From NCBI GenBank assembly GCA_002269645.1, contig NIVC01002544.1, positions 1-64,000 on the forward strand: 64,000 nt of DNA, written 5' to 3'. The notes under the pieces were generated by a model that did not search any database, had not been told where the DNA came from, and was given only the letters and a program-made list of their open reading frames with translations. This DNA comes from Macrostomum lignano. Its lineage: Eukaryota. Below, one piece after another: positions 1 through 64,000 of the stretch; the first letter of the stretch is position 1; every line of letters starts with the position of its first letter. Made by a program: the position numbers and the translations under genes.

Positions 1-247
1 TGCGTGGGCTGCAGAGGAGAGTTTCGAACGTTCCTAAGCGAAAGTTTTGCTCCTTGCGGTGGTGCAAGGCAGAGAGAGGCTGCAGGCCTCCCGGGGGTCA
101 AAGCGGAATTCTGGGACTGCTTGAATGGATGGCATTCGCTAAAGCCTGCTTCAGGTCCAACATTTTGTGTGAACGCGCCCAACCCCTCCTTTGGTACTCC
201 CGACCTTCCTTTCAGCCCCTCTGCTTCCATTGCGGAGGATCGGCCGT

Positions 248-253
248 TATAAA
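248..253 (+). promoter_or_regulatory. Candidate TATA box of tropomyosin
   Basis: TATAAA about 185 nt upstream of the ATG; supported by position only. Confidence 0.35.
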
Positions 254-434
254 ATGCTGCATCCACAGGAACGGCAGTTGGCCCTCTCTACCTCTCAGTC
301 TCCTGCAGTCGCTCCTGAAGCCCGTCTGTTCATCTCAGCCTTCGGATTGCATTTCAGCATTTTCGTTCGGGTCTTCGAGAATCAACTCGTTTTTGTTTTA
401 ATTTATTCGACTAATTGAAAAAGTTTAACAAGAG

Positions 435-500
435 ATGGACGCCATCAAGAAGAAGATGCTGGTGATGAAGCTAGAGAAGGAGAATGCCGTTGACGCGTAC
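435..500 (+). CDS. TPM: Tropomyosin exon 1a
   Basis: [21 protein letters not shown]; donor ambiguous (GTACGT at 497 or GTGGTT at 501). Confidence 0.9.
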
Positions 501-3500
501 GTGGTTTGAATATTATGTTTTGCTTTTGAATCGTTTCCACCAAGACGCTATGATGAACAACTGTATTTTATTTACAAAATCATTCCAGGGCGACCAGCTG
601 GAGACCAAGCTGAAGGAGAAGGAGGCTGAGATGGCCAAGAAGGAAGAGGAGATGGGCGAGATGCAGAAGAAGTTCCAGCAGCTGCAGCAGGATCTCGACA
701 CCGCCCAGGAGTCCTCACACACCAACACCAATTTGGAGGGAACAGAGAAGCGAGCCAGCGATGTAAGTCCATTATATGTATAATCATTTTTGTGATGTTA
801 AAGCCTTTTACCAGTGGCAAAACCAAAACTAATTAGCTCATGCATGTCAAGGACTACTTAGAAGGACTGAACACTCCAAAATCGTGGAAAATTTTTTGAA
901 GGCCAAATTTTGCAATTGTGTCATGTCTTGAACGGATTGATGAATCGGGCAGATTTCTGTGCTCTTTCGATTGCTGCATGGTCTTCTATTTATTCCCCTC
1001 AGAATACGAAAGAATTGACTTTTTAGTACAGTACCCCGTAGATTGCATGCCTTTCAATGCAAAATCTTGACTTCTTTTTGGCAGTGGAAAGCAACACACA
1101 CCACGTTTATTAACCAGTAAAGAAGTAATGCTCATAGTCAGTTCAATTAGCTAACCTTTTGACCTCTGACTTCGAGTCAGTGTAAGAAACAAGATGATTT
1201 TAAGGTCAGTTTTTGTGACAAAGAAGGGAACAAAAAGTAGTATATTTATGGAAGGCAATTGGAAACAAATGAATGTTGAAAAATGTAAAAACAAAGAACA
1301 TAAACTCATTGTAAACATAACCGGAAACAATTGCATTTCATAGATCAGTAAAAATAATATTGCTTGAAAAAAACATCAAACACAACGAATTCGAACGAAA
1401 ATGAATACACAGAAGCATAAAATGCAGTATCGTACGTACACTGATTAGGCAGATTACAAAACTTAAAGAACAGACTGCTTTGAAGAATATATTTACCTAT
1501 TCAGGGATTCTGTCACAACTGGGACTGGGCCACCATAATCCCATCCCACCTTAAATTTTAGTCTCAACGAGTGGAACTCCTCGTAACACTAAACGTATAG
1601 TAATACTCAGTTTGCACTCAAGAAACTCAATTCAACGCAATAAATAGACGTTATAAAACACCAGAAAAGTCATTTATATAGTAAAAAATAATGTTTTCCT
1701 GTCAAATTCATCCTCTATTATTCACTTATATACATGTGGAGTTGCTATCATATGAAAAAAATCGCTAAGCATAGCATCGTGAATTTACCCATCAAAAATT
1801 ATCCACTATTCCGCGAGAGTTACGTCCTGTGTAACGAAGTGACTTCAGAGGTCCTTGATGCATGTACATGCAAAATGATCCGGATTTTTATAGGCTTAAC
1901 CAGACGTTCGAATCGGGACATATAATTTAGTCATCAAGAAATATTGTTTCCCTACGTTAAAATTTGTGTCTTTAGGGCTTATGGGGGATGGCCCAGAATG
2001 AAAATGTAATACAAGAATCAGAGTTCGACAATTCTAAATGAGTTAAGTAGTTTACCAGACGTTCATCAATATTATATCAGAAATTACTGAGGTGTACATA
2101 TGCATTCAAGACGGCAAAAAGTGAACAAAATGCAAAATAATGAAATTGCTAGTAACTGTACCCTGGCATCTCGCGTAAGGCGTATTAAAGAAGTACCCAT
2201 TGCTAATAGACATCCATCGACGTCGGGTACGTCGGTGGAAGTCCAATTTTTTTACGGGGAAGTAATAGGACGGAAATATAAAAATCTGCTACGGAGTTCA
2301 GATGAGCGATATTGGGTGCAAGTTCCATCCATTTAGTTTTACGCTTTGAAATTTGAATTAACAAACCAATATTTATAAAGGTGCTTGTATGCACATTTAA
2401 AAAATCTTTCAAAAATTCTTAAAACGAATAATATAACTTGGTCGATTCATGTCATTCTAACTGCTACTTAATGGCTTTAAAAGCCACTAAAGGTTGTTTT
2501 TTTGTTTTAAAGGCACTAAAAAATTTTCAAGCATTAAAATATTCCTAGAAACTGCGGAACAAGAATCAGCAATAAAAAAGTAGTAAAGAACGTTCTTTCC
2601 TAAATAATTATCCTTCTAAAACTTTCTTTATATAGTTATATAGCTTTGTGCTTATTTTAGCTATATCAGTTACAATGACGACAAACAATAAGGAATCTGT
2701 TCTAGCTTCACTGAAGCAGAGAATGCAGGCACTGAAAAATGATCTGGATTCTGTTCAGGATGAACTTTCTACCAAAGGTGCTGAGCTAGAAAACGAAAAG
2801 AATCTGCGCACTCAGGTACTCTAAATATTTAATATTTACTGCAGAATTTTCTAGTACCAATTCTGCAATTTTTTTGTTTTAAAATTTAACTAAATTCTAA
2901 AACAGCAATTAGCAAGTATGCCTAATTGCTGATAACAAGACATTTTACATTTATTAGATAGCAATATTTTAATGTGGCAGTGCTTACGCTGGTCAAATAA
3001 GCTCGCTGGTACTATTCAATGAGTTGGTCACTATTTAGCTAGCATCTTACTCTTAGTATATAATAAAGTGCCCTAGGTTGGATACCAATATTCTAAATAT
3101 AACAGATATAGTGGCAAAGCTAGGATTTTGAAAAGGGGGTTACTTTAAGGGACAAAGTTTTAGACTGATTCAATAGTTTTTTTGCAATTTATGCTTAAAA
3201 TATACATTTAAGAAGGTACAAAAACCATGTTTTTAGGCTAAAAAACTTTACTTTGTTGAAATCAAAATAAAGCCAGCAGATATCTGTCTTGACTAAGGTA
3301 TTTTAGCCTTTAAAAACTAGGGTAGGGATTTGCTGAAATATCATTTAAAACATTTTATTAGTAATTTACAAGTGAAATGGGCCAATTTTTGGGAATTTTG
3401 CTAAGTCTAAGCCACTGTATTTTGCATTTTTTTATCAAAAAACCTCATTTTTGTTTCTTATAACTCATCAAGATGGGGTGATATATTCTTATATCCCCCC

Positions 3501-6334
3501 TGGCTCACTACTGCATAGATATCTAGACATCAATATAAATATATTGAATTCAAACTGATTAAAAATTGGTGCCAAAAATTCAACTCATTTTAGTGCTACC
3601 TATATTAAGAGATATAATCATTTTTTTGAAAAAAATGATATACCATAAAAAATCTGTTTTTATGAATTAAAAGTTGTGATTTTTTAAAACAAAAATGCAA
3701 ATAGTTTACTTTTGTTGTTTTATGAGGGGTGCTTATTAAGTTCCTAGAAAATGCAGCTTAAAATAGAAAATGTGCCTCCTTGCCATAGCTGACTTAATGT
3801 GATAGGCAAGTGGCAATACAAGTCCAGTTTTGGCTAGGCAGCTTAGCTGCCACCTGCCTTTAGATGAATTAAATATCTTAACAGTAAAACTAGGAAGAAA
3901 ATTCCCCCCCCCACCTGTCAATTTTTTGCTACACTGGAACAGAGCAATATAGGCACACAAAATTCAAGAACATGGGCTAACTTTTTGTCGCACACCTTCT
4001 CAATCTTATCATTATTGAAGCTTGATAAGAAAAACCTGACATAGTTGCAAAAGGATGTCCATAGTCACCTATTGAAGGCGCCAATGGGGTCCAAGTGATG
4101 GCTAAATGCTCGTGAGACTAGCTGAAAGTGTCCAGAAATTAAGGCTTGCCCACTGTCAAGTCTTGATTGGTGAAACTCTAGAAATTTGCATCAGGGTGTT
4201 CATAGTCACCTAGTGTCATCTGTTGAAGGTGCCAACGGCATCCAGGTGAAGACTAACTACTTGAGAGACCAGCTGAGGATACCTAGTAGTTGAGGCTTAC
4301 CCACTGTCAAGGTTTGATCAGCAAAACTAGAGAAATTAGTATCAGGATGTTCATAGTCACCTGGTGCCACCTGTTGAAGGTCTAGAAGCTTTGTCTCGGT
4401 GAAGGCCAGTGACCAACAAAGTCAGAGCTGATGCAGACACATGTGGTCAATGTGCTGATAAAATTTGGAGACTTAAAAAAGCTGCACTTTGGCACACAGG
4501 GGTGTACTGAATACACTGGTGCTTATGGGATAATCCAACCTTCTGGCAGAATAGTTGAATATCTCAACAGTCTGGAGGGCTGGCGACTTGATTCTTGTTT
4601 GAGAAGGTGTGCAACAAAAATTTAGCCTATGTTCTTGAATTTTGTGTGCCTGCGTTGCTCCATTCTGGTGCAGCAAAAAATTGTCAAAAAGGGGGGAATC
4701 CCCCCCCCCCTATTGGTAGTTTGATAGGCAGAAAAATCCTACTGTTAATGGTGGAAACCTCACTTACTATGCAATGTTTGAAACAGCTTAATTGTAACAT
4801 TTTGCCTAAAAATTAATGCATTTCCATTAAATTTAATGTATTTGTGATTTCATATTTATATACTTTAGGCCAGGGAGTTGGCATAGTAGGATCAGTTCAT
4901 TTGTAAAGACTTGACACATTTTATAAAGCTCACAAATAAGCCAGTTTCCATGCCAATCATTGAAGCAACTGCAAATTTTGATTTAAATACTATTGTGTAA
5001 AAAATGCAGTCTTACCATACATATGTTGTAAATTAGCTTTCCAAATTTCAATCCACTCTAGTCATATTTGTTCTCTTATTTAAAAACTGATCTAGAATGC
5101 TTTATTGCTTCTATAAGTCTATGAAATCAAGACTTCAATTCAATGATTTTTTGTCTTTGTCAAAGCTGTGAATATCTAAGATTTACTTAGAGATTAAGAT
5201 GTGTATAAGATATATAAGATATTTTTACTGAATTTTATTCCGATACAGTATGAACTTTTATTCAATGCCCTTATTATTAATCTGAATGGAATTTTGCTGG
5301 GTATAATGTAACTAGCATCTTATAATCTTGCTCATTTTTCCCTGTCTCAAGGCCGAGGCGGAGGTGCAGGCCCTGACCCGGCGCATCCGCCTGATTGAGG
5401 AGGACCTGGAGCAGACTGAGGGCCGCCTGCAGGAGGCCACGCAGAAGCTGGAGGAGGCCAGCAAGGCAGCTGACGAGAGCGAGCGGTGAGCTGATTAGTT
5501 AATCAATACTTGCCAGTCGTTATGTCCTTACTACACTACTGAACAGGAATAAGTAGTATTTTTTAGCTTTTCATGACTATTTTATATTCGCATGCCCATC
5601 GCGTGCCGTGCTTTTCGATTTCAGAGGATGACAGAATTCAAAGTTCCCGTTGTACTTTTATTTAAATAATTGATTTCTGCTCTCTATTAGATCCCGCAAA
5701 GTGCTGGAGAGTCGCCAGAACGAGGACGAAGCCAGGCTGAGCTCGCTGGACCAGATGGTCAAGGAGGCCACGGATGCGGCCAAAGAAGCTGAGAAAAGAT
5801 ACGAAGAGGTACAGAGAGGGCTTGATGGTATCCGTAAGATGCTTTTTATTTAGGCTCCGGATTTTGTGGGCCTAGTCTGTGGGAGTTGTTTTTGCCAGCA
5901 GGAAACACAGCAATTCATCAGTGTTGTTGGTAAAACGCTTAACTTCATGTTGTTTTTATTTTGTAGATGAAGTCATTCTGATAACCAAATTTCTGTAAAC
6001 TTGTTCATTTTTTGGAACGTTTATCAACTTGCTAAATTATTTGGGTCATTCGCGTTTGTCCGGTGCTACTATTGACCATTTTTTCCTTTAAACATTCATT
6101 CGCTTTTATATCCGATATACTCGTATGCTATCGAATATTCAGTATGTTTAGTTAAACATGCTTGATAGATAAATAGATTGATAGCAATAAACAAGACAGA
6201 CTGACAAACAGACACTAAGACAGACAGACACTAAGACAGATAGGCAGACAGACAGACAGATAGGCAGACAGACAGACAGACAGAGTCGACAGACACAAAG
6301 ACAGACAGACAGACAGATAGGCAGACAGACACAA

Positions 6335-6371
<37 letters not shown>

Positions 6372-6396
6372 GGCAGACAGACAGATAGGCAGACAA

Positions 6397-6428
<32 letters not shown>

Positions 6429-6458
6429 GCAGACAGACAGACAGACAGACAGACAGGC

Positions 6459-6503
<45 letters not shown>

Positions 6504-6530
6504 CAAAGACAGACAGACAGACAGACACAA

Positions 6531-6589
<59 letters not shown>

Positions 6590-9500
6590 ACACACTGACG
6601 GAACCGCTGTCGCTGCCGCAGAGGCCGCAAGGTGCTGGAGACCCGCTCCATCGCTGACGAGGAGCGCGTCAACACACTGGAGGAGCAGCTCAAGGAGGCG
6701 AAGTTCATCGCAGAGGACGCGGACCGCAAATATGATGAGGCAGCCAGGAAGCTGGCCATCACCGAGGTGGACCTCGAGCGGGCCGAGTCCCGCCTGGAGG
6801 CGGCTGAAAGGTGCCCTTGGCATGCCCTGCGTGTCCCATTGAAGTGTTTTCAGTTTTTTTTTATGACTGCATTTAAATCTTCGTCCTGTTGTGAATGTTT
6901 TTGTCCAGAGACCTGTTCCAGGATATTTTGAGTTCTCAAAAACAAATTAGAGAATTTATAATAACTATTTACTAATTGCCCGTCTTGCTTGTATTTTCAT
7001 GCTCGATTTCTATTTATGAACTGCAGATTTAAACTGTTATGATCCCAGTGCGAATATAAATCCTAAACTGACACTTGTGATCCCGATTTGAAAGTTAAAA
7101 TCCCAACCTGGCGGCTGAAATCCTAATGTGACAACAATTATCCCAACCTGTCAGCTAAAATCCCAACCTGTCAGCTAAAATCCCAATCTGACAGCTAAAA
7201 TCCAAACGTGGCGGCTAAAATCCCAATCTGACAGCTAAAATCCCAATCTGACAGCTAAAATCCCAACCTGGCGGCTAAAATCCCAATCTGACAGCTAAAA
7301 TCCCAATCTGACAGCTAAAATCCCAATCTGACAGCTAAAATCCCAACCTGGCGGCTAAAATCCCAATCTGACAGCTAAAATCCCAATCTGACAGCTAAAA
7401 TCCCAATCTGACAGCTAAAATCCCAACCTGGCGGCTAAAATCCCAATCTGACAACTAAAATCCCAGTATGAAGTCAGAAACGTTTTTTAAAGTTTTTCGA
7501 AATGCTTTTCGAGTTTTTTGGCATTAACGTTTTTTAAACAAGAGTCTTGCTTTTGCTTGTCGGGAATTGCTGTGTTTTTTAGAGAGCTAGAAGATAGAAC
7601 TAAGTAGAAGCATGAAGCTGTTCGGGTGCCAAGAACTATAGTGCCAGTGAATTTGAGTTGGTTTAAAAATTGTAATTATTAGGAGTGTAATCCTTATTCT
7701 AGCGTTATCCTCTAACTCCGGCTTAGATGGGAGTTTTACTTCCCAGTACTGGCACATAAATAGTTTTAAATATAGCTGGCAGGGTATATATTTATTTGTT
7801 GTTACTAACCGCCTACCTGGGGGCCATGTCGTCATCAGGTCAACCGGAAGCTGCTTCTGACCGAAGCCCAGCTGGACAGGGCGGAACAGAGGGCCGAGGC
7901 CGCTGAGCGCAAAGTCAAGGATCTGTCGGACGAGCTGCACTCTGTCGCTAACAGTCTAAAATCGCTTGAGCAGAGGGATGCCAAGGTTCTTAGTTTACCT
8001 TTTTGGTTATTTTTAAGCGCCCATCATATTCATTATTCACGTTAACGATTCGATTATTTTATAATTTTATGTTTTTAACGCCATAAAGAATTTATGGAGG
8101 TTTAGTCAGTATTCACTACTCACAAGTAGCTAATTATTGTACAATAGGAAAAGTCTGTGTTTGCACGCTTGCGCATGGCATGGTTCAAGCGAATAAATTA
8201 ATCTGTCTATTTGTATGAACAATTACTATAAAGTTGCAATTGAAATCAACGATAAAGAAACTGTGCACTGAAAATGCAGCAAAATCCTGGAACTGGAAGA
8301 GGAGCTGCGCGTTGTTGGCAGCAACATGAAATCGTTGGAGATCTCCGAGCAGGAGGCGGCCCAGCGCGAGGAGTCTTACGAGGAAACTATCCGAGATCTC
8401 TCCGAGCGTCTCAAGGCTGTAAGGGCTTAGATTGAATTGGATTTGCAATTAGATTGCAGTATGCCATAGTTGAACTACAATAAAAAGATAAGTCAATTAG
8501 TTCAAAGCATTTTAAATTAATATTGGAGGAAATTAACGGTGTGTCTAGACTGTAAAATGTGCTGGAGGGGCAGGTGTGAGTACGTAGAAAAGTTTAGCGG
8601 GCTCTGGCTCTTATCTAGATTGACTAGCTAGAACGGGGTGGGTGTTGGAGGGGTAGGAAAGTTTAGCGGGCTCTGGCTCTTATCTAGATTGACTAGCTAG
8701 AACGGGGTGGGTGTCGGAGGGGTAGGAAAGTTTAGCGGGCTCTGGCTCTTATCTAGATTGACTAGCTAGAACGGGGTGGGTGTCGGAGGGGTAGGAAAGT
8801 TTAGCGGGCTCTGGCTCTTATCTAGATTGACTAGCTAGAATGGGGTGGGTGTCAGGGGGGGGTAGAAAAGTTTAGAGGGCTCCTGCTTTTATCTCGGTTG
8901 ACTAAGCTAGAATGGGGTGGGTGTCGGAGGGGTAGGAAAGTTTAGCTGGCTGGCTGAATTTTTTATATTGGCAGGCTAGAGTGAGTGGTTTAGCTAGAGT
9001 GGCTCTGGATTGAGGTGGGTGTCGAACGGGTTAGGTTCTAGATTATAGTTTATGCTACAAGGAGGCGATTTCGCTCAGTAATACGAAACTTATGTCGCAT
9101 ATTTTCATAGCCGCCAAAGCAGTCGTAAGCAAAACCAGTATTTTAGAAGAAACAGTCTCCAAAGCCTCGTCGTGTCGTTCTTCGTCGACTTGCATCGCAT
9201 ATTACTGTAATTAACACACCGAGTGCCGTGCCCTCTTGTATAATTTGCAAAAATCCAAGCATTGCTTCTTTGAAACTTGAAGACCAAAGTTCAGTTCAGT
9301 TTGAACTATGCCTGCGTTTTATGCGTTCACTTAGGGGGGGAGGGGTATTGAGTAAGAGTAGTTTGAAGCATGGCGTTTTTCATTACTTTATATTTACAAA
9401 CTTTATGATTTTCATTATGATTTTTTGTAATTGTTAACATCTTTTAAATATTGTAATCTCTTGTGCATGCCAGTTTGCTGTTCAGACATTCTGGTGACTG

Positions 9501-12500
9501 ACTCCATCCCTACCAACCAATCTTCAAACCAGCTCCATCTCCTATTCTCCATTCTCTCTAGTCTCTACCCCATCCCTCTTGCCGCATCATTTCTATCTTA
9601 GTCTGCATGCCCTTGATCGCGAACAGTCGCCCATTAGTTCAACTAACTGCCTGCCCATCTTTGCAGTCTGCATCCAGAGAGGAGTCGTACGAGACTCAGA
9701 TTAAGAGCCTGACCCGCCGGCTTGCCGAGGTAAATATTAATTTATATCTCCGTGAAATACTTGTTTTAACTGGGCCGCATGCTTTGTTCTGAGTCCAGAT
9801 TAGTGCACGAGTATGCTTGCTGTGACTGTTGCTCCTGTTGCTCCTGCTTGCCCAACAATTTTTTTAACCTAATAACATGTGACGACACGACTGGCTGAAG
9901 TTGAGGAAGCAACGGTGGAGTAGCGGCCAAATCGAATTTGGTTTTTCAATGGGAGTTTCGCTGGATCGCCTCTTTTATATTTGCTTCTAAAAATGATAGT
10001 GTTATTCAATTCACTCTACTAAGAAGAGTAGTTCTATTCCAATTTAAAGCTTTACCTGGTTTTTTTTAAATACAGAGATAAATATGACTTTAGGTAGGCT
10101 GTTAAATTGCGTGCATTCTGTCCAGCAGCTCCCAAACTGCATCGCAAACAGTCACCCATAGATGGATCAAGAATTGCCCATTGACAGATCTAGAATCACC
10201 CATAGATAGATCAAGAATTATCCATAGAAAGCTTAAGAATTACGCTCAGACAAAATCAGAATCACCCATAGGCAGATTGAGAATCACCCATAGGCAGATT
10301 CATGCTTGGGCGCAACCTTTGGATTCACTCGGCCGTTTCTATTGGCAACACACACGTATGTCGCTATTGGACAGAATAGTAGTCACGTGACTGCTCTCAG
10401 CCAATAGCGACTTACATGTGTGTGTTGCCAATAGAAACGGCCGGGTGATTCCCAAGGTTGCGCATGTATGGGCAGATTGAAAGTCACCCATAGGCAGATT
10501 GAGTCACCCATAGGCAGATTGAGAGTCACCCATAGACAGCTATTGAGAATCACCTATAGGTAGATTGAGAATCGCCCATAGACAGCTATTGAGAATCACC
10601 CATAGACAGATTGAGAATCACCCATAGACAGATTGAGAATCACCCATAGACAGCTATTGAGAATCACCCATAGACAGCTATTGAGAATCACCTATAGGCA
10701 GATTGAGAATCACCCATAGACAGCTATTGAGAATCACCCATAGACAGCTATTGAGAATCACCCATAGACAGCTATTGAGAATCACCCATAGACAGCTATT
10801 GAGAATCACCCATAGACAGCTATTGAGAATCACCCATAGACAGCTATTGAGAATCACCCATAGACAGCTATTGAGAATCACCCATAGACAGCTATTGAGA
10901 ATCACCCATAGACAGCTATTGAGAATCACCCATAGACAGCTATTGAGAATCACTCATAGACAGCTATTGAGAATCACTCATAGACAGCTATTGAGAATCA
11001 CCCATAGACAGCTATTGAGAATCACCCATAGACAGCTATTGAGAATCACCCATAGACAGCTATTGAGAATCACCTATAGGCAGATTGAGAATCACCCATA
11101 GACAGCTATTGAGAATCACCCATAGACAGCTATTGAGAATCACCCATAGACAGCTATTGAGAATCACTCATAGACAGCTATTGAGAATCACCCATAGACA
11201 GCTATTGAGAATCACCCATAGACAGCTATTGAGAATCACCTATAGGCAGATTGAGAATCACCCATAGACAGCTATTGAGAATCACCCATAGACAGCTATT
11301 GAGAATCACCTATAGGCAGATTGAGAATCACCCATAGACAGCTATTGAGAATCACCCATAGGCAGATTGAGAGTCACCCATAGACAGCTATATTATCTTA
11401 GGACACGAATAATTTAACAAGTATGCACTTTGGGATGTTGCTAAGGCAAAATACACGCAATTCGAGCAGACAGTAAGTACATTGAATTCTCTGACTAAAT
11501 CCGGACACAATCGTCACCCCCGATCGTGAGCTCAGGCTGAGCAGCGCGCTCAGGAGGCCGAGAGGCAGGTGTCCAAGCTGCAAAGCGAAGTGGACAGGCT
11601 GGAGGGTATGTTACAGTATCTGTCATTGCTCACTGCGGTGCGGCCTCTCCGCTATGAGCATCGGCCGAGAAACGAACCGGACCTTTTGCCGCGGATGTTC
11701 TATTGCTCTGATTTTGTCAGCCCCAAATCTGTTTGCCTGTCCGTGTCTTGTCTGCCGTGTGGTTTTCAGTTCAGTTTGACGTGACCAGAACAAAGCATGC
11801 CGGCTATTAACAGAGTTTAGCAATAGCGCATGTGAATTTTATGAATAAGTTCTCGCTTTTTGTAAGGCTGAGGACCGAGCTGAGAAAGCGGAGCGCGAGT
11901 CTGTTAAGCACCAGAAGGAGCTCGACAAGGCTGAGGGTGAGCAACTGCTTATTGATTCTCAGTTTGTGTTTGCAGTAGGGATGATGGAGTACAAGTGAGA
12001 TGCAAGGGAGAGATTTGAGATTCAGTTGTAGAAGAAGGCACAGTGTAGAAGGGGGGCACATAGGGGAGAAGGGGGTCACAGAGGGGAGAAGGGGGACACA
12101 GAGGAGAAGGGAGACAGGGGGAGAAGGAGGCACAGACAGGAGAAGGGGACACAGACAGGAGAAGGGAGACAGACAGGAGAAGGAGGCACAGACAGGAGAA
12201 GGGGGACACAGACAGGAGAAGGGAGACAGACAGGAGAAGGGGACACAGACAGGAGAAGGGGACACAGACCGAGTGGCGTCAACGTTTCCCCCATTCGCTC
12301 CGCAGAGCGCCTCCTGGAGGAGAAGCAGCGCAACGCCAGCCTCAAGCAGGAGATGGACAGCATGCTTGGCGAGTTCCAGAAGATCTAAAAGAGAATGGGA
12401 GACCCAGAGAGCTCCGTAGCAATAGAATGAGTTTACTGTTACAGAACACTGAAACCGTGGACCCAGCTGCTTGGGCACCCAAGTTTATTTATATATTTAT

Positions 12501-13870
12501 TAACATTGCACGGGTTTTCGTTAGTTTGCTGTTGTTGCACGGCCTGTTGCAACCGAGTTTGAACTTTTGGTCTGCTCGAGCTTCGCTGATACGGCGCTTA
12601 GCAACAGAGTGTGTTTTCCTTAGTTACGGATTGTTTCTTTACGGTCTCTCCGAGGCAGTCAGTTTTAATTATTCCAACCCAATCAATACGCGCTTGTTTT
12701 GCTACTAATAATAGCTTTGGCAGTAGTGTATTTGGAGTTGTTTATTAATAAAATTTCTGATTGCATAGCTTCTGCCTTCTGCCTTTTTTGTCTACTAAAA
12801 CTGCCTGGTGTTTATGCTGTTAGCCCGTGCTACCAATACTATCCAATTTAATTACCTTAGCCATCTATTTAATGCCAGATAGATCAAGTGAGCGCTTTTT
12901 CTCTTGCAACTAGAATTCTTGCTAGTCTAAAAAACTGCACTGATTAATTTTTTTTCAATGAATGAATATAAAAATAGCAACGTACTCATCTTACTACTGT
13001 CGCCGGTCTGTTCGAGTAGAGTTCAGTTCGGAAGCTTGCCCCACCCACTTTAGATCCGCTAAGCTTCATCAGCCAGCTTTTTGTTATAAATTAGCGTTAT
13101 TATAGTCTATGCTATAGTTATTATTATTTGAATCAAATATAGTTATAGACAATTTCGCAGTTTCTATCGCTTTTCGCTACTGTCAGTAGCGGTTAGGAAA
13201 TATTTTAATTTTAGGAAAATCAAGAACGGCCAGCTGCACGCTCTGTTTGTATTCCTGCGTATTAATATTATTATTATTATTATTACTACTTATAACCTTT
13301 CCGCGTTACTAACTGTTTATAATAAATAAACAATTTCAAATATTAAAAATATTGTCAATCTGCAATCTGCTTGTTTTTCAACAGTGAAAGGAGTTTGGCA
13401 TGCTGAAAATGTTTGTGTTTGTCTCCCTGCCGTTCAGTGACTTTGCTTTGTTCTGCATGCCGCCTTTGACAGCGTGGCCTGCATGTTTTTACACAGTTTT
13501 TTGGCTTTCCCTGGGCTGGCAAATCCGGTTCGTTTCAATGTAAAGTTACAAGGAGTGTCACAAATGCAGAAGTATACTGCTGTAACATTATGTACAGTCA
13601 TTAGAAATTCACATATCTATTTTGGCTAGGCATGTACATTGCTTTGAAAATGTACAGTGCTGTATGGACAAATCTATATTCAGTGGGTTAGAAAAGTACA
13701 TTGTGGTCACAAAAGTACACAGTAAGTGCACTCGTAAGTGCACTGACAGTAGCAGCATGGGATTTCAATTCGTTGACAAATCCGCAGACGAGCTGCTTTC
13801 GGAGAAGGACCGCTACAAAGGCATCAGCGAGGAGCTGGACCAGACCTTCGCCGAGCTCACTGGCTATTAA
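435..13870 (+). CDS. TPM: Tropomyosin, long (muscle-type) isoform, 284 aa, 7 exons
   Basis: Exons 435-500 (or 435-496), 589-762, 5352-5485, 6622-6810, 8280-8418, 11536-11605, 13788-13870; 855 nt, GT-AG, phases match. MDAIKKKM...[17 protein letters not shown]...[18 protein letters not shown]...[12 protein letters not shown] is the lophotrochozoan tropomyosin pattern. Confidence 0.95.
589..762 (+). CDS. TPM: Tropomyosin exon 2a
   Basis: [14 protein letters not shown]...EKRASD, then GTAAGT. Confidence 0.9.
2675..2815 (+). CDS. TPM: Tropomyosin alternative first coding exon 1b
   Basis: [31 protein letters not shown]...NLRTQ, phase-0 GT at 2816. Confidence 0.85.
2675..12388 (+). CDS. TPM: Tropomyosin, short (non-muscle-type) isoform, 251 aa, 7 exons
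   Basis: Exons 2675-2815, 5352-5485, 5691-5808, 7839-7985, 9667-9729, 11867-11936, 12306-12388; 756 nt, GT-AG, phases match; each exon is paralogous to a muscle-track segment. Confidence 0.85.
3109..3513. mobile_element. Degenerate MITE with CAGTGGC-type ends
   Basis: Left TAGTGGCAAAGCTAGGA, right CCCTGGCTCACTACTG; possible TSD AACAGATA / CATAGATA. Confidence 0.35.
4055..4430. repeat. Diverged ~145-bp tandem repeat, about 2.5-3 copies
   Basis: CATAGTCACCT recurs near 4060, 4201, 4352; CCCACTGTCAAG recurs. Confidence 0.6.
5352..5485 (+). CDS. TPM: Tropomyosin shared exon 3
   Basis: [19 protein letters not shown]...[10 protein letters not shown], then GTGAG. Confidence 0.95.
5691..5808 (+). 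CDS. TPM: Tropomyosin short-track exon (residue block 4)
   Basis: [26 protein letters not shown]...RYEE, 118 nt. Confidence 0.85.
6194..6589. repeat. (GACA)n microsatellite
   Basis: Intronic, upstream of tropomyosin exon 6622. Confidence 0.95.
6622..6810 (+). CDS. TPM: Tropomyosin muscle-track exon (blocks 4+5 fused)
   Basis: [15 protein letters not shown]...[21 protein letters not shown], 189 nt. Confidence 0.95.
7097..7465. repeat. 20-bp minisatellite
   Basis: Unit CTAAAATCCCAATCTGACAG. Confidence 0.9.
7839..7985 (+). CDS. TPM: Tropomyosin short-track exon (blocks 5+6 fused)
   Basis: [20 protein letters not shown]...[12 protein letters not shown], 147 nt. Confidence 0.85.
8280..8418 (+). 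CDS. TPM: Tropomyosin muscle-track exon (blocks 6+7 fused)
   Basis: [26 protein letters not shown]...SERLKA, 139 nt. Confidence 0.95.
8586..8945. repeat. 69-bp minisatellite, ~5 copies
   Basis: AGTTTAGC at 8591, 8660, 8729... Confidence 0.9.
9667..9729 (+). CDS. TPM: Tropomyosin short-track exon (block 7)
   Basis: [21 protein letters not shown], 63 nt, AG/GT flanks. Confidence 0.85.
10310..10463. mobile_element. 154-bp palindromic (foldback) element
   Basis: Arms GCGCAACC..TTTCTATTGGCAACACACAC..GTCGCTATTGG and its reverse complement around a central AGTCACGTGACT. Confidence 0.75.
10480..11390. repeat. 24-bp minisatellite
   Basis: Unit GAGAATCACCCATAGACAGCTATT; degenerate copies also at 10180-10300. 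Confidence 0.95.
11536..11605 (+). CDS. TPM: Tropomyosin exon 8, muscle-type copy
   Basis: [23 protein letters not shown], 70 nt. Confidence 0.9.
11867..11936 (+). CDS. TPM: Tropomyosin exon 8, alternative copy
   Basis: [23 protein letters not shown], 70 nt, same phases as 11536-11605. Confidence 0.85.
12050..12270. repeat. Degenerate purine-rich minisatellite
   Basis: GACACAGACAGGAGAAGGG-like units. Confidence 0.75.
12306..12388 (+). CDS. TPM: Tropomyosin short-isoform last exon
   Basis: [26 protein letters not shown]; AATAAA at 12747-12752. Confidence 0.85.
13788..13870 (+). CDS. TPM: Tropomyosin muscle last exon
   Basis: [26 protein letters not shown]. Confidence 0.95.
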
Positions 13871-14634
13871 GCAGCCCCGCCTGGTGGTCGCGGGTTCAAA
13901 TCCTGCGCATGACCTTCGCAACGAGGACAATCCGAAACTACAAGCAGTTTTCTTTTTTTTCAATTTATCAATTTCTCTGTCGCTCTGTTTCACTCCTTTT
14001 TTAACTTTCTCAATTTCTCTCACCTCTGGGCAACAGGAGCTGCGGTCGCGTGCCTCCTTGCACCAGTCTACTTTTTAATAATAACACTACTACTACAAGT
14101 AGCCACTACAGCAATCTCAATGACCGTACTAGTATGCACGCGTATACATTTATAATTAAGTAATAATGGCGCTCGACTCTGCTTCCGCTTTTCCAAGCCT
14201 CCTGAAACTGCAAACCCAAATACTCTTATTCAACTGTACCTGTAACAATTTTAGTTTCAGATTGTTTTACTGTAGTTTAGCGCTTGCCAATGTCTGCATG
14301 CAGTCAGCAGTAACTCAGAAATGCAACAGAATTTTTTTTAAATAGAAAGCTCTGCGCCCTGAGGTACCGTAAAAGTTTTCAAAAGTTGCATTAGTAATTA
14401 AATTTATCTATAAAGTATCTGGCAAAATTGTTCTACCCACAGCTACCGTTTCTCTGGCCAGATTTAAATTAAATTATTTAACTTAAATAAATGCAATTTT
14501 TAACGAGCTAATAATTATGTAGTCGGCTAATTAATACATGACTGCTAATCAGTGTTGGGCACTTCCGTTACCGAGTAACTTGCAAATGGTATACGCAAGA
14601 TTTATACTTAAATGATAAGTATGCCAGTATGGTA

Positions 14635-14688
14635 TTCTTACAAAAATGCAAAAATACTGATGGGTGATGACTAGGCCTATGACCTATG
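14635..14688 (+). repeat. 54-bp inverted repeat, left copy
   Basis: Reverse complement of 21227-21281 with a single 1-nt indel. Confidence 0.85.
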
Positions 14689-14871
14689 AGTGCTAATTGC
14701 TACATTTTTTCAATATTGTCTGCTGTCTCTGAGTTCCGATAGGTGCTTGTGATTTGAAAATTTCTAAACAGGTATTGAATATTCTTTCTGCTATGTGAAT
14801 ATTGGGAAATGCTCATACTAAAAAACGCTCGATTATCGCTCACCGACTGTCTTTCAGATTGTTTGACCAGC

Positions 14872-15357
14872 TGTCAGTCTGCCTGTGCACCTGAGTGCCT
14901 CTATGACTGTTAAGCCTGTCAGTCTGCCTGGCTACCTGAGTGTCTCTATGACTGTTAAACCTGTCAGTCTGCCTGTCCACCTGAGTGTCTCTATGACTGT
15001 TAAGCCTGTCAGTCTGCCTGTCCACCTGAGTGTCTCTATGACTGTTAAGCCTGTCAGTCTGCCTGGCTACCTGAGTGTCTCTATGACTGTTAAACCTGTC
15101 AGTCTGCCTGTCCATCTGAGTGTCTATGACTGTTAAACCTGTCAGTCTGCCTGTCCATCTGAGTGTCTATGACTGTTAAACCTGTGAGTCTGCCTGGCTA
15201 CCTGAGTGTCTCTATGACTGTTAGACCTGTCAGTCTGCCTGGCTACCTGAGTGTCTCTATGACTGTTAAACCTGTCAGTCTGCCTGGCTACCTGAGTGTC
15301 TCTATGACTGTTAAACCTGTCAGTCTGCCTGGCTACCTGAGTGTCTTTCTGACTGTT
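14872..15357. repeat. 45-bp minisatellite
   Basis: Unit CTGTCAGTCTGCCTGGCTACCTGAGTGTCTCTATGACTGTTAAAC. Confidence 0.92.
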
Positions 15358-15674
15358 TAACTAATCCTTTGTCTCGTCAGATTTCTCGTAGCAAATCTTT
15401 CCAAACGTATATATAGTGAGTGCTGCTCTGTGCTCGCGTACTTAAGAGTGCATTTCTAAAAAATGTGTCACTAGAAAGCATCGCACAATTGTTTTGTTTA
15501 TTAAAAGACAGGCATACGATATGTCTATGGCCTCAAAGGCAGAGCGAAATTTCAGCAATTCTCTACCAGGGTCTGCGCAGCAGTTCTGCGTTGCTCATTG
15601 ATTCTGCTGTTAGGAGAAACAGCATAAGTCGGCCAAGTTTGCTTGAGCTAACAGAAGATTGGAACAACAAGGAA

Positions 15675-18600
15675 ATGTCCTTCAACGAGAATGTAAGTTT
15701 ACATTTGTTCCTGTCATGAAGAGTCAGCAAAACGTACAAGCATTGCCCATCGTTCCCTGATCTGTAATACAAAAACGGGAGACATGCTTAGGGTAGTTCA
15801 GGCAAAATCAGCCAATTAAGATAAGACAAACCATATAGCTCGTATACTCGTTTTGTTCTGTTCGCCCAGGCCCGGCCATTCCTGACTCTCCACGTGGGTC
15901 AGGCTGGAGTACAGATCGGCAACGCGATTTGGGAGCTGCTCTGTCTTGAGCACAATGTTCAAAAAAGCGGCCTAGCCAAGCCCGACTGCCCTAGCAACGG
16001 TTTCTATGACGCAATGTTTCTACGCAATCAGAACGGCCATTTCATGCCCAGGTCGATCTTTTTAGATACGGATCCAACGTGTATTGGTAAGCATACGCTT
16101 TATAGGTTAGCTGCTTCTGTCTCTCCTTCATCGTTGAAACTCTAATTTGGAAGCGGCCAATCCGAATCGAAGAAGTAGTTTGCGGAGTGAGGTGGGTGTC
16201 AACAGGGCAGACAGACCAGTTAAAAGGCAGCCAATCAGAATCGGAGGGGTAGCTTGCGGAGTGAGGTGGGTGTCAACAGGGCAGACAGACCAGTTAAAAG
16301 GCAGCCAATCAGAATCGGAGGGGTAGCTTGCGGAGTGAGGTGGGTGTCAACAGGGCAGACAGACCAGTTAAAAAACAGCCAATTAGAATTTGAGTAACGG
16401 ATTTTGATGTCTTGATTAGTCTGAACTGTTTTTCCGCAGACGAGATTCGAGTCGGGCCCTACAGGGAGTTGTTCAGCACCCGGCAGCTGCTCAGCGACAG
16501 CGCGGACTCTGGGTTCAACTACATGCGCGGCCGGCGCGACTTCCGCCGCAACCTCCTGCCGGAAGCAGTTGAAAGGTTTCGCTGGCTCTCTGAGAAGTCG
16601 GATGTGACGCCGACCGCATTTCTTGTTCACAGCACCGGCGGCGGCACTGGCAGCGGCCTGTCGGTGTCCTACCTGGAGGAGCTAAGGTCCGAGTTCGATT
16701 CCCGTCTGCAGGTACTTGAGCTGAGCGTCAGCTCGGGCAACAGCGGCCTGCAGAGCACCTGCGAACTTGTCAACTCGATGCTATACTCATACGAGTCTAA
16801 GGACTACACTTCGTTGTCCTTCTCCGTCACCAACTCGGCCATGTTCAATTTGTGCAGGTCCGGCCTCAGCCTGTACGGTGGCGCCACCTTTGCCCATCTG
16901 AATCGCATGCTCGCCATGTGCTTCAGCAACCTGACCGTGATGGAGAGATTTCCAGGCACCATGATGTGCAACATTGCCAACATTTGCAGCAATGTACTGC
17001 CGTTTAAGTAAGTACTGCGACAGTCACTTGACAAATAGATAATTCAGGATGGCTTTTCAGGATAGTCAGAATGGTCAATATGGGTCAGGACTGTCAAGAT
17101 GGTCAGGATGGGATGGTCAGGATGGTTTGGATGGTCAGTGTTAGTCAGAATGGTCAGGATGGTCAGGATGGGATGGTCAGGATGGTCAGGATGGTCAGGA
17201 TGGTCAGGACGGTCAGGATGGTCAGGATAGTCAGAATGGTCAATATGGGTCAGGACTGTCAAGATGGTCAGGATGGTCAGGATGGTCAGGATAGTCAAGA
17301 TGGTCAGGATGGTCAGGATAGTCAAGATGGTCAGGATGGTCAGGATGGTCAGGATAGTCAAGATGGTCAGGATAGTCAGGATGGTTAGGACGGTCAGGAT
17401 GGTCAGGATGGTCAGGATGTTCAGGATGTTCAGGATGGTCAGGATGTTCAGGATGGTCAGGATGGTCAGGATAGTCAAGATGGTCAGGATGGTCAGGATG
17501 GTCAGGATGGTCAGGATGGTCAGGATGGTCAGGATGGTCAGGATGGTCAGGATGGTCAGGATGGTCAGGATAGTCAAGATGGTCAGGATGGTCAGGATGG
17601 TCAGGATAGTCAGGATGGTCAGGATGGTCAGGATGGTCAGGATGGTCAGGATGTTCAGGATGGTCAGGACGGTCAGGATGGTCAGGATGGTCAGGATGTT
17701 CAGGATGTTCAGGATGGTCAGGATGTTCAGGATGGTCAGGATGGTCAGGATAGTCAAGATGGTCAGGATGGTCAGGATGGTCAGGATGGTCAGGATGGTC
17801 AGGATGGTCAGGATGGTCAGGATAGTCAAGATGGTCAGGATGGTCAGGATGGTCAGGATAGTCAAGATGGTCAGGATGGTCAGGATGGTCAGGATGGTCA
17901 GGATGGTCAGGATGGTCAGGATGGTCAGGATGTTCAGGATGGTCAGGATGGTCAGGATGGTCAGGATGGTCAGGATGGTCAGGATGTTCAGGATGGTCAG
18001 GATGGTCAGGATGGTCAGGATGGTCAGGATGGTCAGGATGTTCAGGATGGTCAGGATGTTTAGGATGGTCAGGATGGTCAGGATGGTCAGGATGGTCAGG
18101 ATGGTCAGGATGGTCAGGATAGTCAAGATGGTCAGGATGGTCAGGATGGTCAGGATGGTCAGGATGGTCAGGATGGTCAGGATGGTCAGGATGGTCAGGA
18201 TGGTCAGGATGGTCAGGATGGTCAGGATGGTCAGGATGGTCAGGATGTTCAGGATGGTCAGGATGGTCAGGATGGTCAGGATGGTCAGGATAGTCAAGAT
18301 GGTCAGGATGGTCAGGATGGTCAGGATAGTCAAGATGGTCAGGATGGTCAGGATGGTCAGGATGGTCAGGATGGTCAGGATGGTCAGGATGGTCAGGATG
18401 GTCAGGATGGTCAGGATGGTCAGGATGTTCAGGATGGTCAGGATGGTCAGGATGTTCAGGATGGTCAGGATGGTCAGGATGGTCAGGATGGTCAGGAATG
18501 TCAGGACAGTCATCAGTTTCAGGATCAAATGGTATTCCGAGGCTTCCCAACCAACCCGCAGGCAGCTGAAGCACCCCATCGTGGCCTGCGCGCCGTTTAC

Positions 18601-20320
18601 TGCAGCCTCGGCAGTCGGCAAGGAGCGCTCGAGCGCCATCGGCATCACTTCGGCTTTGATGGAGCCCGATGGTCAGCTAGCGGATGTGGACCTGCGCCAG
18701 GGCAAGCACATGGCCGGGGCGCTCATCTACCGAGGCGCGGCCAAGACAGCCGACATCGAGCAGGCGCTGCTGTCGCTGCGCGAGCGCGGCCGAGTTCAGT
18801 TCGTTGACTGGGCGCCGTCCAGCTTCAAGACCGGCCTGTCCGAGCTGCCGCCGCTAGCCGTACCGGACAGCGGCATCGCCGGGCTGCCCCTGTCGGTGAC
18901 GCTGGTCAGCAATCACTCGGCCGTGGCATCCCTTTTCCGCGGCCAATCGACCGCAGTCAGGAAGCTGGTCGAAGCCGGCAGCTGCTTCCTGCGCAGCTAC
19001 GAGACGAGCGCCGCCAATGGTTCCGAGGCCGGTGGCGGGTTTGAAGACAGCGGCTCTTCGCAATCGGCTGGTCACAACGTCGGCGGCCGCGGTGGCAACA
19101 TCGTCGGCCTGCTCAAGGAGGCCTCCGACCATTTGGAGGGCCTGGCGCAGGTGTACAGCAGCGAGCTTCCGCCGACCCCCACTGGCCAGCAGGCGAACAG
19201 CGAAGACTCCGGCGGTCCCAAGCGGATCGTGGCGTCACCAATGTCGAGGGCGACAGCCGCCAAGCCGCGCCGGGCCTCGCTGGGTCGGGAGGCGCTGTTC
19301 CCCATCGGGCCAAGTCGATCCGGCCGAGTGCAAGCGGACGAGGAGTCAGCAACCCCGGGCAAAGTCGCCTCTGTGCAGCAGCACTCAAAGGGAAGCGGCA
19401 CCGACGAACGATTCGGTCCTTCGCAGACGCAGGAACTGGACTCGCCGGGCAAAGTCGCCTCTGTGCAGCAACAGTCAACGGGAAGCGGCACCGACGAACG
19501 ATTCGGACCATCGCAGATGCAGGAACTGGACTCGCCGGGCGAAGAGGCAGTGGGCTCTTCAGAAATGAAGCCAGAAAGCCAGTACTCGCCGGTTGCTATG
19601 CAACCGTCACAGGAGTACGGTGCGACAGCGTTCAGCGAAAAAGAGACACTGACAATTGAGAGATCCGATGTGTCCGACAATATGCCGGAGGGAGCGGCGT
19701 CGCCGCAAGATAGCGCGGTCACGCAAGGCCAGCCGGTGACGCTCACGCACACTCAATCATTTTCCACGCCGACCGCTGACAGCGAAGGCGCCACTCCGCT
19801 GGCCAGCGCTCCGCGGCAGGATTATAACGAATTTATATCGAGGCGGCAGCAGAAGCGGGGCGGCGGCGGTGGCGGCGGCGGCGGCTGCTGCCGAAAGCGC
19901 AATAAACAGCCGTCGAAACGGTCCGCCGCCCATCAACGGTCGCGGTCGCAGAATCACGCCAACTCGTGGGGTGCCAAATCCAGCAGGTTCTTCCTGTACA
20001 GCGACAGCAGTAGCAGCCAAGACGACATGCTGGTTGGCACCAGGGACGGCTATTCGTATCTGACCTATCATTCGAGTGCCACTCACAGTTTCAGCTTCCT
20101 GCCCGCAAACGTGGTCAACTCTCAGGTCGAGAGCGACGCGAAATCCGAGCTTGACGAGGCCCTCGACTACGAGTCTGTTGGGTCGAGTGGCGCAGCTACG
20201 GATAGCGCAACTGATCTGGACGAGATCATACGCGACTGCGTGCCCGGACCAATGCCTGTTCTGACCAGCGTCAAGAGAATGGTGCAAAAGTACAATGAGA
20301 TGTTTGCGAAAGAAGGCTGA
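15675..20320 (+). CDS. Highly divergent alpha-tubulin-like protein with long C-terminal extension (~853 aa, 4 exons)
   Basis: Exons 15675-15692 (tentative), 15870-16086, 16440-17007, 18562-20320; 2562 nt. HVGQAGVQIGNAIWELLCLEH, GGGTGSG, LNR and QFVDWAPSSFKTG align with alpha-tubulin along the whole fold. Confidence 0.9.
15870..16086 (+). CDS. Alpha-tubulin-like exon 2
   Basis: LHVGQAGVQIGNAIWELLCLEH...PRSIFLDTDPTCI. Confidence 0.92.
16182..16375. repeat. 74-bp tandem repeat, ~2.6 copies
   Basis: GCGGAGTGAGG at 16182, 16256, 16330 (tubulin intron 2). Confidence 0.9.
16440..17007 (+). CDS. Alpha-tubulin-like exon 3
   Basis: DEIRVGPYRELF...HSTGGGTGSG...NVLPF, then GTAAGT. Confidence 0.92.
17046..18510. 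repeat. 9-bp minisatellite (GGTCAGGAT)n
   Basis: Fills tubulin intron 3. Confidence 0.97.
18562..20320 (+). CDS. Alpha-tubulin-like exon 4 (C-terminal fold plus disordered tail)
   Basis: QLKHPIVACAP...GKHMAGALIYRG...QFVDWAP, then a 384-aa tail. Confidence 0.9.
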
Positions 20321-21226
20321 TTTAAAAAAATAACATGATGCTATGCCATCTCTCGTCATAAAGGGTTAAAACCGCTGTATTTTATGAATTTAAGTTTAAA
20401 ATAAATTGATTTAATTTTCGCCGCTTTTAGCACTGTGTTGGCCACTTGCTTAGCCGCCCAGTTGCGGCCGCGGTGCAATTAATTTATTTAAAATCCACAT
20501 AAAAACTATAGCCCCAATATTAATTTAAACGCACAATGCATGTGCCTGAGGACCTGAATCCGCCCTGTATATGAAAAAATCGTCCGCAAAAACGAAGAAG
20601 GATTCGTCCGCAATTTATGTATTGTAGATCTATAGAGTCTATAGTTCATATATCAAGGAGCTGGATCTTTATCAGACAAAATTCTAAAAGATATTCTCTC
20701 AAATGTCGATTACTTTACGTCTACATATGGAGTCTGCACACCGAATAGGATAGGCCTATTTTCATGTATTCACTCAAAAGACAATTCCAAACCGAGATTT
20801 TCTGCCGTAACTTTATTCGAATAAGAAAAATATAGTACTTATTATTTACCGATTTGTACTTTTTTAAAAGAATATTTATAGGTAAAATGTACTATTTATT
20901 ATTCATGTTTTGCTGATATTGCAATATACCTTTCGTTTTTGTTAACATTTAAGTAAGTTTACAGTAAAAATTTAACACTGTAAAAGTTTTCATTTTTTGC
21001 AATGAACCTCAGCTCAGCTTTGTCGTTACTCGTTAAGGTTGTAGCTTTTGAATAAGGTCCATCCCAGTACCCTTATTACTGTCAGACCTGTGCTAAGTAA
21101 AATAAGGTTTGCAAAAATACGTTTCTAGGAATTCTAAATTACTAATTAGTAGGATGTTTAAAAAATAACTTGATTATATTCATATATGCTTGCTTAGATT
21201 ATACTATAAATCATAGTAACATAGGT

Positions 21227-21281
21227 CATAGGTCATAGGCCTAGTCATCACCCATCAGTAATTTTTGCATTTTTGTAAGAA
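21227..21281 (-). repeat. 54-bp inverted repeat, right copy
   Basis: CATAGGTCATAGGCCTAGTCATCACCCATCAGTAATTTTTGCATTTTTGTAAGAA. Confidence 0.85.
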
Positions 21282-23385
21282 TTTGTAAGATTCTATAAAT
21301 TGCATGCCAGGTGTTGTAGATACACTATTTTCTTAAGAGTGATGCATGCCAACTGTGCATGCCTCCATGTAGTATGCCCAAATTTTGGAGCATTTACTAC
21401 ATGATCCAGAGTATGAATTTTATGCCAATACATATCAAGTATAGCTCTAGGCCATATATATATATAGACACTAAATGAAAGGTATTAGAAAGTTGAAAAT
21501 AGTTTCAAAAAAGTAAATAAAGACTTAATGAATTTAATGCTTAACTATTTCACATATAGATTTTGAAATTGATTTTTAAATGTATTTTTATTATATATTA
21601 TATGGCATTCTTCTCAAATCATTTATTAAACTATTTTTTCCATGTTTTTTTGCATTTCTTCACTTGAGTCTTGTCTTGAGAAGCTGATTTTAGCATGTTT
21701 GGACTTAATGATTAAATGATCTTAGTAAGAGCTTAGTAGCAAGAACAAGTCTGAGTGCTCATACTTCTCCTCTTAACCAAGTAAACCAACCGATCCCTTT
21801 GGGCCATAGACATTCCCAATAGGCATCAGTGCTACATCAGACAACGTGTTAGATTTCTATCCTTCAAAAATTTTTACTTTTTGTTTTACAATTCAGCGTT
21901 GTACTTTTTAATTAGCCGACTCCATTTGTCTACCATGCTCTTCCCCACAGACAATCCCAACTGTTAATTTATTAGTTATTAGTTAAATTTTCAACTTTGA
22001 CAACATGATTCCCACATTTTTGCACCAATCTGAAATAAAAAACTTTGAAACTTTGAATTGTTAGGAATCTTTAGGAATAGCTAAAGATAGAAAAAGTGCT
22101 TAAAAACAAAATTGTTAATTTTACTGTTTTAATAGCTTGGGGGATGTCCAAACATGCTAAAACCAGCTTTTCAAGTGGAAAAATGCAAAAACATTGAAAG
22201 AATAGTTTACCAAACAATTCAAGAAAAATGCCTATTTATAATATATATTAAAATATTATATTATAAAAACCAGTCTAAATCAAAATTTGTAATTGTTGTA
22301 AAGTTTAAAAAGTAGCAGAATAGGATCAAATTAATCTTTTTTCAAATTTATTTGTTGACTTCTTAGAAGCTTATGTTATATATACTTATATGAAAAATAA
22401 TAATAAGATCCTTGCTATTTTCATCTATAAAAATTCAGGTTTGAGATTAGGTTTTTTAGGTCTTAAAAAATCCACAGAATCACCAAATCTCCAAGGCCCA
22501 TTCTAGTTAATTATAGAATTTATAGTTTTATATCACAGACATAGTTTAGCAAATTATATTAAATGAAAGCAGAAGTTCAGTTTTATATACAAATATAGTA
22601 GCTAAAATTTTATAAAATTTAGTTTTTGAAATACTTTTGTAAGTTTATTCTATATTACTAATTGAGTTTTTCTATAAAAATCATAAATTTAGCAATATTT
22701 TTATTAAATATTTTATATTCATTATAAGAATTTAGAAATATGAGTGTAGTTTGAGATTTAAAAAATATAAAATCTTTTAATTTATTAACTTTTTCTATAT
22801 GTCCAGAGATAGGATAAGATCTAGATCTGCCCCAAAATTGATAGTTCCAAAGAGTTCCTAACTCTGCCCAATTTCAAAACTTTGATCCAATTCAACCTTT
22901 ATACTACTTATGCATCTAATAAGGATCCTGATCCATATTACTATAATCCCTAAATAGTTGATCCCATCTAACCTTTACCTATGACTATCTTATCAAGTTT
23001 TAAACTTGCAGTTTTATTTTTGTAGTAAATAGGCCTATTGTATAGGCTTGTATATTCTTTCTTTGTGTAAATAAAACCTAAATTTATAAATATGTAAGTT
23101 GAAAATACCAGCTAATACTTTAAATGACTATGCAAATGTCACACTAAATTCTCACTAAAGTACAATTTTAAATTTCCTCACCTTATATTATTTACCATAT
23201 TCTAATTGGGATAGTTCATTTTTGTTTTAATGTGCAGAAGCTTCTAGGTAGGCCTATTTAAAATGTATGAATACACAGTATCTGCCACCAAAATCTTCAA
23301 ATCTCATGAGACAATTGAAAAATGAAAACATTTGGCGGTTGCAAAAATGCTTGCTACTTTGATTTCCAATTCATGCCCTCCCAAA

Positions 23386-23694
23386 ATGTCGGCAGCAGAC
23401 GATGACGCATTCAACAGGCTGGCTAGCGACATTGCTAGACAGGTGGACAGCATTAAGAGCAATGCCAATCAGATCAAATCTCTGGCCTTATCTATTGGCA
23501 CTGAGCGGGACTCGTCAGACAGGCGGCAGCAGCTGCACTCGCTGACCCACACCACTAGGGCGCTGTGCCAGGCCGCCGCTGATCAGCTGCGCGACGGCCT
23601 GGCGCCAATGTGCGTCGGGCTGGCTGGCGGCGCCAGGCGCGCGCAGAAGGACCGCCTGTTGGACAAGCTGGCTAAGGCGGCAGGCGACTTTCAG
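23386..23694 (+). CDS. STX7/12: Syntaxin exon 1
   Basis: MSAADDDAFNRL...AGDFQ, then GTATG. Confidence 0.88.
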
Positions 23695-25543
23695 GTATGC
23701 CTAGTGGGGTGGATAGAATGGTCGGGGGCGGTTGATAGGTCGGTGAGTAGGGTGGCGGATAGAGTCGGTGAGTAGGGTGGCGGGTAGTGTCTGGTATAGT
23801 CCGGTGAATAGTGTCTTGTAGAGTCGGTGAGTAGAGTATCTGGTAGAGTCGGTGAGTAGAGGATCTTGTAGAGTCGGTGAGTAGAGTATCTGGTAGAGTC
23901 GGTGAGTAGAGTGTCTGGTAGCGTCCGGTGAGTAGTGTCTTGTAGAGTCGGTGAGTAGAGTATCTAGTAGAGTCGGTGAGTAGAGGATCTTGTAGAGTCG
24001 GTGAGTAGAGTATCTGGTAGAGTCGGTGAGTAGAGTGGCGGGTAGAGTCAGTAAGTAGGGCGTCTGTTAGAGTCAGTGAGTAAAGTGTATGGTAGAGTCG
24101 GTTAGTAGAGTGTCTGGTAGCGTCCGGTGAGTAGTGTGTCTTGTAGAGTCGGTGAGTAGAGTATCTGGTAGAGTCAGTGAGTAGAGCGTCTGGTAGAGTC
24201 AGTGAGTAGAGCGTCTGTTAGAGTCAGTGAGTAAAGTGTATGGTAGAGTCGGTTAGTAGAGTGTCTGGTAGAGTTCGGTGAGTGAGATAGCGGGTAGAGT
24301 CAGTGAGTAGGCATGTCGTTGAGCATTCAGTCTCTTCCGGCCCCATCCAGGAGGCGCAGCGGCTTGTCCAGTCGCGCGAACGCGAGCAAGTCGGCCAGCA
24401 GAAGCGCGCAGCCAGCGGTGTGGAGGCGGCCTTCAACAGCGATGCGCAGCCGCCCCCGCCCAGCGGTGCCGAAGACAACTCCAACCCGTTCACGCTGGAG
24501 AACGCGCAGATGCAGGCGACCGCGGATCTGCAAGACGATTTGCAGGCCGCCGAGGAGCGTGAGAGCCAGCTGCGGCAGCTGGAGCAGGACATTGTGGGTG
24601 AGCTTGCGGGACTGGGTTGTCAGGCCGTTAATTCCCAGCTATCCTAATGCGGGTAATCGATTTTATTGTAATATCCACACCCCTTCCGTCATCTCAATTT
24701 CTCTATCCATCACCGAGTAAATACATTTACAGCCTAATAACTTCAGTAGAGTGTTAGCCTACTGACTTCAGCAAAATCAGCACAATTCTCCATTCACACT
24801 ACTCCCAAATTCAGCCCACTCCCACTCTACCATTCACCCCACTCCACCATTCACCCCACTCCACCATTCACCTCACTCCACCATTCACCCTACTCCAATA
24901 TTCACCCCACTCCACCATTCACCTCACTCCACCATTCACCTCACTCCACCATTCACCCTACTCCAATATTCACCCCGCTCCACCATTCACCCCACCCCAC
25001 TCCACCATTCACCCTACTACAATATTCACCTCACTCCACCATTCACCCTACTCCACCATTCACCTCACTCCACCATTCACCTCACTCCACCATTCACCCT
25101 ACTCCAATATTCACCCCACTCCACCATTCACCTCACTCCACCATTCACCCCACTCCACCATTCACCTCACTTCACCATTCACCCACTCCACCATTCACCT
25201 CAGTCCCCACTCCACCATTAACCTCACTCCACTATTCACCTACTCTCTATTCACTCACTCCCCCATTGACACCACTACCCTGTTCACCCCAACCGCAGGC
25301 ATCAACGAGATGTTCAAGGACCTGGCTCAGATGGTGCACGAGCAGGGCGACATGGTCGATTCGATCGAAGACCACGTCGGACAGGCGGTCATGCAGGTGG
25401 ACGAGGGCAACAAGAACCTGAAGCAGGCGGTCACCTATCAGAAGTCTGCTAGGCGCAAGAAGATCATCATTGCGCTGGTGGTGATTGTTGCGCTCGCTAT
25501 CCTGGCCGTGATCATCTATTTTGCCGTGCCCAAGCCTAACTAG
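23386..25543 (+). CDS. STX7/12: Syntaxin-7/12-like endosomal Qa-SNARE, 266 aa, 3 exons
   Basis: Exons 23386-23694, 24351-24597, 25299-25543. Habc domain (IGTERDS..RQQLH), SNARE motif EERE..[33 protein letters not shown], C-terminal TM helix. Confidence 0.92.
23730..24310. repeat. ~25-bp minisatellite carrying GTGAGT
   Basis: GTAGAGTCGGTGAGTAGAGTATCTG-like units, syntaxin intron 1. Confidence 0.9.
24351..24597 (+). CDS. STX7/12: Syntaxin exon 2
   Basis: EAQRLVQSRE...LRQLEQDIV, then GTGAG. Confidence 0.9.
24825..25260. repeat. ~18-bp C/A-rich minisatellite
   Basis: CACTCCACCATTCACC units, syntaxin intron 2. Confidence 0.9.
25299..25543 (+). CDS. STX7/12: Syntaxin exon 3
   Basis: [16 protein letters not shown]...IIYFAVPKPN*. 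Confidence 0.93.
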
Positions 25544-25675
25544 TGATTTATTGGCTGCTCGCTAGACTCTGTGAAACCGGTTTTTAAGTTAACAATCAGC
25601 TTTGTAAACTTAATACTACGGGTCACTAATTACCGATTTTTATTTCGGCTGTTGCGCCAAGCATAAGCTGAAATA

Positions 25676-26580
25676 TGTGTGAATGAGTGATTTATATGGG
25701 TGTGAATGAGTGATTTATATGGGTGTGAATGAGTGATTTATATGGGTGTGAATGAGTGATTTATATGGGTGTGAATGAGTGATTTATATGGGTGTGAATG
25801 AGTGATTTATATGGGTGTGAATGAGTGATTTATATGGGTGTGAATGAGTGATTTATATGGGTGTGAATGAGTGATTTATATGGGTGTGAATGAGTGATTT
25901 ATATAGGTGTGAATGAGTGATTTATATAGGCGTGAATGAGTGATTTATATGGGTGTGAATGAGTGATTCATGTGGGTCTGAATGAGTGATTTATGTGTGT
26001 CATTGAGCGAATTTTTTTGGACGCAAATGGGTGGAAGGCTGAAGCTATAAGTGTCAATGAGTTAAAAATGTTGATGTGATTAATTGTGATCCAGCTGTGC
26101 GTGTGGATGAGTTAAATGTGTGGGTGTGAATGAGTGAATTTTATGGGTGTGAATGAGTAATGTGTGGGTGTGAATAAGTGATGCTTTGGTGTGAATAGGT
26201 GATGTTTGGGTGTGGATAAGTGAATGGTGTGGGCGTGAATGAGTGAAAGGTGTGGGTGTGAATGAGTGAAAGGTGTGGGCGTGAATGAGTGAAAGGTGTG
26301 GGTGTGAATGAGCAAAATGTGTGGGTGTGAATGAGTGAAATGTGTGGGTGTGAATGAGCAAAATGTGTAGGTGTGAATGAGTGAAATGTGTGGGTGTGAA
26401 TGAGTGAAAGGTGTGGGCGTGAATGAGTGAAAGGTGTGGGTGTGAATGAGTGAAAGGTGTGGGTGTGAATGAGTGAAATGTGTGGGTGTGAATGAGTGAA
26501 AGGTGTGGGCGTGAATGAGTGAAAGGTGTGGGTGTGAATGAGTGAAAGGTGTGGGTGTGAATGAGTGAAATGTGTGGGTG
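25676..26580. repeat. Two related 23/24-bp arrays (GTGTGAATGAGTGA core)
   Basis: 25676-25985 and 26105-26580. Confidence 0.9.
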
Positions 26581-27504
26581 TAAATGCGGGATGTTTAATT
26601 GGAAGCTGCTTAAATAGATAATCAAACCGCAGATGCTACTACATCTTGAGGACACCTAAAGTTTCACTGTCGCCATTCATACCTGAATCTGCAGAAGTCC
26701 ATCGCACTCTGAGCTGTCCAGACACGGCTTATTTCCAGGACATGTCAACCCCTGAATTGCGGCTGTGGCTCTCTTTCTTAGCAATTATTGTTGCAAATTT
26801 ACATGCTAACTTAAATATGAAACCCTTTGATCAAAAAGTATACAACGCCAAAGCACGTATTGCAGACACTCCACTCTGCAACCCATGTGGCGCACGCAGG
26901 TCATCCTTCCAGTGTCACAACAGCCCCCGGCTGTCTCAAAATTAACATTCCTGGAATAAATATATTGCACTTTTAGCTGAAACATTTTATTTTAACCGAA
27001 TCGCGTTTTCACAGTCTCCTTGTCGCCTCCTTTTTTGTACTCAGTTTGATTTATTCGCCTAATAGTTTTTTTAGTTCGGCTATAAAACTATTATGGATAT
27101 CTCAGTTACCCATTAATATGCTGCTTTCCATGTTCAGTGCTGTTTTTTTCATGTTTTTTTCTTTTACAGCAAAAATTCTAGCGCGCATTCTGCCAGCGCT
27201 ACTGATAGTAGAAAATGCCGACTATTTATAACGTCGATGAATGTTGCGGGCTGTCACAGAGTATCACCAATCGGATTTATTCTGTTTTTTGTAAATAAGT
27301 ATATTAAGTAAAAGTATAACTATACATTATTTCGTACTCAAATATATAATTGCTTTATTATTTAATATCCTGATTGGGTCTTTCATCTTAGATTTTTTAC
27401 TTTTTTGTCTAATTGATTGCTGATTTATTCTAGATAGCTTATACTCCTGTGGGTAAACTAAATGCGCATTATATATGGCCAAATCTAAATCTGTGATCCT
27501 CCCA

Positions 27505-27868
27505 CAACCTCTAACCTCCCACACCTTCCAAACTCCCATACCCTCTAACCTCCCACGCACATCTAACCTCCCAGACCTTAAAACCTCCCACACCCTCAGC
27601 CTCCCACACCCTCTAACCTCCCACAACCTCTAACCTCCCACAACCTCTAACCTCCCACACCCTTTAACCTCCTACACTCTCTAACATCAGGGACCTTCTT
27701 TCCTCCCACACAGTCTAACCACTCACACACATCTAACCTCCCACACCTCTATTTTCCCACACCTCTAACCTCCCAGACCTCTCAGACGTCCAACTTGCCA
27801 GACACAACCTCCCAGGCATCCAACTTCCCAGGCAACCAACCTGCCAGACACCCAACCTCCCAGACCCA
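27505..27868. repeat. Degenerate CCTCCCACACCTCTAA array
   Basis: Repeating ACCTCCCAC motif. Confidence 0.75.
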
Positions 27869-27979
27869 CTGTAATCTTGAAGGTATGGCTGATTGAAAAC
27901 ATTTGGAAACAAGAACTGTTACGCAACCAACGTATCCCGCTGCTATTCAGTCCATTTATCTAGTCTCTACCTTGTCAAG

Positions 27980-28567
27980 ATGGCGGCACTGGCTATGAAC
28001 CCACTGAATCAGAGCATGGGCGCTCTGGGCGGCGGCGGTGGCGGCGGCCAATTCTCTCCCCTGACCCTATTCGAGTGCACCATCACCAACGCCACCATGC
28101 TGGTGGACACCATGCCGGTGCGCGACCTTCTAGCCGCATTTCGCATCGTCTCCCAGCTGGGCGCCCACGTAGCCGAGGTGCTGGAGCCGCAGGTCGGCAG
28201 GCTGGCCGACTCTGCCGATGACGGCCACCAGGGCCAGCCGGCTGGGGCGGCCTCGTTGTCAGCCAGCCTGCAGCAGCGACCTCAACCACCGCAGCAGTCG
28301 CAGCAGCCGCCGCCACCTCAGCCGCCGCCGCAGTCGCGCCCAATGAAGCGGGAGTTCTTCGACGACGAAGACGACGAGGAGCCGCCGGATGCAGACTTTT
28401 GCGGCGTTGGGCCGCTGGGCACCGGCGGCTCTTCGTCGTTTTTTTACGACGAGGCAAGCGTGTCCAGCGGCGCCGCCGGGGCTGCGCCGAACGCCAAGAT
28501 GATCCGGCATGGCTACGCGGACGCGCCGCCAGTGTCAGAGTCTGGGGAGCTGTCGGCTGAGTGGAAG
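27980..28567 (+). CDS. DUF4616-like exon 1 (Q/P-rich, acidic)
   Basis: GC-rich ORF MAALAMNP...LSAEWK, then GTGCGG. Confidence 0.7.
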
Positions 28568-31500
28568 GTGCGGCGCCAGAGTGAGGGGTTTCAGAATTTT
28601 ATTATATAATCTCCATTTGTTATCAGGTTAAAGGTACAGAAGTTTGTCAAGCTGGCGATGAATTAGGCGATCTGTGTTTTAGTTGTCTGAGCAAAGCAAC
28701 AGATGGCTTGGAACCCTATGCCCAACAAGAAACTCGCGTGCTGTAAAAAAGCGATTGAAGCGACGAAATAAAGCGATCGAGAAACAAATAAATTTTGTTG
28801 CGAATGACTATTCAGTTGGCCATGAAGCACCTTTAAAACGATTGAAATCACGAACTTTTTTATTAATATTTTTATATATCCGCGATAACTATTTAAAACT
28901 GCATGTGCGCATTTTACTACTATTTTGCAGACGGTGCAGTAGGTTCAGTTTGTTCTTTAAAGAAAATTACTAATGTTTTAAGATTATAATAGCTGGCAAA
29001 TTGATTTTTAATCTAGTACATATTTCGACAATTGCGCGGCATTTTTGTTTGATGTGTTTTCGCACCTACCAAAGTTGTACAAGTGGGCAATAAATGAAAT
29101 GAAGAAATTGAGTTTGCGGCACTTCACAGTTGGTTAATTAGCAGACAAAGTGTAAATGAGTTGAAAATTATCATCTGCCTGCAATTAAGATAAAGACATT
29201 TTATAGGAATAAAGGCGGGCAGGTATGCTTGGGCTAATCATAATTACCTAATTACCTGCCTGCAAATCTCGGCTTTTAACAGGGCATCCTGCGCCGGGCC
29301 TATCGCCTGCTTAAAGAGGAAACCGGCAGCAACCTGTTCGACTTTGCGCTGCCCTATTCGGCTCGCGTCAACCTGGAGGCGGCCAATCGGGTGATCGAGA
29401 AGGCTCGCAGCATGGCGCCAGACAGCGTCTCGCCCAGCCACTTGACCGCTTGGACCAGTGAGTGCCACGTTAAAGTTAAAAAAATACAAACGAAATTGTT
29501 TGAATAGCAAGGATTTGTTGTCTTTGAATTGAGTTTTTTTTTCAATTTATTATATTGCACTTTTTCTATTGCATTATTTTACTGTCTTTAAAGAACTCAA
29601 ACTAAACGGACGTTGCAGGGCTCTATACTAATTTATTAAAACTATAATGCCGATATTCAGTGTTCACGGCCAATTTCTATCTATGATGGATTGTGTATGC
29701 ATTAATTATCTAATTAACAATCTTTATTTTAGAGTTTTCGTGCGGGGCCCATCTAAAAACAAGCTTAGCCTTTTTTTATTTAAATTTAAATGATTAGTAA
29801 AGCAATAATAATAAATAATAATGTACATTGTACACAGAAGACTACCGCCTAAGTCTCTGCAACACTCGTTTAGCGTCATCTAGCACAAGTTCAAGCAAAG
29901 TAAATCAAGTAAATACACAATGGTAAGACGCTAAGACCTTGTTTACTCTTTTTAGCCCTGTGCCGAAGGTACACCCGATTGTACTTTAAGGACACGCTAA
30001 AGCGTACTCACGCATCAGAAAACAGTAAACAGAAGAGCAGCGAGATATTCGATTTATACTGTCCCGTAAGCTTACCAGTTCGATTTGTGGTTCAATTCTT
30101 TTAGTTGTGGCTTTGCCCAGATTAAAATTTAAGAGGAAAAAGTATGCACTGCAGCTCCGACAAGTTTGTGTTGGCCCTTGTTATAAAATTGAAATGAAAT
30201 TATTGTTTTATTTTTCTTACTCAGAATTCGCCAACAATTATTTGTCAAATTACTACAACAAGACTTTAAAAGCAAACTTTTGGCGTCGCAGGAAGTCTTC
30301 TTCCGTTGGTGTGCTCTTTGTAAGTTACCGAGACGTTACTCAAAACAGTAGAGCCTGTAACGATTCGTCTCTAATTTATCGTATCTTCTGCAAAGACTTA
30401 AGCAACACTAACGCCAACCTTTTAGATAATTGCACAAAGTACTTAAGTACTTACTTCTATTGTACTTTGGTTTCAAACATGAAAAAGAAACTAAAGTCAA
30501 AGAGATGGGATTCTCAATGCAGGCTGTTGTCAGTAAGTTTGCTGCAATGCTAGATAGCGGGGAGGAAATCTTGGGGTTAATCATTGCTGTTATTTCCTTC
30601 TTATAGACTCGTTAGCAGCAGTATATATAGAAAATAGTTTGATGAATGCGAGGCAGCTGTTAGGATGCTTACTCTGTACACATCGATATAGTATGAGCAT
30701 TATGTGTCCAGAGAAGTATCCGAAAGCTTGTTTTAATTTAACCTCGGTTCGCGAAGTCAAAGCAATTTAGCAATGGAAGTTTAAAACGACGACATGACGA
30801 ACTACCGTTCCAAAACGGGACGTTTACTATGTACACCAAACATTTAAAGCATTTGTGTATACACGGTAAACGCCCCGCCAGCACGGACAATGAGACAAGG
30901 AGTTTGGGATTTTAGGTTGAAACGGTGCGCAATGAAATTCCTTTTGGTGCTTAACGTATTCCACTTGTCTTTTAAAATTCTGACAAATGGACATACGAAG
31001 CGCCATTAGAAACATCGTGTATCTTACATTAGAAAGTAAGTCTCCAAATAAAACAAGTACTTACCACGCTTACTCGCAGTTGCAACTCGTAGGAGTTGAT
31101 TTGTCAGTCTTGAATGAAACAGACTAAGTGTGGAGCTTTGTCGTTTACTGGGGTCCTTTTTATCTGCATTTGTCTAGACCAACTTATTGGTGGGTGCCTG
31201 AATTGGCCAACGCAAGTTTAGCGACTTGTGCTATTGGCTCGCGTGTGGACGCCCCTCTCACCCTCCCTTCTCCGCGGATTGGCTCTGCGCATTTTTGTGC
31301 GTGCCACTGTGGTAGGGTGGGGTAAGGAAAGGAAGCCTGATCCGGCTGGTAGAGCGGCTGGCTCTGAGGCATGATTCTAGACCCAACCCCTTGCAGTCTT
31401 CGCCTCACTTCCTAATACGAAGCCCCCAATCTTGACCAAAACCAAGCCAACTTAAACCCCAAACCCAAACTATTTGACTTCAATTCTTATGTTCACTCGA

Positions 31501-34500
31501 TTCTCCTAGCCTTCTACTTGCAAGTTGCAACAAATAACTCCTATTAGATACTTTTCTCTAATGAGAAATGTAAGATCTGTACTATTCTTTTTGTAATTAG
31601 GAATAGTGGGTTGACTCAATTTTATTTTTATTTTTTTGCGTTTCTATGATCACCCCGTATAAAAAGTCCATTCCATGTGAAACTGATGACTGCAACTAGG
31701 TTTGATGAATGACAGCTGTACGTGTAAGATTAGAATAACTTGGACGGCCGACTATTTACTTTGGTCGATTTATGACATGGTTTTATGCATCGTAAGATAC
31801 GCATGCATGGCAAAAGTTCAACAAAAAACAATTCTTTACTGGAATTGTACTGTTGATTATCTTCAGTTCAGTGTCAGCTTAATAATTATTATAGTATTTG
31901 TCATGCTGTCTCAGCCTAGGGACGTCCAAACTCAGCCAGCCCATCTCAACAGTGCGATTTTTTACGTAAGCCAGTCGAGTTTTACCATGGACATGCTTCT
32001 TAAGGCTATCTCAGCTATCTCAGCTATCTCAGCCTGGGACATGCAATCTCAGCCACTTTTCAGATTCTTACTGACTTTTCTTGCTGCGTTCATTCATTGC
32101 TGTTTGTTGCCATTTCATGTCACGTTACAGAAATGATAGCATTGAGATCTGTTTGCAATTGAAATCTATATTGGCTGAGATTGCATGTCCCAGGCTGAGA
32201 TAGCATGGCCTTAAGAAGCATGTCTATGGTAAAACTCGACTAGCTCGAGCCAAAAAACGCATTGCGGAATGGGGCTGGCTGAGTTTGGATGTCCCTAGGC
32301 TGAGATAGCATGACAAAAGCTATATTACATAGCCTTAACTCACGCGGCACAGAACTTAAGCAATGTCATTGCTTATTCAGTAACGTGTGAATTTGTGAAG
32401 GCACTACAAGCGTGCAAAAGTGCTGTCGCTCATCGTAGCATCAGGGACGTAAGCAGGATTGGGGAGTGGCTTCATTTCATTTTGGTGGCCTGTGCTCTTG
32501 TGATATTTACTAGGATTTGCAATTGCCCGAAAGTTTTTAGTACCGAAAACATGTGCCCATTTCGTGCCTCTGATACGAAAAAAGAGAAGAAACACTGCAC
32601 AGTTTGCACTTTGCATCCGCTATAGTTATTTGTTATAAAATATTTTGAAGGCTTAACAATCGTTTGAAATTAATATTCTTTCTGGATGCACTTTCTGTAA
32701 TTATCATCATATGCATACATGAAAAATTCTAAACTGCAGAGTCAGCCACTGGTATTACGTTGATGTGCAACAGTGTCCATCTTGTCAGAAACTGAAAAAA
32801 ACACTAATAAACCTATATGAATAGTATATAGAAGACTATACTCGTAGTGCAAGGCATACTAATTACTAACTAACATGTGAAGTACAGACTAGTGATTGCT
32901 ATATTTTAGAAAGCGAGCGTAACTTGAATGTTCATTTCTATTTGTAAAACACAGACAGGTCTTAACTTGGCATAAATAATACAAAGAAGTTTAAAAGTAG
33001 GCACATCATTGAACAATGAATCATCCATAACTTTGGGGTCCCCGGTGGAGCGTTGTTCCACTTGGCCGGGATTAGAAAGCCAACCTGTTGAACTCTTGAA
33101 GCAGCCGAAGCTGTGTTGCCATTGCCAATGGCATTTTTGTTTTTATCCTTGCAGTGTAAGTACGAGTTAGTAGGGGATAACAGGTAGCTGTTGCTTAGTA
33201 CTTAAACTTCTTAAAGTATAGAATGCCACACACGGGCTTCAGGTTGGGTCAGATGGGTCAGTCAGTGGGTCAGATTTCCATATGTTCGATTTTGTCTCCA
33301 ATTTTGACACGTGGTTTTTAATGAAAATTTAGATTACTACCTTTGGAGTTCCTTAATCACTGAAAGGGTGGGTGTCATTCCGAAGTCACAACTTGCAATT
33401 CAAGGCGTAGCCTTGAAACTGACAGTCACCCTTGGGTGGTCAAAGTCGGGTAGAGCAGTGGGGAAAGTGAAATGTGAAAACACCGTGGGGGTCTTTATCA
33501 ATGCGCAGGTAGCCGCCCCAGGGGTTCGGAGTGCAACGCTGGGCTGGCATAAAGACCTGACCCCATGGCATGTTGCGCAATGCATGCCTGCGTGTATTGT
33601 GTGCGCAAATTAAGAATGGTCCTGGAGATCCGAAGCGAAGGAATTATCAAGTTTGGCTCATCACCTGGGGGTGGGGGTTGAGATCGCGGGCTATTGTTCT
33701 CTCTCGTCTTATCAGCTGGAGTTTCCACTGGCATTGATATTATTTTAGTCGCTAATACTTTTTGCCTATGGCGCAGCCGCAGGCAGATGGCTGTGTGGAC
33801 GTGTGGTCCGAACTTGGTGGTGGGGTAGGTGAATGTGGGCTTTGCAGGACGTTTTCGCACCTTAATATAATGCCATTCTCTATAACCTTGGAACCTAGGC
33901 AAAGGTGTCTAGCTTTGAAATGTTGCGCAAAGCCAGGCACGTTGCGGCTTAAGGCTTGGTGTGGCATCGCGCATTCGCTTCCTCGGCATTGTTTAAGATT
34001 AAACGACTATTATCGTCATTGGTCGCTTGGCTTGTAGAAATAGCCCCCAGCCGTCTCGGGCATTGGGGAATGTTTATCTAAGTGTATTGGGCAATCTTTT
34101 TCTAATCTAGTATTGTCCGCGGAAGTTGCCAGAACAAGAATGCAATATTAGGCCTAATTTTTGCGATAACAACTTATCCCTTCGGCTTGGCCTTTGATTG
34201 TACAGAGAGAACTGCGGAATGTCACTCTACTGTTGAACTGAAAGTATTCGTGTTTGATGATTTGTTCTATAATAAACTTTTGTGTTTATTCACGCAGCTC
34301 TAGGTTTCTGATCCCAATCCCTGTTTCCATCTCAATCCCTGTTTCCAACTCAATCCCTGTTTCCAACTCAATCCCTGTTTCCATCTCAATCCCTGTTTCC
34401 ATCTCAATCCCTGTTTCCAACTCAATCCCTGTTTCCATCTCAATCCCTGTTTCCAACTCAATCCCTGTTTTCATCTCAATCCCTGTTTTCATATCAATTC

Positions 34501-36112
34501 CTGTTTTCATCTCAATTCCTGTCCTGATCCCAATCCCTGCCCAGATCCCAATCCCTGCCCTGATCCCAATCCATGTCCAGATCCCAATCCCTGCCCTGAT
34601 TCTAATCCCTGTCATAATCCCAATCCCTGTCTTGATCCCAATCCCTGTACTTATCCCGATCCCTGTCCTGATCCCAATCCCTGTCTTGATCCCAATCCCT
34701 GTACTGATCCCGATCCCTGTTCTGATCCCAATCCATGTCCTGATCCCAATCCCTGTCCAGATCCCAATCCACAGGATCCCAATCCCTGTCCTGATCCAGA
34801 TCCCTGTCTTGATCCCAATCCCTGTCCTGATCCCAATCCATGTCCTGATCCCAATCCCTGTCCAGATCCCAATCCCTGTCTTGATCCCGATCCCTGTCCT
34901 GATCCCGATACCTGCCCTGATACCAGTCCCTGCCCTGATCCCAGTCCCCGCCCTGATCCCAATCCCTGTCCTGATCCCGATCCCTGTCCTGATCCCAATC
35001 CCTGTCCAGATCCTAATCCCTGTCCTGATCCCGATCCCTGTCCAGATCCCGATCCCTGTCCTGATCCCAATCCCTGCCCTGATCCCAGTCCCCGCCCTGA
35101 TCCCAATCCCTGTCCTGATCCCGATCCCTGTCCTGGTCCCAATCCCTGTCCATATCCCAATCCTTGTCCTGATCCCGATCCCTGTCCTGGTCCCAATCCC
35201 TGTCCATATCCCAATCCTTGTCCTGATCCCGATCCCTGCCCTGATACCAGTCCCCGCCCTGATCCCAATCCCTGTCCTGATCCCAATCCATGTCCAGATC
35301 CCAATCCCTGTCCTGATCCCGATCCCTGCCCTGATACCAGTCCCTGCCCTGATCCCAGTCCCCGCCCTGATCCCAATCCCTGTCCTGATCACAATCCATG
35401 TCCAGATCCCAATCCCTGTCCTGATCCCGATCCCTGCCCTGATACCAGTCCCTGCCCTGATCCCAGTCCCCGCCCTGATCCCAATCCCTGTCCTGATCCC
35501 GATCCCTGTCCTGATCCCAATCCCTGTCCTGATCTCAATCCATGTCCAGATCCCAATCCCTGTCCTGATCCCAATCCCTGTCCTGATCCCAATCCCTGTC
35601 CAGATCCCAATCCCTGTCCTGATCCCGATCGTAATTCTAGAAGTTCATGTCACAGTCAATCAGCAGTCTCGCTTCCGAACTGACCCAAGCAGAAACTTAA
35701 CCGGCGCCAGAAGGCTTACGAATCTATTCGGGACAGTCTCGACTCGTCCGAGCGCGAGCGCCACGAGCGTGTGCTGACCCGGGACTACACGTCCTCGGAC
35801 GAAGAGGACTCCACCGGTCCGTCCGGCTCTCTGCGCGTCCGCCAACTCGCCTGGGAATCCGAGGAGCTGCGCCGGATGAAGCGCAGCCTGGATGAGGTCT
35901 ACCGGACTCGGCTGGCCGACGACAGACAGCGCGCCGAGATGGACCGGCTGCGGCGAGACGGCGACGGCGACGGGCAACCCGGCGCTGATGAAGAAGGCGG
36001 TGTTGGCGGCAGCGGCATCTTCAGCGCCCGCGGACCGCCGAGCGACTGTCCGGACTGGGCGTCGAGACCCGTGGCGGGCGGAGGAGACGCCAGCTCATTG
36101 CTGACTGACTGA
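27980..36112 (+). CDS. Uncharacterised C14orf93/DUF4616-like protein (model incomplete; one internal exon not found)
   Basis: Exons 27980-28567, 29283-29457, 35693-36112. LRRAY..L...FDF..PYSARVN and RRQ..Y...DYTSSDEED...LAWESEELRRMKRSLD resemble the C14orf93 C-terminal domain (recalled, not searched). Phase 1 to phase 0 mismatch between the last two exons. Confidence 0.6.
29283..29457 (+). CDS. DUF4616-like exon 2
   Basis: TTTTAACAG|GILRRAYRLLKEETGSNLFDF...TAWT|GTGAGT. Confidence 0.75.
31891..32323. mobile_element. ~430-bp foldback/MITE with ~160-bp inverted arms
   Basis: 31891-32055 is the reverse complement of 32172-32323 (TTTGTCATGCT.TCTCAGCCTAGGGAC.TCCAAACTCAGCCAGCCC ... CTGGGACATGCAATCTCAGCCA); no clear TSD. 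Confidence 0.75.
34310..35628. repeat. 18-bp minisatellite (6-bp sub-period)
   Basis: ATCCCAATCCCTGTCCTG units. Confidence 0.95.
35693..36112 (+). CDS. DUF4616-like last exon
   Basis: KLNRRQKAYES...SSDEED...LAWESEEL...CPDWASRP...*. Confidence 0.78.
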   Translation, partial: KLNRRQKAYESIRDSLDSSERERHERVLTRDYTSSDEEDSTGPSGSLRVRQLAWESEELRRMKRSLDEVYRTRLADDRQRAEMDRLRRDGDGDGQPGADEEGGVGGSGIFSARGPPSDCPDWASRPVAGGGDASSLLTD

Positions 36113-36134
36113 GGCTTTGCCAGCCCGTGCTGAT

Positions 36135-36870
36135 TAGCATCTCCATTATCCCAATGTGTTCCCCTTTCCCAATATCCCAATCTGTTCTCCTTTCCCATTA
36201 TCCCAATGTGTTCCCCTTTTACCACTATCCCAATGTGTTCCCCTTTCCCATTATCCCAATGTGTTCCCCTTTCCCATTATCCCAATTTGTTCCCGTTTCC
36301 CATTATCCCAATCTGTTCCCCTTTCCCATTATCCCAATCTGTTCTCCTTTCCCATTATCCCAATGTGTTCCCCTTTCCCATTATCCCAATGTGTTCCCCT
36401 TTCCCATTATCCCAATTTGTTCCCGTTTCCCATTATCCCAATCTGTTCCCCTTTCCCATTATCCCAATCTGTTCTCCTTTCCCATTATCCCAATGTGTTC
36501 CCCTTTCCCACTATCCCAATGTATTCCCCTTCCCATTATCCCAATCTGTTCCCCTTTCCCATTATCGCAATCTGTTCCCCTTTCCCATTATCCCAATTTG
36601 TTCCCCTTTCCCATTATCCCAATTTGTTCCCTTTCCCACTATCCCAATGTGTTCCCCTTTCCCACTATCCCAATGTATTCCCTTTCCCATTATCCCAATG
36701 TATTCCCTTTCCCATTATCCCAATCTGTTCCCCTTTCCCACTATCCCAATGTATTCCCTTTCCCATTATCCCAATGTATTCCCTTTCCCATTATCCCAAT
36801 CTGTTCCCCTTTCCCACTATCCCAATTTGTTCCCTTTCCCATTATCCCAATCTTTTCCCCTTTGTCATTA
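36135..36870. repeat. ~26-bp pyrimidine-rich minisatellite
   Basis: TTCCCATTATCCCAATGTGTTCCCCT units. Confidence 0.92.
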
Positions 36871-38286
36871 CCTATCCCTTTGTCTCACGAATACCACGAT
36901 CCTCTCACTTCCCTTGTATCCCATCAATACCAGTCTATTATTAATCCTAACTAGGATTTCTCAAATTGCCGTTTATTGAATGTCACCGAATCTCTGCAAT
37001 GCCTATTGTTAATAATCAGAAAGCACTGTCTGTCGCATGCGGCAATTTAAAATGCAACAATTCAATGTGTTTTTTATAGCATTGTCTGTCTGTTTCTTTT
37101 GGCATTTGACTTTTTTAAGCCTACGTCGTGCGTACGTCGTACATCGACAAGTTCATATTTGTAATTTTGTATTCATCAACTCAGTTTTGTCACCAGGAGC
37201 TGTACTTCCTTAAACTAAGCTGTTTGTATTTTAAATTTGTTTTAACCGTGTGTAATTTTGTCAATATTAATCGTAATTAATTAGTTATGGTTCATGCCTC
37301 CCACTGTTTGCGATGGAATCATTAAAATATAAACGTCCATCGACTGCATCCAGCGTGTTGTTGTCAGCAATAGTCTGTTGCTTATGAATTTTATCAAAAT
37401 ATGAAGCGTTGGGATCTAATTCCATTCTTAATTAATCTCATCTATTACACGTTTCACTGCGATCCTAAGGCTAAGAGACCGCCATATGGGATGGTAGATA
37501 CTGCATGAATGACTGACTATATTCGCACATTCGGGTACCCTCAGTTGCCATGAACGTTTTCCAGCCAGATTTATATTTAGATTTATGCATTATCTGATAT
37601 TGCTACGTGTACATTGAATCATGTTTTGTATTTGCAATTGCTTTGGGTCAGTGGCATTTTTCATCTGTCGCTAAGCCTGACTGAAATAATGAATTAAGTG
37701 CATATGACTTTAATTCATGAGGTAACTCCGAGATACATGTCTTCCTTATAGAATCACCAGATTGCATGTAAGTAAAATTTTCGAAATTTCTTGCCTGGTA
37801 CGGCTAGATGTATATACATGTAGGTCAGCTAAGTAAGCTGCATGTTGACTCTTGCCTCAAAAGCTGATCAGTACATTATTTTTTCGATTTTACACTACGC
37901 AATTAATCTCAAGCTTCACTGCTGCCATGTACATACCCCATTTTCTCTGAATTCTCTAATCCCGTACATGTTAACTCTCAAGAAACTATCTCGATGTGTT
38001 GCTTGTGACAAAAAGGTTTGTAGGAACGATCTACATTGATCAGAATCAGAAGCAGCAAACAAAAAAGTACAAAATAAATTTAAATTTTGATTTTTAAATC
38101 TTGTAGAGTTCAAAAATCGAGGTGCAAAAAGCGGGGCAGTCTTATAATTTTCAGGTACAACATCGAAAAAACTCTTGCGTAAAAACTGTGGCAAAAATAA
38201 ACGCAAGAGTGCTCCTAAAATACAAACTTAAGTAAACAGAAAAATCGTGAAATTTTTTTCCTGCATTTTTTCACGATCATCTCAAT

Positions 38287-38470
38287 CAGTAGCGCAACCA
38301 GAAATTTTTCAAGGGGGGCAGATTCTGAGGGTAAAGTCCCGGGAGGGGGGGGGCGGCGGAGGGGTGGCTCTGTTTTTGGCGAAAATTCGCTTGGTCCCCC
38401 TTTGATTTTTTTTCGGTCCCCCGGCTAAGGGGGGGGCGACCGCCCCCCGCCCCCCCCGGTTGCGCCACTG
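38287..38470. mobile_element. 184-bp MITE, hAT-type
   Basis: TIRs CAGTAGCGCAACC / GGTTGCGCCACTG; 8-bp TSD ATCTCAAT / ATCTCAGT (1 mismatch). Confidence 0.8.
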
Positions 38471-39767
38471 ATCTCAGTTTTTAGAATAACTCCTCGCCGT
38501 AATGGTCCTTTTTCTTCCTATCTTGAAATTCCAGGTTTAATCACAGTTACGGTATTTGTTTCGTTAAGAGGCATGTTAAAACAAACGTTTACATTGGTTG
38601 TTGAATTAATAATTGTGCAAACAAACAGTTAAGGTTACTAAAAATAATTTATAAAATTGTAACTTAACTTAATAGCAGCTTTATTATCGTATTATTTTCA
38701 GAAAATTTTATGCGATATCAAAAAGCAACTTTTTTGTTTGCTAGCATTTCTACGAATTTAGAATTTAAGATTGTTTTGCATTTTACTTGATAGTGATTAC
38801 AAAAACTGTTAGCTATTCTGCTTTTACCTTTGAAACAAGTTAGTTTTCGGCTTTTAAATCAAAAAGGAGTTGACAAAACTAAAAAATCCTAGCCATTTAG
38901 GAGTGTCTTCCATAACCATTTGAGTTTTAAATTATAGTATACTGCCATTCAACATTGATTCATGAATTCTAACCATTTAGTGACTATTAATTGCTTATAT
39001 TTAATTATCTATTTTATGCGTCCACACAGGACTCAAGATATTTATCAGGAAGTTTCATAGATTTGTACTGTGTAGGCTTTTTTTTGATATACATTTGCTC
39101 TTTTTTCTAAGTGCTTCACCTTACCTTCATACATGCACACGTACATATGTGGCCAATTGGGCATAGCTCTGTGTTTTATTGAATGCTTTTCTTGACTTTA
39201 TTTTAACAAATTCAAACTTATTTGTAACTATTTTTAATTTAAATTTAAATTTAATTTGAATTTTAAGAATTGTTTTTAAAATTTCCCTTAATTAGTTGTA
39301 GGTTCAAACTAAGACTTTCAGTATAAAATGAGTTTGCCAAATTTAATCAATTATTGGAGTTTGTAGCATAGTAGTTCAATTTTAATTTCCTAATTAAATA
39401 TAGAACTATAAAAAAGTTGAAGAAAGTAACTAGTAACTTTCACATATCAGCAATTGTTAATGTTGGCTTTACAAATTATCAAATACTATTATGTTTAATA
39501 ATTGATAGAAATTTTAGGTTTTAATTAAGCTGGCTATTACAGCAATCATAATGTGCATTATGTCTGCTAATCTTAAAACCATTCAATTTTCTCCATTTTG
39601 TATTTTTAATTAAAGTCCCTTTATTAATAATGAAAATTTGATTTTATGACCACAAAATGATAAAGTTTTATACCCATCCATGAATACAACACATTAAATA
39701 GATACACCAAATACCCACTGGTCCACTTCTGTTTTTTTCATGTTAAGCTGAACACCCACTAATAGTC

Positions 39768-40103
39768 ATGGGAAACACGTTGCCGGCAGACATGTGCTCC
39801 ACATTCGACATGGAGGAGCTGAAGCGGCTGGGCAAGCGATTCAAGAAGCTGGATATCGATGGGTCTGGAAGCCTCTCGGTGGACGAATTCATGTCTCTGC
39901 CTGAGCTGCAGCAGAACCCGCTGGTCCAGCGTGTCATCGACATCTTCGACACAGACCAGAATGGCGAGGTGGACTTCAAAGAGTTCATTGACGGCGTTTC
40001 CCAGTTCTCTGTGAAGGGCGACAAGGAGGCCAAACTGCGTTTCGCGTTTAAGATCTACGATATTGACAAGGACGGCTTCATCAGCAATGGCGAGCTGTTC
40101 CAG
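39768..40103 (+). CDS. PPP3R1: Calcineurin B exon 1
   Basis: [10 protein letters not shown]...ISNGELFQ, then GTATG. Confidence 0.96.
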
Positions 40104-41578
40104 GTATGTTCGGGGCCTGATCAGAGTGAACTGCTATTCTCACGCACTGTTCACGCAGAGTGAACTGCTATTTTCACGCACCGTTCACACAGAGTGAACT
40201 GCTATTCTCGCACTGTTCACACAGAGTGAACTGCTTTTCTCGCACACTGTTCACACATATTCAACTGCTATTCTCACACACTGTTCACACAGAGTGAACA
40301 TTCTCACGCACTGTTCACACAGAGTGAACTGCTATTTTCACGCACCGTTCACACAGAGTGAACTGCTATTCTCGCACTGTTCACACAGAGTGAACTGCTT
40401 TTCTCGCACACTGTTCACACATATTCAACTGCTATTCTCACACACTGTTCACACAGAGTGAACATTCTCACGCACTGTTCACACAGAGTGAACTGCTATT
40501 CTCGCACACTGTTCACACAGAGTGAACTGCTATTCTCGCACTGTTCACACAGAGTGAACTGCTTTTCTCGCACACTGTTCACACATATTCAACTGCTATT
40601 CTCACACACTGTTCACACAGAGTGAACATTCTCACGCACTGTTCACACAGAGTGAACTGCTATTCTCGCACACTGTTCACACAGAGTGAACTGCTATTCT
40701 CACACACTGTTCACGCAGAGTGAACTGCTATTCTCACAACACTGTTCACACAGAGTAAACTGCTATTTTCACGCACCGTTCACACAGAGTGAACTGCTTT
40801 TCTCGCACACTGTTCACACAGAGTGAACTGCTTTTCTCGCACACTGTTCACACAGAGTGAACTGCTTTTCTCGCACACTGTTCACACAGAGTGAACTGCT
40901 ATTCTCGCACACTGTTCACACAGAGTGAACTGCTATTCTCGCACACTGTTCACGCAGAGTGAACTGCTATTCTCGCACACTGTTCACGCAGAGTGAACTG
41001 CTATTCTCGCACACTGTTCACGCAGAGTGAACTGCTATTCTCGCACACTGTTCACGCAGAGTGAACTGCTATTCTCGCACACTGTTCACGCAGAGTGAAC
41101 TGCTATTCTCGCACACTGTTCACGCAGAGTGAACTGCTATTCTCGCACACTGTTCACGCAGAGTGAACTGCTATTCTCGCACACTGTTCACGCAGAGTGA
41201 ACTGCTATTCTCGCACACTGTTCACGCAGAGTGAACTGCTATTCTCGCACACTGTTCACGCAGAGTGAACTGCTATTCTCGCACACTGTTCACGCAGAGT
41301 GAACTGCTATTCTCACACACTGTTCACACAGATTGAACTGCTGTTCTCACACACTGTTCACAGAGTGAACTGCTGTTCTCACGAGCCACCCACTCATTCA
41401 CCGCCAGGTGCTGAAAATGATGGTCGGCAACAATCTGAAGGACACTCAGTTGCAGCAGATTGTTGACAAAACCATCATCTTTGCTGACAAAGACGGGGAC
41501 GGCAGAATCTCCTATGAGGAGTTCTGCGACTTGGTCGGCGGTCTGGACGTTCACAAAAAGATGGTGGTAGATGTCTGA
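39768..41578 (+). CDS. PPP3R1: Calcineurin subunit B (protein phosphatase 3 regulatory subunit), 168 aa, 2 exons
   Basis: Exons 39768-40103, 41408-41578. [18 protein letters not shown]...[15 protein letters not shown]...[23 protein letters not shown]...KKMVVDV; four EF hands. Confidence 0.97.
40120..41385. repeat. 34-bp minisatellite filling the calcineurin B intron
   Basis: CGCAGAGTGAACTGCTATTCTCGCACACTGTTCA units. Confidence 0.95.
41408..41578 (+). CDS. PPP3R1: Calcineurin B exon 2
   Basis: [12 protein letters not shown]...MVVDV*. Confidence 0.96.
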
Positions 41579-42229
41579 TCCTGTGCTCTGTTAGCCTCTA
41601 CATTATCTAATTATCTTCTATCCTTCTATTTTTAGCAACTCTGGTCCGATTTGCCTACTGCTGAAGTGTTAGTAGTATGGTATTGTTATCGAAGCATTGT
41701 CTATATATATATACACATAAATTTCCTTACGCTCAGTCTAACCAATATTCGTGTTGTATCGCTGTTTAATACAACGCTCTCTTAATGTACCCGTCTGTCT
41801 TTTCCTCGCTATTCCGAATATTGTGCGCTTCTATAGCTTTTGAAAAAATTTTCTTTACACTTTTTACTGGAATGCGCTATCAATGCTACTTATGTTAGTA
41901 GCGAAAGTCCCCGAGGCACTCCGTCGTTTGACCCTGCGCAGGTTTCCGACTACAATATTTGTGGGTTGTTTATATTCACAGCAATGATGCATGCGAATCT
42001 CTACTCATTTGGTTTAGTCACAAAGTCAGACATTTTTCACAATCTTGCAGTGCTATGCAACCTTTGAACTTTGAACCTTTGCTTGCTGTCTAAATTTTCT
42101 TGATCACTTTTGTGACTCAAATTTCCAGCTGCAACATAAATTTTACCTCACCTCTAATTACGCGTAATCTACTATAAACTTTATGCTCTCCTTATTTAAT
42201 CCACTGGGACTAACCATGGGTGCGTACTT

Positions 42230-43165
42230 TCCTGACCAATTACCTGTCTTTACTGACCAATTATCAGTCCTTCCTGACCAATTATCAGTCCTTACTGACC
42301 AATTATCAGTCCTTGCTGACCAATTATCAGTCCTTCCTGACCAATTATCAGTCCTTCCTGACCAATTATCAGTCCTTCCTGACCAATTATCAGTCCTTAA
42401 TGACCAATTATCAGTCTTTACTGACCAATTATCAGTCCTTACTGACCAATTATCAGTCCTTACTGACCAATTATCAGTCCTTCCTGACCAGTTATCAGTC
42501 TTTACTGACCAATTATCAGTCCTTCCTGACCAATTATCAGTCCTTACTGACCAATTATCAGTCCTTGCTGACCAATTATCAGTCCTTCCTGACCAATTAT
42601 CAGTCCTTAATGACCAATTATCAGTCTTTACTGACCAATTATCAGTCCTTACTGACCAATTATCAGTCCTTACTGACCAATTATCAGTCCTTCCTGACCA
42701 GTTATCAGTCTTTACTGACCAATTATCAGTCCTTCCTGACCAATTATCAGTCCTTACTGACCAATTATCAGTCCTTACTGACCAATTATCAGTCCTTACT
42801 GACCAATTATCAGTCCTTACTGACCAATTATCAGTCCTTACTGACCAATTATCAGTCCTTCCTGACCAATTATCAGTCCTTACTGACCAATTATCAGTCC
42901 TTACTGACCAATTATCAGTCCTTACTGACCAATTATCAGTCCTTACTGACCAATTATCAGTCCTTACTGACCAATTATCAGTCCTTACTGACCAATTATA
43001 AGTCCTTACTGACCAATTATCAGTCTTTACTGACCAATTATCAGTCCTTCCTGACCAATTATCAGTCCTAACTGACCAATTATCAGTCCTTGCTGACCAA
43101 TTATCAGTCCTTCCTGACCAATTATCAGTCCTTACTGACCAATTGTCAGTCCTTTCTGACCAATT
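42230..43165. repeat. 21-bp minisatellite
   Basis: CTGACCAATTATCAGTCCTTA units. Confidence 0.95.
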
Positions 43166-43600
43166 TTTTCAAGCCGAATCGTTTCTCAAACATATTTTTG
43201 TTTAAATTCCCCTAAATTTGTTTTGCTCGTATTAATTGGATTCTCGGTCGCTTTTACTGTTGTTCCAAACTTCATAGTTTTCCGGCTTTATGGCTAATAA
43301 CGAAATTGGTTGCGCCGTGTTATAACAAACTCAGTACTATTTTAAACAGGAACATTTTTTATTGAAACTTAATATATTTAATTTACCTTTGTTGCCTTTC
43401 TCTACTGAATGACCATTCAATATGTTATTTTCGGTGTTGTCTCTGCATTACTGGGTCGCAATAAACTCACTGCAAGTGCTTTTGCCAGCTTAGCGGGATC
43501 TGAGCTTGGCACAGATCGATACGATAAGCGATGAAGCTGGAGTTCCCTGATTGTTCTCAATTTGATGATGGGCAGGCTTATTGAAATTTTCTCGGTGGTT

Positions 43601-44646
43601 GCATTGGGGCAGAGGGAAAGCATTGGGGCAGAGGGTAAAGCATTGGGGCAGAGGGTAAAGCATTGGAGCAGAGGGTAAAGCATTGGGGCAGAGGGTAAAG
43701 CATTGGGGCAGAGGGTAAAGCATTGCAGCAGAATGTAAAGCATTGGGGCAGAGGGTAAAGCATTGGGGCAGAGGGTAAAGCATTGAGGCAGAGGGTAAAG
43801 CATTGGGGCAGAGGGTAAAGCATTGGGGCAGAGGGTAAAGCATTGGGGCAGAGGGTAAAGCATTGGGGCAGAGGGTAAAGCATTGGGGCAGAGGGGAAAG
43901 CATTGGGGCAGAGGGTAAAGCATTGGGGCAGAGGGTAAAGCATTGGGGCAGAGGGTAAATCATTGGGGCAGAGGGTAAAGCATTGGGGCAGAGGGTAAAG
44001 CATTGGGGCAGAGGGTAAAGCATTGGGGCAGAGGGTAAAGCATTGAAGCAGAGGGTAAAGCATTGGGGCAGAGGGTAAAGCATTGGAGCAGAGGGTAAAG
44101 CATTGGGGCAGAGGGTAAAGCATTGGGGCAGAGGGTAAAGCATTGGGGCAGAGGGTAAAGCATTGGGGCAGAGGGTAAAGCATTGGGGCAGAGGGTAAAG
44201 CATTGGGGCAGAGGGTAAAGCATTGGGGCAGAGGGTAAAGCATTGGGGCAGAGGGTAAAGCATTGAGGTAGAGGGTAAAGCATTGGAGCAGAGGGTAAAA
44301 AGCATTGGGGCAGAGGGTAAAGCATTGGAGCAGAGGGTAAAGCATTGGGGCAGAGGGTAAAGCATTGGGGCAGAGGGTAAAGCATTGGGGCAGAGGGTAA
44401 AGCATTGGGGCAGAGGGTAAAGCATTGGGGCAGAGGGTAAAGCATTGGAGCAGAGGGTAAAGCATTGGGGCAGAGGGTAAAGCATTGGGGCAGAGGGTAA
44501 AGCATTGGGGCAGAGGGTAAAGCATTGGAGCAGAGGGTAAAGCATTGGGGCAGAGGGTAAAGCATTGGGGCAGAGGGTAAAGCATTGGAGCAGAGGGTAA
44601 AGCATTGGGGCAGAGGGTAAAGCATTGGAGCAGAGGGTAAAGCATT
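43601..44646. repeat. 20-bp G-rich minisatellite
   Basis: GCATTGGGGCAGAGGGTAAA units. Confidence 0.95.
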
Positions 44647-45117
44647 TTGATGGAGAGTAGTTCGGGGTGCAAGTACGGCAGTGTGACTGTTGCAGCACAA
44701 GCTATCTTCATCAACACGAACCAATACGAAGTATTTTTCGGTTCATTTTTTGAGAAACAGGCGGTGCTTGCGATTTTCATTACCTTCAGCAAATTTCCTC
44801 ATTTCGTGTGCCGTCGGCATTCCTGCAGTGCTGCCCGCGGGAGGCAAAGGGCAGATTCTTCATCTCTGCCGTCTGCTGCGTGTGCCACAGCTTCACCACT
44901 TTGGACAGCCGGACAGGGTTGGGGGATTTCATTTTTTATCAAAGATCCTCTGGGAGTCTGGATTGCGCTAGCGCTGCCGCCCCTGGCTGGCACTTACGGG
45001 ATATTAAAAATTCATATAGGGAATTTGCGAGTGGCACTGAGGCAGCTTCGCTTATCTTTGTTTTGTCGCGTGCTTTTGCACAGCTGACGCGATTCGCCAG
45101 GTTATGGGGAACTGGCC

Positions 45118-45776
45118 TGACTGCAGGGTGCTGACCAGCCTGACTGCAGGGTGCTGACCAGTCTGACTGCAGGGTGCTGACCAGCCTGACTGCAGGGTGC
45201 TGACCAGTCTGACTGCAGGGTGCTGACCAGCCTGACTGCAGGGTGCTGACCAGTCTGACTGCAGGGTGCTGACCAGTCTGACTGCAGGGTGCTGACTAGT
45301 CTGAGTGCAGGGTGCTGACTAGTCTGACTGCAGGGTGCTGACCAGTCTGACTGCAGGGTGCTGACCAGCCTGACTGCAGGGTGCTGACCAGTCTGACTGC
45401 AGGGTGCTGACCAGTCTGACTGCAGGGTGCTGACTAGTCTGAGTGCAGGGTGCTGACTAGTCTGACTGCAGGGTGCTGACCAGTCTGGCTGCAGGGTGCT
45501 GACCAGTCTGACTGCAGGGTGCTGACCAGTCTGACTGCAGGGTGCTGACCAGCCTGACTGCAGGGTGCTGACTAGTCTGACTGCAGGGTGCTGACCAGTC
45601 TGGCTGCAGGGTGCTGACCAGTCTGACTGCAGGGTGCTGACCAGTCTGACTGCAGGGTGCTGACCAGCCTGACTGCAGGGTGCTGACTAGTCTGACTGCA
45701 GGGTGCTGACCAGTCTGACTGCAGGGTGCTGACCAGCCTGACTGCAGGGTGCTGACCAGTCTGACTGCAGGGTGCT
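45118..45776. repeat. 23-bp minisatellite
   Basis: CTGACTGCAGGGTGCTGACCAGT units. Confidence 0.95.
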
Positions 45777-46204
45777 TACCGCTATTTCTATTTTATTTAC
45801 CATTCTTGATTTGCATCAGAAAAAGCTGATTTTCAGATTATTTAGTATTTGCATTACTAAAAGTAGTCAGCCAGAAGCAGTAGCAGAATAACTTGAAATT
45901 AAACAGAAATGAATACTTGCTGTATTAATAGTTGTCAGCCATATGCCTGTATTTCAATGCTGTATTCAATAGAGCAAAATTTGATAATTTCTAAACATTT
46001 GCAATACTGAGTGAGCAGACAGTGCCAGTACTGGAAAGCATAATAATAATGCTTGTCATAGAATACAGCTCAGCCGTGACTATCCGGTCAGTAAAATTTC
46101 TAATCCTTCTTTTCTTACAGGTGCAGCACAAGAGGTAGGCAGGAAAAGGCGAGGTTTATCATGAGATAAGAATGAAGAAATGACTAAGATTAATCATAGC
46201 GATT

Positions 46205-47520
46205 AGACATAGGAACAATGAGATTCATGATGAGATTAGAGATGGGATCAATGGGATTCATGGTGAGATTAGAGATGGAATCAATGAGATTCATGATGAG
46301 ATTAGAGATGGAATCAATGAGATTCATGATGAGATTAGAGATGGAATCAATGAGATTCATGATGAGATTAGAGATGGAATCAATGAGATTCATGATGAGA
46401 TTAGAGATGGAATCAATGAGATTCATGATGAGATTAGAGATGGAATCAATGAGATTCATGATGAGATTAGAGATGGAATCAATGGGATTCATGATGAGAT
46501 TAGAGATGGGATCAATGAGATTCATGATGAGATTAGAGATGGAATCAATGAGATTCATGATGAGATTAGAGATGGGATCAATGAGATTCATGGTGAGATT
46601 AGAGGTGGAATCAATGAGGTTCATGGTGAGATTAGAGATGGAATCAATGAGATTCATGATGAGATTAGAGATGGAATCAATGGGATTCATGGTGAGATTA
46701 GAGATGGAATCAATGAGATTCATGATGAGATTAGAGATGGAATCAATGAGATTCATGATGAGATTAGAGATGGAATCAATGAGATTCATGATGAGATTAG
46801 AGATGGAATCAATGAGATTCATGATGAGATTAGAGATGGAATCAATGAGATTCATGATGAGATTAGAGATGGAATCAATGAGATTCATGATGAGATTAGA
46901 GATGGAATCAATGAGATTCATGATGAGATTAGAGATGGAATCAATGGGATTCATGATGAGATTAGAGATGGAATCAATGGGATTCATGATGAGATTAGAG
47001 ATGGGATCAATGAGATTCATGATGAGATTAGAGATGGAATCAATGAGATTCATGATGAGATTAGAGATGGGATCAATGAGATTCATGGTGAGATTAGAGG
47101 TGGAATCAATGAGGTTCATGGTGAGATTAGAGATGGAATCAATGAGATTCATGATGAGATTAGAGATGGAATCAATGGGATTCATGGTGAGATTAGAGAT
47201 GGAATCAATGAGATTCATGATGAGATTAGAGATGGAATCAATGGGATTCATGGTGAGATTAGAGATAGGATCAATGAGATTCATGATGAGATTAGAGATG
47301 GCATCAATGGGATTCATGGTGAGATTAGAGATGGAATCAATGAGATTCATGATGAGATTAGGGATGGGACCAATGAGATTCATAATGAGATTGGAGATGG
47401 GAACAATGAGATTAATAGTGAGATTAGAGATGGGATCAATGAGGTTCATGATGAGATTAGAGATGGGATCAATGAGGTTCATGATGAGATTAGACATGGG
47501 AACAAATAGATTCATGGTGA
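46205..47520. repeat. 33-bp minisatellite
   Basis: ATGGAATCAATGAGATTCATGATGAGATTAGAG units. Confidence 0.95.
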
Positions 47521-47711
47521 GATTTGCGATGAGAGCTATGTTAGGATTGATTGCAGTGTTATGAAGTTTGAAGTTTAACTTTAACATGTTAACGATGTCA
47601 GGAATTGATTTGATTTCGAAGACAAGAGACCCATGAAATTGACATTAATGTCAGGCATGAACAAATGAATGGCACAGATGAACTTCTGCAGTTGCATTTG
47701 GTGCGCCCTGA

Positions 47712-47830
47712 TCAGCGGGTTTGGCAGAGTTGCCATGCCATCAGCAACAGCGGTGCAGCAAGCTGACGGCTCAGCCAAGGGCACTCGGCGGCCGGAGGTG
47801 CTCCATTGTTGAGACCGGAAAAAAGTACGC
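47712..47830 (-). CDS. CUB protein exon 10 (GPI-signal-like tail)
   Basis: VLFSGLNNGAPPAAECPWLSRQLAAPLLLMAWQLCQTR*. Confidence 0.75.
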
Positions 47831-50800
47831 CTGGACCTTCGGGGCGGGACGGTTCGTGAATGAATCACAGAGCTAGTCTAAGACACCCTTGAAACCCCTG
47901 ACCCATCACATCCCTCACTGACACCCCCTGACCCATCACATCCCTCACTGACACCCCCTGACCCATCACATCCCTCGCTGACACCCCCTGACCCATCACA
48001 TCCCTCACTGACACCCCTGACCCATCACATCCCTCACTGACACCCCTGACCCATCACATCCCTCACTGACACCCCCTGACCCATCACATCCCTCACTGAC
48101 ACCCCTGACCCATCACATCCCTCACTGACACCCCCTGACCCATCACATCCCTCACTGACACCCCCTGACCCATCACATCCCTCACTGACACCCCCTGACC
48201 CATCACATCCCTCACTGACACCCGTCACATGCTAAGGAGCGAATGCCGGTCACTCACTGGTTCGCCCCTCAAAGAAGTAGTTCGCGTGGAAGCCCGCAGC
48301 GGAGTACTGGCTGTTGCTGACGAAGCTGAGCCGCAGGCAGGAGGTCCGCCGAGTCACCGAGTAGGCGGTGCCCGGCTCCGGCTTGCCGCAGAACGTCTGC
48401 AGCCTGTAGTTGGGTCGGTGGCACTCCTCCACCAGCACGTAGTCACTGTCGCCTGGCAGGCAGCTGGAGCAGCGGGGCGGGGCGGGAGGATTTTTTATTG
48501 GGAGTGACTGAGAGCAGTTGGGAGTAACTGAGAATAGCTTGGAGTGACTGAGAGCAGCTGGGAGTGACTGAGAGCAGCTGGGAGTGACTGAGAGCAGCTG
48601 GGAGTGACTGAGAGCAACTGGGAGTGACTGAGAGCAGCTCGGAGTGACTGAGAGCAACTGGGATTGACTGAGAGCAACTGGGATTGACTGAGAGCAACTG
48701 GGATTGACTGAGAGCAACTGGGATTGACTGAGAGCAACTGGGATTGACTGAGAGCAGCTGGGAGTGACTGAGAGCAGCTGGGAGTCACTGAGAATAGCTG
48801 GGAGTGACTGAGAGCAACTGGGAGTGACCGAGAGTAGCTGGCAGTTACAGAAACCGACAGGGAGTTACAGAAACCGACAGGGAGTTACAGAAACCGACAG
48901 GGAGTTACAGAAACCGACAGGGAGTTACAGAAACCGACAGGGAGTTACAGAAACCGACAGGGAGTTACAGAAACCGACAGGGAGTTACAGAAACCGACAG
49001 GGAGTTACAGAAACCGACAGGGAGTTACAGAAACCGACAGGGAGTTACAGAAACCGACAGGGAGTGACAGAAACCAAGAAGGAGTAACAAAAACAGACAC
49101 AAAGAGACTTTAGGATCGTGACCAAGAACCTCGGAGGGTGGCAGAATCTCCCAACCGCACTCACAGCCGGGAGGACTCGGTGTCATAGTTGGTGAACTCA
49201 ATCCTGATTCGCTCCTCAGGCCTGGCCAAGAACACGTAGTGGCAGGCCAGGCTCTCCGGGTAGGCGTGCGGGTAGTTGGGGCTGGTGAAGCTGCCCGTGG
49301 AGCTCTGCCAGCTGCGGAACTCGAAGTAGCAGCCCACGCTGCGGTTCTGCACCTTGAACTCGCCGCTCACACCGAAGTCTGCGGTTCAAGAGCAAGCGGT
49401 ACAAGTATTTGTAAGCTGTATACGGACCAATCCCTCCCTCCCAGCCAATTGCAAGCCTCCCAGCCAATCGCAGGCCTCCCAGCAAATTGCAAGCCTCCCA
49501 GCCAATCGCAGGCCTCCCAGCCAATCGCAGGCTCCCCAGCCAATCGCAGGCCTTCCAGCAAATTGCAAGCCTCCCAGCCAATCGCAGGCCTCCCAGCCAA
49601 TCGCAGGCTCCCCAGCCAATCGCAGGCATCCCAGCCAATCGCAGGCCTCCCAGCCAATCGCAGGCCCTCGAGCTCACCCCGTACGAAGCTGTAGGAGAAC
49701 TCAAGACCGCCGCGAGTCCTCGAGTCGGCCGTGGCATTGAAAGTGACGAGCAGGCGGCCCAGACTCGAGCTCATGACGCGCACCGGGTGGTCGCGGCTCA
49801 CCTGGCAGAAGACCAGCGGTGGCGCCGCCTCCTGCCGCTCCCTGCCGGGCTCCTTCAGGAACTTGGTAACCAGCACCCGGTCCGCGGAGCTCCTGGCGCT
49901 GCAGCCGGAGCCGCTCAGAGCGCCACCGGTCGCTGGCGCCGGCTCGAGGTCGACGTGCCGCAGCTCGACGACGATCCGCTCGCCGCCGGCCGCCCGCAGG
50001 TCCCAGGTGCAAACTCCGCGACGATAGCCGAGAGGAAAGTCGCGAGTTCGAGCCACCCCGGACATCGGCGCGGAGCCCCGGATGACCACCGGCTCTGCCG
50101 GACAGTCGGGTGAGGAGGCTTCGGCGGTCGACGGCTGCGGCGGCCGCGGTCGGGCTGCGGGCGGCTCCGAGACGGGTGGCGCCGGCGAAGGCCGCGGCGG
50201 CTCCGGCGGCACAGCGGACCGGCGGAAGAACCGGTAGGTGGCGGCAAAGCCGAGCTCGCCAGGGCCGACGACGCCGTCGGAGCGGAACTCGAGCGTCAGG
50301 TAGCGGCCCTCCGACCAGAAGTCATCGACGGAGCGGCTGCCGCAGCGGGCGGACACGCGGTTGCTGAAGTCGGCGCCGTACCCGTCGAAGATCAGCAGGC
50401 GGTCGCCGGCGAAGTCCAGGCCGCAGGTCCTGTCGGCGGGGTGGCGGCGGAGCTGGTTTCCTAGAAACATGCTTGTACTTTTCGGCATCTGAAAATCTTG
50501 GGATCTAAAAAACTCGGGTTCTGAAAAATTTGGGATTCGAAAATTTTAGGAACAGAAAAACTCGGGATCTAAACATTTTGGGATCTGAAAATTCATGATT
50601 TAAAAATTTAGGATCTGAAAATTTCTGGGATCTGAAAATTGTGGGATTTGAAAAATTTGGGATCTGAAGAATTTGGGATCTGAATCCCAAATCCCAAATC
50701 TGAAAATTTTGGGATTTAAAAAATTTGGGATCTGAAGAATTCGGGATCTGAATCCCAAATCCCAAATCTGAAAATTTTGGGATCTGAAAAATTCAGGATT

Positions 50801-53800
50801 TAAACAATTAAGGATCTGAAAAATTAGGGATCTTAAAAATTTTGGGATCTAAAAAAGTCGGATCAGGATTTTTGGGATTTATAAAATTTGGGATCTGAAA
50901 AAATCTGAAAGTGTGGATTTGAGCTCCGTCGGCTCACCCAGTTCCGGTGCCCAGGCTGAAGCTGCTGAAGCTGATGCAGACGGTCTCGTCAGGCTCGGCA
51001 AAGAACCGGTAGATGACCCGAGTGAGCGGCGGGTAGGCGCTGGGGAAGTCCGGGCTGGTGACCGCGCCCTCCTTCTTCCCGCTGCTGCTGAAGAACTGCA
51101 GCTGGCGCTCCGAGTACTGCCGCGGCCGTTTCGTTGGGTAGCCTGGGGGCGGCGCGGCGGTTAGGGCAGTTCAGATTGACAGGTGGGCTGGAGTGGGTGG
51201 GACTGCAGGACCTTCAGAAGTTCCCGTTTTTTTCGAATCCTGAGGTCCTTCACAAGGTCCCGTTTCTCGAATCCCGAAGTCCTTCAGAAGGTCCCGCTTC
51301 TCAAATCTTGAGGTTCTTCAGAAGGTCCCGTTTCTCGAATCCCGAGGTCCTTCAGAAGGTCCCGCTTCTCGAATTCTCAGGAACTTCAGAAGATCCCCCT
51401 TCTCGAATCCCAGGGCACGCAGGGTTTCCGGGGAACGAGCTGGCAGACACCCTCGCCAAGAGGGGCGGCTCTGGCTCTTTCTTCGGCCCTGCCCCCCTGG
51501 TCCCTATGCCCTTGACAGTCATCAATCGTCAGATCGACGACTGGGCTGACTCCCTCCACAGGGACAGATGGGCGGGCACCCAAAACTGCCGGCAATCTCG
51601 TGCCGCGGTTCCTTGCCCGTCTCACAGGCTCAGAAACATCCTTCTAAACCAGAATCGGAAGGATATCCGAGCCCTTGTCATGACCCTTACCGGCCATGGC
51701 TACCTCGCCAGGCACTGCTTCCTCCGAGGCGACCTCGAGAGCGAACTTGCCCCTTTTGCGAGTGCGACAATGAAGATGCTCAGCACTTTGTCTGTCACTG
51801 CCCTTTCTTTAACAGAGACCGGCTACGCTACCTCAGGCCGAACCCGTCCATTGACGAGGTCTGCCAGCCCGACAGCATCTCACGGCTCATCCAGTTCCTT
51901 CGGGCGACTAGACGAGCCAGTTTCTTCCCAACGGAAGATCACGCTGCAGGACGGACCGGCGGACCACCCTGACCGGCCCCACGCCTCTGCCTGTCTGCGG
52001 GCCTTCAGGGGCTAGCGGAATGGGCGACCCTCGCCTCCCCGCTGTGTCTACGGACCACCCTGCAGCTAAGTCAAGTAAGTCCCCCTTCTCGAATCCTCAG
52101 GTCCTTCAGAAGGTCCCGCTTCTCGAATTCTCACGAACTTCAGAAGGTCCCGTTTCTCAAATCCTGAGGTCCTTCAGAAGGTCCTGTTTCTCGAATCCCG
52201 AAGTCCTTCAGAAGTTCCCGCTTCTAGAATCCTCAGGAACTTCAGAAGGCCCTGCTTCTCGAATCCTCAGGAACTTCAGAAGGCCCTGCTTCTCGAATTC
52301 TCAGAAACTTCAGAAGGCCCCGCTTCCCGAATCCTCAGGGACTCCACAAGGTCCCCCTTCTAGAATCCTCAGGAACTTCAGAAGGCCCTGCTTCTCGAAT
52401 CCTCAGGAACTTCAGAAGGCCCTGCTTCTCGAATTCTCAGAAACTTCAGAAGGCCCCGCTTCCCGAATCCTCAGGGACTCCACAAGGTCCCCCTTCTAGA
52501 ATCCTCAGGAACTTCAGAAGGCCCTGCTTCTCGAATCCTCAGGAACTTCAGAAGGCCCTGCTTCTCGAATTCTCAGAAACTTCAGAAGGCCCCGCTTCCC
52601 GAATCCTCAGGGACTCCACAAGGTCCCCCTTCTCGAATTCTCAAGAACTTCAGAAGGCCCCGCTTCCCGAATCCTCAGGGACTTCAAAAGACATCTTAGG
52701 CAGGCTTTCCCCAAATCCCCAACCAATGACTCCCTCAATTCTGACCTTCTCCAAGCGCCGCTCCCGCAGCCACCCTGTCCATAGGCTGGGTGGGCTGCAG
52801 CATGTGCCTGGCAACAAAGGCGAACCGACCAGCAAAGCCAGAACCGGTGTGCTCATCTGAGTTGGCCCGAAAGCGGAGCTTGAGCAGGCCGGCCGGGCTC
52901 ACCACCTGCTGCCGGGAGGCGGGGGCGCAGCGGGTGGAGAAGCTGGCAAGCAGGTTGGCGTCTTCCTTGTCGGAGTCGAAGATGAGCACTCGGTCCTGGC
53001 TGGGAGGGTCGGCGAGTCGGCAGCCGGTGCCGTTGTCGGCGTCCGTGTCGCTGCCCAGGCTCAGGCCTTGAAGGTCCAGACGGATTCGCTCGCCTGGCAG
53101 CGCGCGGAACACGAAAGTACATGCGATGCCCGGCGGGTAGTTCTGCGGGTGCCTGGGCGAGAAGAACCGGCCAGACTTCGTCTGCTGGCTGCTCAGGAAC
53201 TGCTGGTCGCAGTCTGAGTTGGGCACCGGCTGACCGTCCGACTTGTACTGATCTGCCGGGTGAGGGAGAGGACACAGTGTGTGTGTGTGTCAGTGCTGCT
53301 CTGCCGGATGAGGGAGAGGACACAGTGTGTGTGTCAGTGCTGCTCTGCCGGGCGAGGGAGAGGACACAGTGTGTGTCAGTGCTGCTCTGCCGGGTGAGGG
53401 AGAGGACACAGCGTGTGTCAGTGCTGCTCTGCCGGGTGAGGGAGAGGACACAGTGTGTGTCAGTGCTGCTCTGCCGGGTGAGGGAGAGGACACAGTGTGT
53501 GTCAGTGCTGCTCTGCCGGGTGAGGGAGAGGACACAGTGTGTGTCAGTGCTGCTCTGCCGGGTGAGGGAGAGGACACAGTGTGTGTCAGTGCTGCTCTGC
53601 CGGGTGAGGGAGAGGACACAGTGTGTGTCAGTGCTGCTCTGCCGGGTGAAGGAGAGGACACAGTGTGTGTCAGTGCTGCTCTGCCGGGTGAGGGAGAGGA
53701 CACAGTGTGTGTCAGTGCTGCTCTGCCGGGTGAGGGAGAGGACACAGTGTGTGTCAGTGCTGCTCTGCCGGGTGAGGGAGAGGACACAGTGTGTGTCAGT

Positions 53801-56800
53801 GCTGCTCTGCCGGGTGAAGGAGAGGACACAGTGTGTGTCAGTGCTGCTCTGCCGGGTGAGGGAGAGGACACAGTGTGTGTCAGTGCTGCTCTGCCGGGTG
53901 AGGGAGAGGACACAGTGTGTGTCAGTGCTGCTCTGCCGGGTGAGGGAGAGGACACAGTGTGTGTCAGTGCTGCTTGGCTGTCAATCTCAGATGCAATATT
54001 GAGCAGTCCGCAGTGACGCGGAACTCAATTCCTGGTATGCCGGATATTTTAATGAAGAGGCTGCATGCTCCCGGGCATCTCACTGCCAAGCCTTTTTCAT
54101 GCTGCAGACAACTTTGCATACGGCCTTTAATTAGCATTGATTTTTTTGTCTCAGAAACTACTCGCTTGAAATTCGGGAAATGGCTTTAGGAGATGCGGTG
54201 AGGACCCGGAGACAGGGCTGCTCGGTATATTCGAATTGTGGCAAGATAGGGGAGAGAAACTGCAAAAAAATTAAGCAGAAGGCCGGTCTTTCAGGCTGTG
54301 TGAGCAGGGAGGCAATGTGAGCAGGGAGGCTGTGTGAGCAGGGAGGCAATGTGAGCAGGGAGGCTGTGTGAGCAGGGAGGCTGTGTGAGCAGGGAGGCAA
54401 TGTGAGCAGGGAGGCTGTGTGAGCAGGGAGGCTGTGTGAGCAGGGAGGCAATGTGAGCAGGGAGGCTGTGTGAGCAGGGAGGCTGTGTGAGCAGGGAGGC
54501 TGTGTGAGCAGGGAGGCTGTGTGAGCAGGGAGGCTGTGTGAGCAGGGAGGCTGTGTGAGCAGGGAGGCTGTGTGAGCAGGGAGGCTGTGTGAGCAGGGAG
54601 GCTGTGTGAGCAGGGAGGCTGTGTGAGCAGGGAGGCTGTGTGAGCAGGGAGGCTGTGTGAGCAGGGAGGCTGTGTGAGCAGGGAGGCTGTGGGAGCAGTG
54701 AAGGGGACTCACCAACCGGGATGAAATGGAAGGATCCCCTGAACCCTGAGTAGCGCCGCACGGGCTGGTATTCGGTGTGCAGCTCCAGCATGAGAATCCT
54801 GGTGGACGAGTAGAAGTTCCGCTGCGGCAGCCGATGGCCGCAGAGCTCGGAGTTTGGCCGGTCCGAGGGGCTGAGCTCGGCTCGAGGGCTGTCGAGGAAG
54901 AGGCGGACGAAGTCCTCGCACCTGCGGCCGGTTTGAGCACGAAAATTGGGAATGTTCGTTCCTGGATTTCTGAGTTCATACTGTGAGTCACCAACTCAGA
55001 ACCCTAAGTCACCATAACTCACCTAAAACCTAAAACACACCTGAAACATTACTAAATAAAACATTATTAAAACACACCTAAATCTCACCTAAAACACACC
55101 TAAACCACACCTAAACGACACCTAAAACACACCTAAACCACACCTAAACCACACCTAAAACACACCTAAGCCACACCTAAAACACACCTAAACCACACCT
55201 AAAACACACCTAAAACACACCTAAACCACACCTAAACCACACCTAAACCACACCTAAAACACACCTAAGCCACACCTAAAACACACCTAAACCACACCTA
55301 AAACACACCTAAAACACACCTAAACCACACCTAAAACACACCTAAGCCACACCTAAACCACACCTAAAACACACCTAAGCCACACCTAAAACAGATAAGA
55401 AACCAGCAAAGAACTTAAACGACAGGGCAGTTTTTTTCAAATTTAAGAGCTGTGCCGCCAGTCCCGCAAGCAAGTTGGACTGAACTCTTCAAAGCTCGGA
55501 TCCCGGGTTGCTAGGGCAGCTAGGGATTTGCTGCACTGAGCTGATCGCAGCGAGCTGGGCGGCCAAGCTAATTACAGGGTGGGGTGGGGACTGGAGGACT
55601 TTCAGAGTTGAATGCGTAGTCCCAATCCCAGTTCAAGGGGATCTAAAAACTTGAAAATTCCTACTGTGTCGCTTTTCGAACATTGCGAGCGCATTAACAC
55701 AGTGTTTTTCATTCATTCTAACTTTGCATCGAGACCAGCTCAGAAATCCCATGCATGACAATCCCAATTGTTTTGATGTTTGTTTGAAATTCAATAAGAG
55801 AAATATTTGCTAACCCAAAGTCTAGCTCATGGTCTCCTTGACCAGCCCCTAGGGACTGCACCACTGCTCACAGGGAGGTGGCAGGTGCTTTCGGCTGAGC
55901 GATCAGCCTGCAGTAATACTAGGTTTGAGCACAAAGACGCTTAGTATGGCTTGGAACTGGCTACCCTGCCTTTATGCATTCTCTGTCCGAACTGAATTCC
56001 CAGTTTCTGTTGGGGCTCGTTGTGTAGCCAGATATTCTACTACAAATATTCTACTCCAGATATTCTACCCCAGATATTCTACTCCAGATATTCTACTCCA
56101 GATATTCTACTCCAGATATTCTACTCCAGATATTCTACTCCGGATATTCTACTCTAGATATTCTACTCCAGATATTCTACTCCGGATATTCTACTCTAGA
56201 TATTCTACCCCAGATATTCTACTCCAGATATTCTACTCAAGATATTCCACTCCAGATATTCTACCCCAGATATTCTACTCCAGATATTCTACTCCAGATA
56301 TTCTACTCCAGGTATTCTACTCCAGATATTCTACTCCAGATATTCTACTCCATTCCCCATCCGCTGACTCACCTTGAGTTCCCCGGCCGCTTAGGCTTGA
56401 GCGAGAACTCCTGGAAGCTGAGGTGCACGATCTCGCCCACGTCGGCAACAAAAACGTACAGCAGGCAGGGCAGCTGCAGCGGGTAGGGCTGCGGGTGCCT
56501 CGGAGATTTGAACACGCCCGACTTTTTGGTTCGGGCGCTTTGAAACTGTCGACAGCGGCAGCCTGTGGGGATGAGAATTTGGAGATTTATTGTTTATAAT
56601 TTCCTATGTATTATGTACCGGTATATTATAAATTAGGTACATGAATGAAATCTTTGCTTTATAGATATGATTACAAATTAAGCTTTTAGCGTTCTTAGAG
56701 ATCATGTGTACGCTCCCATTGCATCCTTAGCAACATAACTCTTGAAACTTTAACGTCCCTAGCAGCATTTTCCTAGCAACTTTGGCAACCCCTAGCAACA

Positions 56801-59800
56801 AAAGTGTCACCTTGACGTCCCTATCAACAAGCCAACAATGACCTCCACTTTGGTGACCTTAAGCGTCTCTAGCAACCTTACCCTCCATCTGCATCCCCCA
56901 GAAATGTGTCTGATTCCTGTGATTGCCAAGGTTGCCATTGCTACAAACAACAGGAAATGGTGGCTGTAATGGACTGTAGATTTTTCTTCCCCTAAAAGCA
57001 AATATTTGATCATATTAAACTTCCATCACTATAGTAGCCCTAGCCTAAAATTGCTCTCCAAATTTCTATTAGCTAAATTGTATCAAATGCTGCCTGTCTA
57101 ATCGAAGCGATGGCCAGCCAACTACCAATTCTACTAAGTGTTCTCCTCTTCTCATATCATGTCATGATGATGATGGATTCCAGTTCCAGCCAGGCCCAGT
57201 GCGACTTAAACAACCCCCCCCCCCCGAGGCACTGCAAGTTGCAACCAGCGACAATGATGGATAGATGGATGAAAATGCGAATTTGAAGTGATACGAGGCA
57301 TTAAGAAATTGACTCTGGCATCGAAACAGGCTGCAGGCTACAGCTTTAAGTTTAAAAAATGAAAAGTATCTTGTTGGCCGTTGTGGAAGCACATTGGTTG
57401 GAAGTTCGTAGTTGAAGAAGTAAGTTAACTTAAATACAAAATTAAATATTATACTCGTACTAACCGCTGTGGGGACGGGAGCGAATCTCGCATTCTGCTC
57501 AGCTTCATTCTAAAGGTCGACCATTATAGTAATTAATATAATAAGCCTAGGTCGCAAGACTCGCAATGCCCCTAATAAATTGCCACCGCAGTTTGGTTTG
57601 GACTTTGGATTGAGGCTGCCATCTTCACCACTTAGACTAGATAGAAGAAATTCGGCATTTGCAACTGAGGTAAGGAGATGCGAAGACCGAGAAAATAGGA
57701 AATATATGGCTAAACTTCAGATTAGAAATCCCGCGGTCCACTTTTATTTTAAGTGAGCAGAAAGCAGCAAACAGTACAGTACAGTACGCAGTAAGCCAAA
57801 AGAACGAAATTTGAAGCCTCAGAGTACATTGTATGAGACACACCAGTAAATTCTTTATAAACAAATGTACATTTACGCCGCGTAAACAGGGCAGCCACAC
57901 TAATGTACATGATGCCCTCGGCAAATAGTAGGAGAGGCTATCTGTACATTCATTATTAAATCGATAAAGCAGCTCGCGGCTGATGGCTAGCCGTGTAATC
58001 CACTAAGTCAGAAACCCCCGGCTGAACCCACGCTCGGCTAGCCGTACTGGCTGATCAGATAAAGCATCGAGAATTCTACCCCACGCTCCACTCCCAGTCA
58101 AGCCAACCTTCAGCGATGTACATTGATAAACCGGTGCATGTACATTCAGATCTTAACCGAGGATAGGAAAATTCCTCACACCCAAAAGACTGTACAGTGT
58201 GCAGTAAGCCAATAGACAAAAAATCGATACTTCTCTTTAAGCCAATTCAAATCTTGTCTTTTAATATTAACTTTACCATACTATTTATATAGACAGCTGG
58301 ACTATTATATTATTCAAAAAATTACTGGGTACCAGCGTAGCTATAAGCAACTTTTGTGGCTTTTTCTACCACGCTTACATCCTAGATCCCAACCCTTGAA
58401 TTCCCATCGGGAACTCATAGCAATGTCAATTCCAGCCTAACACCATGTCGGCTTGTAGTAATGTGTAGCCATCCATATATTGACGAAGTGTTACAGAAAT
58501 TCAGATGGGACTCGATCATTCATGCCTCTTAAATCCCTAACCTAACGTAGCCCCCCCCCCTGCAGTGCAGCAGCCACCGCCCATTTATCCATGACGATGA
58601 CGCTTTTGTTTGGCCAGGCTAATTGGTTGATGCACGTAGCAGCAGCCCCCTAAAGCCCTTGATAGTTTTAATATGAGGCGCCAGGGAGCACCACGGCAGG
58701 AAAGGGATCAGGAAAAGTGCGGACTTCTGCTAGTGCCTCGGCGTTGACAGCTCTGCGCTCCACCAGCCTCTCCCTCTCCCTCGCCCCCTCTCGCAAATCA
58801 AATCTAATTATCGTGGCACTAATTAGCCCCCCCCCGTGCAGGGACGAGGATGGAATGGAAGTGGAGGTGGCTTGAGCAAAAGGAAACACTGTGCAAGGGC
58901 GTGCATGTGCTCACCCGCTGAGCTGAGTCAGTTAAGACCACAAGCTCATATGAGTACGTTTATTTGCTTCAAAAAAGAAATTCCGGCGCCGCCACCGCAT
59001 CTGATGGTACTTCCGCGGCCGGCAGCTGGCGGGAAGGATTAGCGGTGAAAGCTGCCTGCTGCGGCCGGGTCCCCGTTTACATACTTTAATGGAGCCGGGA
59101 TTTCGAAATCGGCCGGATCTGTTTTCCCGCTCAGTTCCCCCCCCCCCTTCCTGACCCGAAGCCTGACCTCGCAACCAACGGTTGCTAGTGCTAGCAACTG
59201 GAGATCTTGCTTCTTTTCTTCACCCAGTCAACATTTGAGTGAAGAGTGACGCACTGCTGCCTGAATCAGTGCGTGCGTACACTGTGCCCCCTGCCAGCCC
59301 AAGTCCCGTTAAACTGGTGGCGAAAGGGGAATCATTAGGCTTTCCTGGAAACGCTGATAATTATTGGTATTATTATCCTGTGCACTGCATTAACTTGGTC
59401 TCTTGGGGTGCTGGGCTAGATTAGCAATCCATTTTATTCCTTCATCAGTGATATTGGCTAGATTAGCAATCCATTCTATTCCTCCATCGGTGGTGTTGGC
59501 TAGCTTAGCAATCCATGTGTTTATCCACTGACACACACGAGGGCAGAGCAGTGAACTTGTTGTTTACTCATACCCCCTCTCCCTCATCCCCAAATAACTC
59601 GCACTCTCGGTAAGCTGTGCTCAAATCAGCTGGCAATCTCGCTGCCCAGTCAGCTGTGAGGCAGTACTCCGTTATCGCCCTCGCTCCGCCACCCCAAGGC
59701 CGACAAATTGGGAAGATTTCAGCCAAGTGAGGAATGTGACTTATATTCCTCAGCCTTCAGTTTGTCCTTTTACAGTCTCTATTTTAAGGTGAAATCTATC

Positions 59801-61046
59801 GCATGGATTTCATTTTCACTGCGTGTCCACTGCGAGGACTTACATTAGCTCCCGGTTCTACTTGCATCACTAGCATTTGTTAATTAGGCTACTACAGCTT
59901 ACTAGAATCACTAGCATATGTTAATTAGGCTACTACAGCTTACTAGAATCACTAGCATATGTTAATTAGGCTACTACAGCTTACTTGCATCACTAGCATA
60001 TGTTAATTAGGCTACTACAGCTTACTAGAATCACTAGCATATGTTAATTAGGCTACTACAGCTTACTTTCATCACTAGCATATGTTAATTAGGCTACTAC
60101 AGCTTACTAGAATCACTAGCATATGTTAATTAGGCTACTACAGCTTACTTGCATCACTAGCATATGTTAATTAGGCTACTACAGCTTACTTGCATCACTA
60201 CCATATGTTAATTAGGCTACTACAGCTTACTAGAATCACTAGCATATGTTAATTAGGCTACTACAGCTTACTAGAATCACTAGCATATGTTAATTAGGCT
60301 ACTACAGCTTACTTGCATCACTAGCATATGTTAATTAGGCTACTACAGCTTACTAGAATCACTAGCATATGTTAATTAGGCTACTACAGCTTACTTGCAT
60401 CACTAGCATATGTTAATTAGGCTACTACAGCTTACTAGAATCACTAGCATATGTTAATTAGGCTACTACAGCTTACTTGCATCACTAGCATATGTTAATT
60501 AGGCTACTACAGCTTACTTGCATCACTAGCATATGTTAATTAGGCTACTACAGCTTACTTGCATCACTAGCATATGTTAATTAGGCTACTACAGCTTACT
60601 TGCATCACTAGCATATGTTAATTAGGCTACTACAGCTTACTTGCATCACTAGCATATGTTAATTAGGCTACTATAGCTTACTTGCATCACTAGCGCATCA
60701 CTAGCATATGTTAATTAGGCTACTACAGCTTACTTGCATCACTAGCATATGTTAATTAGGCTACTACAGCTTACTTGCATCACTAGCATACGTGAATTCG
60801 TCTTGCTGGCAGTACAGTCTCAAGAAGCCCGGTGCATCTCCGTCGCTGTCGCGGTTGTCGCCGCTGGCGCCACCTTCTGCTCCGGCTGAGATCAATCCGG
60901 TTTCAAAGATGCGAACACATTGCACAGCACCGGGAGAGAATGAAATAACAATTCGAGCTCGACTCACCTTGCTGAACTGCCTGGCTCAGCAGCAGTCCGG
61001 TGCAGCACAGAATCAGCAGCCGCTGCCAGCAGCATGCGGCGCTCAT
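47712..61046 (-). CDS. Five-CUB-domain cell-surface protein, SOL-1 (suppressor of lurcher)-like, 863 aa, 10 exons
   Basis: Minus-strand exons 61046-60968, 60885-60775, 56562-56373, 54921-54713, 53252-52746, 51142-50938, 50429-49678, 49378-49165, 48463-48258, 47830-47712; 2592 nt, all phases match. Signal peptide, repeated SG.F.SP..P..YP...C CUB motifs, hydrophobic C-terminus. Confidence 0.88.
47895..48222. repeat. ~31-bp minisatellite
   Basis: CCCCTGACCCATCACATCCCTCACTGACAC units. Confidence 0.92.
48258..48463 (-). CDS. CUB protein exon 9 (CUB5 C-half)
   Basis: CLPGDSDYV...TFCG...LSFVSNS...GFHANYFF. Confidence 0.9.
48500..49075. repeat. Two adjacent 20-bp arrays
   Basis: GGGAGTGACTGAGAGCAGCT, then GGGAGTTACAGAAACCGACA. 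Confidence 0.92.
49165..49378 (-). CDS. CUB protein exon 8 (CUB5 N-half)
   Basis: GCYFEF...GSFTSPNYPHAYPESLACHYVF. Confidence 0.92.
49430..49665. repeat. ~20-bp minisatellite
   Basis: GCAGGCCTCCCAGCCAATC units. Confidence 0.88.
49678..50429 (-). CDS. CUB protein exon 7 (CUB3 C-half, Pro-rich linker, CUB4)
   Basis: TCG...LEFRSD...GFAATYRF...PEPPRP...GVCTWDL...LEFSYSF. Confidence 0.9.
50490..50910. repeat. Degenerate TTTGGGATCTGAAAA array
   Basis: Recurrent GGGATCTGAA. Confidence 0.8.
50938..51142 (-). CDS. CUB protein exon 6 (CUB3 N-half)
   Basis: EGAVTSPDFPSAYP...ETVCISFSSFSL. Confidence 0.88.
51205..52690. repeat. Degenerate TTCTCGAATCC / CTTCAGAAGG array interrupted by the LINE
   Basis: Units on both sides of 51411-52079. 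Confidence 0.85.
51411..52079 (+). mobile_element. 5'-truncated non-LTR retrotransposon (RNase H + CCHC finger; Loa/I/R1-like), frameshifted
   Basis: IPGHAGFPGNELADTLAK (RNase H C-terminus), LTGHG, then after a frameshift near 51740 CPFC...EDAQHFVCHC; 3' (AAGT)-like tail; 17-bp flanking duplication TCCCCCTTCTCGAATCC at 51394-51410 and 52080-52096. Confidence 0.88.
52746..53252 (-). CDS. CUB protein exon 5 (CUB2)
   Basis: DCDQQF...SGRFFSPRHPQNYPPGIACTFVF...GFAGRFAF. Confidence 0.9.
53253..53972. repeat. 42-bp minisatellite, each unit a 3' splice-site module (minus strand)
   Basis: About 17 units; minus-strand unit AGCAGCACTGACACACACTGTGTCCTCTCCCTCACCCGGCAG. Confidence 0.95.
54296..54690. repeat. 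17-bp minisatellite
   Basis: GCAGGGAGGCTGTGTGA units. Confidence 0.93.
54713..54921 (-). CDS. CUB protein exon 4 (CUB1 C-half)
   Basis: CEDFVRLFL...ELCG...LELHT...GFRGSFHF. Confidence 0.9.
55070..55392. repeat. 11-bp minisatellite
   Basis: ACACCTAAA(A/C)C units. Confidence 0.9.
56030..56352. repeat. 14-bp minisatellite
   Basis: ATATTCTACTCCAG units. Confidence 0.93.
56373..56562 (-). CDS. CUB protein exon 3 (CUB1 N-half)
   Basis: CRCRQF...KSGVFKSPRHPQPYP..LPCLLYVF. Confidence 0.9.
59872..60790. repeat. 41-bp minisatellite, each unit carrying a GTAAGC 5' splice site (minus strand)
   Basis: About 22 units CATCACTAGCATATGTTAATTAGGCTACTACAGCTTACTTG. Confidence 0.95.
60775..60885 (-). CDS. 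CUB protein exon 2 (Gly/Asp linker)
   Basis: 111 nt, phase 1-1, donor CAA|GTAAGC lies in the first unit of the 41-bp array. Confidence 0.65.
60968..61046 (-). CDS. CUB protein exon 1 (signal peptide)
   Basis: MSAACCWQRLLILCCTGLLLSQAVQQ, then GTGAG. Confidence 0.8.
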
Positions 61047-61604
61047 CCCGCTGCCAGCTCGGCCCAACGACTCTTGCGAGGAAACTGAGGATTCTGGCGC
61101 CCGGCCAGAGTTGGGAGTCGAGTTTGATGGGGAATAAACTTGCAGGGGCGATGGTATCCACTGCCAGGTGGACAGCAGCTTATACCACTGGCTCGGCGGT
61201 ACAGCGGGAATTTGCTGGCTCATCCATCACGGGCGACTCAGATCTCAACTGACTACAATCTACCGCCAGGAAGTTATTGCTGCTTTTTGCGGGCAGAAGA
61301 TGATAAAGCGATCACCGGTTAACCTCGAGGCTCTCGTGGTGAATTCAATATTTTGTGAGGAAGCGAGCGTCGCTTCTGGGGAGCGGGATTGGACAGCCCG
61401 GGGCTGAGGCCAATGATTGGAGCGGTGGGGGATCTGGTGGGGATTTCAGGAAACAATGGGAATCGCAGTGCGATCAAGGCGGTCTCTGGGCAGCTCTGGG
61501 AAAGCTGTCTTAGTAGTTCAGAGCTTCAACTGAAACAAGGCAATTTTCCATGGCCTTGAACTGCAGCACATTGATGGCGAAAAGGTGATGCAAAGGGTGA
61601 AGAT

Positions 61605-61835
61605 GACAGTGACAGAAGTGACACAGTGCCAGAAGTGACACAGTGACAGAAGTGACACAGTGACAGAAGTGACACAGTGACAGAAGTGACACAGTACCAG
61701 AAGTGATACAGTGACAGAAGTGACACAGTGACAGAAGTGACACAGTACCAGAAGTGACACAGTACCAGAAGTGACACAGTGACAAAAATGACACAGTGAC
61801 AGAAGTGACACAGTGACAGAAGGAATACGGTGACA
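61605..61835. repeat. 17-bp minisatellite
   Basis: GACAGAAGTGACACAGT units. Confidence 0.9.
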
Positions 61836-62382
61836 GAAGCTCAGGCTCATCCAGTCATCGAAAACTCATCTGCTAGCAGAGTTTATGACCTCGCCGCCAT
61901 GGAATAGGATTCACTGACCTGCTGTTTCAGAGCGATCATCTGCAGTCCCAGCCCATGCGAAGCTGCAGCGACAGTCGCAGCACCGATGCGGCCTCATCCT
62001 CTGCAACTGCTGTGTAAGGGTAGTAGAGAGAATATGCTTCTCTTCGATGTGTTTTTAGTGTATTTTTTGTTAGAATGTACATGGCATACATGTTTTTTTA
62101 ACAGAAAATTGAAAAGCAGAAGTGCGGTACACTCCATTTCTTGGGAACATTTTGAAGATGCCTAAAAGCTTCGTTAATCGAGCTTAGCATGCGTAAGTTC
62201 TTCGTTAAAACCAACGGCTCAGACATGTTGACTACTCGTACATACATACTTTTCCAGTGAGATAATGCTTTTAATTTTCTTTACTATTTTTTAATAGGCC
62301 CAATAAACTAAAATCTAACCCTTTTATTAGGTTCAGTGCGTGCAGCTTTCTGATTGGCGCTCAGAATGTACATTTGATAAGT

Positions 62383-62396
62383 AGAGATGTACACTG
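62383..62396 (+). promoter_or_regulatory. Conserved upstream element AGAGATGTACACTG (tRNA copy 1)
   Basis: At -68; identical 14-mer at -69 of copy 2. Confidence 0.55.
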
Positions 62397-62450
62397 TCTG
62401 ACTAAGGGCTGGTCCAATTAACCAGCTCCGCGAGTCGCTTCAGTCTACAA

Positions 62451-62521
62451 GCATCGGTGGTTCAGTGGTAGAATGCTCGCCTGCCACGCGGGCGGCCCGG
62501 GTTCGATTCCCGGCCGATGCA
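62451..62521 (+). tRNA. trnG-GCC: tRNA-Gly (GCC)
   Basis: GCATCGG acceptor stem pairing with CCGATGC, D-loop TCAGTGGTAGA, anticodon loop CTGCCAC, GGTTCGATTCC B-box, T7 terminator at 62526-62532. Confidence 0.97.
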
Positions 62522-63643
62522 ATAATTTTTTTCTACTGGTGTCTCATCAAGTGTTAAATTCTGTAATAATGGAAAAAAATAATCATATTTTCTTAACTAA
62601 TTTAATGCTACCGCTTATTGCTGCGTCCAGCCTTGAGTTTTGCTCAGCCTCACTAACATATTTTCATATAAACCCGAAATTTCACAATGTCGAAATACGC
62701 TGAAGAGATAGGAGGCTATTCGACTTTGTTTAAATTTCAGGTTTGTAAAATTTTTGGGTTTATGTATTTGCAATGCTGTGAAATGGCTGGCTAAGCTTAA
62801 GGTTTTCAATGTTGTAAAATTTCGGTCTTATGTAAATTCGAGGTTGTGAAAGGCAGTGTCTTTCGACTTTGTGAAAAATTGGATTTGTGAAACGACCCCC
62901 GTAAGTCTTAAAAAATTACAAAAAATGCATTATCTTTACGACAAAAGGTTACTCAGATTTTTCTTAAGAAGAGATTCGAATTTTGCTACTTGAAGTAGAA
63001 GACATAGAACGTAAGTTTTAGAAGAGCAAAAACTAAAAAAGCAATATTTTAAGCATTTGAAATGTTAAATTTTAGACAACCATCCGGATGCTAGTCTCTT
63101 GAGTCCGCTCGAGTCTCCTCTCTAGCAATCCATTGACTCTCCTTCATCTCATATACTCCCTTCAGAAGCTGTATGTATGATGTTCGCTGAGAAAACTGAT
63201 AGCTCTGTATTTGGACAACCGCAAGCACCAGCAAGCACGCTGAGCAGATCGTCCGTGTGAAGCAAGGCAAAGCGTCGAACGAAAAATCAATGCCAAGGCA
63301 ATGTTATCGAATGGAGAAGCGTAGCGGACAAGGTAAATCATGTACTGTGTTCCCTCATACTGAATGGCGCTGATGCGGCTGTTATAAAACATCGATTCTT
63401 GCTACTTCATCATCATCGCGTGACTGACTGCACAGCCCGGGACTGTCTGTTCGGCTCCTGTGCAGCCTGGGCTGATTTTGTGTTTGATTTTTCCTGATCC
63501 ACCCCGTTCAGCGTTCGTCGCCTTGTCTGTCCGTCAAAAAAGCATGTTTGGCGAGATTCATACTGATTTGCAATGTGTTTTTTTAACTATAGGCAACTAA
63601 CTAAAAGTACATATTTTACGCTTGTACAGTGCGCCTACTGACA

Positions 63644-63657
63644 AGAGATGTACACTG
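63644..63657 (+). promoter_or_regulatory. Conserved upstream element AGAGATGTACACTG (tRNA copy 2)
   Basis: At -69; flanks otherwise diverged between the copies. Confidence 0.55.
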
Positions 63658-63712
63658 CCTAACTTGGGGCGCAGGTCCTATCAAACGGCTCCGAGTGTCT
63701 CTTGGATAACAA

Positions 63713-63783
63713 GCATCGGTGGTTCAGTGGTAGAATGCTCGCCTGCCACGCGGGCGGCCCGGGTTCGATTCCCGGCCGATGCA
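63713..63783 (+). tRNA. trnG-GCC: tRNA-Gly (GCC), identical second copy
   Basis: Same 71-nt sequence; T6 terminator at 63789-63794. Confidence 0.97.
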
Positions 63784-64000
63784 GCAACTTTTTTGCACCG
63801 ATACAAACGTCTCCAGATAAACAAAACGCGAAGAACGAGTTGAAATTCCGTCAGCCTGCCGATCCACGCATGCGAGAGAGATGGAGTGGGGATAAGCCAG
63901 ACAGACAAGTGCGCCCATTTCTCACTGCTTCTGCATGGAAACTTCTTTTGCAGCATTTGCGGAACACTAGCAGCAATTCGAACACTTTAGCAGAGAGCCT

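Follow-up and report, generated by a model that had tools for sequence, protein, structure and literature searches.

D251 and E254 of alpha-tubulin act as GTPase-activating (GAP) residues (PMC10056924), and human alpha-tubulin has been engineered with the substitutions E254A, E254N and E254Q (PMC7018511, PMC8764682, PMC11893814), resulting in abolished GTP hydrolysis and stable, catastrophe-free microtubules with an expanded lattice (E254A/N: PMC8764682). A published precedent for the idea of a naturally non-catalytic tubulin is the coccidian alpha3-tubulin, represented by T. gondii TGME49_231400 and homologues in Hammondia, Neospora, Besnoitia and Cystoisospora (PMC10056924). GAP activity was proposed by its authors to be reduced or absent, and the protein to belong to non-dynamic microtubules, possibly those of microgametes (PMC10056924).

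The gene BOX15_Mlig018576g1 (hereafter Mlig018576) is found at positions 15675-20320 on the + strand of Macrostomum lignano contig NIVC01002544.1, in an analysed stretch of 64,000 nucleotides (the window), and comprises four exons encoding 853 amino acids. Like coccidian alpha3-tubulin, its product is alpha-derived and has lost D251 and E254 (T and Q/H in alpha3, N and N in Mlig018576), and the two share an altered N-terminal MRE(C/I) regulatory motif, M and H1-S2 loops that are not conserved, and a C-terminal tail of unusual length. The tail is however about 40-48 residues long in alpha3 compared to ~385 in Mlig018576, and whereas T. gondii alpha3 retains a glutamate one position off (PMC10056924), the T7/H8 segment of Mlig018576 is devoid of acidic residues. 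In the same alignment, T. gondii alpha3 (P0201, with T/H at the two positions) shared 39% identity with canonical alpha-tubulin, compared to 32% for Mlig018576. No supported grouping of Mlig018576 with P0201 was found in a neighbor-joining (NJ) tree, and judging from sequence the combination of GAP loss and a long tail in the two lineages looks like independent origin and convergence.

The engineered E254N mutant matches Mlig018576 in both position and substitution. The E254 mutants are otherwise wild-type and polymerize normally, whereas most polymer-contact elements are changed in Mlig018576; as around two thirds of the alpha-invariant positions differ in Mlig018576, in the paralogue group Mlig033756 or in both, the behavior of the mutants, which an earlier note on this DNA had described correctly for E254A and E254N (PMC8764682), is not simply transferable. 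Alpha-like tubulins with low-complexity tails of 180-660 residues are also encoded by parasitic flatworms of the same phylum (Paragonimus, Calicophoron daubneyi, Mesocestoides corti), and the Paragonimus westermani protein P0170 carries D251N and E254A. The long-tailed tubulins of parasitic flatworms nevertheless form a clade of their own (84% bootstrap) in which E254 is kept, with the Macrostomum proteins outside.

Gene structure and testis expression

The gene model of Mlig018576 consists of the following features:

15675-15692, 15870-16086, 16440-17007 and 18562-20320, + strand: coding exons; all three introns are GT-AG
15549-15692, + strand: exon 1, with the ATG at 15675-15677 (MSFNEN) and a 5' UTR reaching back to at least 15549, where the GenBank model starts; GT donor at 15693
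15870-16086 (217 nt), + strand: exon 2, encoding strand S1, the T1 loop GQAG, H1, a shortened H1-S2 loop and T2 (DTDP)
16087-16439, + strand: intron 2, containing a 74-bp x 3.2 tandem repeat at 16156-16389
16440-17007, + strand: exon 3, encoding T3 to H8; the junction LPFK/QLKH is confirmed by the RNA-derived protein P0001
17008-18561, + strand: intron 3 (GT..AG), filled nearly completely by a (TCAGGATGG) x 162 microsatellite at 17057-18506
18562-19162, + strand: exon 4, first part, encoding the tubulin fold from S7 to H12, including the S9-S10 insertion of alpha type (AVPDSGIA) and, between H11' and H12, an insertion of ~27 residues
19163-20320, + strand: exon 4, second part, encoding the C-terminal extension (aa 469-853); stop TGA at 20318-20320
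19382-19391, + strand: 10 nt left out by the GenBank CDS of BOX15_Mlig018576g1, whose model ends at 19568
19901-19920 and 20433-20452: exact matches to the published in situ primers; the amplified region 19901-20452 (+ strand) covers the CDS end and 3' UTR

No in-frame ATG was found upstream of the start codon in exon 1, and the microsatellite in intron 3 gives rise to spurious long ORFs on both strands. The 10-nt skip shifts the reading frame and thereby truncates the GenBank CDS, and the public gene model is here corrected; the long frame is backed by intact copies, by dN/dS and by UniProt A0A1I8HZ98. The intact ORF of about 853 codons with clean splice sites, reported in the earlier note, was borne out. 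Its boundaries of 15870-19165 came close to the end of the tubulin fold (aa 468 = 19162) and missed exon 1 and the 385-residue tail.

Testis expression, which the earlier note had guessed and suggested checking, was already in the literature: a germline transcript labelled "TUBA4A, testes" gave an in situ signal published by Grudniewska et al. 2016, and the primers of that study match the locus exactly, with a probe by which near-identical gene copies are not distinguishable. The transcript cluster showed a logFC of +5.1 in adults vs juveniles and of -6.2 upon gonad removal. With 2820 nt after splicing and a GC content of 0.589, the modelled transcript fits RNA1509_1373 (2858 nt, GC 0.586), and all three splice junctions recur in the GenBank model, itself built on a genome-guided RNA-seq assembly. 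Mlig018576 is transcribed, its splicing follows the model, and in situ hybridization detects it in testes. The RNAi phenotype column for this gene is blank in the 2016 screen. The identifiers Mlig018576 and Mlig033756 were not mentioned in full texts or in supplementary files accompanying the genome paper and the Macrostomum molecular-evolution paper, the positional RNA-seq supplements held no "tubulin" entry, and no germline beta-like tubulins (TUBB names) were listed in the supplement portions covered.

Class, paralogues and selection

The Pfam domains Tubulin (PF00091, aa 11-217, 103 bits) and Tubulin_C (PF03953, aa 271-394, 85 bits) were identified in the protein. The 60 top-ranking PDB chains (E about 1e-77) were all alpha-tubulins, as were the best 120 matches among 5.8 billion proteins, and when 1.84 billion representatives were scanned exhaustively with HMMER, canonical alphas (about 300 bits) came next after two Macrostomum clusters, with beta-tubulins at about 190 bits. 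Median phmmer scores were 266 bits vs alpha and 160 vs beta. Mlig018576 has the 8-residue insertion in the S9-S10 loop that is specific to alpha (AVPDSGIA aligned with VVPGGDLA), at a place where beta-tubulins have an 8-column gap, and the alpha derivation read by the earlier note agrees with all of these matches. Identity to canonical alpha was 30-33% over 439 trimmed columns, and that of alpha vs beta 38-41%; canonical alphas share well over 60% identity among themselves. A supported sister group of the Macrostomum clade was not found in the NJ tree (the best candidate being a Cimex protein, 20% bootstrap), nor was an orthologue of Mlig018576 found outside M. lignano. On these comparisons, Mlig018576 is a lineage-specific, extremely divergent alpha-tubulin offshoot.

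A paralogue group, Mlig033756, is 45% identical to Mlig018576, matches it in exon 2 length and has likewise lost E254; the two form a 100%-bootstrap clade in the NJ tree. Over T7, H8 and H10, 4/29 residues are identical between the paralogues vs 44% overall (binomial p = 0.0006, all positions), and on alpha-invariant positions the difference was not significant (Fisher p = 0.11); a specific lack of constraint on this (minus-end) face between the paralogues may be suspected only as a trend. Similar C-terminal ends of both groups were considered as well and dropped, as BLASTP of the tails gave E = 2 and Pfam nothing in the tail.

Three genomic copies (that in the window, L002 and L003) carry an undisrupted ORF (853/850 aa, with an in-frame 9-nt indel). 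Between copies g1 and g4, dN/dS was 0.195 (32.5 synonymous vs 20.5 non-synonymous differences, p = 2e-8), with 0.18 for the tubulin domain and 0.205 for the tail, and among Mlig033756 copies it was 0.106. Third-position changes were strongly in excess in both paralogue groups (dN/dS 0.1-0.2). A further copy, L006 (g2), contains nine 1-2-nt indels, mostly in short homopolymer runs of a PacBio contig that otherwise shows 4 substitutions only over three exon alignments; these indels are probably assembly errors. The pattern of substitution indicates that Mlig018576 is kept under purifying selection, tail included. The dN/dS check, proposed in the earlier note against orthologues, gave about 0.2 between duplicated copies, not near 1, and its view that the gene is not a pseudogene is supported by the three intact copies and values of 0.18-0.20.

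The extreme divergence, the loss of many conserved motifs, the nine indels in L006 and the frame-shifted GenBank CDS could together suggest a decaying duplicate, transcribed while becoming a pseudogene. That reading is largely refuted and very unlikely, given 853/850-aa ORFs intact in three copies with introns retained, dN/dS of 0.1-0.2 and a third-position excess in both paralogue groups, the mostly homopolymeric nature of the L006 indels in a PacBio contig, and strong, tissue-specific expression. Equally, the identity to alpha is low enough for the between-class range, as would be expected of a protein that is not alpha-derived and belongs to another old class (gamma, delta, epsilon, zeta) or to the neodermatan long-tailed clade. 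The position of canonical alphas directly behind the Macrostomum clusters in the HMMER scan, with beta much lower, and the alpha-specific insertion make such an origin barely credible, and the neodermatan clade (84% bootstrap) excludes Mlig018576.

Nucleotide pocket, T7/H8 segment and remodelled surfaces

Residues were assigned in alpha numbering using a 223-sequence MAFFT alignment that included 128 canonical alpha-tubulins:

15900-15902, + strand: Q11 (Q17 in the protein), in the T1 loop GQAG
16514-16516, + strand: F104 in place of alpha N101 (gamma-phosphate contact of the T3 loop)
16637-16657, + strand: GGGTGSG, the T4 tubulin signature, intact
16949-16993, + strand: T7 loop and helix H8, FPGTMMCNIANICSN (aa 249-263), with acidic residues absent
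16964-16966, + strand: M254 at alpha N249
16970-16972, + strand: N256 at alpha D251
16979-16981, + strand: N259 at alpha E254

The nucleotide core is the best preserved part of the protein, with 12/15 alpha-invariant positions kept in T1/H1 and 8/10 in S4+T4. Mlig018576 has the fold, Pfam domains, GQAG, GGGTGSG, N206, N228, the QFVDW.P..FK.G block and the S9-S10 insertion in common with canonical alpha, and the retention of Q11, GGGTGSG, N206 and N228 described in the earlier note was confirmed. From the alignment, the nucleotide contacts of T1, T4, T6 and H7 are retained. The claim of a kept GTP pocket holds for these contacts and does not extend to N101 (T3), which is changed to phenylalanine as the earlier note had seen, or to the T5 loop, which is 13% identical to canonical alpha; E71D and the conservative Y224F are further changes. 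Loss of the K40 acetylation site (SDK to PDC) applies under an ungapped alignment only, the variable loop being here 3 residues shorter.

The T7/H8 segment (RFPGTMMCNIANICSNVLPF) has the same length as its canonical counterpart and aligns gap-free between conserved anchors, in agreement with the earlier reading of N249M, D251N and E254N. There is no D or E between E247 and E289 (aa 248-288), so an acidic residue near 254, which the earlier note had considered as a possible refutation, is impossible under any alignment. Since D251 is found in 128/128 and E254 in 125/128 canonical alpha-tubulins of the same alignment, their loss is not a matter of chance, and without an acidic residue in T7/H8 Mlig018576 cannot supply the D251/E254 catalytic pair, which alpha-tubulin places in the exchangeable GTP site of the beta-tubulin beneath it. 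In beta-tubulin, position 254 is K in the alignment; this residue is non-catalytic and faces the GTP of alpha, which is therefore never hydrolyzed. Gamma-tubulin, a roughly 33%-identical relative, contacts only one protofilament end. Both are functional analogies only, as Mlig018576 is alpha-like by sequence and indel pattern and not specifically related to either.

The tubulin domain and the tail were run separately in structure prediction. AlphaFold2 modelled the tubulin domain with a pLDDT of 79.8 and a pTM of 0.83, placing helix H8 at aa 257-264, and the best PDB matches in Foldseek were tubulin structures (TM 0.80-0.86 model-normalized, 0.86-0.94 chain-normalized); the tubulin fold is thus retained. 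On this fold, T5, T7, H3, H8, the M-loop, H10, H11, H11' and H12 are remodelled, all of them elements of longitudinal, lateral or motor/MAP contacts. Few alpha-invariant positions are left in H11, H11' and H12 (H11' has 16% identity to canonical alpha), and 153/229 alpha-invariant positions, about two thirds, are altered in one or both paralogue groups. Well kept are the nucleotide core, the S9-S10 insertion and, with RVQFVDWAPSSFKTGL, the H10-S9 loop and S9. In addition to the GAP residues, N101 and T5, Mlig018576 differs from canonical alpha by the absence of the MREC N-terminus (it starts MSFNENARPF), the HWYVGEGMEEGEF motif, an acidic surface on H12 and an acidic tail with terminal Y/F, including the terminal tyrosine; its C-terminus ends KYNEMFAKEG. 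The tail (aa 469-853, ~385 residues) is of low complexity, with two 90-bp repeats (19355-19544), a Gly9 run, a basic patch and a terminal helix; it gave no Pfam match and is predicted to be disordered apart from the last ~20 residues.

With 31-33% identity, remodelled elements and a lost MREC and acidic tail, Mlig018576 is not a simple natural E254N, nor is it alpha-tubulin with a few point changes, as the earlier note had treated it. The beta-tubulin-binding face of the heterodimer includes T5 and H11', and as both are strongly changed, it is doubtful that Mlig018576 pairs with an ordinary beta-tubulin. Remodelling likewise affects the lateral-contact elements H3 and M-loop.

Possible role in spermatids

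Macrostomum sperm are aflagellate and carry stiff bristles. We give about even chances to Mlig018576 being a non-catalytic structural or capping tubulin of these sperm, by a mechanism that we infer as follows. During spermiogenesis, Mlig018576 would bind GTP as a structural, non-hydrolyzed cofactor and associate through its nucleotide-bearing face with a beta-type partner. A longitudinal contact via its T7 face would be hydrolysis-dead: the interface would then stay locked in the GTP state, or the protofilament would end there (minus-end cap), the latter option being raised by the strong divergence of the T7 face. The tail may project outward like a built-in MAP, and the protein may in this way contribute to non-dynamic tubulin assemblies of the bristle-bearing sperm. 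The earlier note had offered a GTP-cap-mimicking, a capping or a non-polymerizing tubulin; lattice incorporation as a GTP-cap mimic appears the least secure of these, because longitudinal, lateral and motor/MAP contact elements are remodelled, and capping or non-canonical assembly would fit at least as well.

The same remodelling of almost all polymer-contact elements, with few alpha-invariant positions in H11, H11' and H12, could also mean that Mlig018576 is a non-polymerizing tubulin-fold protein, soluble or scaffold-bound in spermatids, whose GTP-bound domain is only a stable binding module and which sequesters or chaperones a partner (beta-tubulin, a cofactor or a TTLL-type enzyme) or acts mainly via its tail. 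At 31-33% identity it is as distant from alpha as non-lattice tubulins, and its tail is under selection. We regard this as possible but rather unlikely: the good preservation of the nucleotide core, the S9-S10 insertion and the H10-S9 loop/S9 (RVQFVDWAPSSFKTGL) would be needless for a mere scaffold, and positive evidence for sequestering a partner is absent. It is improbable that Mlig018576 and Mlig033756 pair together and form their own hydrolysis-free filament apart from alpha/beta microtubules. The two groups do cluster at 100% bootstrap without a supported sister, are both multi-copy under purifying selection and long-tailed, and share family-specific motifs in T2, T5, H3 and H7, but each is alpha-like and carries the insertion of alpha type, a beta-like T7 or a catalytic residue is found in neither, and for Mlig033756 just one compatible transcript was seen, RNA1509_1057. 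A private GTPase-dead tubulin system of the two, making a non-microtubule or hybrid polymer for a rigid sperm structure (bristles, shaft or feeler) with the disordered tails as spacers or cross-linkers, is similarly a long shot.

Dynamic instability depends on E254 of alpha-tubulin as its switch, which has so far been studied mostly with engineered mutants. Here, an animal whose spermatids build stiff, non-axonemal structures has long kept, under selection, an alpha-derived tubulin without this switch, expressed in testis. As M. lignano is transparent and amenable to RNAi and transgenesis, the in vivo role of a hydrolysis-incompetent tubulin is directly testable in its spermatids. The joint occurrence of GAP loss and a long tail in Mlig018576, coccidian alpha3-tubulin and several unnamed database proteins suggests a recurrent, convergent route to specialized tubulins.

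Gene model, copies and surroundings

BOX15_Mlig018576g1, on contig NIVC01002544.1 of assembly Mlig_3_7 (100% identity to the window), was found to be a single plus-strand gene of four exons, with a frame of 853 codons ending in TGA. The gene model comprises the following features:

15675-15692, + strand: exon 1 (coding part from the start codon)
15870-16086, + strand: exon 2
16440-17007, + strand: exon 3
17057-18506: microsatellite (TCAGGATGG) x 162, 9-bp unit, filling intron 3 almost completely
18562-20320, + strand: exon 4

All three introns are GT-AG, and all three splice junctions are reproduced by the GenBank annotation, which derives from a genome-guided RNA-seq assembly (M. lignano genome paper). 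The product contains the Pfam domains Tubulin GTPase (aa 11-217) and Tubulin_C (aa 271-394). The span proposed in the earlier note, 15870-19165, covers exon 2 to the end of the tubulin fold; the start codon lies outside it, as do the ~385 residues (aa 469-853) that extend the protein beyond the fold at the C-terminus. The 9-bp microsatellite of intron 3 gives rise to long spurious ORFs on both strands; the intron measures 1554 bp in the window and, in the duplicate g4, about 2476 bp (9161-11636 of locus L003), and the size of the (TCAGGATGG)n array is thus very unequal between copies.

The public protein models comprise 641 and 599 aa. The GenBank CDS of BOX15_Mlig018576g1 leaves out 10 nt (19382-19391), which shifts the frame to a stop at 19568, and the CDS of g4 has the same omission, frame shift and early end. 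Past 19568 the long frame shows purifying selection (dN/dS 0.14, p = 1e-5; third codon positions account for 13 of the 20 differences) and the UniProt model A0A1I8HZ98 ends identically to the 853-aa model, which we therefore take as correct. The public models appear truncated, the long frame to 20320 being intact in three copies and under purifying selection.

One further genomic copy (L002) is near-identical to the window, with the 853-aa ORF intact, and the g4 copy is a duplicate of about 97% identity, likewise accompanied by a syntaxin neighbour, with an intact 850-aa ORF and one in-frame 9-nt deletion. Copy g2 (L006) carries nine small indels, mainly within short homopolymer runs, that are probably PacBio assembly errors; redundancy of the assembly on a large scale was described in the M. 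lignano genome paper. Between the window copy and g4, dN/dS was 0.195 (Nei-Gojobori; 32.5 synonymous vs 20.5 non-synonymous differences, binomial p = 2e-8), the tubulin domain by itself giving 0.18 and the tail 0.205. The intact ORFs in the window, L002 and L003, together with a dN/dS of ~0.2 between copies, bear out the suggestion that this is a functional gene.

Downstream lies a syntaxin/SNARE gene (about 23398-25543, +), syntenic in L003, and upstream a gene (about 7549-13870, +) with a product of 248-284 aa and no Pfam domain. ORF fragments at 49367-50488 (-) and 52735-53226 (-) matched CUB domains (24 and 34 bits) and are probably exons of one minus-strand CUB-domain gene. More than 40 minisatellite arrays with periods of 9-151 bp, many over 1 kb, occur in the window (e.g. 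10476-11391, 40122-41380, 46201-47531 and 59859-60798), and most of its long ORFs are a product of such arrays; simple and tandem repeats make up 15% of the genome according to the M. lignano genome paper.

Class, fold and divergence of the product

The proposed descent from alpha-tubulin was confirmed by several comparisons. The best 60 PDB chains were alpha-tubulins without exception, as were the best 120 matches among 5.8 billion proteins, and the alpha-specific S9-S10 insertion of 8 residues is present. A profile built from the two Macrostomum paralogues, run over the full set of 1.84 billion cluster representatives, ranked the two Macrostomum clusters at the top (881 and 857 bits), followed by alpha-tubulins at ~300 bits, except for two gene models (508 and 422 bits) scoring via several matched stretches, and by beta-tubulins at ~190 bits. 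Median single-sequence phmmer scores were 266 bits for 106 canonical alphas vs 160 bits for 9 betas. The AlphaFold2 model of aa 1-478 (pLDDT 79.8, pTM 0.83) matched solved tubulin structures with TM scores of 0.80-0.86 (model-normalised) and 0.86-0.94 (chain-normalised).

The identity is 30-33% to canonical alpha and 23-25% to beta, lower than that of alpha to beta itself (38-41%), and most contact surfaces are heavily diverged, so the point-mutant-like picture drawn earlier is too simple. At 229 positions, conservation across 48 alphas is 90% or higher; both paralogues retain 76 of these, 37 have changed to a common family-specific residue and 116 are unlike between the paralogues. MSFNENARPF stands at the N-terminus in place of MREC, the motif recognised in tubulin autoregulation, and where the acidic C-terminal tail would be there is an extension rich in S/T/G/Q that bears a basic patch, predicted at low confidence from the single sequence to be disordered except for a terminal helix.

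Identity to canonical alpha-tubulin by structural element
Best-conserved group
T1/H1: 83-90%
S4+T4: 57%
H2-S3: 55%
H10-S9 loop plus S9: 47%
Most diverged group
M-loop: 29%
T7: 25%
H3: 19%
H11': 16%
H10: 15%
T5: 13%
H8: 12%
H11: 5%

Catalytic residues and related tubulins

Residues were compared in a 223-sequence alignment numbered from a vertebrate-type alpha-tubulin. Q11, GGGTGSG, N206 and N228 are retained as originally reported, and the protein carries the substitutions E71D, N101F and Y224F; since N101 is lost and T5 remodelled, the GTP pocket is kept only in part. The 20-residue T7/H8 stretch of canonical alpha corresponds here to RFPGTMMCNIANICSNVLPF, ungapped and flanked by conserved anchors, and the changes N249M, D251N and E254N were recovered. 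Helix H8 is predicted at aa 257-264, with N259 within its first turn. The earlier note named another acidic residue at position 254 as a ground for rejecting its reading; E247 and E289 are the sole acidic residues in aa 241-295, and none can be placed there. Loss of K40 was claimed more firmly than the data allow, as it rests on an ungapped alignment and the loop is 3 residues shorter here.

The GAP residues of alpha-tubulin, which trigger GTP hydrolysis, are D251 and E254 (PMC10056924), and both E254A and E254N abolish hydrolysis and yield stable microtubules (PMC8764682). Among the canonical alpha-tubulins of the alignment, D251 is present in 128/128 and E254 in 125/128. Judged by its sequence, the Mlig018576 protein is shown to be unable to supply this catalytic pair. 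Among 75 sampled representatives of divergent alpha-like tubulins, 18 have no acidic residue at 254 and nine have none at either 251 or 254; a T7/H8 wholly without acidic residues was found only in the Mlig018576 protein and one other.

The paralogous M. lignano group Mlig033756 (protein P0002; 8001-10955 of locus L004 and 8001-11027 of L005) codes for another alpha-like tubulin without the GAP residues. It has 45% identity to Mlig018576 over the tubulin domain, and the first two intron positions and a 217-nt exon 2 are common to both. Its T7/H8, RLPGSSVGLSGILDSLLPF, likewise lacks E254, its signature motif is CGGTGSG, and it has a Q/E-rich tail of 320 aa; its copies are under purifying selection (dN/dS 0.106). 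A phosphodiesterase gene adjoins it, and the germline transcript RNA1509_1057 (2575 nt, GC 0.605) is a compatible candidate match. The two groups formed a 100% clade in a neighbour-joining tree (200 bootstraps), and no sister group received support. No orthologue outside M. lignano was found in the sequence collections, which appear to be without other Macrostomum species.

The long-tailed alpha-like tubulins of parasitic flatworms form a separate clade (84% bootstrap) in which E254 is kept. Divergent alpha-like tubulins were seen in Paragonimus, Calicophoron and Mesocestoides (P0162, P0165, P0168, P0169, P0170, P0173, P0177 and P0276), and we found no description of them in the literature; the clade features C-terminal tails of 180-660 residues and an insertion in T7, and P0170 (Paragonimus westermani), which lies apart from it, carries D251N and E254A. 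In Schistocephalus solidus, the gene model of the 638-aa protein P0022 joins a canonical alpha-tubulin to the first part of another, divergent alpha-like tubulin (HIGGAGVQVGSQFWDIF...), a fusion which suggests tandem divergent alpha-like copies in cestodes.

Testis expression and proposed role

An in situ probe named 'TUBA4A', with the pattern 'testes' and a blank RNAi entry, is listed in Figure 3-source data 1 of Grudniewska et al. 2016 (eLife 5:e20607), where it belongs to germline-enriched transcript clusters including RNA1509_1373 (2858 nt, human TUBA4A e = 5e-67); neither 'tubulin' nor 'TUBA4A' occurs in the main text of that paper. Both probe primers have exact matches in the window (19901-19920 and 20433-20452) and also match the other copies, and the spliced model 15549-20452 (2820 nt, GC 0.589) agrees with RNA1509_1373 (GC 0.586) in length and composition, which identifies Mlig018576 as the published testis-expressed transcript and bears out the earlier guess of testis expression.

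M. lignano sperm are aflagellate with stiff bristles, and the protein may act in spermiogenesis as a structural tubulin that binds GTP yet is non-catalytic. Any longitudinal contacts made via its T7 face would be hydrolysis-dead. Because this face has diverged strongly, as have most of the other contact surfaces, assembly as a terminal (capping) subunit or in some other non-canonical way would be no less likely than ordinary co-polymerisation, and a non-polymerising role is a serious rival. The initial interpretation finds partial support: the gene is functional, descends from alpha-tubulin, has lost the GAP residues and is expressed in the testis, and the mechanism is a proposal.

The closest precedent is coccidian alpha3-tubulin, an alpha-derived isotype in which the GAP residues are replaced, the N-terminal motif is altered and the C-terminal tail is unusually long, suggested to function in non-dynamic microtubules, possibly of microgametes (PMC10056924). 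Mlig018576 resembles it in all three features, whereas the T. gondii alpha3-tubulin (P0201) has T/H at 251/254 and falls outside the Macrostomum clade. This precedent and the frequency of the loss among the divergent representatives indicate that loss of the GAP residues recurs among divergent alpha-like tubulins, apparently by convergence. The gene already has an annotation and has served as a testis marker, and there is published precedent for the concept; no description of the catalytic-residue loss, the paralogue pair or the selected tail of the Mlig018576 family was found in the literature. Mlig018576 represents an extreme case of GAP-residue loss, in an animal that is experimentally tractable.
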